A stretch of DNA of 64,000 nt from Chiloscyllium plagiosum (Eukaryota), in assembly GCF_004010195.1 (NCBI RefSeq), contig NC_057719.1, positions 36,242,585 through 36,306,584 on the forward strand. The letters run 5' to 3'. Shown one piece after another: positions 1 through 64,000 of this stretch (positions are counted from its first letter, which is position 1; every line of letters starts with the position of its first letter). Position numbers and translations under genes: made by a program. The notes beneath the pieces are model-generated. The model was not told where the DNA came from and did no database searches. It saw only the letters and a list, made by a program, of their open reading frames with translations.

Positions 1-143
1 GCTCTCTGCCTTTATTCATGATGAAGGGCTTTTGCCCGAAACGTCGATTTTGCCTGTCCTCGGATGCTGCCTGAATTGCTGTGCTCTTCCAGCACCACTG
101 ATCCAGAATCTGGTTTCCAGCATCTGCAGTCATTGTTTTTACC
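1..143 (+). mobile_element. Short PLE-derived element with mutated hammerhead (ATGATGA...GAAACGTC)
   Basis: Same family as the copies at 10386, 15491, 24045, 25370 and 41277. Ends CCAGCATCTGCAGTC. Confidence 0.65.
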
Positions 144-273
144 CTGTGCAGTGACATTGACTGGTTTACAAAGATAGGGTGTACCACCTGCAGGCTGGTC
201 TGCAGCTACAAGGCTTTGGGAGGGAGTGCTATGCCTATAGTGCTGAAGATCACAGCAACATTGTAGTTCCTCA

Positions 274-765
274 TGTAATGATGCTGTGGCTTTAAGAGGT
301 TATTTTATTCTGGTGGTTTTTGGAGAGGTTGTAAGGCAATACTGAAACCATGGGAGTAAACAGCTTGTGAGGCCTTGGTTTTTGTTTTAATTTGGAACAG
401 TATAAGCTGCCTGGATGGGTGTGGCCAGGTCTCTCAGATCAGGCTTTCTGTGTTTTTTTCGTTTTTAGGTTTAGCCTTTAGCAGTTGCTGCTGTGGACTT
501 GAAGAAGTAGAAGCTATTTTTTGCTCTTTCAATTATAGCCAAAAGCGGGGAGTTCTGTTCCTAAGCTGCTAGATTGCATGTGAGACAAAATCTATTTCTC
601 TGAATTTGTCTTTTTGCAAAATGATGTGTTTATGGGATATTACTATATTGGAACAGTTAATAATTACTGTATATGTGATTCTGTTAAGTTTTCAAATGGA
701 GTGAAATTATTCTAAATTCCTCTTTGTGAATCCAGGGTGATCACTGCTCCTTAAAGTATTCTCGA
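274..765 (+). mobile_element. LTR remnant related to 8678-9297
   Basis: Shared start (TG..GATGCTG...CTTTAA...GGTTAT) and shared internal segments such as TTTTTGC...GTGTTTA.GGGA. Confidence 0.45.
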
Positions 766-886
766 AAGGAATACGAACGTGTTCGAGGCATCACTGGATT
801 GCAAGATGCTAAAGGATTTTGGAAAATTATGGCATATTTATTTACATATAAGTGCTTTACAAAATGTTCACACCCATGGTCCCATA

Positions 887-1212
887 GGGGCAGCATGGTG
901 GCTCAGTGGTTAGCACTGCTGCCTCACAGCACCAGGGTCCCAGGTTCGATCCCAACCTCGGGCGACTGTCTGTGTGAAGTTTGCACATTCTCCCCATGTC
1001 TGTGCGGGTTTGCTCCGGGTACTCCGGTTTCCTCCCACAATCCAAAGATGTGCAGGTTAGGTGAATTGGCCATTCTAAATTGCCCACAGTGTAGGGTGCA
1101 TTAGTTAGAGGGAAAAAGGGTTTGGGTGGGTTACTCTTCGGAGGGTCAGTGTGAACTTGTTGGGCTGAATGGCCTGTTTGCACACTATAGGGAATCTAAT
1201 CTAATCTAATCT
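887..1212 (+). mobile_element. HE1-like tRNA-derived V-SINE, full length
   Basis: A box TGGCTCAGTGG, B box GGTTCGATCC, central domain TGTGTGAAGTTTGCACATTCTCCCC..., CR1-like tail and (AATCT)n end. Confidence 0.85.
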
Positions 1213-3568
1213 CAAAGTGAATTCAATATTCTTTCGGCTTTCACTTCCTACCATTATGTCGAGGTGCGCTGGTGGAAGCCTGCTCTCAGCTTTGCTGCCT
1301 TGCTATGGATGACTCTGGTGTTTGTCCTTGGGTGACATGGGGCCTAGAGGGCTCCAACTTGTTGTGGGCCTCCTGCACTTGGAGATGTAATCCCCTCAGT
1401 TTGAATTGTTGGAGACTTTAGATACCCTGCTAGAGGGGAGGTGGTGGCATAGAGTACCATTTCAGGGTCCTGAGAGGTCAATTCCTAAATGCCCAGTGCT
1501 CCAGCTCTCTGGCAATGCACAGTGGCCCCTCTCTCACCCCTTGATGGGATGAAGCACCTGGAGGGAGGTCACAGTCCCTTGGTTGCCTCTCGCTGAGCCA
1601 ATGAATGAAAGCATCCATTAGTGATACAGTGAGGTCTAGGATACATTGAGGAGACACTGACAGCAATGCTGGACCTGTCCCTCCCTCCACAGAATCCATC
1701 ACCAGGCCCATGGAAGTGGCCAGTACCACATTAGACAGATTGAGGGCAGGCACCTTTACCCATCGTTTCAGTCCAAGTAAGCAGCCTGTCACTTCTGCCA
1801 GTTGTCCCACTGCTTGCCTCTGCCTTTCTGCCATTCCATTAAAGGTCCAGTCATCCAGAGGTTTACTACCTGCACTTAGTTCAACAAGGCCTGTTCTTCA
1901 ATAGTCCCTTGAGTATCAGAGACCTTGACTGTCCCTTCCACTTCCAGCTATGGGTCCTTCAAGATGGAAGTGGTTGTTAGCTACATTACCTCCAGGTTTT
2001 CCTGCTGTTGTGCATCTTTTGTCACTCGTGATGGATTAGTGATTGTGATCCAGTGGTTGCAGAAATAAAGATAAGGATAGTGTGTGTGTCATGAAGTGCC
2101 ATCCTTACAAAAGCTGCATTAAAATTTTGTCGCTTGAAGTGTACATTTGAGAAAATGTTTGGAGGTTTTCTCATGAGATTGTTGGAAACCTTCAGCCTTG
2201 CTTTCTGCACAGGTCTGCTCCCCATGTCTCCCTAACAGCTTGGTTCCTGATATGTTCTGAGGGCCCAGAGTTTGACTATATTGCCACCTGTCTTGGCATG
2301 TTCTTTCTGCCAGATCCTTGACCTACAAGAGTGTTGCGCATTAAGAAAGACATTATAATGGTTTCAGAAACAGTTTGCCTGCATTGATAGTTACAGAGGC
2401 AAACCCACAGAACTGTGCCCTGAATGAGGAGAAAGCGGTTTGGGGCAAGTTATGATTGAGGTGGCCTTGAACGAAAGATGGCTGCATGTGGTGAAAATGT
2501 TGGAGTTGATGGATTTTATTTGAGTGTGTAATATTTGTTTGATGTGTTGATGCTCCAATAACCTTCTGGGGTGGTGTCTTCGAACCATTCGAGCTTTTGG
2601 TGAGAAGGTAATCAATGCTCAGTTCTCCTAGTTGTGATGAAAGGTAAGTGGGCTGTTGGAGTGTGAGCTGCTGAGTGCTGAATGCAGGTTCCTTTCTCCT
2701 TCCTGAGTGAATCCTGGGTGGATGTGTGAGAGGCAGTATCACTGCATTGCTCTGTGTTCCACTCAAGTAGGCGCAACTAATTGAGAGACACTTAATGAGA
2801 CATGAGGCACCTAATGGAGGTGTCTGTCATCCAAGGAAGCACATGATGTTCTTGTAGTATGGCAAAGTGACTATTGGTAGGACACAGCCAGACATAAAGG
2901 ATTTGTAGACAATGACAGTAACCCTGGCAGGCTGTAAGAGATTATACAGTCTCTTGTGGCACTGAATCCAGTCACAGTCTCTGTCATCTCAGCCACCTAG
3001 ACTGTGAGGTGGATGACTTCCTGCTTCTGTTCTTGGCTGACAGAATGCCCCTGCTTTCATACACACGTGGGTGGAGCATTTCAAGAGTGCAGTCATTAAA
3101 CTTTTATGCGGCCTACTGCCTCTGTTCCTCACCAATAAAATGTTAATCATGCACGCCTATATAATCAGCTTTACAGGATGTAATTCTGTGAGAAAGTCTG
3201 ACCTTGCCCAAAATAGAAGATTATCCTATTTTTCAGGCCTGCCATGACATTTAGCTTCAAAAAAGTCAACTTGCTGCAGACACGGTCATAGATCGCACTG
3301 ATCCATTAGAAGTTGAGATAGTTTTGAATCAATCTGTTCAGACAGGTCCATACACGCTGCTGGAACAGGTGGGATTTAAACCTGAGCATCCTAGCTAGGT
3401 CACACTGGTATCTACTTGCTCTCACATGTATCAGCTACAACACATCACCTTCATTGCCACCTTGATTGTTTTATGTGACTGATCAACTAAAGCTCAGACG
3501 CATCACTCAACTGTTTTCTGGAATTATTATTAGTTTTTATTCAGCTATAAACTTAATGCTGAATTTGT

Positions 3569-3630
3569 GGGCGGCACGGTGGCACAGCGGTTAGCACTGC
3601 TGCCTCACAGCGCCAGAGACCTGGGTTCAA
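3569..3630 (+). mobile_element. HE1-like SINE tRNA head only
   Basis: A box and partial B box joined directly to the tail microsatellite. Confidence 0.8.
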
Positions 3631-3780
3631 TCTAATCTAATCTAATCTAATCTAATCTAATCTAATCTAATCTAATCTAATCTAATCTAATCTAATCTAA
3701 TCTAATCTAATCTAATCTAATCTAATCTAATCTAATCTAATCTAATCTAATCTAATCTAATCTAATCTAATCTAATCTAA
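3631..3780 (+). repeat. (TCTAA)30 perfect microsatellite
   Basis: Direct count gives 150 bp. The motif is the SINE/LINE tail repeat. Confidence 0.97.
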
Positions 3781-4954
3781 TGCAATACATATATTCCCAT
3801 TGCCTTTTTAAAGAAGTATCCCCGTTTAAATTGAAAACATTTACAACTTATGTGCCTAAGTAATGCCTCTGAACATTCACCAGCTGCTGGAGGCTGAAGA
3901 CAGATACAAAAAGTACACCTACTTCCCCCAAAGTGCCCAAGTAAGTATTTACACCGTGAAGCTATTTGTCCTCAACTCACTCTGTACTGCACTAATTTGC
4001 CATGACTTATTTTGCAGCATCTCCCTATCCCCATGACTATCATCATCTAAAAGGACAAGAGCATCAGCTACATAATCATACCATCACTTGCATGTTTTCC
4101 TCCAAAGCAGAGACTGTCCGGACTTTGACCTGTATTGCTGTATCTTCTTTAGTGACTGAAAGCCATGGCAACACTGTGTGAACTCCTTCATCTTGACGGA
4201 ATGCAAAAGTTCAAGAATGCAAAAGCTCACCACCACTTCATTACGGCTAGGTATGGGCGGAAAGTGCTGGCCTAGCCATGTTCACCTCAGAAGAATGTAT
4301 TTTTTTAGGACCCAGTTTAAAACCAATGGCATCAAAGGATATGCAGAGAAAATGTAAAATCTCCCATAATCTAATGGATTAATTAGTTTCTTTGGACAAA
4401 CTTTGGACATATCATGTATTTTCATGTGTGACACGTCATTCTTTACATAAGATTATTATCAATTTATTCTTAGTACCTTCAGAATGGATCGACACATCGA
4501 CCAAGTGAGTCATAACCTGATTTACAGTCTAAAGGAACTGTCTCTACTAGCATTCTTTGAAAAACTGAATGTTGGCACCCAGATATACTACTTTTTGACT
4601 GATGAGATCTCTGATATATTGGAATAAGCAAATTTTACTATTTCAAAAATATTTTGCATACACTTAAACAAACCTATGTTGCACCTATGAATGGATCTAT
4701 TTATCCAGAAAGGAAATGGAATAGTCTCAATGTGAGAGATTGAAGGAAATCTGAAATAAACACAGCGAAGGCTGGGCACACTCAGCAGCACTCAGCAGAG
4801 AGAAACAGTGCTAACATTTTGAATAAAGTATGATTCCTCTTTGGAACATTTCTGAACAGCCAATTTCAGAAGAATTGTCATATCAAATTCCGATTCAGAT
4901 TCTGTTTTTCTGTCTCCACAGTTGCTGCCAAACCTGCTGAGTTTCTTCACCATT

Positions 4955-5214
4955 GGATTAGATGAGATTAGATTACTTACAGTGTGGAAACAGGCCCTTC
5001 GGCCCAACAAGTCCACACCAACCCGCTGAAGCGCAACCCACCCAGACCCATTCCCCTACATTTACCCCTGCCCCTTACACTATGGGCAATTTAACATGGC
5101 CAATTCACCTAGTCTGCACATTTTTGGACTGTGGGAGGAAACCGGAGCACCCAGAGGAAACCCACGCAGACATGGGGAGAAGGTGCAAACTCCACACAGT
5201 CAGTCGCCTGAGGC
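4955..5214 (-). mobile_element. HE1-like V-SINE, 5'-truncated
   Basis: Reverse complement of the body and tail of 20876-21195. Inserted into an older PLE-derived element. Confidence 0.85.
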
Positions 5215-6740
5215 ATTCTCTTTGTTTAGTTGAGAAAGAAAGAATCAAACCTTTTACCATTTGGTCCGTGAGCATGCTCGAAAGTTCAATAAGATCATGG
5301 CTGATCTGTTTGTGATTCAAATTCAACATACCATCTACCTCCAGTTCCCTGGATTTCCCTGCCTAACAAGAATCTATCTACTTCTGCCTTAAAAAACATT
5401 CAATGACACTCCTTCATCATCTTCTGAGGCCTCGAGTTCCAAAATTGTATAACCATCTGAGAGAAAAAAAAAGTCTTGTCTGGCTTGACCCCTAATTTTG
5501 AAACCAATGCCCTCTAGTTCTGGACTGACCTACAAGAGGAAATATTCTTTCCACATCCATCTTCTCAAGACCATTCAGGAAATTATAAACTCCAATGGAA
5601 ACAAATCCAGTGTGTCCAATTTATCTTCATAAGACAAAGCTTCCCACAATCCAATGGGCTTCACTTGTGGAAGTGACCATCTTCCCTGTTGGAGCTCCAA
5701 CTGAGGGGTGAGACTATTGTCAGCTCAATGAAATCCCAGCCTATGTGTCAAATGGGGAATGTTTAAATTTTTGTGTTTCAAGTGGCTATTTTCTGTGTAT
5801 ATGTCTGTAACTTGATATGGCAAACAATTGCTTTAAAATCTATTTCCTTAACAAAAGCAAAGAAGTTGCCTTTTTTGATAAATATGTGAACTCTCCGGCA
5901 GTTTGGATAGTTTCTTCCTGTTGTAGGAAAAGTCAAATAATTATTCCTCAACAAGGAGAGTATTCTGTTCTTCTTAGTATTTCACAAAGCCTGAATAATC
6001 ATATGAAGATCTTAAATTTCAATGTTCTTTTTAGTTTCTCCATTTTTAGAGACTTAAGACAATTGAGACGTTTTGCTAATAATGGACTGTTATGTTCAGC
6101 TGGATTAATGCTAAGGGTTTTTATCTGAAGTAAATAATTTTTGATTATTCAGTAGATAACAACTAGTATTGAAGAATATTTTGTTCCTATTTTTCTTAAA
6201 TAGTTCTAGTGGCTAGACAGGCTTGGGAGAAGAATAGCTTTTGGCTTGACTTAACTTGGCAAACAGTTTAGTCTTCACTAACTGCCAAGTAATCTGCATG
6301 CTACCAAATAGTTGAACCAGCAAATCCAATGAAATATTACGACAAAATACTTTCTCCTAGTAAGTTGAGAGCACCCGGCCTAATTGAAGTTATTCAAATA
6401 CAGGTTCTCAGGTTTAGCTATTTCCCACATAATTGTCTCTCATCTTGAAGTTGAGTAAAGATAACAAATGACACAATTACAGTCAGCTTGTCTCAGGGTT
6501 ATCGCATTTAGCTTTACGTCAGAAGATTGTGGATGCAAGTCATTTTTCATGTTATACTCAAGACTGACACTTTTGGGATAGTGCTGCATTGTTGGGGGTG
6601 GTGTCCATGAATCACAAACAAAATTGATATCAGACCTACCTTGACTAGTGCCTTGCGTGACCATTAATATTTTCAGATCACTTCCATGAGGAAATGAGTA
6701 AGCTCACAGTGCGCTGATTAACATTCCCACACCCTCCCTT

Positions 6741-6895
6741 CACCACCACACACTCCCTACACCACCATACTCTCCCGACACCACCACACTCTCCCTACAC
6801 CACCACACTCTCCCTACACCACCACACACTCCCTACACCACCACACTCTTCCCTACACCACACTCTCCCTCCACCACCACATTCTCCCTATACCA
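6741..6895. repeat. ~19-bp minisatellite (CACCACCACACTCTCCCTA), about 8 copies
   Basis: Directly visible imperfect tandem array. Confidence 0.88.
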
Positions 6896-6976
6896 TCGAA
6901 CAGCTTCATGGCTATTTGTGAGATTCTGTTTGCGTTTGCTCTTTGCAGTTTAGAGACCAATCCATATAACTTTTTA

Positions 6977-7190
6977 AAAAACAAAACAGAAATTGCTGGA
7001 AACTCTCAGCTGGTCTGGCAGCATCTGTGCAGAGAAATCCAAGTTAAAGATTTGGGTTCAGTCACCTTTCTTCAGCACTGCCAGTTAAGTCTGATTTTTC
7101 CCTGAAGATGTTGGCAGAACTGCTAAGATTTTCCACTAATTTCTGTTTTGGTTCTGATTTCCAGCATCTGCAGTTCTTTCAGGTTTTCAT
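6977..7190. mobile_element. Older inverted-repeat PLE-derived element (fourth family)
   Basis: AAAACAGAAATTGCTGGAAA...TTTTCCACTAATTTCTGTTTT form inverted arms, with a decayed CTGAAGA box on the minus strand near 7070-7076. A related copy lies at ~4750-4953 and 5215-5227. Confidence 0.5.
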
Positions 7191-7612
7191 AAACTTTTAA
7201 TTAACTTTTAAAATCTTATCTATGTGCATGTGTTTTGGTATTCCTTCTCACATGTTGTAATTTATTTGCCTTTACTTTCTTTTTGTTAATTCAAGGAAGC
7301 CTGGCTAAATTGGCTCCTTTTTAAAGCATAAGTTCATGTGGTCTTGGAACAAGGTGTCCATAAGTGATGGAATAACTTATAAATGAACCTTGTTGGAAGC
7401 AGCCAATCCAGGGGCTGGGTGAATTACCAGTCTATCTCTCCTCACCCAGGAGTTTAACCGTTTGGAGTATCCTGTCTGGAACTGTTGAAAACTGAAGAAC
7501 TTTGCCTTAGTTCTGGTCATGTATAATGCATGTATTTTGTATAAACATTCATTTTCTCCAATAGCACGAATACATATTTTAACTTTTGTATTAATTTAAC
7601 AATGTTATCCTG

Positions 7613-8203
7613 AACTGCTGCATCACTGCCTGGTTCGGGAATTACACCGTCTCAGATCATAAGACCCTACAACAGATAGTGAGGACAGCTGAGAAGATCA
7701 TCACGGTCTCTCTTCCCTCCATTATAGACATTTACACCACACGCTGCATCCGAAAGGCTAAGAGCATTGTGGAAGACCCCACACATCCCTCACTCAAACT
7801 CTTCTTCTTCCTGCCATCTGGCAGAAGATACCGGAGCATTTGGTCTCTCACGGCCAGACTGTGCAACAGTTTCTTCCCCTGTGCCATTAGGGCTCCTCAA
7901 CAGACTCTGTTCCATTTGAAACTCTTTGCATGACTTTGATTTGCTGCTAGAACAATGTTTTATTAATTATACATTCTTTTATTACACTATAATTTGTATC
8001 CCACTGTACCTAATTTCTTGACATGTCAGGAATTTCTGTGCTGTCTTGCATGTTTTGCACTTATGCACTTTATGCTGCCCTGAGTATGATCGTCTAGTTT
8101 AAGCTGTCCATGTAGCACCTTGGTCCAGATGGAATGCTGTCCCATTTTTACTGTATCAGTTGTAAATGGTAGAAATGACAAATAAAGCTACTCTTGACTC
8201 TTG
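7613..8203 (+). mobile_element. Rex1/Babar-type LINE 3' fragment
   Basis: CITAWFGN...LQQIVRTAEKII...RKAKSIVEDPTHP...F..LPSGRRYRS...RLCNSFFP, typical of the Rex/Babar RT C-terminus. Ends AATAAA plus (ACTCTTG)2. Confidence 0.8.
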
Positions 8204-8503
8204 CATGTGTTATAGAGGTCTACAACAAAGAAAAATGCCATTCAGCACATCAAGACTGCAGGCAGTTAAGAAGAACCTAACTATTCTAATCCCATTTTCC
8301 AGCAGTTGGCCCATAGCTTTGACATTGCAAGTGTACATCTAAATACTTATTAAATGTTATATGGGTTTCTACCTCTACCACTCTTAAAGGCAGTGAATTC
8401 TAGATTCCCACCACCCTTTGGTTGATAGTGTTTTCCTCTCATCCCCCCTAGCCCCCTTGCCTCTTACCTTAAATCTCCACCAAGGGGAAACGTTTCTTCC
8501 CAT

Positions 8504-10337
8504 TGTGATGTTGCTACTCCTTTAACAAGGTTATGCTGTCCTTGGTGCATGTTTACATGATTATTGTCAATGTAATGTATATGTGTGTTGGTACAGTACC
8601 AACAGTTTAAGATTAAGGGATTTGAAAATGAAGCCACCTTTGGATATTGTTAGTTCATTTTTTTTAAAAGGGGGAGGTGTGATGCTGCTCCTTTAACATT
8701 GTTATGCTGTCTTTGGTTTTCTTTTTCAGAGAGGTCATAAAAACAGCGATTCCGAAAAGTCTAGGTTTGTGTGGGTTTTAGGGCCAATTTGATTATAGCT
8801 AGCAGACACTGTCTCAAGAAAAAGGCTTTCAAGTCTTAAAAAAAAGCACTTGTACAATGAAAGCAGAGTGGCCAGTTCTCCCAGCTCAGCTTTTCTTTGG
8901 CTTGGTTTGATTTTTAACAGTTTGACTGTTCACTGAAAGCAGGCAGTTGGTTTGAGGCTGCCGGTCCAAGAAACAGCTCCATGGAAGAAGGTGTTCCATG
9001 CTGAATTACTCTGTCATCTCTCTCTCTCTCTCTCCTGTAAGCCCCTGTGTTTTATTTTACCTTTTTTGCCAAGGGGTGTTTAAGGGAATAATTGCAAGAA
9101 TTTGAAACAGCATTGTTAAATTGGGATAGTCTGTTGGGTTTTCGGATCGGTTAAGTTGTTCTATGTTCTGTTTTCTTTTGTTTATATTTCAGTAATATTG
9201 TAAATAAATTATGTTTTGTTTAAAATTAAGTGGTTGGGCCAGCTGCATCACTCCTGAAATATCCACTCTACACCTGCTTAAAACAATGAGCAAAGTTAGA
9301 ACATAGAGCATAGAACAGTACAGCACAGTACAGACCCTTTAGCCCTTGATGTACCGACTTTTTATCCTACTCTAAGCTCAAACTAATCTATATAACCTAC
9401 ATTTTACTCTCATCCATGTGCCTATCAAATAGTTGCTTAAATGTCCCTAATGTATCTGACTCTATTACTACAGCTGGCTGTGCATTCCATGCACTCACCA
9501 CTCTCTGTGTAAAGAACCAAACTCTGACATCTTCCCTAAACCTTCCTCCAATCACCTTAAAATTATGTCCCCTCATGATAGCCATTTCCACCCTGGGAAA
9601 AAGTCTCTGGCTATCCACTGTATGTATACTCTCATCATCTTGTACACCTCTATTAAGTCACTGTGATCCTTCTTCACTCCAATGAGAAAAGCCTTAGCTC
9701 CCTCAACCTTTCTTCATAAGACATGCCCTCCAGTCCAGGCAGGATCCTGGTAAATCTCCTCTGCACCCTCTCTAAAGCTTCCACATATTTCCTATAATGA
9801 GGTGACTAGATCTGAGCACAATATTTCAAGTGCGGTCTCACCAGGGCTCTATCAAGCTGCAGCATAACCTTGCGGCTCTTGAAACTCAATCCCCCTGCCA
9901 AAGAAAGCCAACACACCACACGCCTTAACAACCTTATCAACTTGAGTGGCAACTTTGAGGGATCTATAGACATGGACCATGAGATCTCTCTTTTCCTCCA
10001 CACTGCCAAGAATCTTGCCTTTAACCCTATATTCTGCAGTCAAATTTGACCTTCCAAAATAAATCAATTCACACTTTTCCAAGTTGAACTCCATCTGCCA
10101 CTTCTCAGCCCAGTTCTGCATCCTATCAATGTCCCATTGCAAACTGCAAAGCCCTCCACACTATCCACTTCTCCACCAGTCCTTGTGTCCTTGGCAAACT
10201 TACTAATCCACCCTTCTATTTCCTAATCCAAGTTGTTTATAAAAATCACAAAGTGCAGAGGTCCCAGAACAGATCCCTGCTGAGATCTGGGCTACTTCCT
10301 TGAAATGTTTGGAGGGGTTCTGGCCTGGTGAATAACA
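8504..10337 (+). mobile_element. Internally deleted LTR retroelement (5'LTR stub, PPT, 3'LTR interrupted by a CR1)
   Basis: The LTR start TGTGATG..CTCCTTTAACA..GTTATGCTGTC occurs at 8504 and 8678. PPT AAAAGGGGGAGG at 8666-8677, end ...ATAACA at 10337, 4-bp flanks CCAT/CCAC. Confidence 0.65.
9298..10280 (-). mobile_element. CR1-type LINE, 5'-truncated
   Basis: WAEKWQMEFNLEKCE, LVRPHLKYCAQ and FFTQRVV motifs, with (TTCTATG)n-like tail at the left end. Confidence 0.85.
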
Positions 10338-10385
10338 CCACCTACCTGTAAATTCCCCTTATAATTTTATACATCTCAATCATGT

Positions 10386-10592
10386 GTTGCTAGAAAAGCG
10401 CAGCAGGTCAGGTAGCATCCAGGGAACAGGAGAATCGACGTTTCGGGCATAAGCCCTTCTTCAGGAATCGGGCTTATGCCCGAAACGTCGATTCTCCTGT
10501 TCCCTGGATGCTGCCTGACCTGCTGTGCTTTTCCAGCAACACATTTTCAGCTCTGATCTCCAGCATCTGCAGACCTCACTTTCTCCTCCTAT
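10386..10592. mobile_element. Short PLE-derived element, partially inverted (74-bp arms), 13-bp TSD
   Basis: Arms 10383-10456 and 10470-10543 with 3 mismatches. ATCTCAATCATGT occurs at 10373-10385 and 10593-10605. Confidence 0.8.
10432..10468 (-). ncRNA. Minimal hammerhead ribozyme motif, second family
   Basis: Minus strand ATTC-CTGAAGA-A-GGGC-ttat-GCCC-GAAA-CG-TC-GATTC has intact CUGANGA/GAAA/GUC, palindromic ACGT and a weak stem I. Confidence 0.65.
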
Positions 10593-11649
10593 ATCTCAAT
10601 CATGTCTCCCCTCAGTCTATGTTGCTTCCAGGGAAGTAGCCCCAAGTCTATCCAATCTATCCTCATAATTAAAACTCTCCAGACTAGGTACATCCTGGTA
10701 AATTTCCTTTGCATCCCTCCTAGAATATTGATTCAAGTGTGGCCAAAACAAAGTTTATACAGTTCCAGCATAACCTTCTTGCTCTCAAACTCTCTGCATT
10801 TGCTTTCTTAACCACCTCATTCACCTGTCCTGATGCCTTAAGAGACTGTGGCATGTACGCCAAGATCCCTCTGATCCTTGCTTGCGCCCAGAGGCTTACC
10901 ATTCATCATTGATTTCTTTGCCTTGTTTGTCTTGCATAAATGCTTCACCTCCCACTTATTCGGATTGAATTACATTTACAACTGATGAGCCCACCTGACC
11001 AGTCTGTCCAAATCCTCCTATAATTTAAGGCTATTTTCCTCACTGTTTACCACCCCACCAATTTTCATATCACTCTCGAACTTACTGATCCACCACATAC
11101 ATTCAGATCTAAAATGTTTAAATATACCATAAACAGTAAGTTCCCCATCACATATCCCTGTGGAACCCTACTGGGTTCACTGTTCATTTCAGAACCCATA
11201 ATGAGAGGGGTCATCAGCAACATGGGAATTTGTTCAAGGGATTAAACAGTTGCATGGTCTGTGTTCCTGATTTGATGTCTGCTACATTCTGTTGCATAAA
11301 TTTGGGTCAGAAAAATTGAGTCTGCTATCAAGAAAAACCCTGCCTTATTTAAATACTTGGCTTTAAGTCAGGTCTCATTTTGAACCTTGTAGTCCCTGCC
11401 AAGGTTCCACTATTGCTCAACTTCATCCTATTTCGAATTAGTGCACAGGAATCTTGGATTGGCTATCCACATGCTTTGTATTAGAAAATTATTAGTTGGG
11501 ATGCTGAAAGTTTTCTTTGTATTTTGAATCACATTTTGCTGCATTTGCTTCATTTATGAGTTGATTTTAATGGGATGACTGCCATTTTACACTTCCTGTT
11601 GAAACTGGGTTTAAACAGGCTTTGTGGCTGCTGCTAATTTAATTGTAGA

Positions 11650-12260
11650 GTACATTGCTGATGATTGCGCAATATTCAACACTGTTCATGACTCTTTGGA
11701 TCCTGAAACAGTCTATGAACATGTACAGCAAGACCTGGGTAATATCCAGGCTTGGCTGTTAAGTGGCACACAAATGCCAGGCAAATATCATCTCCAACAA
11801 GAAAGAATCTAACTAGCTCCCCTTGCCATTCAGTGGCATTATCATCACCAGATTCCCACTTCAGCATCCTGAAGGTTACCATTGACCAGAAACTGTACTG
11901 GGCCAATTATATAATCATAGTCGCTGCAAGAGCAGGGCAGAGGCTAGCAATGCTGTAGCGAGTAACTCACCTCCAGACTCCCCAACATCTGTTCACCATC
12001 TAATGGCTCGAATGAAGAGTGTGGAGGAATGATCCTCACTTACTTGGATGAGTGTAGCTTTGACAACATCCAAGAAGCTCAAAATAATTCAGATCAAGGC
12101 AGCCTGCATGATTGGTGTCACATTCAACATCTTCAACATTCATTCCCTCCACCATTGATGCACAGTGGCATTAGTGAGTATCACCTCCAAGATGCACTGC
12201 AGCACCTCACCAAGGTTCCCACATAGCACCTTTCAAACAGATAACCTCTACCACCTAGCA
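11650..12260 (+). mobile_element. Old CR1/L2-group LINE RT fragment
   Basis: YIADDCAIFNTVHDS...QQDLGNIQAW, homologous to ~44800-45300. Confidence 0.65.
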
Positions 12261-13738
12261 CCATGATTTCTACCTACACTGGGGGTAGCTGATTCCATTG
12301 GGGGCAGCTGATCATTTCAATAGCCAGCTGTCTTCAGGAGCTACACTTGTGTGAACTACTAACAGATCCTCATCCTGTCCCTGCAAAACTGAGAGATATG
12401 ACATTCAGGAACAGGACTTGGATTTCTACTTCCTTTTGGCATCTGGAGCCTCTTTGTCCGATTCCTGACTTTCTTGACTCTGCCTCCATCTTTCTCATGT
12501 CTGTTTCTAAATCTCTTGATGTCAAATTTTGAAATTGAAAGTGCCACATAAATCCATATCGTTGTTTAAAATGTTTCCATCACCTCTCTTCAGTTTGGGT
12601 TATAACCCACTCGTAAAAGATTCGGATTTGTATTCAGATCTCTCTCAGATTATCTTAATATTGGCTGAAAAGACAACACAGTCAATGTAGCCATTTCCGT
12701 GACTGACCTTTGAAGCTGTGCAAGTTCCAGCTGGGAAGAGAGCCTCACAATTTGGAGGTGGCTGAGGTGCACAATGTTAAGGAGGTGAAGCAGTGGACCC
12801 AAATAACCCCCCCTCCTGTCCATCGCCAAAGTCACATGTGCCATTGGGGTATGGTGGACCTAGCACAGTATAACAGCAATTACTCTGAAGGGCCCTGGGC
12901 TCACACCTCAGTTGGGTCTTTGCAGTTCCATCATCCGTAGGGTTGATGGGAATGTGCATGGCAGAGACGCCAGCCTGTTTCATGCTAAAATGTCAATTTA
13001 TTCTATTTATGTTATAGGATGCAAATTTGCATATTAAAAACATTTGGCATCTAAAAGTGAAACTGAAACAGAAAATGCTGGAAACGCCAACATATAATCA
13101 AACAAGACATAAGGAATACTGCTTGTGAGAAGTTGGAAGGGTTCAGGAAGGATACCTCAGTGTGTGGGACTTCTGCAGCTGATACCACAATTCTAAAAGA
13201 TGGAAAATTCAGCTGGTGGCAGGCTGGATATGGAAACTACAAATGATGGTGGGGAAAGAAAACAAAAATCAACAGTAAACTTAACTCAGAGCATACAGTA
13301 GTGGCCAAGGACAACTTTTGGTTTTCTTAATGTCCAACAAAGGAAATTGTGGCTCATCCAAAAAGCAGATGCATTCCAACAGCACATAAGAGTTCCTCCT
13401 GCTTATCTGCCAAGGGAGCTGATAGCTATGGACATCTGTTCCCAGCAAAGCTTCAAAAGATAGAACATGAGCTTTTTTAACTCAAATCTGGTCATTTTTA
13501 AAGAAAGGAATGAGAAAGGATAAATATAAATAGGGACGAAGAAGTGCAGTGATGTAGTGGGAAGAGATAGAGATGTACACACGTGCATTAATAATGACAA
13601 CAGATGGATATGTAATCATCAAAATGAGAAACTATTCAGGATATATCATGATTTGGAGATGCCGGTGTTGGACTGGGGTGTACAAAGTTAAAAATTACAC
13701 AACACCAGGTTATAGTCCAACAGGTTTAATTGGAAGCA

Positions 13739-13773
13739 CACTAGCTTTCGGAGTGACGCTCCTTCATCAGGTG
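13739..13773 (-). ncRNA. Minimal type I hammerhead ribozyme motif (inverted twin)
   Basis: Exact reverse complement of 13849-13883. Confidence 0.8.
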
Positions 13774-13848
13774 ATAGTGGAGGGCTCAATCCTAACACAG
13801 CAAAAATTTTTGCTATAAATTCTGTGTTACGATCGAGCCCTCCACAAT

Positions 13849-13883
13849 CACCTGATGAAGGAGCGTCACTCCGAAAGCTAGTG
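13849..13883 (+). ncRNA. Minimal type I hammerhead ribozyme motif (PLE-associated)
   Basis: CAC-CTGATGA-A-GGAG-cgtca-CTCC-GAAA-GC-TA-GTG. Stem I is CAC/GTG, stem II is GGAG/CTCC, palindromic AGCT replaces stem III, and the predicted cut is after CUA (13880). Confidence 0.8.
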
Positions 13884-13930
13884 TGCTTCCAATTAAACCT
13901 GTTGGACTATAACCTGGTGTTGTGTGATTT

Positions 13931-14325
13931 NNNNNNNNNNNNNNNNNNNNNNNNNNNNNNNNNNNNNNNNNNNNNNNNNNNNNNNNNNNNNNNNNNNNNN
14001 NNNNNNNNNNNNNNNNNNNNNNNNNNNNNNNNNNNNNNNNNNNNNNNNNNNNNNNNNNNNNNNNNNNNNNNNNNNNNNNNNNNNNNNNNNNNNNNNNNNN
14101 NNNNNNNNNNNNNNNNNNNNNNNNNNNNNNNNNNNNNNNNNNNNNNNNNNNNNNNNNNNNNNNNNNNNNNNNNNNNNNNNNNNNNNNNNNNNNNNNNNNN
14201 NNNNNNNNNNNNNNNNNNNNNNNNNNNNNNNNNNNNNNNNNNNNNNNNNNNNNNNNNNNNNNNNNNNNNNNNNNNNNNNNNNNNNNNNNNNNNNNNNNNN
14301 NNNNNNNNNNNNNNNNNNNNNNNNN
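13931..14325. other. Assembly gap (395 N)
   Basis: Run of n. Confidence 1.
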
Positions 14326-15215
14326 ATCTGTGTGTGTATAGTGCACTGGTGGTCACCTGTAGTGTGACATGAACCCAAAGTCCCGGTTGAGGCCCTCCCT
14401 ATGGGTACCGAACTTAGCTATCAGTCTCTGCTCGGCCACTTTTCTCTGCTGCCTGTCCCGAAGTCCACCTTGGCGGATGGTCACCTGAAGGTCCGAGGCT
14501 GAATGTCCGGGACCATTGAAGTGTTCCCCAACTGGGAGGGAACCCTCCTGTCTGTTGATTGTTGTGCGGTGCCCATTCATCCGTTGTCGTAGCCTTTGCT
14601 CGGTTTCCCCAATGTACCATGCTTCAGGGCATCCTTGTCTGCAATGTATAACATAGACAACATTGGCTGAGTCACATGAGTACCTGCCATGTACAAGGTG
14701 GGAGGTGTCCCCACGCGTAATAGTGGTATCTATGTCCACACTCTGACACGTCTTGCAGCGCCTACCGTGACAGGGTTGTATGGAGTTGTCCTGAAAGCTG
14801 GGCAGCTTGCTACAAACAACAATCTGTTTGAGGTTTGGCGGTTGTTTAAAGGCAAGTAGTGGAGGTGTGGGGAAGGTCTTGGTGAGGTGCTCATCCTCAT
14901 TGGTAATGTGTTGCAGGTCACGAAGAACATGGCGTAATTTTTCAGCTCCTGGGAAATACTGAATATGTTTTGGATGGAAACTGGAGAAGTGTAGCATTGT
15001 GAAGTTGTCTGTTGGTTTAGTGGTAGAGTGTGGTGCTGAGGTGTCCATCCTTGATGGAGACGCATGTGTCCAAGAATGAGACAGATAGTCAAGAGTTGTC
15101 CATGGTGAGTTTGATGGTGAGATGAAACTCGTTGATGTCACTGTGTAGTTTTATCAGTGACTCCTCGCCATGGGTCCAGAGGAGGAAAATGTCGTCCATG
15201 TAACTGGTGTACAAC
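14326..15215 (-). mobile_element. Penelope-like element (Neptune-type), 5'-truncated: RT C-terminus, Cys linker, GIY-YIG endonuclease
   Basis: YMDDIFLLWTHGEESL (RT motif C, ~15160-15203), Cys linker PCHGRRCKTC, and GIY-YIG-type SANVVYVIHC...WYIGETEQRLRQRMNGH...VGEHF...AEQRLI...GLN. Frameshifts and a stop are present. Confidence 0.88.
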
Positions 15216-15490
15216 GTGTACAGTAAGTGAAAAATAGCTATTTAAAAATAATCAAAGAATTGGAGTCAGTTTGGATAAAATATACAGTATCTGTGTTTCC
15301 CTTGTTATCATTGTGTTACAGTCTGACATCATTGCAACTGAAATGTGTGGTTTATTCATGTCAATGAAATGACTGTGATACAATATTGCCACCTACTGTT
15401 GTAATAGCATATAGAAATGTGAACATCAAAATGACAATAATCTCAGAACTGATTGGCGGACTCGTCAAGTTCCAACTGCTCCAAAGATGC

Positions 15491-15617
15491 GGTAAAAACA
15501 ATGACTGCAGATGCTGGGAATCAGATTCTGGATTAGTGGTGCTGGGAGAACACAGCAGTTCAGGCAGCATCCAAGGAGCAGCGGAATCGACGTTTCAGGC
15601 AAAAGTCCTACATCAGG
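15491..15617 (-). mobile_element. Short PLE-derived element, degenerate hammerhead
   Basis: Reverse complement homologous to 1-143. Core reads CTGATGT...GAAACGTC. Confidence 0.65.
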
Positions 15618-18600
15618 AGGAACAGAGAGAATGGGAACATGGACATGGTGAGAGCGAGAGCAAAGAGACAGTGGGAGCATGGATACAGTGAGAAAACGGT
15701 GAGAGCGAGAGTACTGAGACAGTGGGAGCATGGATACAGTGAGAAAACGGTGAGAGTGAGAGCGCAGAGACAGTGGGAGCATGGATACAGTGAGACCATA
15801 GTGAGAGCAGCAGCACAGAGACATTGGCAACATAGATACAGTGAGAACAGAGTGGATACAGGGAAGATACAGTGAGAGAGAGATCACATAGACTGTGGGA
15901 ACTAGGATACGGTGAGGACACACAGAGTAAGATGACAGAGATAGTGGGAATATGGATACAGTGAGAACATGGTGTGGGCGGGAGCATAGATACAGTGAGG
16001 TCACAGTGAGAGCGGGAGCACAGAGACAGTGGGAACATGGATACAGTGAGAACACGGTGCGAGCGGGAGCACAGAGACAGTGGGNNNNNNNNNNNNNNNN
16101 NNNNNNNNNNNNNNNNNNNNNNNNNNNNNNNNNNNNNNNNNNNNNNNNNNNNNNNNNNNNNNNNNNNNNNNNNNNNNNNNNNNNNNNNNNNNNNNNNNNN
16201 NNNNNNNNNNNNNNNNNNNNNNNNNNNNNNNNNNNNNNNNNNNNNNNNNNNNNNNNNNNNNNNNNNNNNNNNNNNNNNNNNNNNNNNNNNNNNNNNNNNN
16301 NNNNNNNNNNNNNNNNNNNNNNNNNNNNNNNNNNNNNNNNNNNNNNNNNNNNNNNNNNNNNNNNNNNNNNNNNNNNNNNNNNNNNNNNNNNNNNNNNNNN
16401 NNNNNNNNNNNNNNNNNNNNNNNNNNNNNNNNNNNNNNNNNNNNNNNNNNNNNNNNNNNNNNNNNNNNNNNNNNNNNNNNNNNNNNNNNNNNNNNNNNNN
16501 NNNNNNNNNNNNNNNNNNNNNNNNNNNNNNNNNNNNNNNNNNNNNNNNNNNNNNNNNNNNNNNNNNNNNNNNNNNNNNNNNNNNCAGGGAGAACACGGTG
16601 AGAGCGAGAGCGCAGAGACAATGCGAACATGGATACAGTTTGAACACGGGGAGAGCAGGAGCACAGAGACAATGGCAACATAGATACAGGGACGACACAG
16701 TGAGAAAGAGATCACAGAGACAGTGAGAACATGGATACAGTGAAAACATGGAGAGAGTGGGAGCACTGAGACAGTGGAAACATGGATACAGTGAGAACAT
16801 GGTGAGAGTGGGGGCACAGAGACAGTGGGAACATGGATACAGTGAGGACACAGTGAGAGTGGGAGCACAGAGACAATGGGAACATGGAGACAGTGAGGAC
16901 ACAGTGAGAGTGGGAGCACAGAGACAGTGGGAGCATGGATACAGTGAGAACATGGTGAGTGTGGGAGCGCAGAGACAGTGGGAACATGGATACAGAGAGA
17001 ACACGGTGAGAGTGGGAGCACAGAGACAGTGAGAGCATGGATACAGTGAGAACACGGTGAGAGTGGGAGCACAGAGACATTGGGAACATGGATACAGTGA
17101 GAACACACTGAGAGTGAGATCATAGAGACAGTGGGAACATGGATACAGTGAGAACACGGTGAGAGTGGGAGCACAGACACAGTGGGAACATGGATACAGT
17201 GAGAACATGGTGAGTGTGGGAGCGCAGAGACAGTGGGAACATAGATACAGTGAGAACACGATGAGAGTGGGAGCACAGAGACAATGGGAACATGGATACA
17301 GTGAGAACACACTGAGAGTGAGATCATAGAGACAGTGGGAACATGGATACAGTGAGAACATGGTGAGTGTGGGAGCACAGAGACAGTGGGAACATGGATA
17401 CAGTGAGAACACGATGAGAGTGTGTGCACAGAGACAGTGGGAGCCTGGATACAATAAGGACATACGGAGAATGGGAGCACAGAGGCAATGGCAACAGAGA
17501 TACAGTGAGAACACGGTGAGAGCGGGAGCACAGAGACAGTGGGAACATGGATACTGTGAGAACACGGTGGGAGCGGGAACACAGAGACAGTGGGAACATG
17601 GATACTGTGAGAACACGGTGGGAGCGGGAACACAGAGACAGTGAGAGCATGGATACAGTGAGAACAGGGTGAGAGCGTGGGCACAGAGACAGTGGGAACA
17701 TGGATACAGTGAGGTCACGGTGACAACGGGGGAGCAGAGAGGGTGAGAGCATGCATACAGTGAAGACACGGTGAGAGTGGATGCACAGAGACAATGTGAA
17801 CATGATTACAGTGAGAATACAGTGAGAGCGTGTGCACAGAGACAGTGGGAACATGGATATAGATAGGACACAGTGACAGCGAGAGCACAGAGACAGTCAG
17901 AACATGGTTACAGTGAGAACACGGTGAGAGTGGGTGCACAGAGACAATGAGAACATGGATACAGTGAGAACACGGTGAGAGGAAGAGCACAGAGACAGTG
18001 TGAACATAGTTATAGTGAGAACATGGTGAGAGCGGGGCACAGAGACAGTGGGAACATGGATATAGTTAGGACACAGTGACAGCGAGAGCACAGGGACAGT
18101 GGGAACATGGATACAGTGAGAACATGGTGAGAGTGGGAGCACAGAGACAGTGGGAACATGGATACAGTGAGGACACAGTGAGAGCGGGGGCACAGAGACA
18201 GTGGGAAAATGGATACAGTGAAAACACGATGAGAGCGAGAGCACAGAGACAGTGGGATCATGGATACACTGAGGTCACGGTGAGAGTGGGAGCTCAGAGT
18301 CAGTGGGAGCTTGGATACAGTGAGATCACGGTGAAAGTGGGAGCACAGAGACAGTGGGATCATGGATAACGTGAGAAAACGCTGAGAGGAAGAGCGCAGA
18401 GACAGTGGGAACATGGATACAGTGAGGACATACTGAGAGTGGGAGCACAGAGACAGTGGGAACATGGATACAGTGAGAACATGGTGAGAGCGGGAGCACA
18501 GAGACAGTGGGAACATGGATACAGTGAGAACACGGTGAGAGCAAGAGCACAGGGACTGTGGGACCATGGATACAGTGAGAACACGGTGAGAGCAGGAGCA

Positions 18601-19272
18601 CGGAGACAATGGCAACATAGATACAGGGAGGACACAGTGAGAGAGAGATCACAGAGACTGTGGGAACATGGATACAGTGAGGACACAGTGAGAGAGAGTT
18701 CTTAAAGACTGTGGGAACATGGATACAGTGAGGACACGGTGTGAGTGAGATCGCAGAGACAGTGGGAGCATGGATACAGTGAGGTCACGGTGAGAGTGGG
18801 AGCACAGAGACAGTGGGAACATGGATACAGTGAGAACATGATGAGAGTGGGAGCACAGAGACAGTGGGAACATGGATACAGTGAGAACACGGTGAGAGCG
18901 TGGGCACAGAGACAGTGGGAACATGGATACAGTGAGAACACGGTGAGAGCGGGAGCACAGAGACAGTGGGAGCATGGATACAGTGAGAACTCGGTGAGAG
19001 CGGGAGCACAGAGACAATGGGAACATGGATACAGTGAGAACACGGTGAGAGTGGGAGCACAGAGACAGTGGGAACATGGATACAGTGAGAACTCGGTGAG
19101 AGCGAGAGCACAGAGACAGTGGGAACATGGATACACTGAGAACACGGTGAGAGCGGGAGCACAGAGACAATGAGAGCTGAGAGACAGTGGGAGGACAGAG
19201 ACAGAGGGAGCATGCAAAGTGGGGGCATAGAGACAGTGGGAGAACATTGAGAGTCGGGGCACAGAGAAAGTG
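15618..19272. repeat. 51-bp minisatellite (3 x 17-bp higher-order unit), roughly 60 visible copies plus a 500-N gap
   Basis: Consensus CACAGAGACAGTGGGAA-CATGGATACAGTGAGAA-CACGGTGAGAGTGGGAG, matching the 17-aa periodic ORFs in the track. Confidence 0.95.
16085..16584. other. Assembly gap (500 N) inside the minisatellite
   Basis: Run of n. Confidence 1.
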
Positions 19273-20875
19273 CTAGCAAGAATAGCCCATGTGACCCATC
19301 AAGCCTGCTTTGATATTCAATGAGATCATAACTCACCTCTTTTATAATTTCCTGTAACATCTTCAAGACCCTTGATGTATTCAATATCTTGAAATTCTTC
19401 AACCTTTGTCTTGAATTGAATCAATGACTGAGCCTTCTCAGCTCTCTGGGGTAGTGTATTCGGCAGATTCATCATCCTCTGATTGAAAAACGTTCCCTCA
19501 GCCCAGCCCAAAAGAGACTGGTCCTTATTCTGAAACTATGCTCCCTGGTTTTAAACAGCCCATGAAGGGAAGACACCCTTCCTGCATCGACCTTGTTGAA
19601 CCCTATAAGACCCAAGGAATATGCTTCTAAAGGATTTCCATGGATACCCAACTTTGCTCTTTAATCGTATTCTGTTGATATAAAACCAACAAGTTAATTT
19701 ATCTCTGGTGACTGAAACTGTAAAAAAGTGGTTGCATGGCAGAGTAGTGTAGTAGTGATCTTGCCTTGCTTCGCCGATAAATAGGAGCATACTGCTTTTT
19801 ACTTACATTTCTTTACAAAGTGAACTTCTTTCCCAAGCAGTAGACACATGGAAGAATGGGAAGAAAACTATTGTCAGTCTTCCAGACCAACCGTGGTTCA
19901 TATTTTAGTCCGACTGAGTCATATAAAATGCCCTTGCTTCTTGCATCCTCCAAGTTAGAATGATATCAGTGAGGATCTGAAGTGAGAGAAAGTTTGCTCT
20001 TTGGGGACAGATCACTGCTGTTCCCAGATAACATTTTGTTTAATAGATTTAGGATGTAGCAGCATTTAGAATCAGAACAACTGCACAATTATGTACTGTA
20101 GGAACAAATATTGAACAGATTTGGCTGAACATCCTTACCCTGCTATTTGAGAAAGAGTTGACTGTTTGGAAATAAAATGGATCAATGCCTATACAAAAAT
20201 AGTAGAGAGAAGAATTGTAGTTAACTGCATTAAAAACTGTTTGCTGGTATTCCATGCTGTTATCTCAGGGTAAGTGCAAAATGACAGCACAATAAATGTA
20301 TTTTAAAAAGATCTGCTTCACATAATGTGAGTGTTTGAACCCGGCTGTTTGGATTTTTGATGCCATAATGTGTTTTTTGCAAATTCACTGACTGTCTGGA
20401 ACCCTTAAAATCACTCCTGTAAAGAATGAGGGAAACTCAAATAGGAACAAGATAACAAGGGATGTCAATGGCTTCTCTCAGCGAATAACCGTGTGACATC
20501 AAGCAACCACCAGCCCAAAATTAGACACTCTAAATTAACGACCACTGGAGAAGTCAGATCTGACAGAAAATTGGCCAAATTCAATTAAACAGCAGCCAGT
20601 AGCTACTGCATACATAGAATAGTGGAAACACCTCAAGATCAAAGAGGTTCCAACAACCCCAAAGGTTGTCTTTCAGAGAACAGTTGATCAGATGTTCCAG
20701 CATCTTGATTGCCTGAGTGTATTTACACCTCCTAGCATGGCAACAGTGAAAAATGCTGATGGGATTCCATTGGGTGATTTGAACCCAGCTCATGACCCCA
20801 TTGGCCAAAGGCTACAGTCTGTCCTGGAAGATCAGGAGTAAGGGTAAGAGAACACACACTTGGACACAAATTTTA

Positions 20876-21195
20876 GGCGGCACGGTGGCACAGTGGCTAG
20901 CACTGCTGCCTCACAGCGCCAGAGACCCGGGTTCAATTCCCGCCTCAGGCGACTGACTGTGTGGAGTTTGCACGTTCTCCCCGTGTCTGCGTGGGTTTCC
21001 TCCGGGTGCTCCGGTTTCCTCCCACAGTCCAAAGATGTGCAGGTCAGGTGAATTGGCCATGCTAAATTGCCCGTAGTGTTAGGTAAGGGGTAAATGTAGG
21101 GGTATGGGTGGGTTGCGCTTCGGCGGGTCGGTGTGGACTTGTTGGGCCGAAGGGCCTGTTTCCACACTGTAATGTAATCTAATCTAATCTAATCT
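20876..21195 (+). mobile_element. HE1-like V-SINE, full length, CpG-intact (young)
   Basis: GGCGGCACGGTGGCACAGTGG...GGGTTCAATTCC...GGGCCGAAGGGCCTGTTTCC...(AATCT)n. Confidence 0.88.
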
Positions 21196-23289
21196 CTCAT
21201 TGAAAACTTTATGAAACTCAGTGAAAGTTCATTGAAAACTCAGTGAAGACTCAGCAAAGACTCAACCTGGCCCTGCAGTGGAGCTCTCAACTCTTGGAGA
21301 GAGAAAGAGAGACAGAGAGGGAGAAAAAGAAAGAAAGAGGGAGAGGAAAGATCAGCCCTGACTCCTGCAAGATCCACCATCATGGAAGAGAGCCAGCCCT
21401 CCATCTGAGAAGAAGAAGATTCCAATGGCTCAGTTCAAAGACATTGTAGGAAACATCCTTTCTCAGATGGATAGTTGTGGGAATTTGGGAAATGCTCACA
21501 TAATATTTTTGTGAGGAATATTTTGTTAATAAAATCGAGTTGAACTGTAAGCCTAATTCTGTGTCCCTTTGTCTGCCTCACTGACAAGAACACTTGTGTC
21601 AAGCATTTTTAATACATAAAATGGTTGAAATGTCCAAATCATGTGAATAACTTGTATGTCTGTTTTCCACCCCGGGAAAATGCAAAACATGGCAGAGTAG
21701 AGAGTGAAGGACATTTTCTAAGATTACAAAGAGATCTTGATCAAATGGGTTAATGGGCTAAAAAATGGAAGATGGAGTTCAAGCTGGATAAGTGTGAGGT
21801 ATTACATTTTGGTACAGCAAATAAGGATAGATCTTTGAGTAGTGGAGGGACCTGGGGGTGCAGATACATAATTTTCTGAAGTTTTCATCACATATAGACA
21901 GGGAGGTTAAAAAGACTTGCCTTCATTGCTCAGTCCTTTGAGTATAGGAGCTAGGAAGTCATGTTGAGGTTGTACAGGGCATTGGTGCAACTAACCGGGG
22001 GGATCACATTCATCTCTCCTCACCCAAGAGTGTAATGATTTGGCTATCTTGTCTGAAACCAATACCAATTTTGAAATATTGCCAAGGATCTTTTCATTAA
22101 CAATCTGGTACTGAAGCTTTACAGGAGGTTATTGGCACAGCAAAATTCAAACGAGTTTTAAAGCAGATATGTTTTAGGAATGTAAACTTGAAAATGTTTG
22201 TTTTCTTGGATGAGTGTGCAGCAGATTTAGTTTATCTTTTCACTAATTGTTTTGAGAAATCCCAAGTGAGCTCTACATCCATGACATATTTTATTTCGAT
22301 TGTAATTCCTTTTTCAATCTACAGGTCACCATATCACTTTTGTTTTTGATGAAGTGAAGGAAAAGTAACAGAATTCTTTCATTGGTTGTGGCATGATATG
22401 CATTTGCATTGTCCTCCAGCATTCTCCACATTCTTGGTAAAGGTAATGACTGTTGCATGACTCTTATGGCAGGGCTGTGGATAGTCTAGCTTCAACAGAA
22501 GAGAGCATTAGAACTAATGTCTGACATCTGCAATCACAATTTTTAATAGAACTTCCTACACAACCAAGAGCAAAACATGTCTAATATTTTCCTTTGTAGC
22601 TCTCTGCCAGGCTAATGTGTTACCTTATAATGAAACCAAATTGCCAATGCTTTGACAGAACCATCCACTTATTTAGTTATAGTTAATTAAATATCATCAG
22701 TACCCTTTTTATATGTCTATTATCCTAAAGTGTTATGCAAACAAAGGGAATGTATCCGAGTGCTAAACCATGTTTTGGGGTTAGGGAAGTTTAAGGGTAG
22801 ATTTAATTGCAATGTTCAAATTCATCATGGGTTTTCAAAGAATAGAAAGGGATAAACGTGCTGGACGATTAGTAACCAGTGTTAAATGTAATTGATGAAA
22901 CAGCTAGAGAGCTATTTGAATGCAGCGAGTTATTATAATCTAGAATGTTTTGCCTGAAAGAATGGTGGAAGCCAAGTAAGCAGTAACTTTCAAAAAGGAA
23001 ATTGAACAAATACTTGACAGAGGGAAATAAAAATCACATAGTTTAAAATGTAAAGAGCAGAACAATTGAATAATCAGACTTGAATTAGTCTATGCCTGTC
23101 AGTTTCCGAGTACAAACAGGCAGCTTGCTGAAGAGAGTTGGAAGGACTCCCAGTAGACAAAGTGTCAAAAGAAAGAGAGACCATACCTCTTAAAGCAAAA
23201 TGTAAATCTCTTAAAATGAAAATATCCTTCTAACTGGTTGCAGTGGGGATAAAGAAAGTGAAAGGTTGCTTTGGCATAGGAAAGGACAC

Positions 23290-23480
23290 AAAGATTCACT
23301 GACGATGCCAGGAGTTTTTGTTGGAACAAGCAATGAGATATCGTTTTCCATTCCAGAACAAGAGTACTGGCCAAATGTTGTAGTGGATCTGGAGGCTGAC
23401 AGCCAACAAAATGATTGCAGTCAATGACACCCAAAGGCATGACTGCAAAGGTGTAATATGATGTAATAGAGATTACAGAG
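23290..23480 (-). mobile_element. PIF/Harbinger transposase relic
   Basis: GVIDCNH matches the G(A/V)IDCTH catalytic-Asp motif of Harbinger/HARBI1 transposases. Confidence 0.45.
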
Positions 23481-24044
23481 GCTTGAGCTGTTAGAATGGG
23501 ATACTTTCTTTTCACAGCAACTGGGAAGATTAGCTGAAATCATGGAGAATTGTCTCTGGATTATTACAGATGGGGTGTGAGCTGAGAGATACATGTCAGA
23601 ACCCAGTGTGACTCCCAGTGTCGATTTGGGAATTGCTGGGGATGGTTAAACTTCTGTTGGGCTTATATCCTGCTATCCAGGACCCTCCACTAATATTTCT
23701 GACTATGTGCTTAAGCTTTTCAAGTGGAACTTTAAGAAAGACACCTGTAAACTTGCTCAGGAAATATGAGGCAATTTAAAAACCGGGACAGAATCTTCCA
23801 ATTCCAAAGGTGGCAGATCTGGAAGCAGGAAGGCAGGTGGCATCCCTAACACTCGCCTACAGGATGCACAATAGGACTTTCTTCTCACACGGCTAATTGA
23901 GGCCGTTAGATGATCAATTCATGACCAGTTAATTAAGGATCAATTTAGAGACTTGTTCTCACTTGGGCCGCAATTTGCTCAGCTCTAGTTGGAACAATGA
24001 AGAGTCAGTTCAGGTGACAGGTGAACCAGTGTGGACAGCTTGTT

Positions 24045-24172
24045 CTTGATGAAGGGCTTTTGTCTGAAACATTGATTTTCCTGCTCCTCGGATGCTGCCT
24101 GACCTGCTGTGCTTTTCCAACACCACTCTGAACTTGACTCTAATCTCCAGCATCTGCAGTCCTCACTTTTGC
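24045..24172 (+). mobile_element. Short PLE-derived element, 19-bp TSD
   Basis: CCAGTGTGGACAGC(t/c)TGTT at 24026-24044 and 24173-24191. Hammerhead core is degenerate. Confidence 0.75.
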
Positions 24173-24347
24173 CCAGTGTGGACAGCCTGTTAACTGGGGG
24201 TGTTTGTGTACAGTTGAGGACATGAACATAGGGCAATGGGATGGCCACTGAAATCCATGCCCCTCCTCATTCTTTTGAACTCACCGCCCTATTGTACCCA
24301 CAAGGCCAATCCCAGGATCCCCTGACCTGCATGCACCACTTGGCTGA

Positions 24348-24697
24348 ATTCGACTGGGACAACACAACGATCAGAGGACAAGCTAAATAGATGACAGGCA
24401 GAGAATTCCTGGAAGCATGGCACTCATCCACGGATTCTGTCAACAAGTACATTGACCTCGACCCAATATACCAGCCACTACAACGAACAACCGGAACTGG
24501 CAACCTGAAGCAGCAGAAATGGAATTAATAAATTCCAGAAGACACAGTACTGCAACACTTCACAGGAGGCTCCAAAGTACTGAAGATGTCACCTAGACAG
24601 GGGACAAAACGTCTGCAAATCACCTTCCCAGCTCAGCAAACATACCCACAATTACAACAACCGGCACCCAAGCTACAAATCTTCACAGAAACCTTGA
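24348..24697 (+). mobile_element. PLE 3' fragment (Penelope/Poseidon-type GIY-YIG C-terminus plus terminal repeat)
   Basis: Reads FDWDNTTIRGQAK*MTGREFLEAWHSSTDSVNKYIDLDPIYQPL. Flanked by ACTTGG(c/t)TGA duplication at 24338-24347 and 24698-24707. Confidence 0.7.
24577..24616 (+). ncRNA. Degenerate hammerhead motif, third family
   Basis: GTA-CTGAAGA-T-GTCACCT-agac-AGGGGAC-AAAA-CG-TC-TGC. The GAAA box is mutated to AAAA, consistent with CpG decay. Confidence 0.6.
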
Positions 24698-25369
24698 ACT
24701 TGGTTGACACCTAAATTCCTGTGGTCTTGGATGTTCTCCCACAGCAGCTACAGGTTTCTAGGTGTCACTGCTATGTTTCTGATCAGCCAGCAGCTCTCAC
24801 TGAGAGAAAATACCACCCCAGAGAATGGCCTGCCATTGGCCTCACAAGTGCCTGGTTGGCGGATGACATGGTGGACCTTCCTTTGAAGAGTCAGCTTGAG
24901 GGTCCCTCCAATTTTTTGAGCAAGTGGGTCAGAGTGCTGACAAAAACAGGAGATTCCAGCCTTGGTCTAACAACTGGGTAACTTCACCGAGCACCGCAAC
25001 CAATGCCCCCACGCAGCATCCCAGCTACATCCTTGATATAACTCAGCTACACTCCCCATTAACCACCCAACAGTATCCCCAAATTGACCAGCTGACTAAC
25101 AAAACCAAACCCTAACGCCAGACCAACCTGACTGAGCACTGGTAACCTGACTGAACCTTTTTGTAAGCTGGCTAAACTCTAACCTGGCTCCCACTCACTC
25201 ACCTATCCATCTATCCATTTTACCCACAATGCCTTTTTTACCCACCCACACACCTGTTGACTCATTCACCTACTTACTCATTCACCCACCAAAACTCTTT
25301 CAGTAAAAGACCTTTTAAAAACTTACTTGATTATAGCAGCTACTGTGGGAAGTATGCTCATTCCTTCCC

Positions 25370-25532
25370 CAGGAGAAAGTGAGGACTGCAGATGCTGGAG
25401 ATCAGAGCTGAAAAATGTGTTGCTGGAAAAGCACAGCAGGTCAGGCGGCATCCAAGGAGCAGGATAATCGATGTTTCGGGCATAAGCCCTTCTTCAGGAA
25501 TCATTCTTGATTTTCCAGCAACACATTTTTCA
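25370..25532 (-). mobile_element. Short PLE-derived element with small inverted piece, 14-bp TSD
   Basis: GCTCATTCCTTCCC at 25356-25369 and 25533-25546. Core CTGAAGA...GAAACATC on the minus strand. Confidence 0.75.
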
Positions 25533-25779
25533 GCTCATTCCTTCCCGTCTGTCCTGCTGTCACTGGTTTTATCCTGCTTCGATCAGGCTCAGAGTTGACC
25601 CATTAGATTGCCATGATAGCTGAAATGCATCTGGTACAGGGGACTCCTGCTGAACACAAGAACTAGGAGTGGCAGCAGGCTATTCAGCCCATCGAACCCA
25701 CCCCCACCTGAAATAATCATTGAGGCTGGTGCCTTCAACTCCACTTCCCTTTCTCTACCCTACAATCCCTGTCTCTCTC

Positions 25780-27000
25780 TTGTCAAAGAATCAGGGGATC
25801 GTGACTGCAGCCAACATATCAGGGATTAATCTACATGGAGCTCTGTATGGTCCCACTCCAGCTGCAGGTTGAGGGAGTGGAATCCCTATCAGTTATCATA
25901 AGTGATGCCTGCAAAGCTGTGCCTATCATCAATGACAGCCTACCCCATGGAGGGACCTGGAATCCTTGTGTTTCACCTGCTGTCCCAGGCAAGAAAGAAT
26001 GAACTGGAACATAGAGCCTCATGGAAATTCTTCATGCATCCATGGAAAGCCGAGAAGCCGAAAACTTCTCAGTCACAGGCAGTGTAAGTTCCACCCTGCA
26101 GCTATTGGCTGATATTTGTGAGTACCTCCTTACTGAAGGGGTCTCATACTCAGGGCCTTGCTGGGCTTCAGGTAGAAGAACTGCTCTACAAATGCCCCAG
26201 TAGAAATGGCCTCCTGCTCAGGGTATTTCTTTCCCTCCTCTCTTATCCAGCAGCTATTCTGCTCTGTTTAGCTTCCTCTCAATCTCTCAGTTAATGTTTT
26301 GCTCCAATGGAAAGGCTGATGACCACAATCACGTCTGGGAGAACTCGGAGCTTATGCGGAAACCTTGAAGCAGCAAAACCTCTTCCAGTTCGAGACACAC
26401 CATTCGCAACTGTGAGCTACATGGAAATCTCGAATCACTTGTGTAGTTGCTCTAATAACTCTGGAAGAAATCAACCAGTAGCTCATCGATATTCACTTGT
26501 TGCTGTGTTGTGGTGAGATAGAGTAACTAAATGTTTCGGCTTGTGTCCTGACTGCTCGGAATCAATGGTGGGTGAGTGTTGGGATGTGGTGCATCAAGCA
26601 GCAGGAGAGGCCGAATGACCAGTGGGTTGAAATCATGGACCATCATTGGGAGGTCATTGAACTTCTGTGGCACTGCTGCCAGGTTGTCATCAATCCAGAA
26701 ATAGACATCCCTGATCACTTGTTCCCATTAGTTTTTAATGAGATTGTGTATTGAGAATCTCCTGATCCCACACAGAAACACACCCTTTTTCATTCCGTCA
26801 ACCTGCTCAACTAAGGCCTCGAATGTTGCATCTCAAAGTCTTACACTCTCTTCCCTGTTGCTCCATTTGGGATATTCCTCTTTCCAGCCAGTTTCTGCAG
26901 AGAAGGTCAGTAACAGCTTCTCTGTTCTGAGATGCAGGCTAGCTGGTGCTGGAATTTGTGTTGGGCTCATAGCCATTCTGTAAAGGTGTTCAGACTATCA
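25780..27000 (-). mobile_element. PIF/Harbinger relic (Myb/SANT-like ORF remnants)
   Basis: FEALVEQV (~26800) and TTWQQCH/KFNDL (frameshifted, ~26650-26690) resemble the RTWxQCRKKFNDL trihelix motif. Related remnants are WIQCHKR at ~2950-2970 (-) and YHNTVNDL at ~34076-34099 (+). Confidence 0.45.
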
Positions 27001-27741
27001 GCAGTATGGTTCGCACTCAGCTGAGACCTGCAATCATGGAATCGTAAGGCCAGCACTGGGTTTGCATGCTGCAAGCTTCAATGGCCATACTTAAACTGAA
27101 TTCCCAAGGATGATTAAAATTGTAATAGGATTTTTCTCTCTGCAGGGGATAGCATGGAGCAGGACATAGCCACAGTACAAAGACATTATGCCACTATGAG
27201 AATGTGCATTAAAAAGCTATGCCTCTGGGGGAAAAATAGCTGTTAGAAAACGACTGTATCATCTTCTTATAATTGGTTTGAAGAAACTGATGGTCATAAA
27301 ACATTGGGATGTATTATGAGCAGGAACAGGCTATAAAGGAAATAATACATAAAATACCGTGTTTTATTTAGCTAAAGGGGAGGAAACCTCTTACCATGTT
27401 TTAGCCCAGATTGAGTGATCAGACTTGCAATGTGACTGTTGCTGCAAGACCAATATTAGTTGCCTTTCTCTGATTGCTCTTGGACTGACTGTTTTGCTGA
27501 GCCATTTTCAAAGGCCATTTCCAAGGGTAGTTAAAAGTCAACAACACTGAAGTGGGTTTGGAGCCATGTACCCATGCCAAACCAGATAAGGACAATAGAT
27601 TTCCTTCCCTACTCAGCAGCAGTTGTGAATCTGGTGGGGTTTTTTAAATGACAATCAATGGTAGTTTCATGGGCATTATTACTGAGATAAACTTTATATT
27701 TCAGATTTTTAAATGAATCTAAGATGGTGGATGGGACAATA

Positions 27742-30700
27742 TTGTGGCTGTAAGCTGCTCCTTTTTTGAGGTATTTTAGGTGTTGGACATGATTTCCTCA
27801 AATTCCAGGAGCAGCAATTACTGTCTTATAAGCTGTTGCATTGCTTTGGAACTTTGGGGGAAGAAAGATCAAAACAACGGCAGTTTAAAAAAGAGAAAGA
27901 CACCCAAAGGCAGAGACAACAAGGTCAGAGAAAGAAACCTGCACTGATGTCTGACACAGCAGTGAGTCTGCATAGTTACTGCCTTTGCTTTTTGAGTTCA
28001 AGTATCTCTGGACATCAGAGTATGTCTGGGAAAAGTTAACAAACAGCGAGATTCACAGCTGTCCTTGGAGGAACCGGTGTGGGAGGGCTCACAGCACAGG
28101 AACAGATAAGTGCACAGTTTTAAATGTAATCTTGCTGTAAATCTACAATAGTGGTTGGAGGTGGGACCCAGTGAAATGGTGAGGAAAGAGATCAATCTGA
28201 GACTGTTATACTGTAGTTGGGAAAAGGAGCTAGTCAGACAGTCAGGGCAGGCAGGAACAAAGCAGAGAATAAGGTAGAATTGATAAACTAAACCGCATTT
28301 GTTTCAATGCAAGAGGCCTAACAGTGAAGGCAGATGTACTCAGAGCATGGTTAGGAACGTGGGACTGGGATATTATAGCAATTATAGAGATGTGGCTCAG
28401 GAATGGACAGGATTGGCAGCTTAGTGTTCCAGGGTTAAATGCTATAGGAAGGATACAAAGACGGGAAGTGGCATTTTTGATAAGGGATAGCATTACAGCT
28501 GTACCGAGGGAGGATATTCCCAGAAATACATCCAGGGAAATTATTTGGGTGGAACTGATAAATAAAAAAGGGATGGTCATCTTATTGGGATTGTACTATA
28601 GTGGGAAATTCAAGAAACAAATTTGTAAGGAGATTTCAGTTATCTATAAGAATTATAGGGTGGTTATGGTAGGGGATTTTCCAAATATAGACTGGGACTG
28701 CCATAGTGTTAAGGGTTTAGATGTAGAGAAATTTGTTAAATGTATACAAGAAGGTTTTCTGATTCAGAATGTGGATGTACCTACCAGAGAAGGTGTAAAA
28801 CTTGACCTACTCTTAGGAAATAAGGCAGCACAGCTGTCTGAGGTGTCAGTGGGGGAGCACTTTGGGGACAGTGACCATAATTCTATTAGTTTTAAAATAG
28901 TGATAGAAGAGGATAGACCAGATCTAAAAGTTGAAGTTCTAAATTGGAGTAAGGCCAATTTTGACGGTATTAGGCAAGAACCTTTAAAAGTTGACTGGGG
29001 ACAAATGTTTGCGGTAAAGGGAAGACTAGATAATGAGAAGCGTTCAAAAATGAGATAATGAGAGTCCAGAGACAGTATATTCCTGTTAGGGTGAAAAGCA
29101 AGCCTAGTAAATGTAGGGATTGTTGGATGACCAAAGAAATTAAGGTTTTGGTCAAGAAAAAGAAGGAAGCCTATGTCAGGTACAGACAGCAGCGATTGAA
29201 TGAATCCTTAGAAGAGTATAAAAGCTGTAGGAATATACTTAAGAGGGAAATCAGGAGAGCAAAAACGGGCCATGAGATCGCTTTGGCAATTAGGGTTAAG
29301 GAGAATCCAGAGGGATTCTATAAATACATTAAGGACAAAAGGGTAACTAGGGAGAGAATAGGGCCCCTCAAAGATCAGCAAGGCAGCCTATGTGTGGAAC
29401 CAAAGGAGTTGGGGGAGATACTAAACGAGCATTTTGCATCAGTGTTTACTGTGGAGAAGGCCCTGGAAGATATAGAATATGGGAAATAGGTGGTGACATC
29501 TTGAAAAATGCCCACATTACAGAGGAGGAAGTTCTGGATGTCTTAAAATTCACAAAGATGGAAACATCCACTGGACCTGATCAGGTGTACCCTATAACTC
29601 TATGGGAAGGTAGGGAAGTGATTGCTGGGTTGCTTACTGAGATAATTGTATCATTGATAGTCACAGATGAGGTGCCATAAAACTGGAGGTTGGTTAACTT
29701 GGTGCCAGTATTTAAGAAAGGTGGTAAGGACAAGCCAGGGAACCATAGACCGGTGAGCCTGACATCGGTGGTGGGCAAGTTGTTGGAGGAAATCCTGAGC
29801 GACAGGATTTACATGTGTTTAGAAAGGCAAGGACTGATTAGGGATCATCTCTTATTAACTTGATTGAGTTTTTGAAGTAACAAAGAGGATTGATGAGGGC
29901 AGAATGGTGATCCATATGGACTTCAGTAAAGCGTTCGACAACATTCCCCATGGGAGACTGGTTATCAAGCTTAGATCTCATGGAATACAGGGAGAACTAG
30001 CCATTTGGATATAGAACTGGTTCAAAGTTAGAAGACAGGCCTATGATCAGTGATATGCCATAAAGATCGGTGCTGGGTCCACTGCTTTTCATCATTTATA
30101 TAAATGATTTGGATATGAACAAAGTAAGTATATTTAGTAAGTTTGCAGATGACACTAAAATTTGAGGTGTAGCGAACAACGAAGAAGGTTATCTCAGAGT
30201 TTGACAGGATCTTGATCAGATGGGCCAATGGGCTGAGGAGTGGCAGATGGAGTTTAATTTAGATAAATGTGAGGTGCTGCATTTTGGAAAAGGAAATCAG
30301 AGCAGGACTTATACACTTAATGGTGAGGTCCTGGGGCATGTTGTTGAACAAAGAGACCTTGGAGTGCAGGTTTCTCATTCCCTTAAAGTGGAACCACAGG
30401 TAGATAAGATAATGAGGAAGGCATTTGGTCTACTTTCCTTTATTGGTCAGAGCTTTGAGTATAGGAGTTGAGAGGTCTTGTTATGGCTGTACAGGACATT
30501 AATTCGGCCACTTTTGGAATATTGTGTGCAATTCTGGTCTCCCTCCTAATTGAAGAATATTGTGAAACATTAAAGGGCTCAGAAATGATTGCCAAGGCTG
30601 TTGCCAGTGTTGGGCAATTTGGGCTATCGGGAAAGACTGAACAGAATGGAGAGTCAGAGGCTGAGGGATGACCATGTAGAGGTTTATAAAATCATGATAG

Positions 30701-31045
30701 GCATAGATAGGGTGAATAGACAAGGTCTTTTCCCTGGGATGGTGGAGTCCAGAACTAGAGGGCATAAGTGTAGGGTGAGAGGAGAAAACTTTAAAAGGGA
30801 CAACTCTTTCATGCAGAGGGTGATATGTGTACTGACTGAGCTGCCAGAGGAAGTGGTGGAGGTTGGTACAATTATAATATTTAAAAGAAATCTGGATGGG
30901 TATATGAATAGGAAGGGTTTAGAGAGAGATGGACCAAGTTCTCCCAAATGGGACGAGATTAGGTTAGGATATCTGTCTGGCATGGACGAGTTGGACTGAA
31001 GAGTCTGTTTCCATGGTGTACATCTCTATGACTCTATCACTCTAT
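27742..31045 (+). mobile_element. Long CR1-type LINE (putative 5'UTR, endonuclease, RT, 3' tail), decayed
   Basis: Endonuclease motifs (WDIIAIIEMWL, MVGDF, LDLLLGN, GDSDHNSISF), RT motifs (MDFSKAFD, FADDTK, WQMEFNLDKC) and (CTCTATGA)n tail. Many stops and frameshifts. Confidence 0.88.
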
Positions 31046-31649
31046 TAATGCTATTTATGTTCCACCAGATACCCTGGATTTTAACCCATGTCTCCAGATC
31101 ATTACCCAGTTCTCTGAATTACCACTCTAGTGATAATACCATAACAGTGGCAGCAACCTCTCTGCTGTTAGATTATGATTTTAATCTTAAACAATCAAAA
31201 CTATTACTTGACAAAATATTTCTTGCCAATGTACAAGACTTTGGGGATAAATATTTAGCTTCCTTTTGGGTTCTCAGTCTCAATTGTAGTTTTTATATTT
31301 CTATTGTAAAAGGAAAGGATTAAAACAGACAGGAATTAAAAGGTATGAATCATAGCATTAGACTAATGATAAACACCATTTGATTAATAGACTACTAATA
31401 TGCTAAAAATGAATACACTGTTTGATGATTGTCAACTGTTTTATTCTGGCTAGACAGAATTCCACATAACCCATTGAAAGATATGTAGTAATTAGACAGA
31501 CGGAGTTGCATAATGCAATTCAATGATAAAATCCAGCTATATAATATTTAAAACTGGTAGAAAAGATTATTTGGTGCTGATTTGATCAACAGCATCCCAT
31601 GTATCTTTCTATTATGAAATTGTCAGCATGGATGTCTTACTGCAATTTT

Positions 31650-32215
31650 TCAGGGCCTTGGTGAGACCAAACCTGGAGTATTGCCTGTAGATTTGGTCTC
31701 CTTACCTGAGGGAGATATACTTGCGACAGAGGGAGTGTAGCAGAGGTTCACTAGACTGATACCAGGGGTATCAGGACTGTCCCAGTAGGACAGATTTGTT
31801 TGACAGGGCCTTGGCTCAAGAATGATATGGGATATGATTGAAATGTATAAAAAGCTAACACAGCTGTTTAGACTGAATACTGAGAAGATGTTTCCCCTGG
31901 TTGAGGAATCTAGAACCAAGAGTCACAGTCTCAGGGTACAAGGTAAGCCATCTCGGACTAAGTTGAGGAAGAACTTTTCACTCAGGGGATGGTCAGTGTA
32001 ATTTGTTACCACTGAAGGCTGTGGAGGCCAGGTCTCTGAGTATATTCAAGAAAGAGATTGATGAATTTTTAAATATTAAAGTCATCAAGAGGCATGGACA
32101 GAAAGTGGGAATATGGCATTAGAGGATCAGCCAAGATCATACTGAATGGCACAGCAGCTCCAAAGGAGTGAATGACCTACTCCTTTTCCTATTCCCACGC
32201 CCTTGTTTCTATGTC
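31650..32215 (+). mobile_element. Older CR1 3' fragment
   Basis: GCCTTGGTGAGACCAAACCTGGAGTATTG... through the tail. Similar fragments at ~5250-5640, 19275-19600 and 21700-21990. Confidence 0.65.
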
Positions 32216-32527
32216 TTTGTGGTTTCCCCTCCGTCTGGTGATGACAATGTTTAAAACAACTGAATTGGGAATTGCAAGCTATGCTCCAAAAGAGTGGAAT
32301 TTTCAGAAAACCATGAATCAAACCTGGTTTCTTTGAATTTAATGTCATTTCCTTGTTATGAACCCCTCACAGATTCTGTTATTTCCATACTCAAGTACAC
32401 TAATAATAAAATTGTTTCAGAAGTAAGTCGCTATTAAATTGCAGAAAACCTGAAAGGTTATTTTCTCCCAGCATGTTCCCACAAAATACAATGAAAGTAA
32501 TGACAAAAAACCCTGCTTTTTTGTTTA

Positions 32528-32638
32528 ATGTTAATTGAGGGACAAACTGGAAATAATTTGTCTATTCCTCTTCAAAATAGTACCATGGAACTTTTACATC
32601 CATCTGAGAGAGCAAACAGACCTCAATTTACCATCTCC
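32528..32638 (-). mobile_element. Probable DeuSINE (SacSINE1/AmnSINE1-like Deu domain) fragment
   Basis: Minus strand GAGGTCTGTTTGCTCTCTCAGATGGATGTAAAAGTTCCATGGTACTATTTTGAAGAGGA resembles the Deu-domain consensus as recalled from memory. Confidence 0.5.
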
Positions 32639-35600
32639 TCTGACTGGACTTACATTTGGAATTTTCCAAGCTAAAAGGAGCATCCATGAATAAAGGTTTA
32701 AAATATCTTTAATGTTCTCACCTATTTTCTTCAACATGCTGGAGTGGAAATCATTAGATCCTGGTGACATCTCATTTTTATTTTTTTTTCTAATATTGTT
32801 TTCTTGCTTTAATTGTATATTCATAGCTCAACACATTCAGTGACAGCCTTCTACCTGTATCTCAGGACTAGTAGATCCATAACTACAAGGAGCAGAGCAG
32901 AACAGTAAAGGGACAGATTACACCCACTTTACTCAAGCACATAGGAGGATGTTTTCTGCATCATAGTTACAGAGGTCTTTGCATCCTTTTAGAATGATAG
33001 GTCTGTTCTGACCTTATCTTCATGATTTCATATTATCTCTGTTTTCACCTCATCATCACCCATTGACTGAGAAACCACATACTTGATAATGTGACAATTG
33101 AGCCCTAGTGTTCCACGTGGTTCACTTCTCTCAAGCCAAGCCTCCATTTTCAATCTTTTGCTTTCAAAGGCCCAAGATCTGCCACTTTACCAACAGCAGC
33201 AGTCTCATGAGGAAAGACAAGAGCTGTGAAAGGCCCCTGAGGAAGGAGCCCTGTTGGGGGATCTGATGCTCACAGCCAACTATTGACACAGTACAGTGCT
33301 TCCCAATGACATTTCAATGTGACACTATTTTAACACATGATAATCAACACAACCTTGGATAGCAACCAAAAGTCACCAGTCCAATACTTATCTGAGCTAA
33401 TGCAGCTTACAAATGGCAAGCAGCAGAAGGCCAGGTTTGGAAGTGCCTGAAGTATTCAGGCACCAGAGTGATGAGAATGGGATGAGACAGGCCAGAGCTC
33501 AACAGTGAATGTATGCCAGTTGCTCCTTGTTCAAGTTAGACTTTGAGCCTCTGTGTTTTGGGCAGTGTGAAGGTCTTGGGAAGGGACAGTGAGATTCAGC
33601 AAGGTGGATTCAGAATCAGACCCGCATGTGCTATAAAACCAAGAGACTGGATTTTCCCACTTGCACTTAAAGTGTTTTGGCAGTTTCATGGTGCTGAGTC
33701 CACTGTGGCCCAGGCTGAATTTTCTGCTCTTAACCTTAATAATTAAGCAATTGGGTGTATTTCTTGGAGAATGGCCAGCAAGGTTGACATACTTGACTCT
33801 GTCAGTCCGCCTTCAGTTCCATATTTAAAGCCCAACTGCACACCATTTCAGATGCTGTAACCCAGGAAGTAAATTTCAAACTCCAGTATTCGAACTTCAA
33901 AAAGGCTCAGAGCAAAGGGGAGCTCCCTGCTTCCAAGACACGGATTGGATTGGGTGGTGGAGAGGATTGATATCCTTTTTTCTAGTGACGACCAAAGAAA
34001 GCCAGAAGCTAGCCTGGACAGAATTTGCAATATAGGTTAGTGCTGAGATCGGCATCAAGAGCGATGCCTGGCCTGTACCACAACACGGTCAATGATCTTT
34101 CATGTAATGCCAAGATAAGTGTGACCACCTTCTCTCTGCTACCTTGTACCCACTGGGGCACCACTCACCCAAACTCTGCCACTGCACATACCTCTCATCC
34201 AGGTTCATGGACTACAGCTATCAGTGTTAGATGCATCACATCCAGTTAATGGCTCTCACCTACTTATCTTCCCAAAATCTGCCTAACCTCGGTGATACCT
34301 AGTCACTCACTGGGAAACCCACCACATTTCCTCTCATGTTTCACCACTAACTGCTCTTCCAACCACTCCCATTATACTCAATCCCTCTCTTTGTCTCATT
34401 GCTGGAGGGACCAAGGTGAGTGGTCCAAGTTGGGGAATGGGAGCTGGCAGTGGTATCACTCACTAGAGAAGAAAATTGTGGATTGGTTTGGAAAAGAAAG
34501 GCGTGCATGTAGGAATAGCAAGAAACCAAGTGGGCAACCAACTCAGCTGTGGTGCTGTCCCTTTCCATCAGCACTGACTCAGTCTTATTCCTCACAAGAG
34601 TTCGTACATCTTTAACAACTAATCCCCTCTCTTCTCTTATGCATGCACCAACATCAGCCAGCAAACTTGCAGATTAACAACAGAATCACAACCAATTGAT
34701 CGAAGTCAAAACTCAGTTCATTCATCTTGGAAACAAGTTGCATTTAGATTGTCCCTAGTATCTTGAGCTTTATCATGCTTCCTGCACAGCCATCATGGTA
34801 AATGTCCTGAACCTCAGCATCCCTTTCACCCTCAGGCGCTTACTGTGAAGCCCCATTCCAGGAACATACCCATCCCTCTATTAGTGAGAATTCCTGCTGT
34901 GAAGGACACATCATGCTGTAATGATGTAGTCCACTCTTTCTGGGCTACAGTGCAATGCTCTGCTAGTGCAGTTTAGGAATCAAAACCTCACCTTTAGGCA
35001 GCCTATGGCCTTTCCCACTATGACCCTGCTCAAAGCCTGAACGTGGTTGGATTATGATCCCACAAAGTGGCAATACTGGACAGGTCAGATCACAGAGGCC
35101 TAGTTTGATAGACCTCTTTGTTAACTGTGAAAGTCGGTGACTGAACATATTCACAAGAAGCTGCTCACGTACTTTCAATAGAAAAATGGTTATTACACAA
35201 AGAAAATAAACTATGCTATGCTATAGAAGGACAATTTAGAACTGTCCTATTACAAATATTGGAAAGAAAGTTTAAACCCTTTTAACCCCTACAATATCCT
35301 GACAGGCTCTAAAAACTCAGCGCTCCCACTAAAGCTCCTTGGTCAGCTGCTATGCTTGTAATTGGTTTGTTTTTCACAAATTTCAACACTTACTTGATGC
35401 TATTTTTGTGGCTCATGCCTCTTCCTGAGAGTATTAAACAAACTACTAACTTTGCTTACTTAATGCTTAACACTGATTCCTTAAGATGACACATCAAGAA
35501 TCTTCTTTTTTCTAGCTTTCTTCTAAGCAACTTAAGACTTCTCACAAATCTTGACAGTGTGGACTGTTTATAATAGTACCTCTGCTGTTAAAGGCCTTTC

Positions 35601-36315
35601 TGTCTTCTGTTATTGCACTGCTTTGCTCCTGCTGATAAACACTGCAGCCAAATAGATCACATCGAAAATTTCTTTCCTGTTTCCCACTTTAGAGCTTGTT
35701 TTACCCTTTGACTCAGACAATTAGTTTGAATATTGGTTGTGGAATCCAATATTATCAGAAACACCTGCACTAGAGTCTTTGGCAGAAATAAAAGGCTTAT
35801 CCTGTTTTGTTTCAGACAGCAAACTGCTGCGGAGATTTTCTTCTTAAATATTCAACAAATATTCTGTCTAAAATATTCAACAAATTTCTTCAGGTTTTGT
35901 AAGGTTGCTGGTGGGCAATTTCTTCTGTTGTATGAGCCCAGCTGGAAGAACTGCAAACAATTTTCAGAGCTTCCAGCTTCAGTAGAACAGAGCTGAATTT
36001 TATGATCAGTACTTCTACAATTCTTTACAGCAAAATTAATTTTAATCAGCATCAACTGATAATTTACCTTTAGCGGAGCAAGCTGAAAACTGGCTGTTGA
36101 ATTAGAGGTGAATGATATGTATCTCTGTAAGTAAAAACTCACAATTAAATAAAGTCCAGGCTCGAGTTGTAACACTTGCTGAGTTGTAAGACAATGACCT
36201 TGTTATAAACATCAAGCAAAGGCAAATACAATCTTTTGGAGAAAATGTGATAAATCAATTATAGATACATGGCAGTTTTGTCTTTCATTGACTCACAAAT
36301 GCATTGCCATGTAGA

Positions 36316-36383
36316 TTCTGGATTAGTGGTGCTGGAAGAGTGCAGCATTTCAGGTGGCATCTGAGGAGCAGTAAAACCATTTC
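36316..36383 (-). mobile_element. Truncated PLE-derived fragment, 14-bp TSD
   Basis: CATTGCCATGTAGA at 36302-36315 and 36384-36397. Body homologous to ~15525-15590. Confidence 0.7.
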
Positions 36384-37333
36384 CATTGCCATGTAGAGTA
36401 AAGTTATTCAGCGAATCTTTATTAGGGACAAAATTAAATAAAATTAAAATCATTTTGATGTTCTTAAAGGTAAGATTCTGTGAAGTGACTTTCAACTTCC
36501 ACAGGGAAGCAATGTATGGTGCATGGAAATGTAAATCAGGTAGGATGTGTAACACATAGTCAATTTGCTGTGATTCCTTAGGCTTCAGTCACAGTTGAAA
36601 TTGTTCCTGCCCATTTTTGTTTGGGTTTAGCTAGTTGCATTTTACAAAATAGCTCAGGTATGTTAGCTCCACACTGCACATTTTGAAAATTGTCAGTTGA
36701 AAGCCCAGCCCAGCTGCACCAAAACAAAGATATTCGCTAGAGTTTGCCACAAGATGTCAGCCTACTCATAGAACCTGGTGTTCAGAGATCGCCTAGAAGA
36801 ACACAAGCATCTTTCAGAATATCAAATGGAGATGAATAATGTAAATGTTGTGCAATAAATATTAGACATATTATCCTAAATTCATCTTCCAGCATTTACA
36901 GTTCATTCCCACTGTTCATGGGAAAAGCTGCTGATCCTATTTTGAAAGACTTAACACTTGCGCAGAAGAATTTATTTATAAACTTAGTTAAGGCATAAAA
37001 AATTGTCTAATATTTCATTCGTCATAGAGAATATTTAAAGTTAGCAATCTGGATAACTGAATACAATTCACTGTAGGAAATAGAAGTTGCAAATAGAAGT
37101 ATTCTGTTCCTTCTTACCCTGTTCCTCTAAGCTTCGAGAAGCTTCTGTTGCACACAGAACTCAAAGGAAATTATGGAAAACTAAGCTTACAAGACATATT
37201 TAAATGCTTACCCAGTTAACAATACAGCCACTTATACACTCTATCCAAATATTTTCAGAATGCAAAAGATATCCATCAATCAGGTTTTTAATAAACAACA
37301 AAATTGTCAATTTATTATAAAAAGAGACTCAAC

Positions 37334-38350
37334 TGTTATGACAGGCAGACAGGCAGCCAAACCAAATCAGTTTTTCTACCTCTGAATTCAACACACTGTC
37401 AAATGAAACCATCGATGACCCCCAGTAATTACACCAATAGTTCCTAACCAGATTTTTGAATGACCAATCCCAGATCTTGTGAATATTTAATTCCAGACAC
37501 AAGTTTTGTATCAAACAAGATACTTAATTATTTATTAAGTACACAATAAATTTAGCAGAGGAAAAATTAAATGACAAGGTCATCAAATTAATGTCTATGC
37601 AGAAAAATCCAAAAATAGTGGTTTTTAGCCGCCATTTACACAAAAGACAGACAGACAACCAAACACTATTCCGGGACAAATAAAATAAAATAATAAAACT
37701 GGCCAGATTAATCAAATGGTTTTTGTGAAGCATTTTTTTCACAGGGAAAGCTGTGGATTCCTTGGTTGTTTTTCTAAAACATTGATCACGGTCATCTTTC
37801 AGTTCATGCAGATATAAATAGTAATACTTCTAACTCAGATTTCTACTCTTTAGGCTTTTGAGAGCTGGTAGAAAAAGTTTGTTCAGGAGATTCCAAGAGC
37901 ATGTCTTCCAGAAAGTTCTCAGGAGAACTGCTACATCAATTTTCCAGCTCTCACACTGAACTCTTTTCTTTTCAGAAAGATGGAAGAGAATGAATTGGAT
38001 CTCTTCTTTCCTAGCAGGCTATACCCCAACTGACATTTCCAAACAAAGTTCATAAAATCCCCAAACTCCTGACAGCCATAAACCCAACATTTCTGTAAAC
38101 AAGTCCAAGCAGCATCTTAGTGTATAAAGGCTCTGACTGTTTACCAAGTTTAATTGTCTCTTCCACTGAGTGGTTTTGATAAAAAGTCAAAAGTAAACTT
38201 TTGGTTAAATTTTTGATTAAAAAAAAACCAAATACAGGCATCACTGCAGTTTTTCAAATGAACCATTTGTTTCAGAACTGTATAAACATTCCTTAAAATA
38301 TTTGAAGTGAAAATACCTTCATATCAAAGTAAAGTCAGAAGTGTATAACT
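37334..38350. mobile_element. Probable old solo LTR
   Basis: Starts TGTTATGAC, ends GTGTATAACT, flanks CAAC/CTAC. Confidence 0.45.
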
Positions 38351-39104
38351 CTACTGCCCAGTGCACTTTTTTCAGGCAATAGAAGATCCACTAAAAACCC
38401 AGAATGGTTTCTTGCCAGGACACCACTGACTGTATTGATGAACATAGCTGGCCTGGAGTCAGTCAGGAATATATATCAGAATTATTTAAAGGATCTAATA
38501 TTGTTGATTTATCTTTCAGGCCCTGCTGTCAGTTTTTAACATGTCAACACTTCTCATGGGTCCCTCAACTCACACAACAACTGACATTAAGATCCAGTCA
38601 TGAACATCATGTAGTTTTGGTTTCTGGTTTCTGATTGCCCCGCTGCAGCTGCTGTTCTGGCCTTTTGTTTTGTTGTGTTTGTCACTCTGGACAGTTCAGT
38701 TGACTAAACAAATCAAGAATTTGCAGGTGTTGCACTAGTTTTAACTGTCTCATAGATAGTTTGGCTACAGCCTTTGGTGCTTTAATAGAGTTGGGATGTA
38801 GGGACACCTGTATTTAATTTGCAAGCATGTATCTGACCATTGAGCTATTCACCATTTTAATTGTACATTTGTGTCCTTGGCCTGCTGCAAAGTTTCAGGG
38901 AAACATAATGCAAGCTTGAGGAACAGTGCCTCATCTTCTGATGAGGCGCTTTATAGACTTCAGGGCTGTACTTTGAGTTCAACAGCTTCAGACAGTGAAT
39001 TCTATCTTATATTTTCTTTCCTTTCTTTGCTGATAAGTGCCTGTAGGTTTCTTATTTTCTTGTCTGTGCTTCATTCAGGCAGCTGTCTTTTATTCTACCA
39101 TGAG

Positions 39105-40964
39105 TAAATCTATGGATTTAGGAGAGCTAGAAGAGGGCATGAGGAAGCTTTGGTGGGTAGGATTAAGAAAAACTCTAAGACGTTATACATTTATGTGAGG
39201 ATCAAAAGGATGGTCAGAGTGAGGGTAGGGCTGATCATGGATGGTGGAGGGAACTTGTGCCTGAAGTTGGAGGAGGTAAGGGAGGTCCTTAATGAATACT
39301 TTGCTTCAGTATTCACTAGTGAGCGGGACCTTATCATTTATGAGGACAGCATGAAACAGGCTGATATGCTCAAACAGGTTGATGTTAAGTAGGATGATGT
39401 GCTGGAAATTTTGAGAAACATGAGGATAGATAAGTCCCCTTATCTGGGCCAGACGGGATATACCCAAGGTTACCATGGGAATCGAGGGAAGAGGTTGCTG
39501 TGCCTTTGGTAATGATCTTTGTATCCTCACTGTCCACTGGAGTATTACCAGATGATTGGAGGGGAGCAAATGTTATTCCCTTTTTCAAGAAAGGGAATAG
39601 GGATAATCCTGGGAATTACAGACCAGTTAGTCTTGTGTCTGTGGTGGGCAAATTATAAGAGATAATTCTGAGACAGGATGTATGACTATTTGGAAAAGCC
39701 TAGTTTGATTAGCATGGCTTTGTGAGGGGCAGATCATGCCTTGCAAACCTTATTGAATTCCTTGAGGATGTGACAAAACACATTGAAGGTAGAACAGTTG
39801 ATGTGGTCTATATGGATTTTAGCAAGGCATTTGATAAGGTTCCCCATGGTAGACTCATTCAGAAAGTAAGGAGGCATGGGATACAGGGAAATCTGTCTGT
39901 TTGGATATAGAATTGGCTGGCCCGTAGAAGACAGGGGGTGGAAGTAAATGGAAAGTATTCAGCCTGGAATTCAGTGACCAGTGGTGTTCTGTAGGGCTTC
40001 TGCTCTTTGTGATTTTTATAAATGACTTGGATGAGGAAGTGGAAGGGTGGGTTAGTAAGTTTTCTGATGACACAAAGGTTGGTGGAGTTGTGGATATGTA
40101 GAGGGCTGTTTCAGTTTGCAACAGGACATTGACAGGATGCAGAGCTGGGCTGAGAAGTGGCAGATGGGCTTCAACCTGGAAAAGTGTGAAATTATCCATT
40201 TTGGAAGGTCAAATTCAAATGCAGATTACCCGGTTAAAGGCAGGATTTTTGGCAGTGTGGAGGAACAGAGGGATTTTGGGGTCCATGTCCATAGATCCCT
40301 TAAAGTTGTTACCAAGTTGATAACATTGTTCAGAAGGTGCATGGTGTGTTGGCTTTCATTAGCAGGGGAATTGAGTTTAAGAGCCATGAGGTTATGCTGC
40401 AGCTCTATAAAGTCCTGGTTAGATCATGCTTGGAATATTGTGTTCAATTCTGGTCACGTCATTATTGGAAGGATGTGGAAGCGTTAGAGAGATTGTTGAG
40501 GGGACTTATCCAGGATGCTGCCTGGACTGGAGGGCATGTCTTATGAAGAAATGTTGAGGGAGCTAGGGCTTTTCTCATTGGAGTGAAAAAGGATAACAGC
40601 TGACTTGATAAAGGTGTACAAGATGATGAGAGGCATAGTTAGAGTGAATAGTCAGAGTCATTTTCCTAGGGCGGAAATGGCTATCATGGTGGGGAATAAA
40701 TTTAAGGTGATTGGAGGAAGGTTTACGGGAGATGTCAGAGGTAGGTTCTTTACACAGAGTGGTGGGTGGGTGCAATACACTGCTAGCAGCTGTAGTAGAG
40801 TCAGATACATTAGGGACATTTAAGCAACTCTTGGAAAGGCACTTCGATGATAATAAATTGTAGGGATGTAAGTTAGTTTGATCTTAGAGTAGAATAAAAG
40901 GTCGGCACAACATCAAGAGCTGAAGGGCTTGTACTGTGCTGTACTGTTCTATGTTCTATGTTCT
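39105..40964 (+). mobile_element. CR1-type LINE, 5'-truncated
   Basis: GRSCLANLIEF...VDVVYMDFSKAFDKVPHGRL and WAEKWQMGFN, with (GTTCTAT)n tail. Same family as 9298-10280. Confidence 0.88.
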
Positions 40965-41276
40965 AACCAGTGGTCACAGTCTCAGGATACAGGGTAATCC
41001 ATTTAGAACTGAGATGAAGAAGTGTTCCCTAATTTAGAGGGTGGTCAACTTATGGATACAGATCTAGCATTCATGATGTAAAAGGGCTAATTAACAATCT
41101 TGTTGTGAAAGAGATGAAAGACCACAATATGAGAGAACTTTACATATTGTGTGAAAGTGAGGTCTTTCCAGCCAAAGCAAGGGTGTAAAATTTGAATAAG
41201 GAAAATTACAAAGACATGAGGCACGAATTGGCTGAAGGGATTGTGAAAATTCATTAAAAGACAGGTCTATACATAG

Positions 41277-41412
41277 AATGGATTCCTGAAGGAGTGCTTA
41301 TGCCCGAAACATCGACTCTCTGCTCCTCGGATGCTGCCTGGCCTGCTGTGTTTTTCCAGCACCACATTTTTCAACTCTGGTACTCCAGCATCTGCAGTCC
41401 TCACTTTCTCCT
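41277..41412 (+). mobile_element. Short PLE-derived element, 14-bp TSD
   Basis: AGG(t/a)CTATACATAG at 41263-41276 and 41413-41426. Degenerate core CTGAAGG...GAAACATC. Confidence 0.75.
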
Positions 41413-42189
41413 AGGACTATACATAGGCAATGGATAGTCTTTACGAACTATTGCATGACTGACAGCAAATGTATATTCACTCAAGGTACAGACTCAAAAA
41501 GGTCAGCTATAGTTAGTAAAAGATTGGAAGAAAACAGCCACAAAATTTCAGAAAAAGTAATAATTCTGAAGATTGATATATTTATATAGTACAACAAAGG
41601 AGGACCAAGAAACTACGAAGAAGGGGTAAGTAGAATCAAATGAAAACCATAAACAATGGATTGCAAAAGCTTTTAAAGGTTTTCGTGACAGGAAATGTTT
41701 AGCTAATACAGATGTGTGTTCATTACAGGCAGAGTTAGGAGAACTTATGAAAAAGAAATGATGCTCAATGATTACTTTGTGTCTGTTTTCACTGAGCAAG
41801 ATGCCAGCAATCTCCCAGAACCAGAGTTCAAAGGAGCTATAAGAAGTTGAAGCAAATTAGGATAAATAAAATTGCATTGAAGAAATTGATGGGACTGAAT
41901 TTGATCAATCCCCAGATTCTAATGGTATACATTCCAGAGTGTTGAAGGAGGTGCTACAGCGATGGTTGATGCATTGATGTTTATCTTCAAGCATTCTAGA
42001 GATTCTGGAATAATTCCTGCAGATTGGATAGCAAATGTCACCACGCTAGTTGAGAAGGAAGCAAGAGAGGAAGCAGAGAACTATAGATATGACTAGCTTA
42101 CATTAGTAGTAGGGAAAATGCCAGAATCTGTTATGAAGGATGGGATAAGTAGATACCTGGCTGATAATGATCTGATTTGGAATATCCTG

Positions 42190-42286
42190 CCCCACTAGTT
42201 ATCTGGCAAAGGAGCAGCACTCTGAAAGCTTGTAGTTTCAATAAACCTGTTGGACTATAACTTTGGGTTGTGTGATTTTTAACTTC
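42190..42286 (+). mobile_element. Decayed copy of the Neptune-type PLE terminal repeat
   Basis: GGAGCAGCACTCTGAAAGCTTG...AAACCTGTTGGACTATAAC...TTGTGTGATTT matches 13860-13930. Confidence 0.6.
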
Positions 42287-43029
42287 GATATGTAATAGTC
42301 AGCACGGATTTGCGAATGGGAATTATGTTTGATGAACTTGCTGAAGTATTTTGGAGGTATTACAAATTAAAAATATATAGTACACATAAAAATGATTTGG
42401 AATTGGGGACCAAATGTAATATTTCATAATTTACGAGCATAAAATACAAGTGGAAATTTGTTTTGTGAGGATAATGTAAAGCAGCTTAGAAAGTGGGCAA
42501 GAACATGGCAGTTGGAATATAATGTGAAAACATGTGAGGTTATCCACTTTGTTGGGAGAAACAGATGTGCAGAGTATGTCTTAGCTGATAAGAGGTTGGA
42601 AAGTGCAAATGCACAAAGGGACCGAGAGGTCCTTGTGGAGAAGTCACTGAAGGCTAACATGCAGGTGCAGTGAGCTGTTGAGAACTGAATTGAATGTTAA
42701 ATTTTATCCTAAAAGGATTTGAGTACAGGAATAATGAAAACTTACTTCACTTGTATAGGAACTTGGTTAGACCGCACATGGAGTACAGTGTGCAGGTTTG
42801 GTCTCTATAGCAAGAGTGTGACAAAGGTCCATCAGGATAGTGGGACTATTCTATGAAGAGAGGTCGTGCAAACTGGGCTTGTTTTCTCTTGCATTTCACA
42901 GAGAAACATTAAAACTTATAAAAGACTTAAAGGTACAGACAAGATATGCTGTAAAACAAGCAGGCTGTGGAATCTAGAATCAGGGTCCTTAAAAAAAAAT
43001 TTTAAAATAATTTGCCATTCTTCTCAGAG

Positions 43030-44290
43030 CATAGAACATAGAACATTACAGCACAGTACAGGCCCTTCAGCCCTCGATGTTGCACTGACCCGTGAAACCA
43101 ATCTGAAGCCCATCTAACCTACACTATTCCTTTCTCATCCATATGCCTATCAATGGCCATTTAAATGCCCTTTAAGTTGGCAAGTCTACTACTGTTGCAG
43201 GCAGTGCGTTCCACGCCCATACTACTCTCAAGTAAAGAAACTACTTCTGACATCTGTCCTATATCTATCACCCCTCAATTTAAAGCTATGTCACCTTGTG
43301 CTAGCCATCACCATCCGAGGAAAAAGGCTCTCACTGCCCACCCTATTTAACCCTCTGATTATCTTATATGTCTCAATTAAGTCACCTCTCAACTTTCTTC
43401 TCTTTAACAAAAACAGCCTCAAGTCCCTCACACCTTGCTCATAAAACCTTCCCTCCATACCAGGCAACATTCTAGTAAATCTCCTCTGAACCCTTTCCAA
43501 AGCTTCCACATCCTTCCTATAATGTGGTGACCAGAACTGTACGCAATACTCCAAGTGCGGCTGCACCAGAGTTTTGTACAGCTGCAGCATGACCTTGTGG
43601 CTCCGAAACTTAATCCCTCTACCAATAAAAGCTAACACACCATATGCCTTCTTAACAAGCCTATCAACCTGTGTGGTAACTTTCAATGTATACATGGACA
43701 TTGAGATCACTCTGCTCATCTACACTACCAAGAATCTTACCATTAGCCCAGTACGCTGCATTCCTGTTACTCATTCCAAAGTGAATCACCTCACACATTT
43801 CCGCATTAAACTCCATTTGCTATCCCTCAGCCCAGCTCTGCAGCTTATCTACATCTCTCTGTAACCTTCGTCACTACCCACAACGCTACTGACCTTGATA
43901 TCATCTGCAAATTTACTAATCCACCCTTCTATGCCCTCATCCAGGTCATTTATAAAAATGACAAACAGCAGTGGTCCCAAAACACCACTGCAGTACACCA
44001 ATAGTAATTGAACTCCAAGATGAATATTTCCCATCAACTACCACCCTCTATCCTCTTTCAGCTAGTCAATTTCTGATCCAAACAGCTAAATCACCCTCAA
44101 TTCAATGCCTACGTATTTTGTGCAATAACCTACCGTGGGGAACCTTATCAAATGCCTTACTGAAATCCATATGCGCCACATCAATCGCTTTACCCTCATC
44201 CACCTGTTTAGTCACCTTCTCAAAGAACTCAGTAAAGTTTGTGAGGCACGACCTATCCTTCACAAAAACGTGTGACTATCCCTAACCAAC
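43030..44290 (-). mobile_element. CR1-type LINE, 5'-truncated
   Basis: GVLGPLLFVIFINDLD...SKFADD and [19 protein letters not shown]. Confidence 0.88.
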
Positions 44291-44439
44291 CTATCTCTTA
44301 ATTCTGAGATGTGGAAATTTTTTTATTCTAAAGGGTTGTGAACTTTTGGAATTCTGTACCACAGATGGTATGGAAACTCAGTCTTTGCATATGTTTAAGG
44401 CAGAGATTGATAGCTTTCTGATTACCGATGACCTTATTT

Positions 44440-47210
44440 TATTTAGTCATGGGACATTGGCATCACTGGCTGGCCAGCATTTATTACCTGTCCTTAGTTG
44501 CCCTTGAGAAGGTGATGGTGAGTCGCCTTCTTGAACTGCTACAGTCTGTGTGCCGTAAATTGACCTACAATGACCTTAGAAAGGTAATTCCAGGATTTTG
44601 ACCCAGCAACAGTGAAGGAACGCTGATATATTTCCAAGTCAGATTGGTGAGTGGCTTGTAAGGGAATTTGCAGGTGCTGGTGTTCCATCTGCTGCCTTCT
44701 CCTTCTAGATGGAAGTGGTCATTGATTTGAAAGGTGCTGTTGAAGGATCTTTGATGAATTTCTATAGAGCGTCTTGTAGATAGTACATACTATGCCTACA
44801 GAGTGTCAGTAATGGAGGGAGTGGATGCTGTGGATGCAGCGCCAGTCAAATGGCCTGGATGGTATCAAGCTTAGTGAGTCTGTTGAAGCTGCACCCATCT
44901 AGGCAAATAGGAAGTATTCAATCAGACTCCTGATTTATGCCTTGTAAATGGTCAACAGGCTTTGGGGAGGCATGAGATGAGTTACTCATTGCAATATTCC
45001 TAGCCTCTGACCCACTCTTGTAGCCACTGTACGTTGTGGCAAATCCAAAGAGTTTCTTATCAATGGTAATCCCAGGATACTAATAGTGGGGGATTCAGTG
45101 ATGGTAACATTATTGAATGTCAAGGGGAAATAGTTAGATTGTCTCTTATTGGTGATGGTCATTGACTGGCATTTGTGTGGTGTGAATGTTACTTGTCACT
45201 TGTCAGGGCAAGCCTGAACATTGTCCAAACCTTGTAGTATTTGGACTGCTTCAGGATACGAGGAGTCAAGGATGGTGCTGAACGTTGTGCAATCATCGGC
45301 AAATCTCCTCACCTCTGACCTTACGAGGGAGGGAAGGTCATTGATGAAGCAGCTGAAGATGGTTGGGCCTAGAACACCAACCTGACTTGCAGAGATGTCC
45401 TGGAGCTGAGATGACTGACCTCCAATAACCACATACATCTTCCTAATGTGCTAAGTATGACTCCAATAAGTTTGCCCACTGATGATTGTATTTTTGCTTG
45501 GGCTCCTTGATGCCGCACTCAGTTGAATGAGGTCTTGATGTCAAGAGCTGTCACTCTCATATCACCTGTGGAATTAAGTTCCTCTGCTGTGTTTTTCCAG
45601 TAATTTCTGTTTTCATTTCTGGAATTCAGCTTTTTTGTCCATGTTTGAACCAAGGCTGTAATGAGGAGCTGAGTGGCCCTGGAGGAACCCAAACTGGGCG
45701 TCACTGAGCAGATTATTGCTGAGCAGGTGCTGCTTAATTGCACTGCTGATGACACCTTCCGTCACTTTACTGATGATCACAGTGGACTGATGGGGCAGTT
45801 ATTGGCCAGGTTGGATTTATCCTGCAGGTTCTGGAGTACAAATTTTCAGTACTATTGTCAGAATGGTGTCAGGGCCCACAGCCTTTGCAGTAACCAGTGT
45901 CTCCAACATGAAGTTAATCGAATTGGCTGAAGACTGTTATCCATAATGCTGGAGGAGGCTATGATGGATCATCCACTCAGCATTTCTGGCTGAGGGTTGC
46001 TGCAAATGCTTCCACCTTATCTTTGCACTGATGTGCTGGGTCTTCCATCATTGAGGATGGGGATATTTGTGGATCCTCCTCCTCAGTGAGCTATTTAATT
46101 GTCCACCATCAGTCATGACTGAATGTGGCAGGACTACAGAACTTGGTTGTGGGATTGCATGATTCTGTCTATCACTTGCTGCTTATGCTTTTTGGCATGC
46201 AAGTAATTCTGTTTGGTGGCTTCACCAGGTTGACACATCATCTTCAGGTATGCCTGGTGCTGTTCATTGCATGCCTTCCTGCACTTTGCATTGAACTAGA
46301 GTTGATCCCTGGCTGCATGGTATTGGTTGAGTGAGTATGGGCTAAGCTGGGCTATGGGGTTACAGATTGTGTTGGAGTACAATTCTGCTACTGTTGATGG
46401 CTAACAGCACCTCATGGATGCCTGATCTTGAGTTGCTAGGTCTGTTCGAAGTCTGTCCCATTTAGCACAGTGGTGGTGTAAACATGATGGAGATTATTTT
46501 TAATGTGAAGGCTTGTCTTTGTCTCCAGAAGAACTGTATGGTGGTTACTCTTACTTCAACTGGCCTGGACAGATGATCTGCAGCTGGCACATTGGGGAGG
46601 ATGATATCGACTATGTATTTCCCTCTTTGTTCGTTCCCTCACCACGCGCCGCAGATCCAGTCTAGCAGCTATGTCCTTTAGGATCCGACCAGCTTGAACA
46701 GTAATGCTACTGCTGAGCCACTCTTGGTGGTAGTAATTAAAATCCAGTGTATATTGTGTGCCCTTGCCACCCTTTGTGCTTCCTCCAAGCATTGTTCAAC
46801 ATGGAAGAGTACTGATTCATCATCTGAGGGAGGATGGTATTTCATAATCAGTGGGAGATTTCCTTGCTTATGTTTAACCTAAAGCCATGAACGTTCATGG
46901 GGTCTGGAGTCAATAATGAGGCCCCCCTGGCAACTCTCTCTGGACTGTGTACCACTCTGTTGCCACTATCCTGCTGGTGGGTCAGGACATATCCAGCGGT
47001 AGTGATGGTTGGGTCCAGGACATTGTCTGTAAGGTATAATTCCGTGAGTGTGACTATGTCGGGCTGTTATTTGACTAGTCTGAGAGACAACTCTCCCTAT
47101 TTTGGCACTAGCTCCCAGATGTTAGTTAGATGGACTTTGCAGGGTCAACATGGCAGGTGCAGTTTCTGTTCTTGTTTTTTCTGATGCTTAGGTCAATGCC
47201 AGGTTATCTG
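44440..47210 (-). mobile_element. Old CR1/L2-group LINE, long decayed copy
   Basis: VLGPTIFSCFINDLPSLVRSEVRRFADDCT and VTALDIK RT motifs. Tail ...AATAAATGCTGGCCAGCCAGTGATGCC at the left end. Related fragments at ~4040-4285, 11650-12260, 50615-51115, 55540-55990 and 62040-62350. Confidence 0.7.
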
Positions 47211-48288
47211 TCCAGTTTCATTTATTTGCAGCGATTGAAACTGAGTGGCTTGCTAGGCCATTTCAGAGAGCACTTCAGAGTCAACCACATTGCTGTGGGT
47301 CTGGAGTCACATGTAGGCCAGTCCTGATGACAATGGTAGAGTTCCTACCTGAAGGGTATTAGTGAGCCAGATGGGTATTTCTAACAATCAACAGTAGTTT
47401 CATGGTGTTCAGTAGATTCTTAATTTCAGGTTTTCTTTTCATTAATTGAATTCAAATTCCACTAGTGAGATTTGAATCTTGGTCCCCAGAACATCAGCAG
47501 AGTTTCTGGGTTAATACTGTATCAATGATAGCAATATGCAATACTTCCCCTGCTGCAAAGGTCTGAGTTTGGAGAAAGCAAAAAGCATTTAAGTAAAGAT
47601 CAGCTATGATCATTTTGAATGATGCGAACATGCTCCATAGGATAAATGGCTTATTCCTGTTCCTATGATGCTGTAGCTCTCTCAACAACAAAAAATCCAC
47701 CACCTTTCTACACATCTTCATATGGAAGTGTCATATTGCACTCAATACATCAACTCAATTTTTCTTTCCACCATTGCTGCCAGAACTGCTGAGATTTTCC
47801 AGCACATCCCTTCTTTTAAGATTTTCAGCAGGTGCAGTATTTTGCTTTTATTTTTAGCATTTTGCTCATGGTTTGCTCGTAACAGTAAAACTCCAAAAAT
47901 GTGAAAACTTATGCCATCTCTTCAGCTATGAGCTGGAAGTTTAAATTTCACTTTAAAGATTGTTGGTCTCTATGAACAGGACGGAAATTATCTCATTACT
48001 ATTTCACTGATCAATGGAATTGGCTGTGTATTTCTTTACAATAACCAATCATTGACTGAGTTGTCTTGATGGCTGGCACAATGTAAATACATGTCCTTCC
48101 TTTCTGACATACCACCTTTGAGGCTATTTGCGGTGATTATATGGTCTCTCATGCTTGTCTGGGATTTGTTTCTAGATTTATAGATTCAATGAGTTAGTCT
48201 CTTGACACATTCCTCACAAAAGACTTGCTGAGTAGCATATTAAGTGAATAATTAACCTTGTAAATAGATACCACTGACTACAATTCTA

Positions 48289-49394
48289 TTTATTCAATGC
48301 ATCGGTAATTATGTATATCATATAGCAGTCAAACATAAGTGTCTATTTGGTCAATTGCTCTTAAATGAATTTTTTAATGTATTTATGATGGGAAATGAAC
48401 ATTGTATCAATAGCGTGAGATTACTACAGCAAAATTTTCAATTTGTACATGAGTTTACTAAGCTTTTGAATAATTTAATGTAAAATTTCTCATTTCTCAT
48501 AAAATGTAAAAATCGACCTGATGATTTTTCATCTAAAGTGTAAACAAACACAATTTTTCATACACTTCGTGTAAAAGTCAATCTTAGTTTTCAAGGATCA
48601 AAAATCAAAAGTTTCAGAAATAAAGAATAATCCTGTAATTGCTAATGATTTGATTTTATTATAAAGGTGAAATTCTATTGAAAATGAGCACTGGTAAAAA
48701 AATGCTACAACATATTTTAATTGTTGTTTTTAATTCTTTCAAATGATTAAATTGACCATATTTGTGACTACATTTGTGAGTGACAAATGTAAATGTGATT
48801 ATAAATACTTATCGGTAGTTTATGTATAGCATGCTGTTAAGAAATCCCGTTATAAAATCAATAAATATTAGATTGTTATCAAGAATTCTTTAGTGTTGGT
48901 GATTTTTACTTTATCCATTATGACAACCTTTTTTTGCATTTCACTTGGGTCCAAATCAAGCAAATGCATCAACCCCTCAAACATAAACCATATGAAAATT
49001 AACTCCGTGAGAATGGCCTACAAAATTGAACTTTTAGACACAGTAGCTAAATCTATTGAAGCAGAATATATAAATCATGAATTCAGACAAAAGTAGGATT
49101 TTTCTATGCCTTGTTCAATCAGATCGTGCACAATTAAAAGAACATTTAACTCATTGCTATCCCATTCTGCAGGTTACAGTGTTGTGGTAATTTAAAAATA
49201 CCATCATAATGTATAAGTTTCCACTTGGTCAATTTACAATTCACATAAATTCATGTATATGTTTCTAAACATAACAATTATCAAAAACATTCAAACAATA
49301 ATTATTACAAAATGCTGGAATATGCACTAATAATTCTAAATATATTGTTAAATAATTCAATATAATATGGGCAAATTGATTTACAAACAAACAT
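48289..49394 (-). promoter_or_regulatory. DLK1: Probable DLK1 3'UTR with candidate poly(A) signals
   Basis: AT-rich, repeat-free sequence after the stop codon. AATAAA on the minus strand at 48655-48660 and 48289-48294. The true 3' end is unknown. Confidence 0.5.
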
Positions 49395-50139
49395 TCAGAT
49401 AGATGTATAGTTTTTTCCATAGTTTGTCAATCGATTCACACTTGGAAAGATAATTTTGACTGAAAGGTCTTCATCTTTATCTTGGAGACGTTTCCTCTGT
49501 TTCCAGAGGAGATGACGATACTTAACATTAGCCAGCCATATTTCACACTTGTAGAAGAAAATAATCCCTGTAGTCCCTAGGATCACAAGACATGTCAATA
49601 ATCCAAGCACAGTAAAACAGATCACCTGACTACTACTCAGCAGTGAGTTGGATTTGTGAATGGTTTCTTTGACTGTGATTGTCAACATGCCATTACCTTG
49701 TTGATGCATTGATTTATGAGAGAAATGCAATGATCGTTGGAGGGGTTTGCCATGTCTAATCCAACGTGTTACTGCATGCTTAGAAACATTGTGCTTTGTG
49801 TCATGATTAAATGTTTGTGTTTGGCAAGTTTCTCCCTCATATTCAGGCAGGCAATTACAATAAAATCCTCCTCCAAGATGGTCATGGCAAGTGCCTCCAT
49901 TTTGACATGGATGGCTAAGGCAAGATGTGACTGAATAATCACAGAATTTGCCAGTGAATCCATTAGGGCAAGTACAGCTGAATCCAGAAATCTGATCTGT
50001 GCAGGTTCCATTGTTGGCACAAGGGTTTGGGTGACAGTTATCGATGCTTATTTCACAGAAGTCACCAGTAAAACCAGGCAAACAAAAGCAATAAGCCTTG
50101 TTATCATCAAAACAGCTTCCTCCATTCTGACAAAGTGGC
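49395..50139 (-). CDS. DLK1: DLK1 terminal coding exon (EGF4-6, juxtamembrane stalk, TM helix, cytoplasmic tail)
   Basis: Acceptor ttatttgattacag| with the exon starting at 50139. It reads (R)PLCQNGGSCFDDNKAYCFCLPGFTGDFCE..., then TM VICFTVLGLLTCLVILGTTGIIFFY (~49551-49625), then tail KCEIWLANVKYRHLL...EDLSVKIIFP...YTSI-TGA. The tail resembles DLK1 (KCETWVSNLRY...EDLAVNIIFP) rather than DLK2. Confidence 0.93.
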
Positions 50140-51421
50140 CTGTAATCAAATAAGTAAGTAATAGATATTGAATTGATTCATCTGTAATGTATCAATAACC
50201 TTGAAACTATCATACCAGCTTTTTTGGAATCCAATGTTAGCATGAAATGGCAATGTCTGCTATTTTTACTTCCTTGAGTAAAGGGCATTGTTCCCATTAA
50301 TACAATTAAGAGATTTTTTTTGGTCTCATTCCTGGGAAATTGGACACATGCAGACTCTTAAATAGAGGGAAATTATGTGGAACATGCATGTCTCAAACTG
50401 AACCTTTTCTTTTTCCATTAATTTAAAATTTTCTTTTCTTCATAGATCACTCTGGCTCCCTGTGATCATGGCTTTCTCTATACCTTGTTTCAAAGTATTA
50501 AGGGCATTAATGTCATCCAACTGGTCCAGGCACAGAGAAAGGAAAATGGGCCCTAGGATTACAAGAAGTGATGCTACAACCTCTCTCAGCCTGTTACAAC
50601 AATGCCAGTCTTTTTTGTTCACTCATGGGACATGGACATTGCTGACTGGCCAGCATTTATTGCCCACTTCTAGTTGCCCATGAGAAGGTATTAGTGAGCT
50701 GTCTTCTTCAATAGCAATCCACATGCTGTAGGTTCATCCACAATGTCTGAGAGAGGAATTCAAGCAACAGTTAAGGAACACTGACATATTTCCAAGTCAG
50801 GATGGTGAGTGGCTTGGAAGGGAACATGTAGGTGGTGATGTTCCCATGTATCTGCTGCCCTTGTCCTTCTAGATGGAAGGGATCATGAGTTTAGAAGGTG
50901 CCTTCTGATGATCTTTGGTGAGTTGTTTAGTGTATCTTGGTAGATAACACACTGCTTCTACTGAGCATCAATAGTGGAGTGAATGGATGCTTGTGAATGT
51001 GGTTGCAATCAAGTGGGCTGCGTTGTCCTGGATGGGGTCAACTTTCTTGAGTGTTGTTGAAGCTGCACCCATCCAGGCTCGTGGGGAGTATTCCATCCCA
51101 TCCCTGACTTGTGGGAGTGGATTTGGGGCATTGTACATGCTTTTCCAATTAACTATGGGTTTCAATGGACTGCATAACTTCCAACAATCATGTACTGTAC
51201 AACTCTGTTGCCACAAGTAAGGTTGTTCTGAACTTCTCACTGGAAAGCATTCATAGTAAATAACAAACCTGCACAGTTATGATAAAAATACAGATATACA
51301 TAAATTTAAACCTGTAAAATAACATCCATAAACACATGTGAATTAGTGAACAGTTAAATAGTAATATTGTGATTAGATATTATATGTAGTTTTGAGTTAG
51401 TCCTGCAAAGTCCTTGATAGA

Positions 51422-51654
51422 TATGCACTAATAATTATCAATATTTGTTAAATAATTCAATATAAGCAAAATAATTTATAAACAAACATTCAAGTAGATG
51501 TACAGTTTGTTCTGTAGTTTATCAAATGATTCACACTTGGAAATATAAATTTGACTGAAAGGCTTTCATTTTTATCTTGGAGATGCTTCTCTGTTTCCAG
51601 AGGTGAAGGTGAAACTTGGCATTTTCCAGCCATATTTTACATTTCGATAAGAAG
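51422..51654 (-). pseudogene. Intronic degenerate duplicate of the DLK1 cytoplasmic-tail coding sequence plus proximal 3'UTR
   Basis: Aligns by eye to 49321-49557. It reads FLSKCKIWLENAKFHLHLWKQ, then a 1-nt deletion, then KHLQDKNESLSVKFIFPSVNHLINYRTNCTST-TGA, followed by ~70 nt of UTR homology. Confidence 0.88.
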
Positions 51655-52570
51655 GTGGGGAACATAGGGTGTGTGAAAAGCAAGGCATGATACAGATTTA
51701 TGTCACCATTAAGAGTATTGTAGACAATATGCAAAATCTGTCCTGTCAGCAGGTTACAGTCGCTCACAGCTATCCTGATCATTGGATGAAAATTCTCTGG
51801 GGAACCCAATATCAGGACAACTTAAAGGCAGCCATCAACTCTAAAGGACTGCAAAACTTGTCAAGCTAAATGGCCTAAAATGTAAGTGACCTTTGAGGCA
51901 CAAACTGCAAACCTGATTTAAGTAGGGATTGGATAGAGTTTGAAAGTATATGGAGAAAGCAAGTGAAATTAGATACATTTTTTGAGATGAAGAGCTAGCT
52001 TTACCACAAGTACTATAGGCTGAAAGACCTCTTTCTTTGTTCCAATTTATTCGATCATTGAGTATTATTCTATTGTACGGATCTGCCAAAGAGATTTTTA
52101 AACCACTTGCTGTTCAATGAACTTCAGTTAAACAGTAACCTTTTGCAGCTTTAGATTTATTATTCAATATGACTTATTCAGAAATGCAATAAAGCAGTTA
52201 GATTAATTCCAGTACAGTATAATGCAGTTTATCTGTCACTGACATGAATGCATATGCATTAGGATGAATCTAAATTTATTATTTTGGAGCTTAGGGCTCT
52301 CTTCGGCATGTGGACATGATAGAAATCAAAATGAGGAAATTAAAGTGGTGACACATTTAAATTAAAGGACAAATTTAGGATTGAATAGAAGAAGAAACGA
52401 AAATCGCTTGGTATTATTTATGGATCATTTGACTGCTACAGTGGAGGGCACTGAAGTCATTCTGAATGGATGAGGTCAGATGAGCCAAAAATAGTTCACT
52501 CCTAATATCTGTTTTAGAAACTTAGCAAGCTGCTTGAAATCCTGTCGTACAGATAGCATGCATCCCGTAC

Positions 52571-52715
52571 CGTTTGTTGTGGCAGGACCCCTTCCGAAGT
52601 TGACAATGGGTTCCTATAAACTCCTGTCCACAGATACATATGAAGCCACCATCTTCGCTCTCTATACATGTAGAATTATTAGCACAGGGCTGCACAGGTG
52701 AGCAGCTGTTGGAGG
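52571..52715 (-). CDS. DLK1: DLK1 internal coding exon (equivalent to exon 4; EGF3 and start of EGF4)
   Basis: 145-bp exon absent from the ORF track, with acceptor tttttcattacag| and donor |gtacgg. It encodes ASNSCSPVQPCANNSTCIESEDGGFICICGQEFIGTHCQLRKGSCHNK(R). Phase 1 in and phase 2 out match both neighbours. Confidence 0.92.
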
Positions 52716-52824
52716 CTGTAATGAAAAATAATGCAGTTAATTAAAATTAAGGGTGCAATTTCTTCTGCCTGTTCATGGCAAGGAAGGTAGCAAAGGTGGA
52801 CCAATAGTTGGGAAAACTATTGGG

Positions 52825-53155
52825 GCAAGCAATGGTTTTGTGGTATTATTGCTAAGCTATTAATACAAGGACTCAGGTAACCTTCTGGGCTCCTGGGTTT
52901 AAATCCTGCCATGGACTGAATTCAATAAAAATCTAGAGTTAAGAATTTAATCGTGATACCGTTGTCAATTGTTGGGAAAATCCCATCTGGTTCATTAATG
53001 CCCTTTAGGGAAGGAAATCTGCTGTCCTTACCTGGTCTATATGAAACTCCAGACTCATAACAATGTGGTTGCCTTTCAACTGCCCTCTGGGTAATTAGCT
53101 ATGGCCAACAAATGCTGGCCTAGCCAATGATGCCACATCCTGTGAATGAATATAA
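52825..53155 (+). mobile_element. Old tRNA-type SINE sharing its 3' tail with the old LINE at 44440
   Basis: Degenerate B box GGGTTTAAATCC, core CCCATCTGGTTCATTAATGCCCTTTAGGGAAGGAAATCTGC, tail AAATGCTGGCCTAGCC. Reverse copies at ~27500-27720, 47220-47550 and 54860-55250. Confidence 0.6.
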
Positions 53156-53404
53156 AAAGAATTTGCCTCGGAGAGATACTTGCCACTCACTCACCACCTC
53201 AGCTATTGAGTGCTGGGGGAGAAAGTACATTTCTTGAATTGCCTGTAATTAAGTCCCTTAAAGGGCCTCAAATTGCCAGTGTCCTGACCACCTGCTTCCC
53301 AGCAGGCACAGAAATTGACTGGTTTACTGGAAACCAGGATGACCTACCTGCTAGATTGAGGTTGCAAGTGGAAGGCCTTTGAATCCATCCCTTGCCCCAA
53401 TGAC

Positions 53405-54200
53405 CATAAGGCCATAAGGCATAGGAGCAGAAATTAGGCCATTCAACCCATCGAATCTGCTCCATCATTCAATCATGGCTAATAAGTTTCTCAACCCCAT
53501 TCTCCTGCTTTCTCCCCTTAAACCTTGATCCCCTTGGTACTAAAGAACCTGTCTATCTCAGTCTTAGAATATAGAACAATACAGTGCAAAACAGGCCTTT
53601 CAACCCTCAATGTTCCGCCAATCTGTGAACTATTCTCAGCTCGTCTCCCCACACTAATCCCATCATCATCCATGTGCTTATCCAAGGATTGTTTAAATCT
53701 CCCTAATGTGGCTGAGCTAGCTACATTGGCATTTAGGGCATTCCATGCCCTTGTCACTCTCTGAGTAAAGAACCTCCCTCTGACATCTGTCTTAAATCTA
53801 TTACCCCTCAATTTGTAGTTATGTCCCCTCGTACAAGCTGACGTCATCATCCTAGGAAAAAGACTTTCACTGTCTACCCTATCTAATCCTCTGATCATCT
53901 TGTATGTCTATATTAAATCCTCTCTTAGCTTTTTTCTTTCCAATGAAAACAGACCCAAGTCTCTCAGCCTTTCCTCATAAGACCTTCCCTCCAGACCAGG
54001 CAACATCCTGGTAAATCTCCTCTGCACCTTTTCCAATGCTTCCACATCCTTCCCGAAATATGGCGACCAGAACTGTACACAATATTCCAAGTGCAGCTAC
54101 ACTAGTGTTTTGTATAGTTGCAGCATGATATTAAATATATTCTTCATATATATTCTTAAATATATTCGATGATGGGTCCTCCACAGCCTTCAGTGGCAAT
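53405..54200 (-). mobile_element. Nested CR1 3' fragments in a DLK1 intron
   Basis: EYCVQFWSP...[14 protein letters not shown] (~53566-54130) lies inside an older CR1 tail. Confidence 0.8.
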
Positions 54201-56158
54201 AAATTCCCAACTTTCCATGTGACTCCCACTATCTTCTCATCATTGAGTCCCCTGGTTAGGATGTGGAAGCTATTGGGCGAGGTGAGGTTCTACTGTCAGG
54301 ACCTGTGATTGGCTGAGAAGCTCACTAGTCAGTTCTTAGCAAGGTGACTGGAGCTGGATTTGATGTGCTTACTCAGTGATAGGGGCTGTGAGCCAACTGC
54401 CACTGAACATGCCAACACCCACGGTTAGATTATAAATTAGAGAGTCAGGGCCAGAGAAACCACATACGAATAAAGATACATTATTGAAGAAAGTGTTTAA
54501 TTTTTAATTCAAATTATTTCATTTGAAGTATAACTTAAAATGTAATTTATGCACCAGATTATACATAGATATATTTAAGAACAGCAGAATTCTAATACAA
54601 TGCCTTGTTTATATTCCCTGAGCATGTTCTTAGTAATCATCATCTTGATTGCCTTAATGTTGAAAGGAATGCAATATTTTAAAAAATGAATTCATTGCAT
54701 TTTTAAATAACCTTTTATTAAGTTCTAACTTGAAATCTTCAAAAGAATCTATCCAACAGCAAGAATTAGCCATGAAAACAATTAGACGTTTTTTGCCTAA
54801 TGGTCTGAATTCTTATCCTGATGGTGGGTTAACAAAGGTGCAGGAATACCACCCATCCTTTATTCTTTGATGGGATATGAGCATCACTGGTAAGGCCAGA
54901 ATTTGTTGCCCATTTTTAATTTCCCTTGAACTGAAAAGCTTGCTAGACCATTTCAGAGGGCAGTTAAGAGTCAACCACATTGTTATGAAGTGAGATGTAG
55001 ACCAGTCTGAGTAAAGTAGGCAGATTTCCTTCTCCAATGGACATTAGTGAGCCAGATGAGTTTTTACAATGATCAATTATGGCTTCAAGGCTACCATGTC
55101 TGAGACTAGCTTTACGTATTTCAGACATATTAATTGAATCTATGTTCCACAACTCTCAGGCTGGCATTTGAACCCTTGTGGATTATGGATTACTAATAAG
55201 CCTGAGCTTATGGATTACTAATTCAGTGACATTGCCACTACACTACTATCACCTCCTATTTAATCATAAAGCTCCTACCCGTACAACCCCACCGCCCCCA
55301 CCCACCCCCCCCCAAAAACCTAATGTTTCCTCTAAACTATGCTATCACAGCTGCCAACTGGTGTGCAACATATTGACTTCTAGTTCTCGAAATGACTGCC
55401 ACATATGGACCTCAGAAAAATTAGAGGGAGCATTGCCCTGCCTTGGGACATTTCCCATGCACATTGAATTTGTAAGCTCAAGTCAGAATATTGTTTATCC
55501 TGCTGCAGTTGGACATGGACAGCTTCAGTATCTGAGGTGTCACAAATGTTGGTGAACTTTGTACAGTTATCTTATGAAAGAGGGAATGTTATTGATGAAA
55601 GGACTGATGATGGCTGGACTTCAAACACTCCCCTGAGGAACTCCAGACATGATGGGCTCAGACTGAGATGACTGACCTCTAACAATCACAATCACCTTAT
55701 TTTCTGATTGGTATGACTCCAACCAGCGGCTTGCCTTGATTCACATTAACTCCATTCTCGTTAGGGCTTCTTGATGCCAATTTCAGTCAAATGCTGCTTT
55801 GATGTTTAGAGAAGTTATTCTGACCTCATCTCACCAAGAGTTCAGCTCTTTTGTCCATGTTTGAACTAAGAATATTATAAGGTAAGGAGCTAGATTCCTC
55901 TGTATCACTTGATTATACTGTCAAAGGCAACTTCCATCAATTTATTTGAACATAACCTGATAGAGCAACAACTGGCCAGGTTGAATTTGTTATGCTTTTT
56001 GTCAGCTTATATTGTTAATGACAGGAATGGATCTGAAAGAATAGGTTTCTAGCTGGTGTGTACCCGAGAAACTAAGGGAATTTGGTGAGAATGTAATGGA
56101 GACACAAGCCAAAGCGTACTGCACTAAAATCTTTCAGAACAACATTTATCCCAAAGGC

Positions 56159-56883
56159 TGTTATGATATGGGGTAAACCCCTCCTTGCTAATTTAAACCA
56201 GCAACACCAAAAAGATTTATCCCATGTGATAATCTGTTAAAATTTGAGAGGCCAAGAACTATCCAAAAAGTCACTATTTAAAGTTCAAAAAAATTTAAGA
56301 ACTTTATTCTTTAAGTCTAACATAGAATATTAACTAACAACTATTTACAACTCCTTTCTCTAACCTATCTTTTACCCTCCCCACTATAATACTAGTCCAA
56401 TAAAACCCCCCAATTAGGATTTTCCAAAAATTTCAAAATCAGCGAGCTGTCAAATCTTCTCTTTGTATCTTCCTCTGTTTTCATTTCTTCTTCTTAGGGA
56501 TTTCTGTTTTATAGGTCATTGATAGATAAAGGTACCTTTAAGAGAGCTATTCTCTGGGCAGTCTGTACATGTCGGTGGCTCAGCAGTTCTCCTCCAACTG
56601 TTCAATTTTTTTTTTCAGTTTCATACCCCAAAACATCAGTCCGTTTTGTTGGTGTTAATATTGTCATAAATTCAAACTTGATTGAAGTTTGGTATTTTGG
56701 GCCATAATTTAAATTGATTGGCCGTATTTGAATTTGTTTTTGTTTCATAGCAACTCAGCCAGTGCTGGTTCTGCTGAACCAAAAGTTACATTGTAAATTC
56801 TTCCAGCACTGTGTGTGCTTTTCTAAGTTCTTGCTAGCTTTCAATTTCCTTAAAAGTACAGTACCCCTTACACCTTCATAACA
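56159..56883. mobile_element. Solo LTR in a DLK1 intron
   Basis: Perfect terminal inverted ends TGTTATGA...TCATAACA, 725 bp. TSD is ambiguous (only GGC/GGC matches). Confidence 0.65.
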
Positions 56884-57856
56884 GGCCTGAAGGATGGAAA
56901 GTTACATCTCGAAGGAGTTAGATAGATAATTATAGACACGTAAACTTCATGGGCCAAAGATTCATAGACTCTTTTAAGGGAACTGATGTGTATATTATTA
57001 TAGTGTTTCCATTTACCTTATAATTCTTGACCTTGCTCCAAATTACACAGATTGGGATCATGTACGTACTAAGGGTAATTGACCCAAGTGTGTAGAGGCA
57101 CTCAACGTGCCTGTCTAACAAGGCTACAGAAAGAAGAAGGAGCATCCAAGGCTTTAAGCAACCTTAAGACTAAGCAACAAAAACACAATTTTATTTCTTG
57201 CAGGAGCTATCTAGATAATAGCTTTAAGCATTCAATTACTATTCACTGATTTGGAGATGGTTAAAGAGAAAGAGGTTTCAAAGTACCAATAATCATGAAA
57301 GGATAAATAATTGAAAGATTGTTTCCACTGGTTGGTAAATTGGAAAATGAAGCATAAATACAGCATTATAATTAGAATAACAAAAGGAGAATACAAAATT
57401 TTTCACACAGTTATTATAATAATTTACTATAAGTGACTATTGGGGTAGGAAACAATATTGTTATTTAAAACAATTGGGAAAGAAAAATGTAAAATGGTTA
57501 CAGGAAGTGGTAGAAAAATGGTAGTTAAGATGGGAGAGCTTTATTCAAGACATTCAGGTTCTTTCTCTAACTTTTAAATTACCATAAAATGTTAACCATA
57601 TGGAACAAAAATACTTGAACACAAAACATGAAGTTCATATAAAATCAACCCTTTTTAAAAGGGAATATTTCTAGATAGGTTCCCATCTTCAAAATGAAAA
57701 ACATCACCTAAAAATAAATTTACTGATAAGTATTCAAACCCAAGTTTTGATCAGGCTCAAAAATAATTCTCGGTATTTGACAGTTGCTTTAAATTTATAT
57801 CGAGGATATTACAGCTTTCCTTTTGTATTTGCAGAACACAGCATGCATCAACAAAC

Positions 57857-57987
57857 CTGTGTCACAGAGGCTGCCTGTCCAGCCTTCCTCACATGCACAT
57901 TCCCAAGGTTTCGTGCAGTCTCCATGTAAACAGCCAGGAAAAGGAATGCACTGATCGCATAGCTCTCCCTGCCAGCCAGACTTACAC
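57857..57987 (-). CDS. DLK1: DLK1 internal coding exon (equivalent to exon 3; end of EGF1 plus EGF2)
   Basis: 131-bp exon with acceptor ttctctgttacag| and donor |gtttgt. It encodes (R)[43 protein letters not shown], and its phase-1 end joins the next exon in frame. Sequence resembles vertebrate DLK1 EGF1-2 as recalled, not aligned by tool. Confidence 0.93.
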
Positions 57988-58038
57988 CTGTAACAGAGAA
58001 ACAGCTTTGAGATTCTAGGCAAAGTGTCACTAATGGTA

Positions 58039-58293
58039 TGTGGCTAAGAACCAGGTTGAACTCACTCCACGGAGGCCAGTATCCTATGACCAAGTCACCT
58101 TTTATTTACACGTGCACAGTATATGACACTGACCCAGCTAGCGCAGAGTCAGCTCCTAGGGTGAACAAAACCCTGATACTCCTGTTTATATCTGTCAGCC
58201 AGGATTCCCTAATTGGACCAGGTTAACAGCCCAAATCAGAGAACTCATATTCTACGACGTCGACCTGGCTGACCTTGTTACAATCACTTCACA
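58039..58293 (-). mobile_element. Short solo LTR just upstream of the DLK1 exon-3 acceptor
   Basis: TGTG...CACA ends, flanks GGTA/GGTT, AATAAA on the minus strand at 58101-58106. Confidence 0.55.
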
Positions 58294-59839
58294 GGTTTGC
58301 AACTTCTTTCCTTTGGTTCCATTTATCAATACAAGCAACAAAGATTAAACAGTACTGAATTCATTTGAAATAATTCTGGAGAAATAATTGCTGTAACACT
58401 TGTCCTGTGCCTTTGTTTTTCATTTTCAAGTACTATTTCTATTTTTGCTCTGTTTTAGTTTAGTTTATCTCTGTTATCTTTGCCTGCTTCTCTTCTGCTT
58501 TAAACATCATAAATGAATATGCCTGAAGATGGCATAACCATATTTTATGGGCATAAATGTTTTTTGCAAGGTATCTATACAAAGGTGAAATTTTCAAAGT
58601 AATTAAAGTGTGAGTAGTGAAAATGGATTTAGAAAGTCTTGCATGAAATCTTAATGGTGAGGACTTCAAACTTTGGGTAGTTTTGATATGTAATTGAAGG
58701 GTTTTCTTCTTCATTTCCCCAGATATCTTGATGCCCCATTCCTATGTGAGGACAGTCGGTGAATCTGTGTCAAAGTTGTCCAATCATTACCTTTAGGTAA
58801 ATGAATTTGTTTCTCTCCTCCTTCACAACAGTAAAGGGCTTACTTTTCTTCTCATGACATAATGTGAGAAAATAGTACCAACACCTCCTTAAATTCCATT
58901 TTATAAAAAGACACATTCTGCTTCATTTTGACACCTTTGTATTATCTGTGCCTCATCACACATTAATCCCTGTGAGTCTGGCCATATGAAATTCTTTGCA
59001 GAGCAAAACAAGAAATAATAATGTATTCTATTTATTGTGATTCAATTGAATAAGATTAAAATAACAAGTGGAAAACTGAACTAGCAAAATGAACACAATG
59101 ACTCAAAGCAGTACAGAGGTGTGGTCAAGAATTGTAAATAATCCTACAGCAGCATGATAATTAAATCATTTGTTCACAATCATGAAGCACCTTGTAATTT
59201 TGTGCACGTTTGTATGAATCTGCTAGCAGAGGAGAAAACCAGATGCAAGATGCTTTAAAATCCCCATTGGTTAAAAAAAAAGAGAAATAAAAATAGATAA
59301 CTGAAACATTAAAATGGAAATTCTTAAAAGACAAAAAGGACAGTTATTAAAAATGGAAACAAGGCAAAACATTAATTACTGAAGACAAAAGAATGTAAAA
59401 TAAGAATATTTCTGCACTACTGCTTAAAGAATCCTGGTAAAATGGGAAAATGTCTGAACAATTGTCTGGCTATAAGCCCAAAATTATTCATGTAAAATAA
59501 AACACTTAAAAACTTAACACAATTAAATGAAATTCTGCTATTTTAATTGAGGAATTATTTGTTTAAAATAAATGCTTGTAAAAAAACACTCACTAAATTT
59601 AAAGCAATGTTTAAGATAAATAATTTAAACATTTGCACAATTACAGGAAACCAAAGACTTTAAATGCTGGTACAGCTTAGATGGAGAGATTTATTTTAAT
59701 TGGTCAATTGGTTAAATGTAGTAATTGACAAGATAACTAGTTTTAAAGTTAAAATTGCAATGTCCTTTGTTTATTGTTCACTTCATGGGGTAACTCGCTT
59801 CACCGAAGGACAAAACTATGTGAGCAATGCTTTCAAATA

Positions 59840-60067
59840 CAGGTTGTTCTGCTATAATGTGACAACTGTGTTCCTCTGCAACCTTGCGCCATAGAAAATC
59901 ATGCTATGAAAACCATTATAGAAAATCTCGCTTTAGAAGATCGATAATAGAAAACCTCTATACTTGTTCAGTAGAGATTTTGCGTCATCCAAACAACATT
60001 CATAATTCATCAATCGCATTATAGCCAATTTGTGCTAACGAAACACACGTTATAGTAGAATGATCTG
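59840..60067. mobile_element. Tc1/mariner-pogo-type MITE
   Basis: TA|CAGGTTGTTCTGCTATAATGTG ... CACGTTATAGTAGAATGATCTG|TG: ~22-bp imperfect TIRs with a TA-type TSD. Confidence 0.65.
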
Positions 60068-60514
60068 TGTAAAGAATTCTCCTTATGTTGAAAATGTGGC
60101 CACATCCCACATCAGGAACCTTGTGCAATTTTTTTATGCACTTTTCTAGAACCCTGCTATTTTAGACTTAGAGAGGGATGTCCATACAGTTAGATTTCCA
60201 AAAAGAAATTCGAGAAATGACTAGTATATAAGGTAAGAGTTTGTATAAATTTATCCACCATGGCTCACCCTTTAAAACTTGAGGTCACTGTTTAAAAGGA
60301 AGGATTGTTCATTTAAGACAGAAATGAGGATATTTGTTTTTTCTCAGAGAAGGTAGTGAGTCTTTTGAATGCTCTTCCTTGGAACACAGTGGAAGACAAA
60401 ATCTTTGAATATTTTTAAGGCAGAGGTAAACTCTGGAGTTGTGGGTCCTGAGGTGATTTGACAGCCCAATGCTGGTTCTGCACACCATCTCACAGGTGGG
60501 GGAGGTGATTCAAA

Positions 60515-61270
60515 CATCGAAAATAGAATACAGTACAGCACATAAACAGGTCTTTGGCCCATCAAATCTGTGCCGACCATGATGCCATTCTAAATTAATC
60601 CCACCTCCCTGCACATGATACGTTTCCTTCTATTCCCTGTCTTTTCATGTCTTGTCTATGCGCCTCTTAAACACTGTTATCCTATCTGCATATGACACCT
60701 CCCCTGGCATATTCCAGCTCCAATCACTCTTAATGTAAACAACTTTCCTCACACATCTCCTTTAAACTGTCTCATTCTCATCTTAAACCTATGCCCTCGA
60801 GTATTTGACATTTTTACTCCGACTTGCCACCCAATTCTTGCCTCTCATTATTTTACTTATTTCCCTCAGCCCTCAACACTCTAGTGAACACATCCACACT
60901 TGTCCAAACTCTCCTTAGAGCTAATACACTCCAATCCAGGCAACATCCCAATAAGTCTCTTTTGCAACCTCTCCAAAGCCTCCACATCAGTCCCATAATG
61001 CAGCAACCAGAACTGCACACAATACTCTAAATGTGGCCCAACTAAAGTTTTTACAGTTACACCAAGACTTGCCAACTTTATTCTCAATGCCCTGATTGAT
61101 GAAGGCAAGGATGCCATTTACCTTCTTTACCACCTTATCCACTTTGTTTCCACTTTCAGAAACCTGTGGATTTACACCCCAAGATCTCCCTGCATATTCC
61201 TCTATAGATTCTAAGAGTGCTGCCATTTACTGTATACTTTCCTGTTGCATTTGGCCTCCCAAAGTGTAAA
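60515..61270 (-). mobile_element. CR1-type LINE 3' fragment
   Basis: [15 protein letters not shown]...ALERLQKRLIGMLPG. Confidence 0.8.
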
Positions 61271-64000
61271 GAGGAATTGGTTGGATACCCATGATTTTAC
61301 ATGCTCCTTTCCAATGTTTGCACTTTGGCCTCCTTCTGGGTCACTCATTGGAGGCAGCTTAGATTTTGCAGTTGTGGTTATAATGACACTCAATCAGGTA
61401 GACGTTGATGGAGAGTAGCGATAAATGTACAAATGTGAGTTTCTATTTACAATGAGGTAGCACCTGTTGCACCTTTGTTCCCTTGGAAGCTGAACGTCTT
61501 TATTTAACTCCCATTATGTGTCTGTGAAGGGCTATTTGTGGCTTGCAGTGAATTATCTGGTCCACAGCTGGAGGGGTGGTGAAAGATCTTGGCAGTGGTA
61601 AGTATTCCGCCATTGGGGAAAGCAAGATAGCACACTGGAATAATATTGCACATAATGAGTAAACAATGGAGAACTGTGTGAGATCGCTAAAACTTGCAAA
61701 GAAAAGCCTTCCCTTGAAACTCTGCAAATTTGACAGCCAATGTTTGGTAAAATGTAGCCTGTTAACTCTGTTTCTTTCTGAATAGATGCTGCCTGACCTG
61801 TTGAGGTTTTCAGCACTTCCTATTTACTGTTGTGAATTGAAACTATGGTCTAACGTAGTGCTGCGTGCATCTATTAGACTATCAGAAAACTTCAGAACTA
61901 TGTTGCTTGACTCACTGGTAGGGAAAATTGAAGCAAACTTGAAGAAAGATTATCTGCTGAAACAAATGGTCAATAAGGATTTGAGCATTGACAACAGTCA
62001 ATTATGTTGTTGTACAACTTCTGGAATGGAAAGCCGCATCACCTCGTGGAGAATACTCTCCACTTGTCTGGATGAGTGCAGCTTCAAAAACCCTCAGAAA
62101 GCTCAATGCCATCCAGGACTAAACAGTGCAATTGATAGACAACCCATTCATCACCTTAGATACTTACTGCCATCAGCATTGGTGTACTGTAGCTGTAGCC
62201 ACTGTGTGTACCATCTACAAGCTGTACTCTAATGACTCACCACAGCTTCTTCAATAGCACCTTCCAATCCCACAACCACTGCTGCCCCAGAGGAACAGGC
62301 TATGGGCACATGCAAGTTATTGTCCAAGTTACATACCATGCTGTCCTGAACATAAAAAACTGGAGCAGGAGTGGGCTACAGAGCCCATCAAAACCTCTCC
62401 ACCATTGAGGAAGATGCTGCAGCATCAGCTCCTTTTCCCAGTTTGATCGCCAAGTCACGTAATTGTTTCCTAGAATCCAAAAGTCCATCAATCTCAACCT
62501 TGAACTGGGTGCCGGCAGGTGGGGCTAGATTGGGTTGGGATATCTGGTCGGCATGGACAGGTTGGACCGAAGGGTCTGTTTCCATGCTGTACACCTCTAT
62601 GACTCTATGTCACTGACCTCACATTGAAGTTTACACTACCCCTCCCATTGCCCGAATTCTGTACCATCTGACATCTGGCGTGAAAAATTCAGCTCAGACC
62701 CTACTATCTCAGCTCCCTCAGAATTCTTTATATCTCACTTAGATCTAAACTTGAGACAGTATGTGCCCAATTTCTCAGCTTCTAATCATATGACAATCTT
62801 CTCATCCAAGGAATCAATCTAGTTAAAATATACTGCACCTTCTCCAAGCAAAATATATCCTTTGGTAAAGAAATGAAAACACCTCACAGTGTTCCAAGTG
62901 TTGTCCCCTCGAAGCCTAGTACAATTCTAACAAGACTTTTCCACACTTGTACTGCAATCTCCACAACATTTCATTTGCTTTTCTAACCACTTGCTAACTT
63001 CTTATGATTCTTGTACAGGGAAATATATTTTCATTCACTCATCACTGCTGGATTAAAATCCTGGAATTCCCTACGCAACAGCACTGTGGGTGTACTTTCA
63101 CAACATGGCCTGCAGCAGTTCAAGAAAGCTGCTCACCATACCTTCTCAAAGGCAATTAGAGACTGGCCCAGTCAGTAATGATGCCATGAACATCTGAAAA
63201 TACTGATGAATATCAGCCATCACCAAGTGACAATAGGTATGTGTTAAATTCCCCGCATTGACGACAGATCCATTCCACAAATAGCAAGATAATTTTTGAA
63301 TTTCACATTCTCTAGAGTTGGGATATTATCAGAATTACTTCTGAAGGAATGTCTGGAGCAGGGTTTCTTAATCATTTTGCCTCTGAAACCTCCTGCTGAT
63401 GTTATAAAAATTCAATGGATGCCCTGTAACACAAGATGTGTTTGTAATGCATAAAAATGAATTATACGGTTAATCAAATAGTTAACATAGATATGGCAAT
63501 CTCAACAACCTCTTTCTAGATTGTATGATTCTATTGAAAGTTGATACTTCATCCTTCAAACTGTTCTCCCAGAAGAAAGAATCTGTCAGGACTACATTTA
63601 GGAATATCACACATGAGTCCATTTAATAAAGAGCTGTAGAAAAAGACAGGCGCCCCACTGTAAAAGAGAAACATGTGACCAAAAACAGAATATTGACATT
63701 GTTTAATGGCAGGTCTGGAATAATATCTGCAGCAGCATTACATCTAAATGACCGATTGCATTTAAACTAAAACAATTTATGTAAAAATGTGATTAACTCT
63801 GGCACATTAAGATTAGAAAATGCAAAATGTGGAGGATCAACTGATATGCTGCATCATCATGCAACCATACTCAGCACATGTATGCAAACAAATTTTTAAT
63901 ATTCACAACCGCACTGGAATCAAAATATTAAATTAACATGATTGTCATGGCTCTTAATAGTATTTTGTTATTAAAGATATGGCAAGCAAGCAACTTTATT

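Follow-up and report, generated by a model that had tools for sequence, protein, structure and literature searches.

Two hammerhead ribozyme motifs lie on opposite strands of a Chiloscyllium plagiosum chromosome, pointing away from each other beside an assembly gap of 395 N (13931-14325 of the 64,000-nucleotide stretch analysed here, hereafter the window). This arrangement raises the question of how such a pair arose, and whether it does anything to the RNA copied from it. The two 35-nt motifs (13849-13883 on the plus strand and 13739-13773 on the minus strand, 110 bp from start to start) are exact reverse complements, as the initial annotation had described, and each is a predicted minimal type I hammerhead with cleavage expected after 13880 and 13742, respectively, the former at the position first proposed for it. 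A strict minimal-hammerhead descriptor, suggested earlier as a check, matched exactly these two motifs in the window and none of 200 random sequences (first-order Markov sequences of window length and the same dinucleotide make-up), indicating that the motif is not due to chance. The companion covariance-type check, an Rfam scan of 11000-17000, gave no hammerhead match at E<=1. Three Rfam microRNA matches scored 34-35 bits, below the gathering thresholds of 48 and 70, and a microRNA precursor was rejected.

[quoted passage not shown] The earlier description of the hammerheads as intact holds for their cores, which are perfect, but not for their helices. Helix I has 3 bp compared to the published 4-5 bp (and 5 bp in the relative L002, described below), and the probability of its first pair in ViennaRNA is about 0 even in a lone arm. 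Both arms also carry a minority letter at 13754/13868, where the other letter accounts for 84-88% of family contig depth, and with it each has lost the fifth helix II pair, which is retained in most family copies. Judged from sequence, the motifs match the published description of minimal hammerheads in Penelope-like pseudo-LTRs (pLTRs) in everything except the short helix I.

The arms around the motifs, aligned without gaps (13692-13800 and 13822-13930), are 109 nt each and 96% complementary. They are identical over 79 bp and differ at four positions that all fall outside the ribozyme (13696/13926, 13776/13846, 13788/13834 and 13792/13830), in agreement with the first description. This placement carries no sign of selection, since the probability that all four mismatches miss 35 of 109 positions is P=0.21, and we rejected selection as a reading of it. 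With gaps allowed, the left arm extends to 118 nt and the right arm to 127 nt, the left one lacking 9 nt, and the two run into each other. What had been taken for a palindromic spacer at 13800-13813 is therefore not a spacer: the arms overlap at a 6-bp palindrome, AAATTT (13804-13809), which marks the inversion junction, and family copies leave the alignment at 13800 and 13804.

Each arm is a 3' end of the family with its sense direction pointing outward. Alignments and a contig-matched flank junction define the left arm (13647-13809, sense on the minus strand) as a 5'-truncated pLTR with a 9-nt deletion beside the centre and, at its 3' end, an optional tail of about 35 nt (13647-13681, minus strand) placed from family end-points and the published tail length. 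Alignments define the right arm (13804-13930, sense on the plus strand) as a 5'-truncated pLTR that enters the gap just before the tail boundary, so that its end and right flank are hidden. As assembled, this is the head-to-head inverted 5'-truncated copy, with a palindrome or overlap at the junction, that characterizes endonuclease-bearing Penelope-like elements, and the proposal that the minimal type I hammerheads sit in inverted terminal repeats of such an element is supported at the sequence level.

We compared 12900-13850 with 4 of 24 sequencing runs, comprising three DNA runs (X4, X5 and X14, the last from organism B, a second species) and one RNA run (X21). Genome-wide counts rest on contigs aligned to this segment, of which there were 39,045-49,645 per DNA run. 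Summed contig depth, which is a rough allele share and not a copy number, was 10^4-10^7 on the repeat versus mostly 3-24 on the unique flank (one bin, 13060-13091, reached 89-271). The arms belong to a very abundant Neptune-like Penelope family in the shark. Among the loose ends listed (24 of 886), family copies exit at 13646-13649 into unrelated AT-rich flanks in at least 1,306 contigs of X4 and at least 1,428 of X14, and at 13682 in at least 63 contigs of X5. These two ends, 35 nt apart, define a tail as in Penelope-like elements and are a further mark of the endonuclease-bearing kind. The junction between flank and tail is matched by single contigs in X4 (13463-13670, 0 differences), X5 (13178-13673, 1 difference) and the second species (X14, 12900-13675, 26 differences and 2 gaps over 776 nt, or about 3.5%), indicating that the left arm is real and older than the split from that species.

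The centre of the inversion is covered differently. None of the 24 pieces listed of about 138,600 bridges it; all of those pieces are at least 80 nt long, and a contig across the centre would be about 70 nt. Depth at 13802 is low in all three DNA runs (25, 66 and 94), and in X4 a contig with a depth of 7 shows a single-A difference at 13802; this low depth is compatible with a real centre and is no proof of one. Of the 15 joints listed (84 in total), six run from an antisense arm at 13699-13742 into a sense arm at 13804-13820; these have the head-to-head arrangement found here, at different loci and with different breakpoints. We discounted two joints between opposite strands (13782/13827 and 13799/13824) as ordinary copies that read over the 9-nt deletion of the left arm.

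These data bear on whether the inversion was introduced by the assembler, which at the gap edge could have walked from an ordinary single truncated element (ORF, 3' UTR, pLTR and tail) into an inverted pair from elsewhere. The right arm does stop at the gap, copies of the family are extremely numerous, the centre is bridged by none of the contigs listed, and such structures are described as troublesome for short-read assemblies in the accessible text of PMC8557442. However, the four substitutions and the 9-nt deletion between the arms argue that the right arm is no simple duplicate of reads, the low-depth coverage at 13802 and the X4 contig that differs there by one A are compatible with a true junction, and a second family within the window shows this layout at sites distant from gaps and flanked by target duplications. 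We consider a gap-edge misassembly quite unlikely.

This second Penelope-type hammerhead family provides two head-to-head insertions, each with a tail on one side. The pair at 10382-10587 has a full core on its left arm (10441-10464, minus strand) and a right arm that starts inside the core and carries the tail, and its flanks, at 10370 and 10590, carry a target duplication of 16 nt in which 1 position is mismatched. The pair at 25371-25536 consists of a tailed copy with a core at 25474-25497 (minus strand) plus a 29-nt inverted piece, within a perfect 14-nt target duplication. Each of these pairs has a full core in one arm only, suggesting that twin cores would need nothing more than two truncation points that both fall upstream of the ribozyme. 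Solo copies of the second family at 24043-24172 and 41277-41412 have target duplications of 19 and 14 nt, respectively, and start within about 10 nt of the hammerhead core; further solo copies lie at 14-131, 15503-15618 and 7098-7177. Target duplications were found around four of the seven other copies checked in the window. A decayed solo copy of the twin-hammerhead arms' own family, 84% identical and with a damaged core, lies at 42209-42285, and no target duplication was found around it.

Beyond the gap, on the minus strand, lies a dead, 5'-truncated RT/GIY-YIG ORF remnant (14353-15226), identified from its motifs and homologues; its association with the arms is a candidate one. The remnant retains the RT motif YMDD (15202-15191), is broken by both a stop and a frameshift near 15020-15090, and has lost an internal segment. 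It also carries a linker of the form CX4CXXC (14772-14746), placed between RT and endonuclease, and a VVY...YIG stretch with CXXXC, in which two cysteines lie between the GIY-YIG motifs (14661-14608), and it has the make-up of an endonuclease-bearing Penelope-like ORF. The linker fits the zinc-finger-like CX2-5CXXC pattern common to Neptune and Nematis, which it marks according to the accessible text of PMC8557442, and thus would place the remnant in the Neptune/Nematis group; we call the element Neptune-like on this basis and not on an RT tree. The Neptune-type remnant reported near the arms was thereby located, with its linker motif, on the far side of the gap. Its best homologues are shark and turtle RT proteins (73% for Heptranchias, about 40% for turtle), and it is 94% identical to a Chiloscyllium punctatum protein model over 36% of the query. 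The endonuclease was recognized by Pfam in homologue P0009 and not in the remnant. A 6-bp stem with a 3-nt loop is present at the 5' break of the remnant (15208-15222).

A pattern scan of metagenome contigs returned two loci, L001 and L002, that represent one element; the same scan returned 0 loci in genome contigs and 0 in viral contigs. In L002, a marine metagenome contig, the end of a GIY-YIG ORF is 46% identical to the remnant over 151 aa and has downstream of it, in sense, a hammerhead with 92% identity over 36 nt, which ties the ribozyme-bearing end to this kind of ORF. Part of the L002 ORF end (positions of about 10-105 and 990-1085) reappears inverted in the 3' UTR, as seen by eye. Locus searches seeded with proteins returned 34 and 6 candidate stretches, none of which was confirmed, and yielded no shark copy with a complete 3' UTR.

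The distance between the stop of the ORF remnant and the left hammerhead is 583 nt (459 nt if the right arm is left out), compared to 755 nt in L002. As the remnant and the left arm share a strand, the left arm could be that copy's own end, and the palindrome may then record two events. On this account, a short plus-strand pLTR copy would have entered the 3' UTR of the ORF copy on the minus strand, facing the opposite way, and become joined to it at the 6-bp palindrome. Both insertion into or next to older copies and an opposite-orientation secondary insertion have been reported for Penelope-like elements (accessible text of PMC11167929, and of PMC3846280 for a rotifer). Three of the four arm differences (13776, 13788 and 13792) also fall at family-polymorphic sites where both letters are common (20-68% of depth), a pattern more easily explained by two templates or two events than by a single fold-back copy. 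However, no target duplication connects the flank left of the tail with that to the right of the ORF's 5' break; the best match, 8 nt with 1 mismatch, is at the level of random windows, and we rejected a duplication enclosing the left arm and the ORF remnant. Moreover, an identity of 79 bp together with a shared minority letter held by 12-16% of family depth would be rare in independent copies that had not undergone gene conversion. We regard two separate insertions as unlikely; the hairpin and the silenced ribozymes would again be by-products.

The best explanation, in our view, is that the locus is probably one real insertion of a Neptune-like Penelope-like element that left two 5'-truncated pLTR copies head to head, with the ribozymes as passengers. 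This reading draws on the geometry, the two family ends, the joints at other loci, the target-duplication-flanked pairs of the second family, the literature and the folding described below; against it stand the concealment of the right end and any target duplication within the gap and the lack of a centre-bridging contig among those listed. In such an insertion, the RT-endonuclease would start cDNA synthesis at the tail site, and the mirror arm would be made as part of that integration, through self-priming at the palindrome or, alternatively, priming on the second nicked strand; the loss of 9 nt next to the centre may date from integration or from later. The presence of a whole hammerhead in both arms implies that the template RNA had not been cut, and the 79-bp identity and shared minority letter at 13754/13868 are as expected from one template. 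A variant that we hold tentatively, and think rather unlikely, is suggested by the three arm differences that are common family alleles and not private mutations: a dimeric RT-endonuclease could have primed both nicked strands on two different uncut RNAs, the cDNAs being joined at the palindrome. One start would then lie at the tail and the other at the tail-less site. The variant as a whole would be distinct from the published self-priming.

The initial annotation had suggested that the locus could act as a switch, with hairpin folding in competition with self-cleavage, and as a source of dsRNA. Because the arms stand head to head and point outward, the antisense arm is transcribed before the ribozyme in either direction, and a read-through RNA would present this arm first and fold into a hairpin of more than 100 bp in which neither ribozyme could form. 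In an equilibrium model of folding that omits kinetics, Mg2+ and protein, the full hairpin was favoured over the ribozyme fold by 69.1 kcal/mol on the plus strand and 69.4 kcal/mol on the minus strand, the probability of helix II was about 0 at five of five prefix lengths for either strand, and two 35-mers paired as the active-type dimer reached -11 kcal/mol versus -71 kcal/mol for the motif with its own antisense. Since loop 3 is missing, a second copy of the same sense is needed, and the opposite-strand twin cannot supply that dimer. On this model, the part of the proposal in which read-through RNA from either strand would form a long dsRNA hairpin is supported, and such RNA would be dsRNA and a possible substrate for small-RNA production or editing; the long hairpin should block the hammerhead, however, and not switch it.

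A poly(A) signal, ATTAAA, at 13725-13730 on the minus strand starts 11 nt after the predicted cut of the left hammerhead, and a putative counterpart for the right arm lies at 13892-13897 on the plus strand. AATAAA replaces ATTAAA in 33-40% of family depth at the site where the arm copy at 13647-13809 has the latter. In the part of X21 that was read, about 2% of a poly(A)-primed single-cell library, 2,015 reads fell on 12900-13850. Long non-templated tails occurred at 13713 (323 reads), 13710 (399 reads) and 13648 (80 reads), a family-level signal that need not come from this locus. The tails at 13713 and 13710 begin 12-15 nt after the ATTAAA at 13730-13725; the predicted cut lies 29-32 nt upstream of these two sites, and the tail region downstream of them. 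Family reads run through the predicted cut, and no pile-up of read ends occurred there in X21, a library type that would hardly show either cleavage product; these reads indicate a pool of uncut family RNA, by which cleavage is not excluded. A cut would strip the poly(A) tail, and polyadenylated RNAs that end before the tail region could not template tailed copies. None of the 2,015 reads touched the unique flank, and transcription of the locus itself was not seen in this sample.

The perfect cores speak for the proposed switch, as do a left junction common to the second species despite a flank about 3.5% different and the siRNAs produced from inverted Penelope copies in Drosophila (accessible text of PMC3681739). 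Against these stand the antisense-first order in both directions and the 69 kcal/mol gap, the missing same-sense dimer partner, the non-significant placement of the mismatches, the helix II pair lost in both arms, the absence of flank reads in the portion of the one RNA run that was read, and the published behaviour of metazoan minimal hammerheads, whose monomers showed no cleavage and whose dimers showed little in the accessible text of PMC4209133. We judge a selected switch with a dsRNA supply to be highly improbable.

The layout itself has precedents. Dual minimal hammerheads about 100-700 bp apart on opposite strands are described, with Schistosoma mansoni as an example, by Cervera and de la Pena (2014, PMC4209133), in whose accessible text the metazoan monomers did not cleave and the dimers cleaved weakly. 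The motifs here share with those of metazoan Penelope-like elements the type I core, the extra base between 9 and 10.1, the G10.1-C11.1 pair and the palindromic 15.2-16.2 segment that lacks loop 3, and likewise belong to a massive dispersed family, the spacing of the opposite-strand pair being 110 bp; they differ in their shark host and in helices I and II of 3 and 4 bp, compared to 4-5 and 7-8 bp in Schistosoma. Head-to-head inverted pLTRs with palindromic junctions, for which self-priming was proposed, are reported by Arkhipova et al. (2013, PMC3846280), and an inverted truncated copy with a one-sided tail of 30-40 bp is typical of Penelope-like elements according to Craig et al. (2021, PMC8557442). 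In the accessible text of these two sources, endonuclease-bearing insertions resemble ours in the truncated pLTR with an inverted copy, the overlap or palindrome at the junction and the tail at one end, whereas our arms are only about 120-160 nt long. In the usual Penelope-like diagram, the ORF lies downstream of the right arm, whereas the remnant here is found on the far side of the gap and has the left arm's orientation.

For PAc, a Poseidon element of Anolis, Frangieh et al. (2024, PMC11167929) report that uncut RNA is the substrate of insertion and that the hammerhead cleaved only with protein and was dispensable for insertion. As far as the accessible text of that paper goes, PAc also resembles the shark family in having two reverse-transcription start sites that define the tail and no RNA-seq ends at the cut site; unlike it, PAc belongs to the Poseidon clade and has an ORF that starts inside the hammerhead, the corresponding ATG here being stopped after 8 codons. 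The generation of siRNAs by inverted Penelope copies is reported for Drosophila (accessible text of PMC3681739). Non-LTR retrozymes, as presented in the accessible text of a preprint (bioRxiv 10.64898/2026.07.22.740005), are likewise non-coding, derived from Penelope-like pLTRs and equipped with type I hammerheads, but their ribozymes are direct, tandem and of the same sense, whereas the inverted pair here cannot release a monomer; with no two or more direct tandem same-sense units, a retrozyme was rejected. We found no shark case in the literature covered, which largely leaves aside subscription journals, and the supplements of PMC4209133 and of the 2026 preprint may list shark motifs. The layout is an ordinary by-product, described before, of the way Penelope-like elements integrate, and the one-event, nested-insertion and misassembly readings are all ordinary.

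The surroundings offered no host exon near the locus. Of 93 long frames in the window, 69 were scanned with Pfam (the other 24 being mostly satellite or overlapping), and the two matches obtained both lie elsewhere; short exons would escape such a scan. The locus lies past a Delta-like EGF gene, about 35 kb beyond its last exon. That exon, of a Delta-like/DLK-type gene (49398-50177, minus strand), encodes three EGF repeats together with a likely membrane segment and a tail that is short, and its best solved-structure match is Delta-like protein 1. A 261-codon frame at 28273-29055 (plus strand) contains an Exo_endo_phos domain and is probably a LINE endonuclease remnant. A long G/A-skewed satellite with 17/51-nt periodicity runs from 15600 to at least 18000 and is interrupted by a 500-N gap.

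In itself the locus is of small importance, being one among a great many stumps left by an abundant Penelope-like family, in a known layout. A hairpin switch, if true, would be a new kind of RNA regulation, and the evidence here is against it. As a clean illustration, the locus shows the hammerhead riding along uncut at integration and blocked in inverted pairs. If integration did use two templates, an open question of Penelope-like replication could be settled by comparing subfamily alleles in left and right arms. Such palindromes are numerous enough in sharks for a statistical test of how the inverted ends of Penelope-like elements originate.
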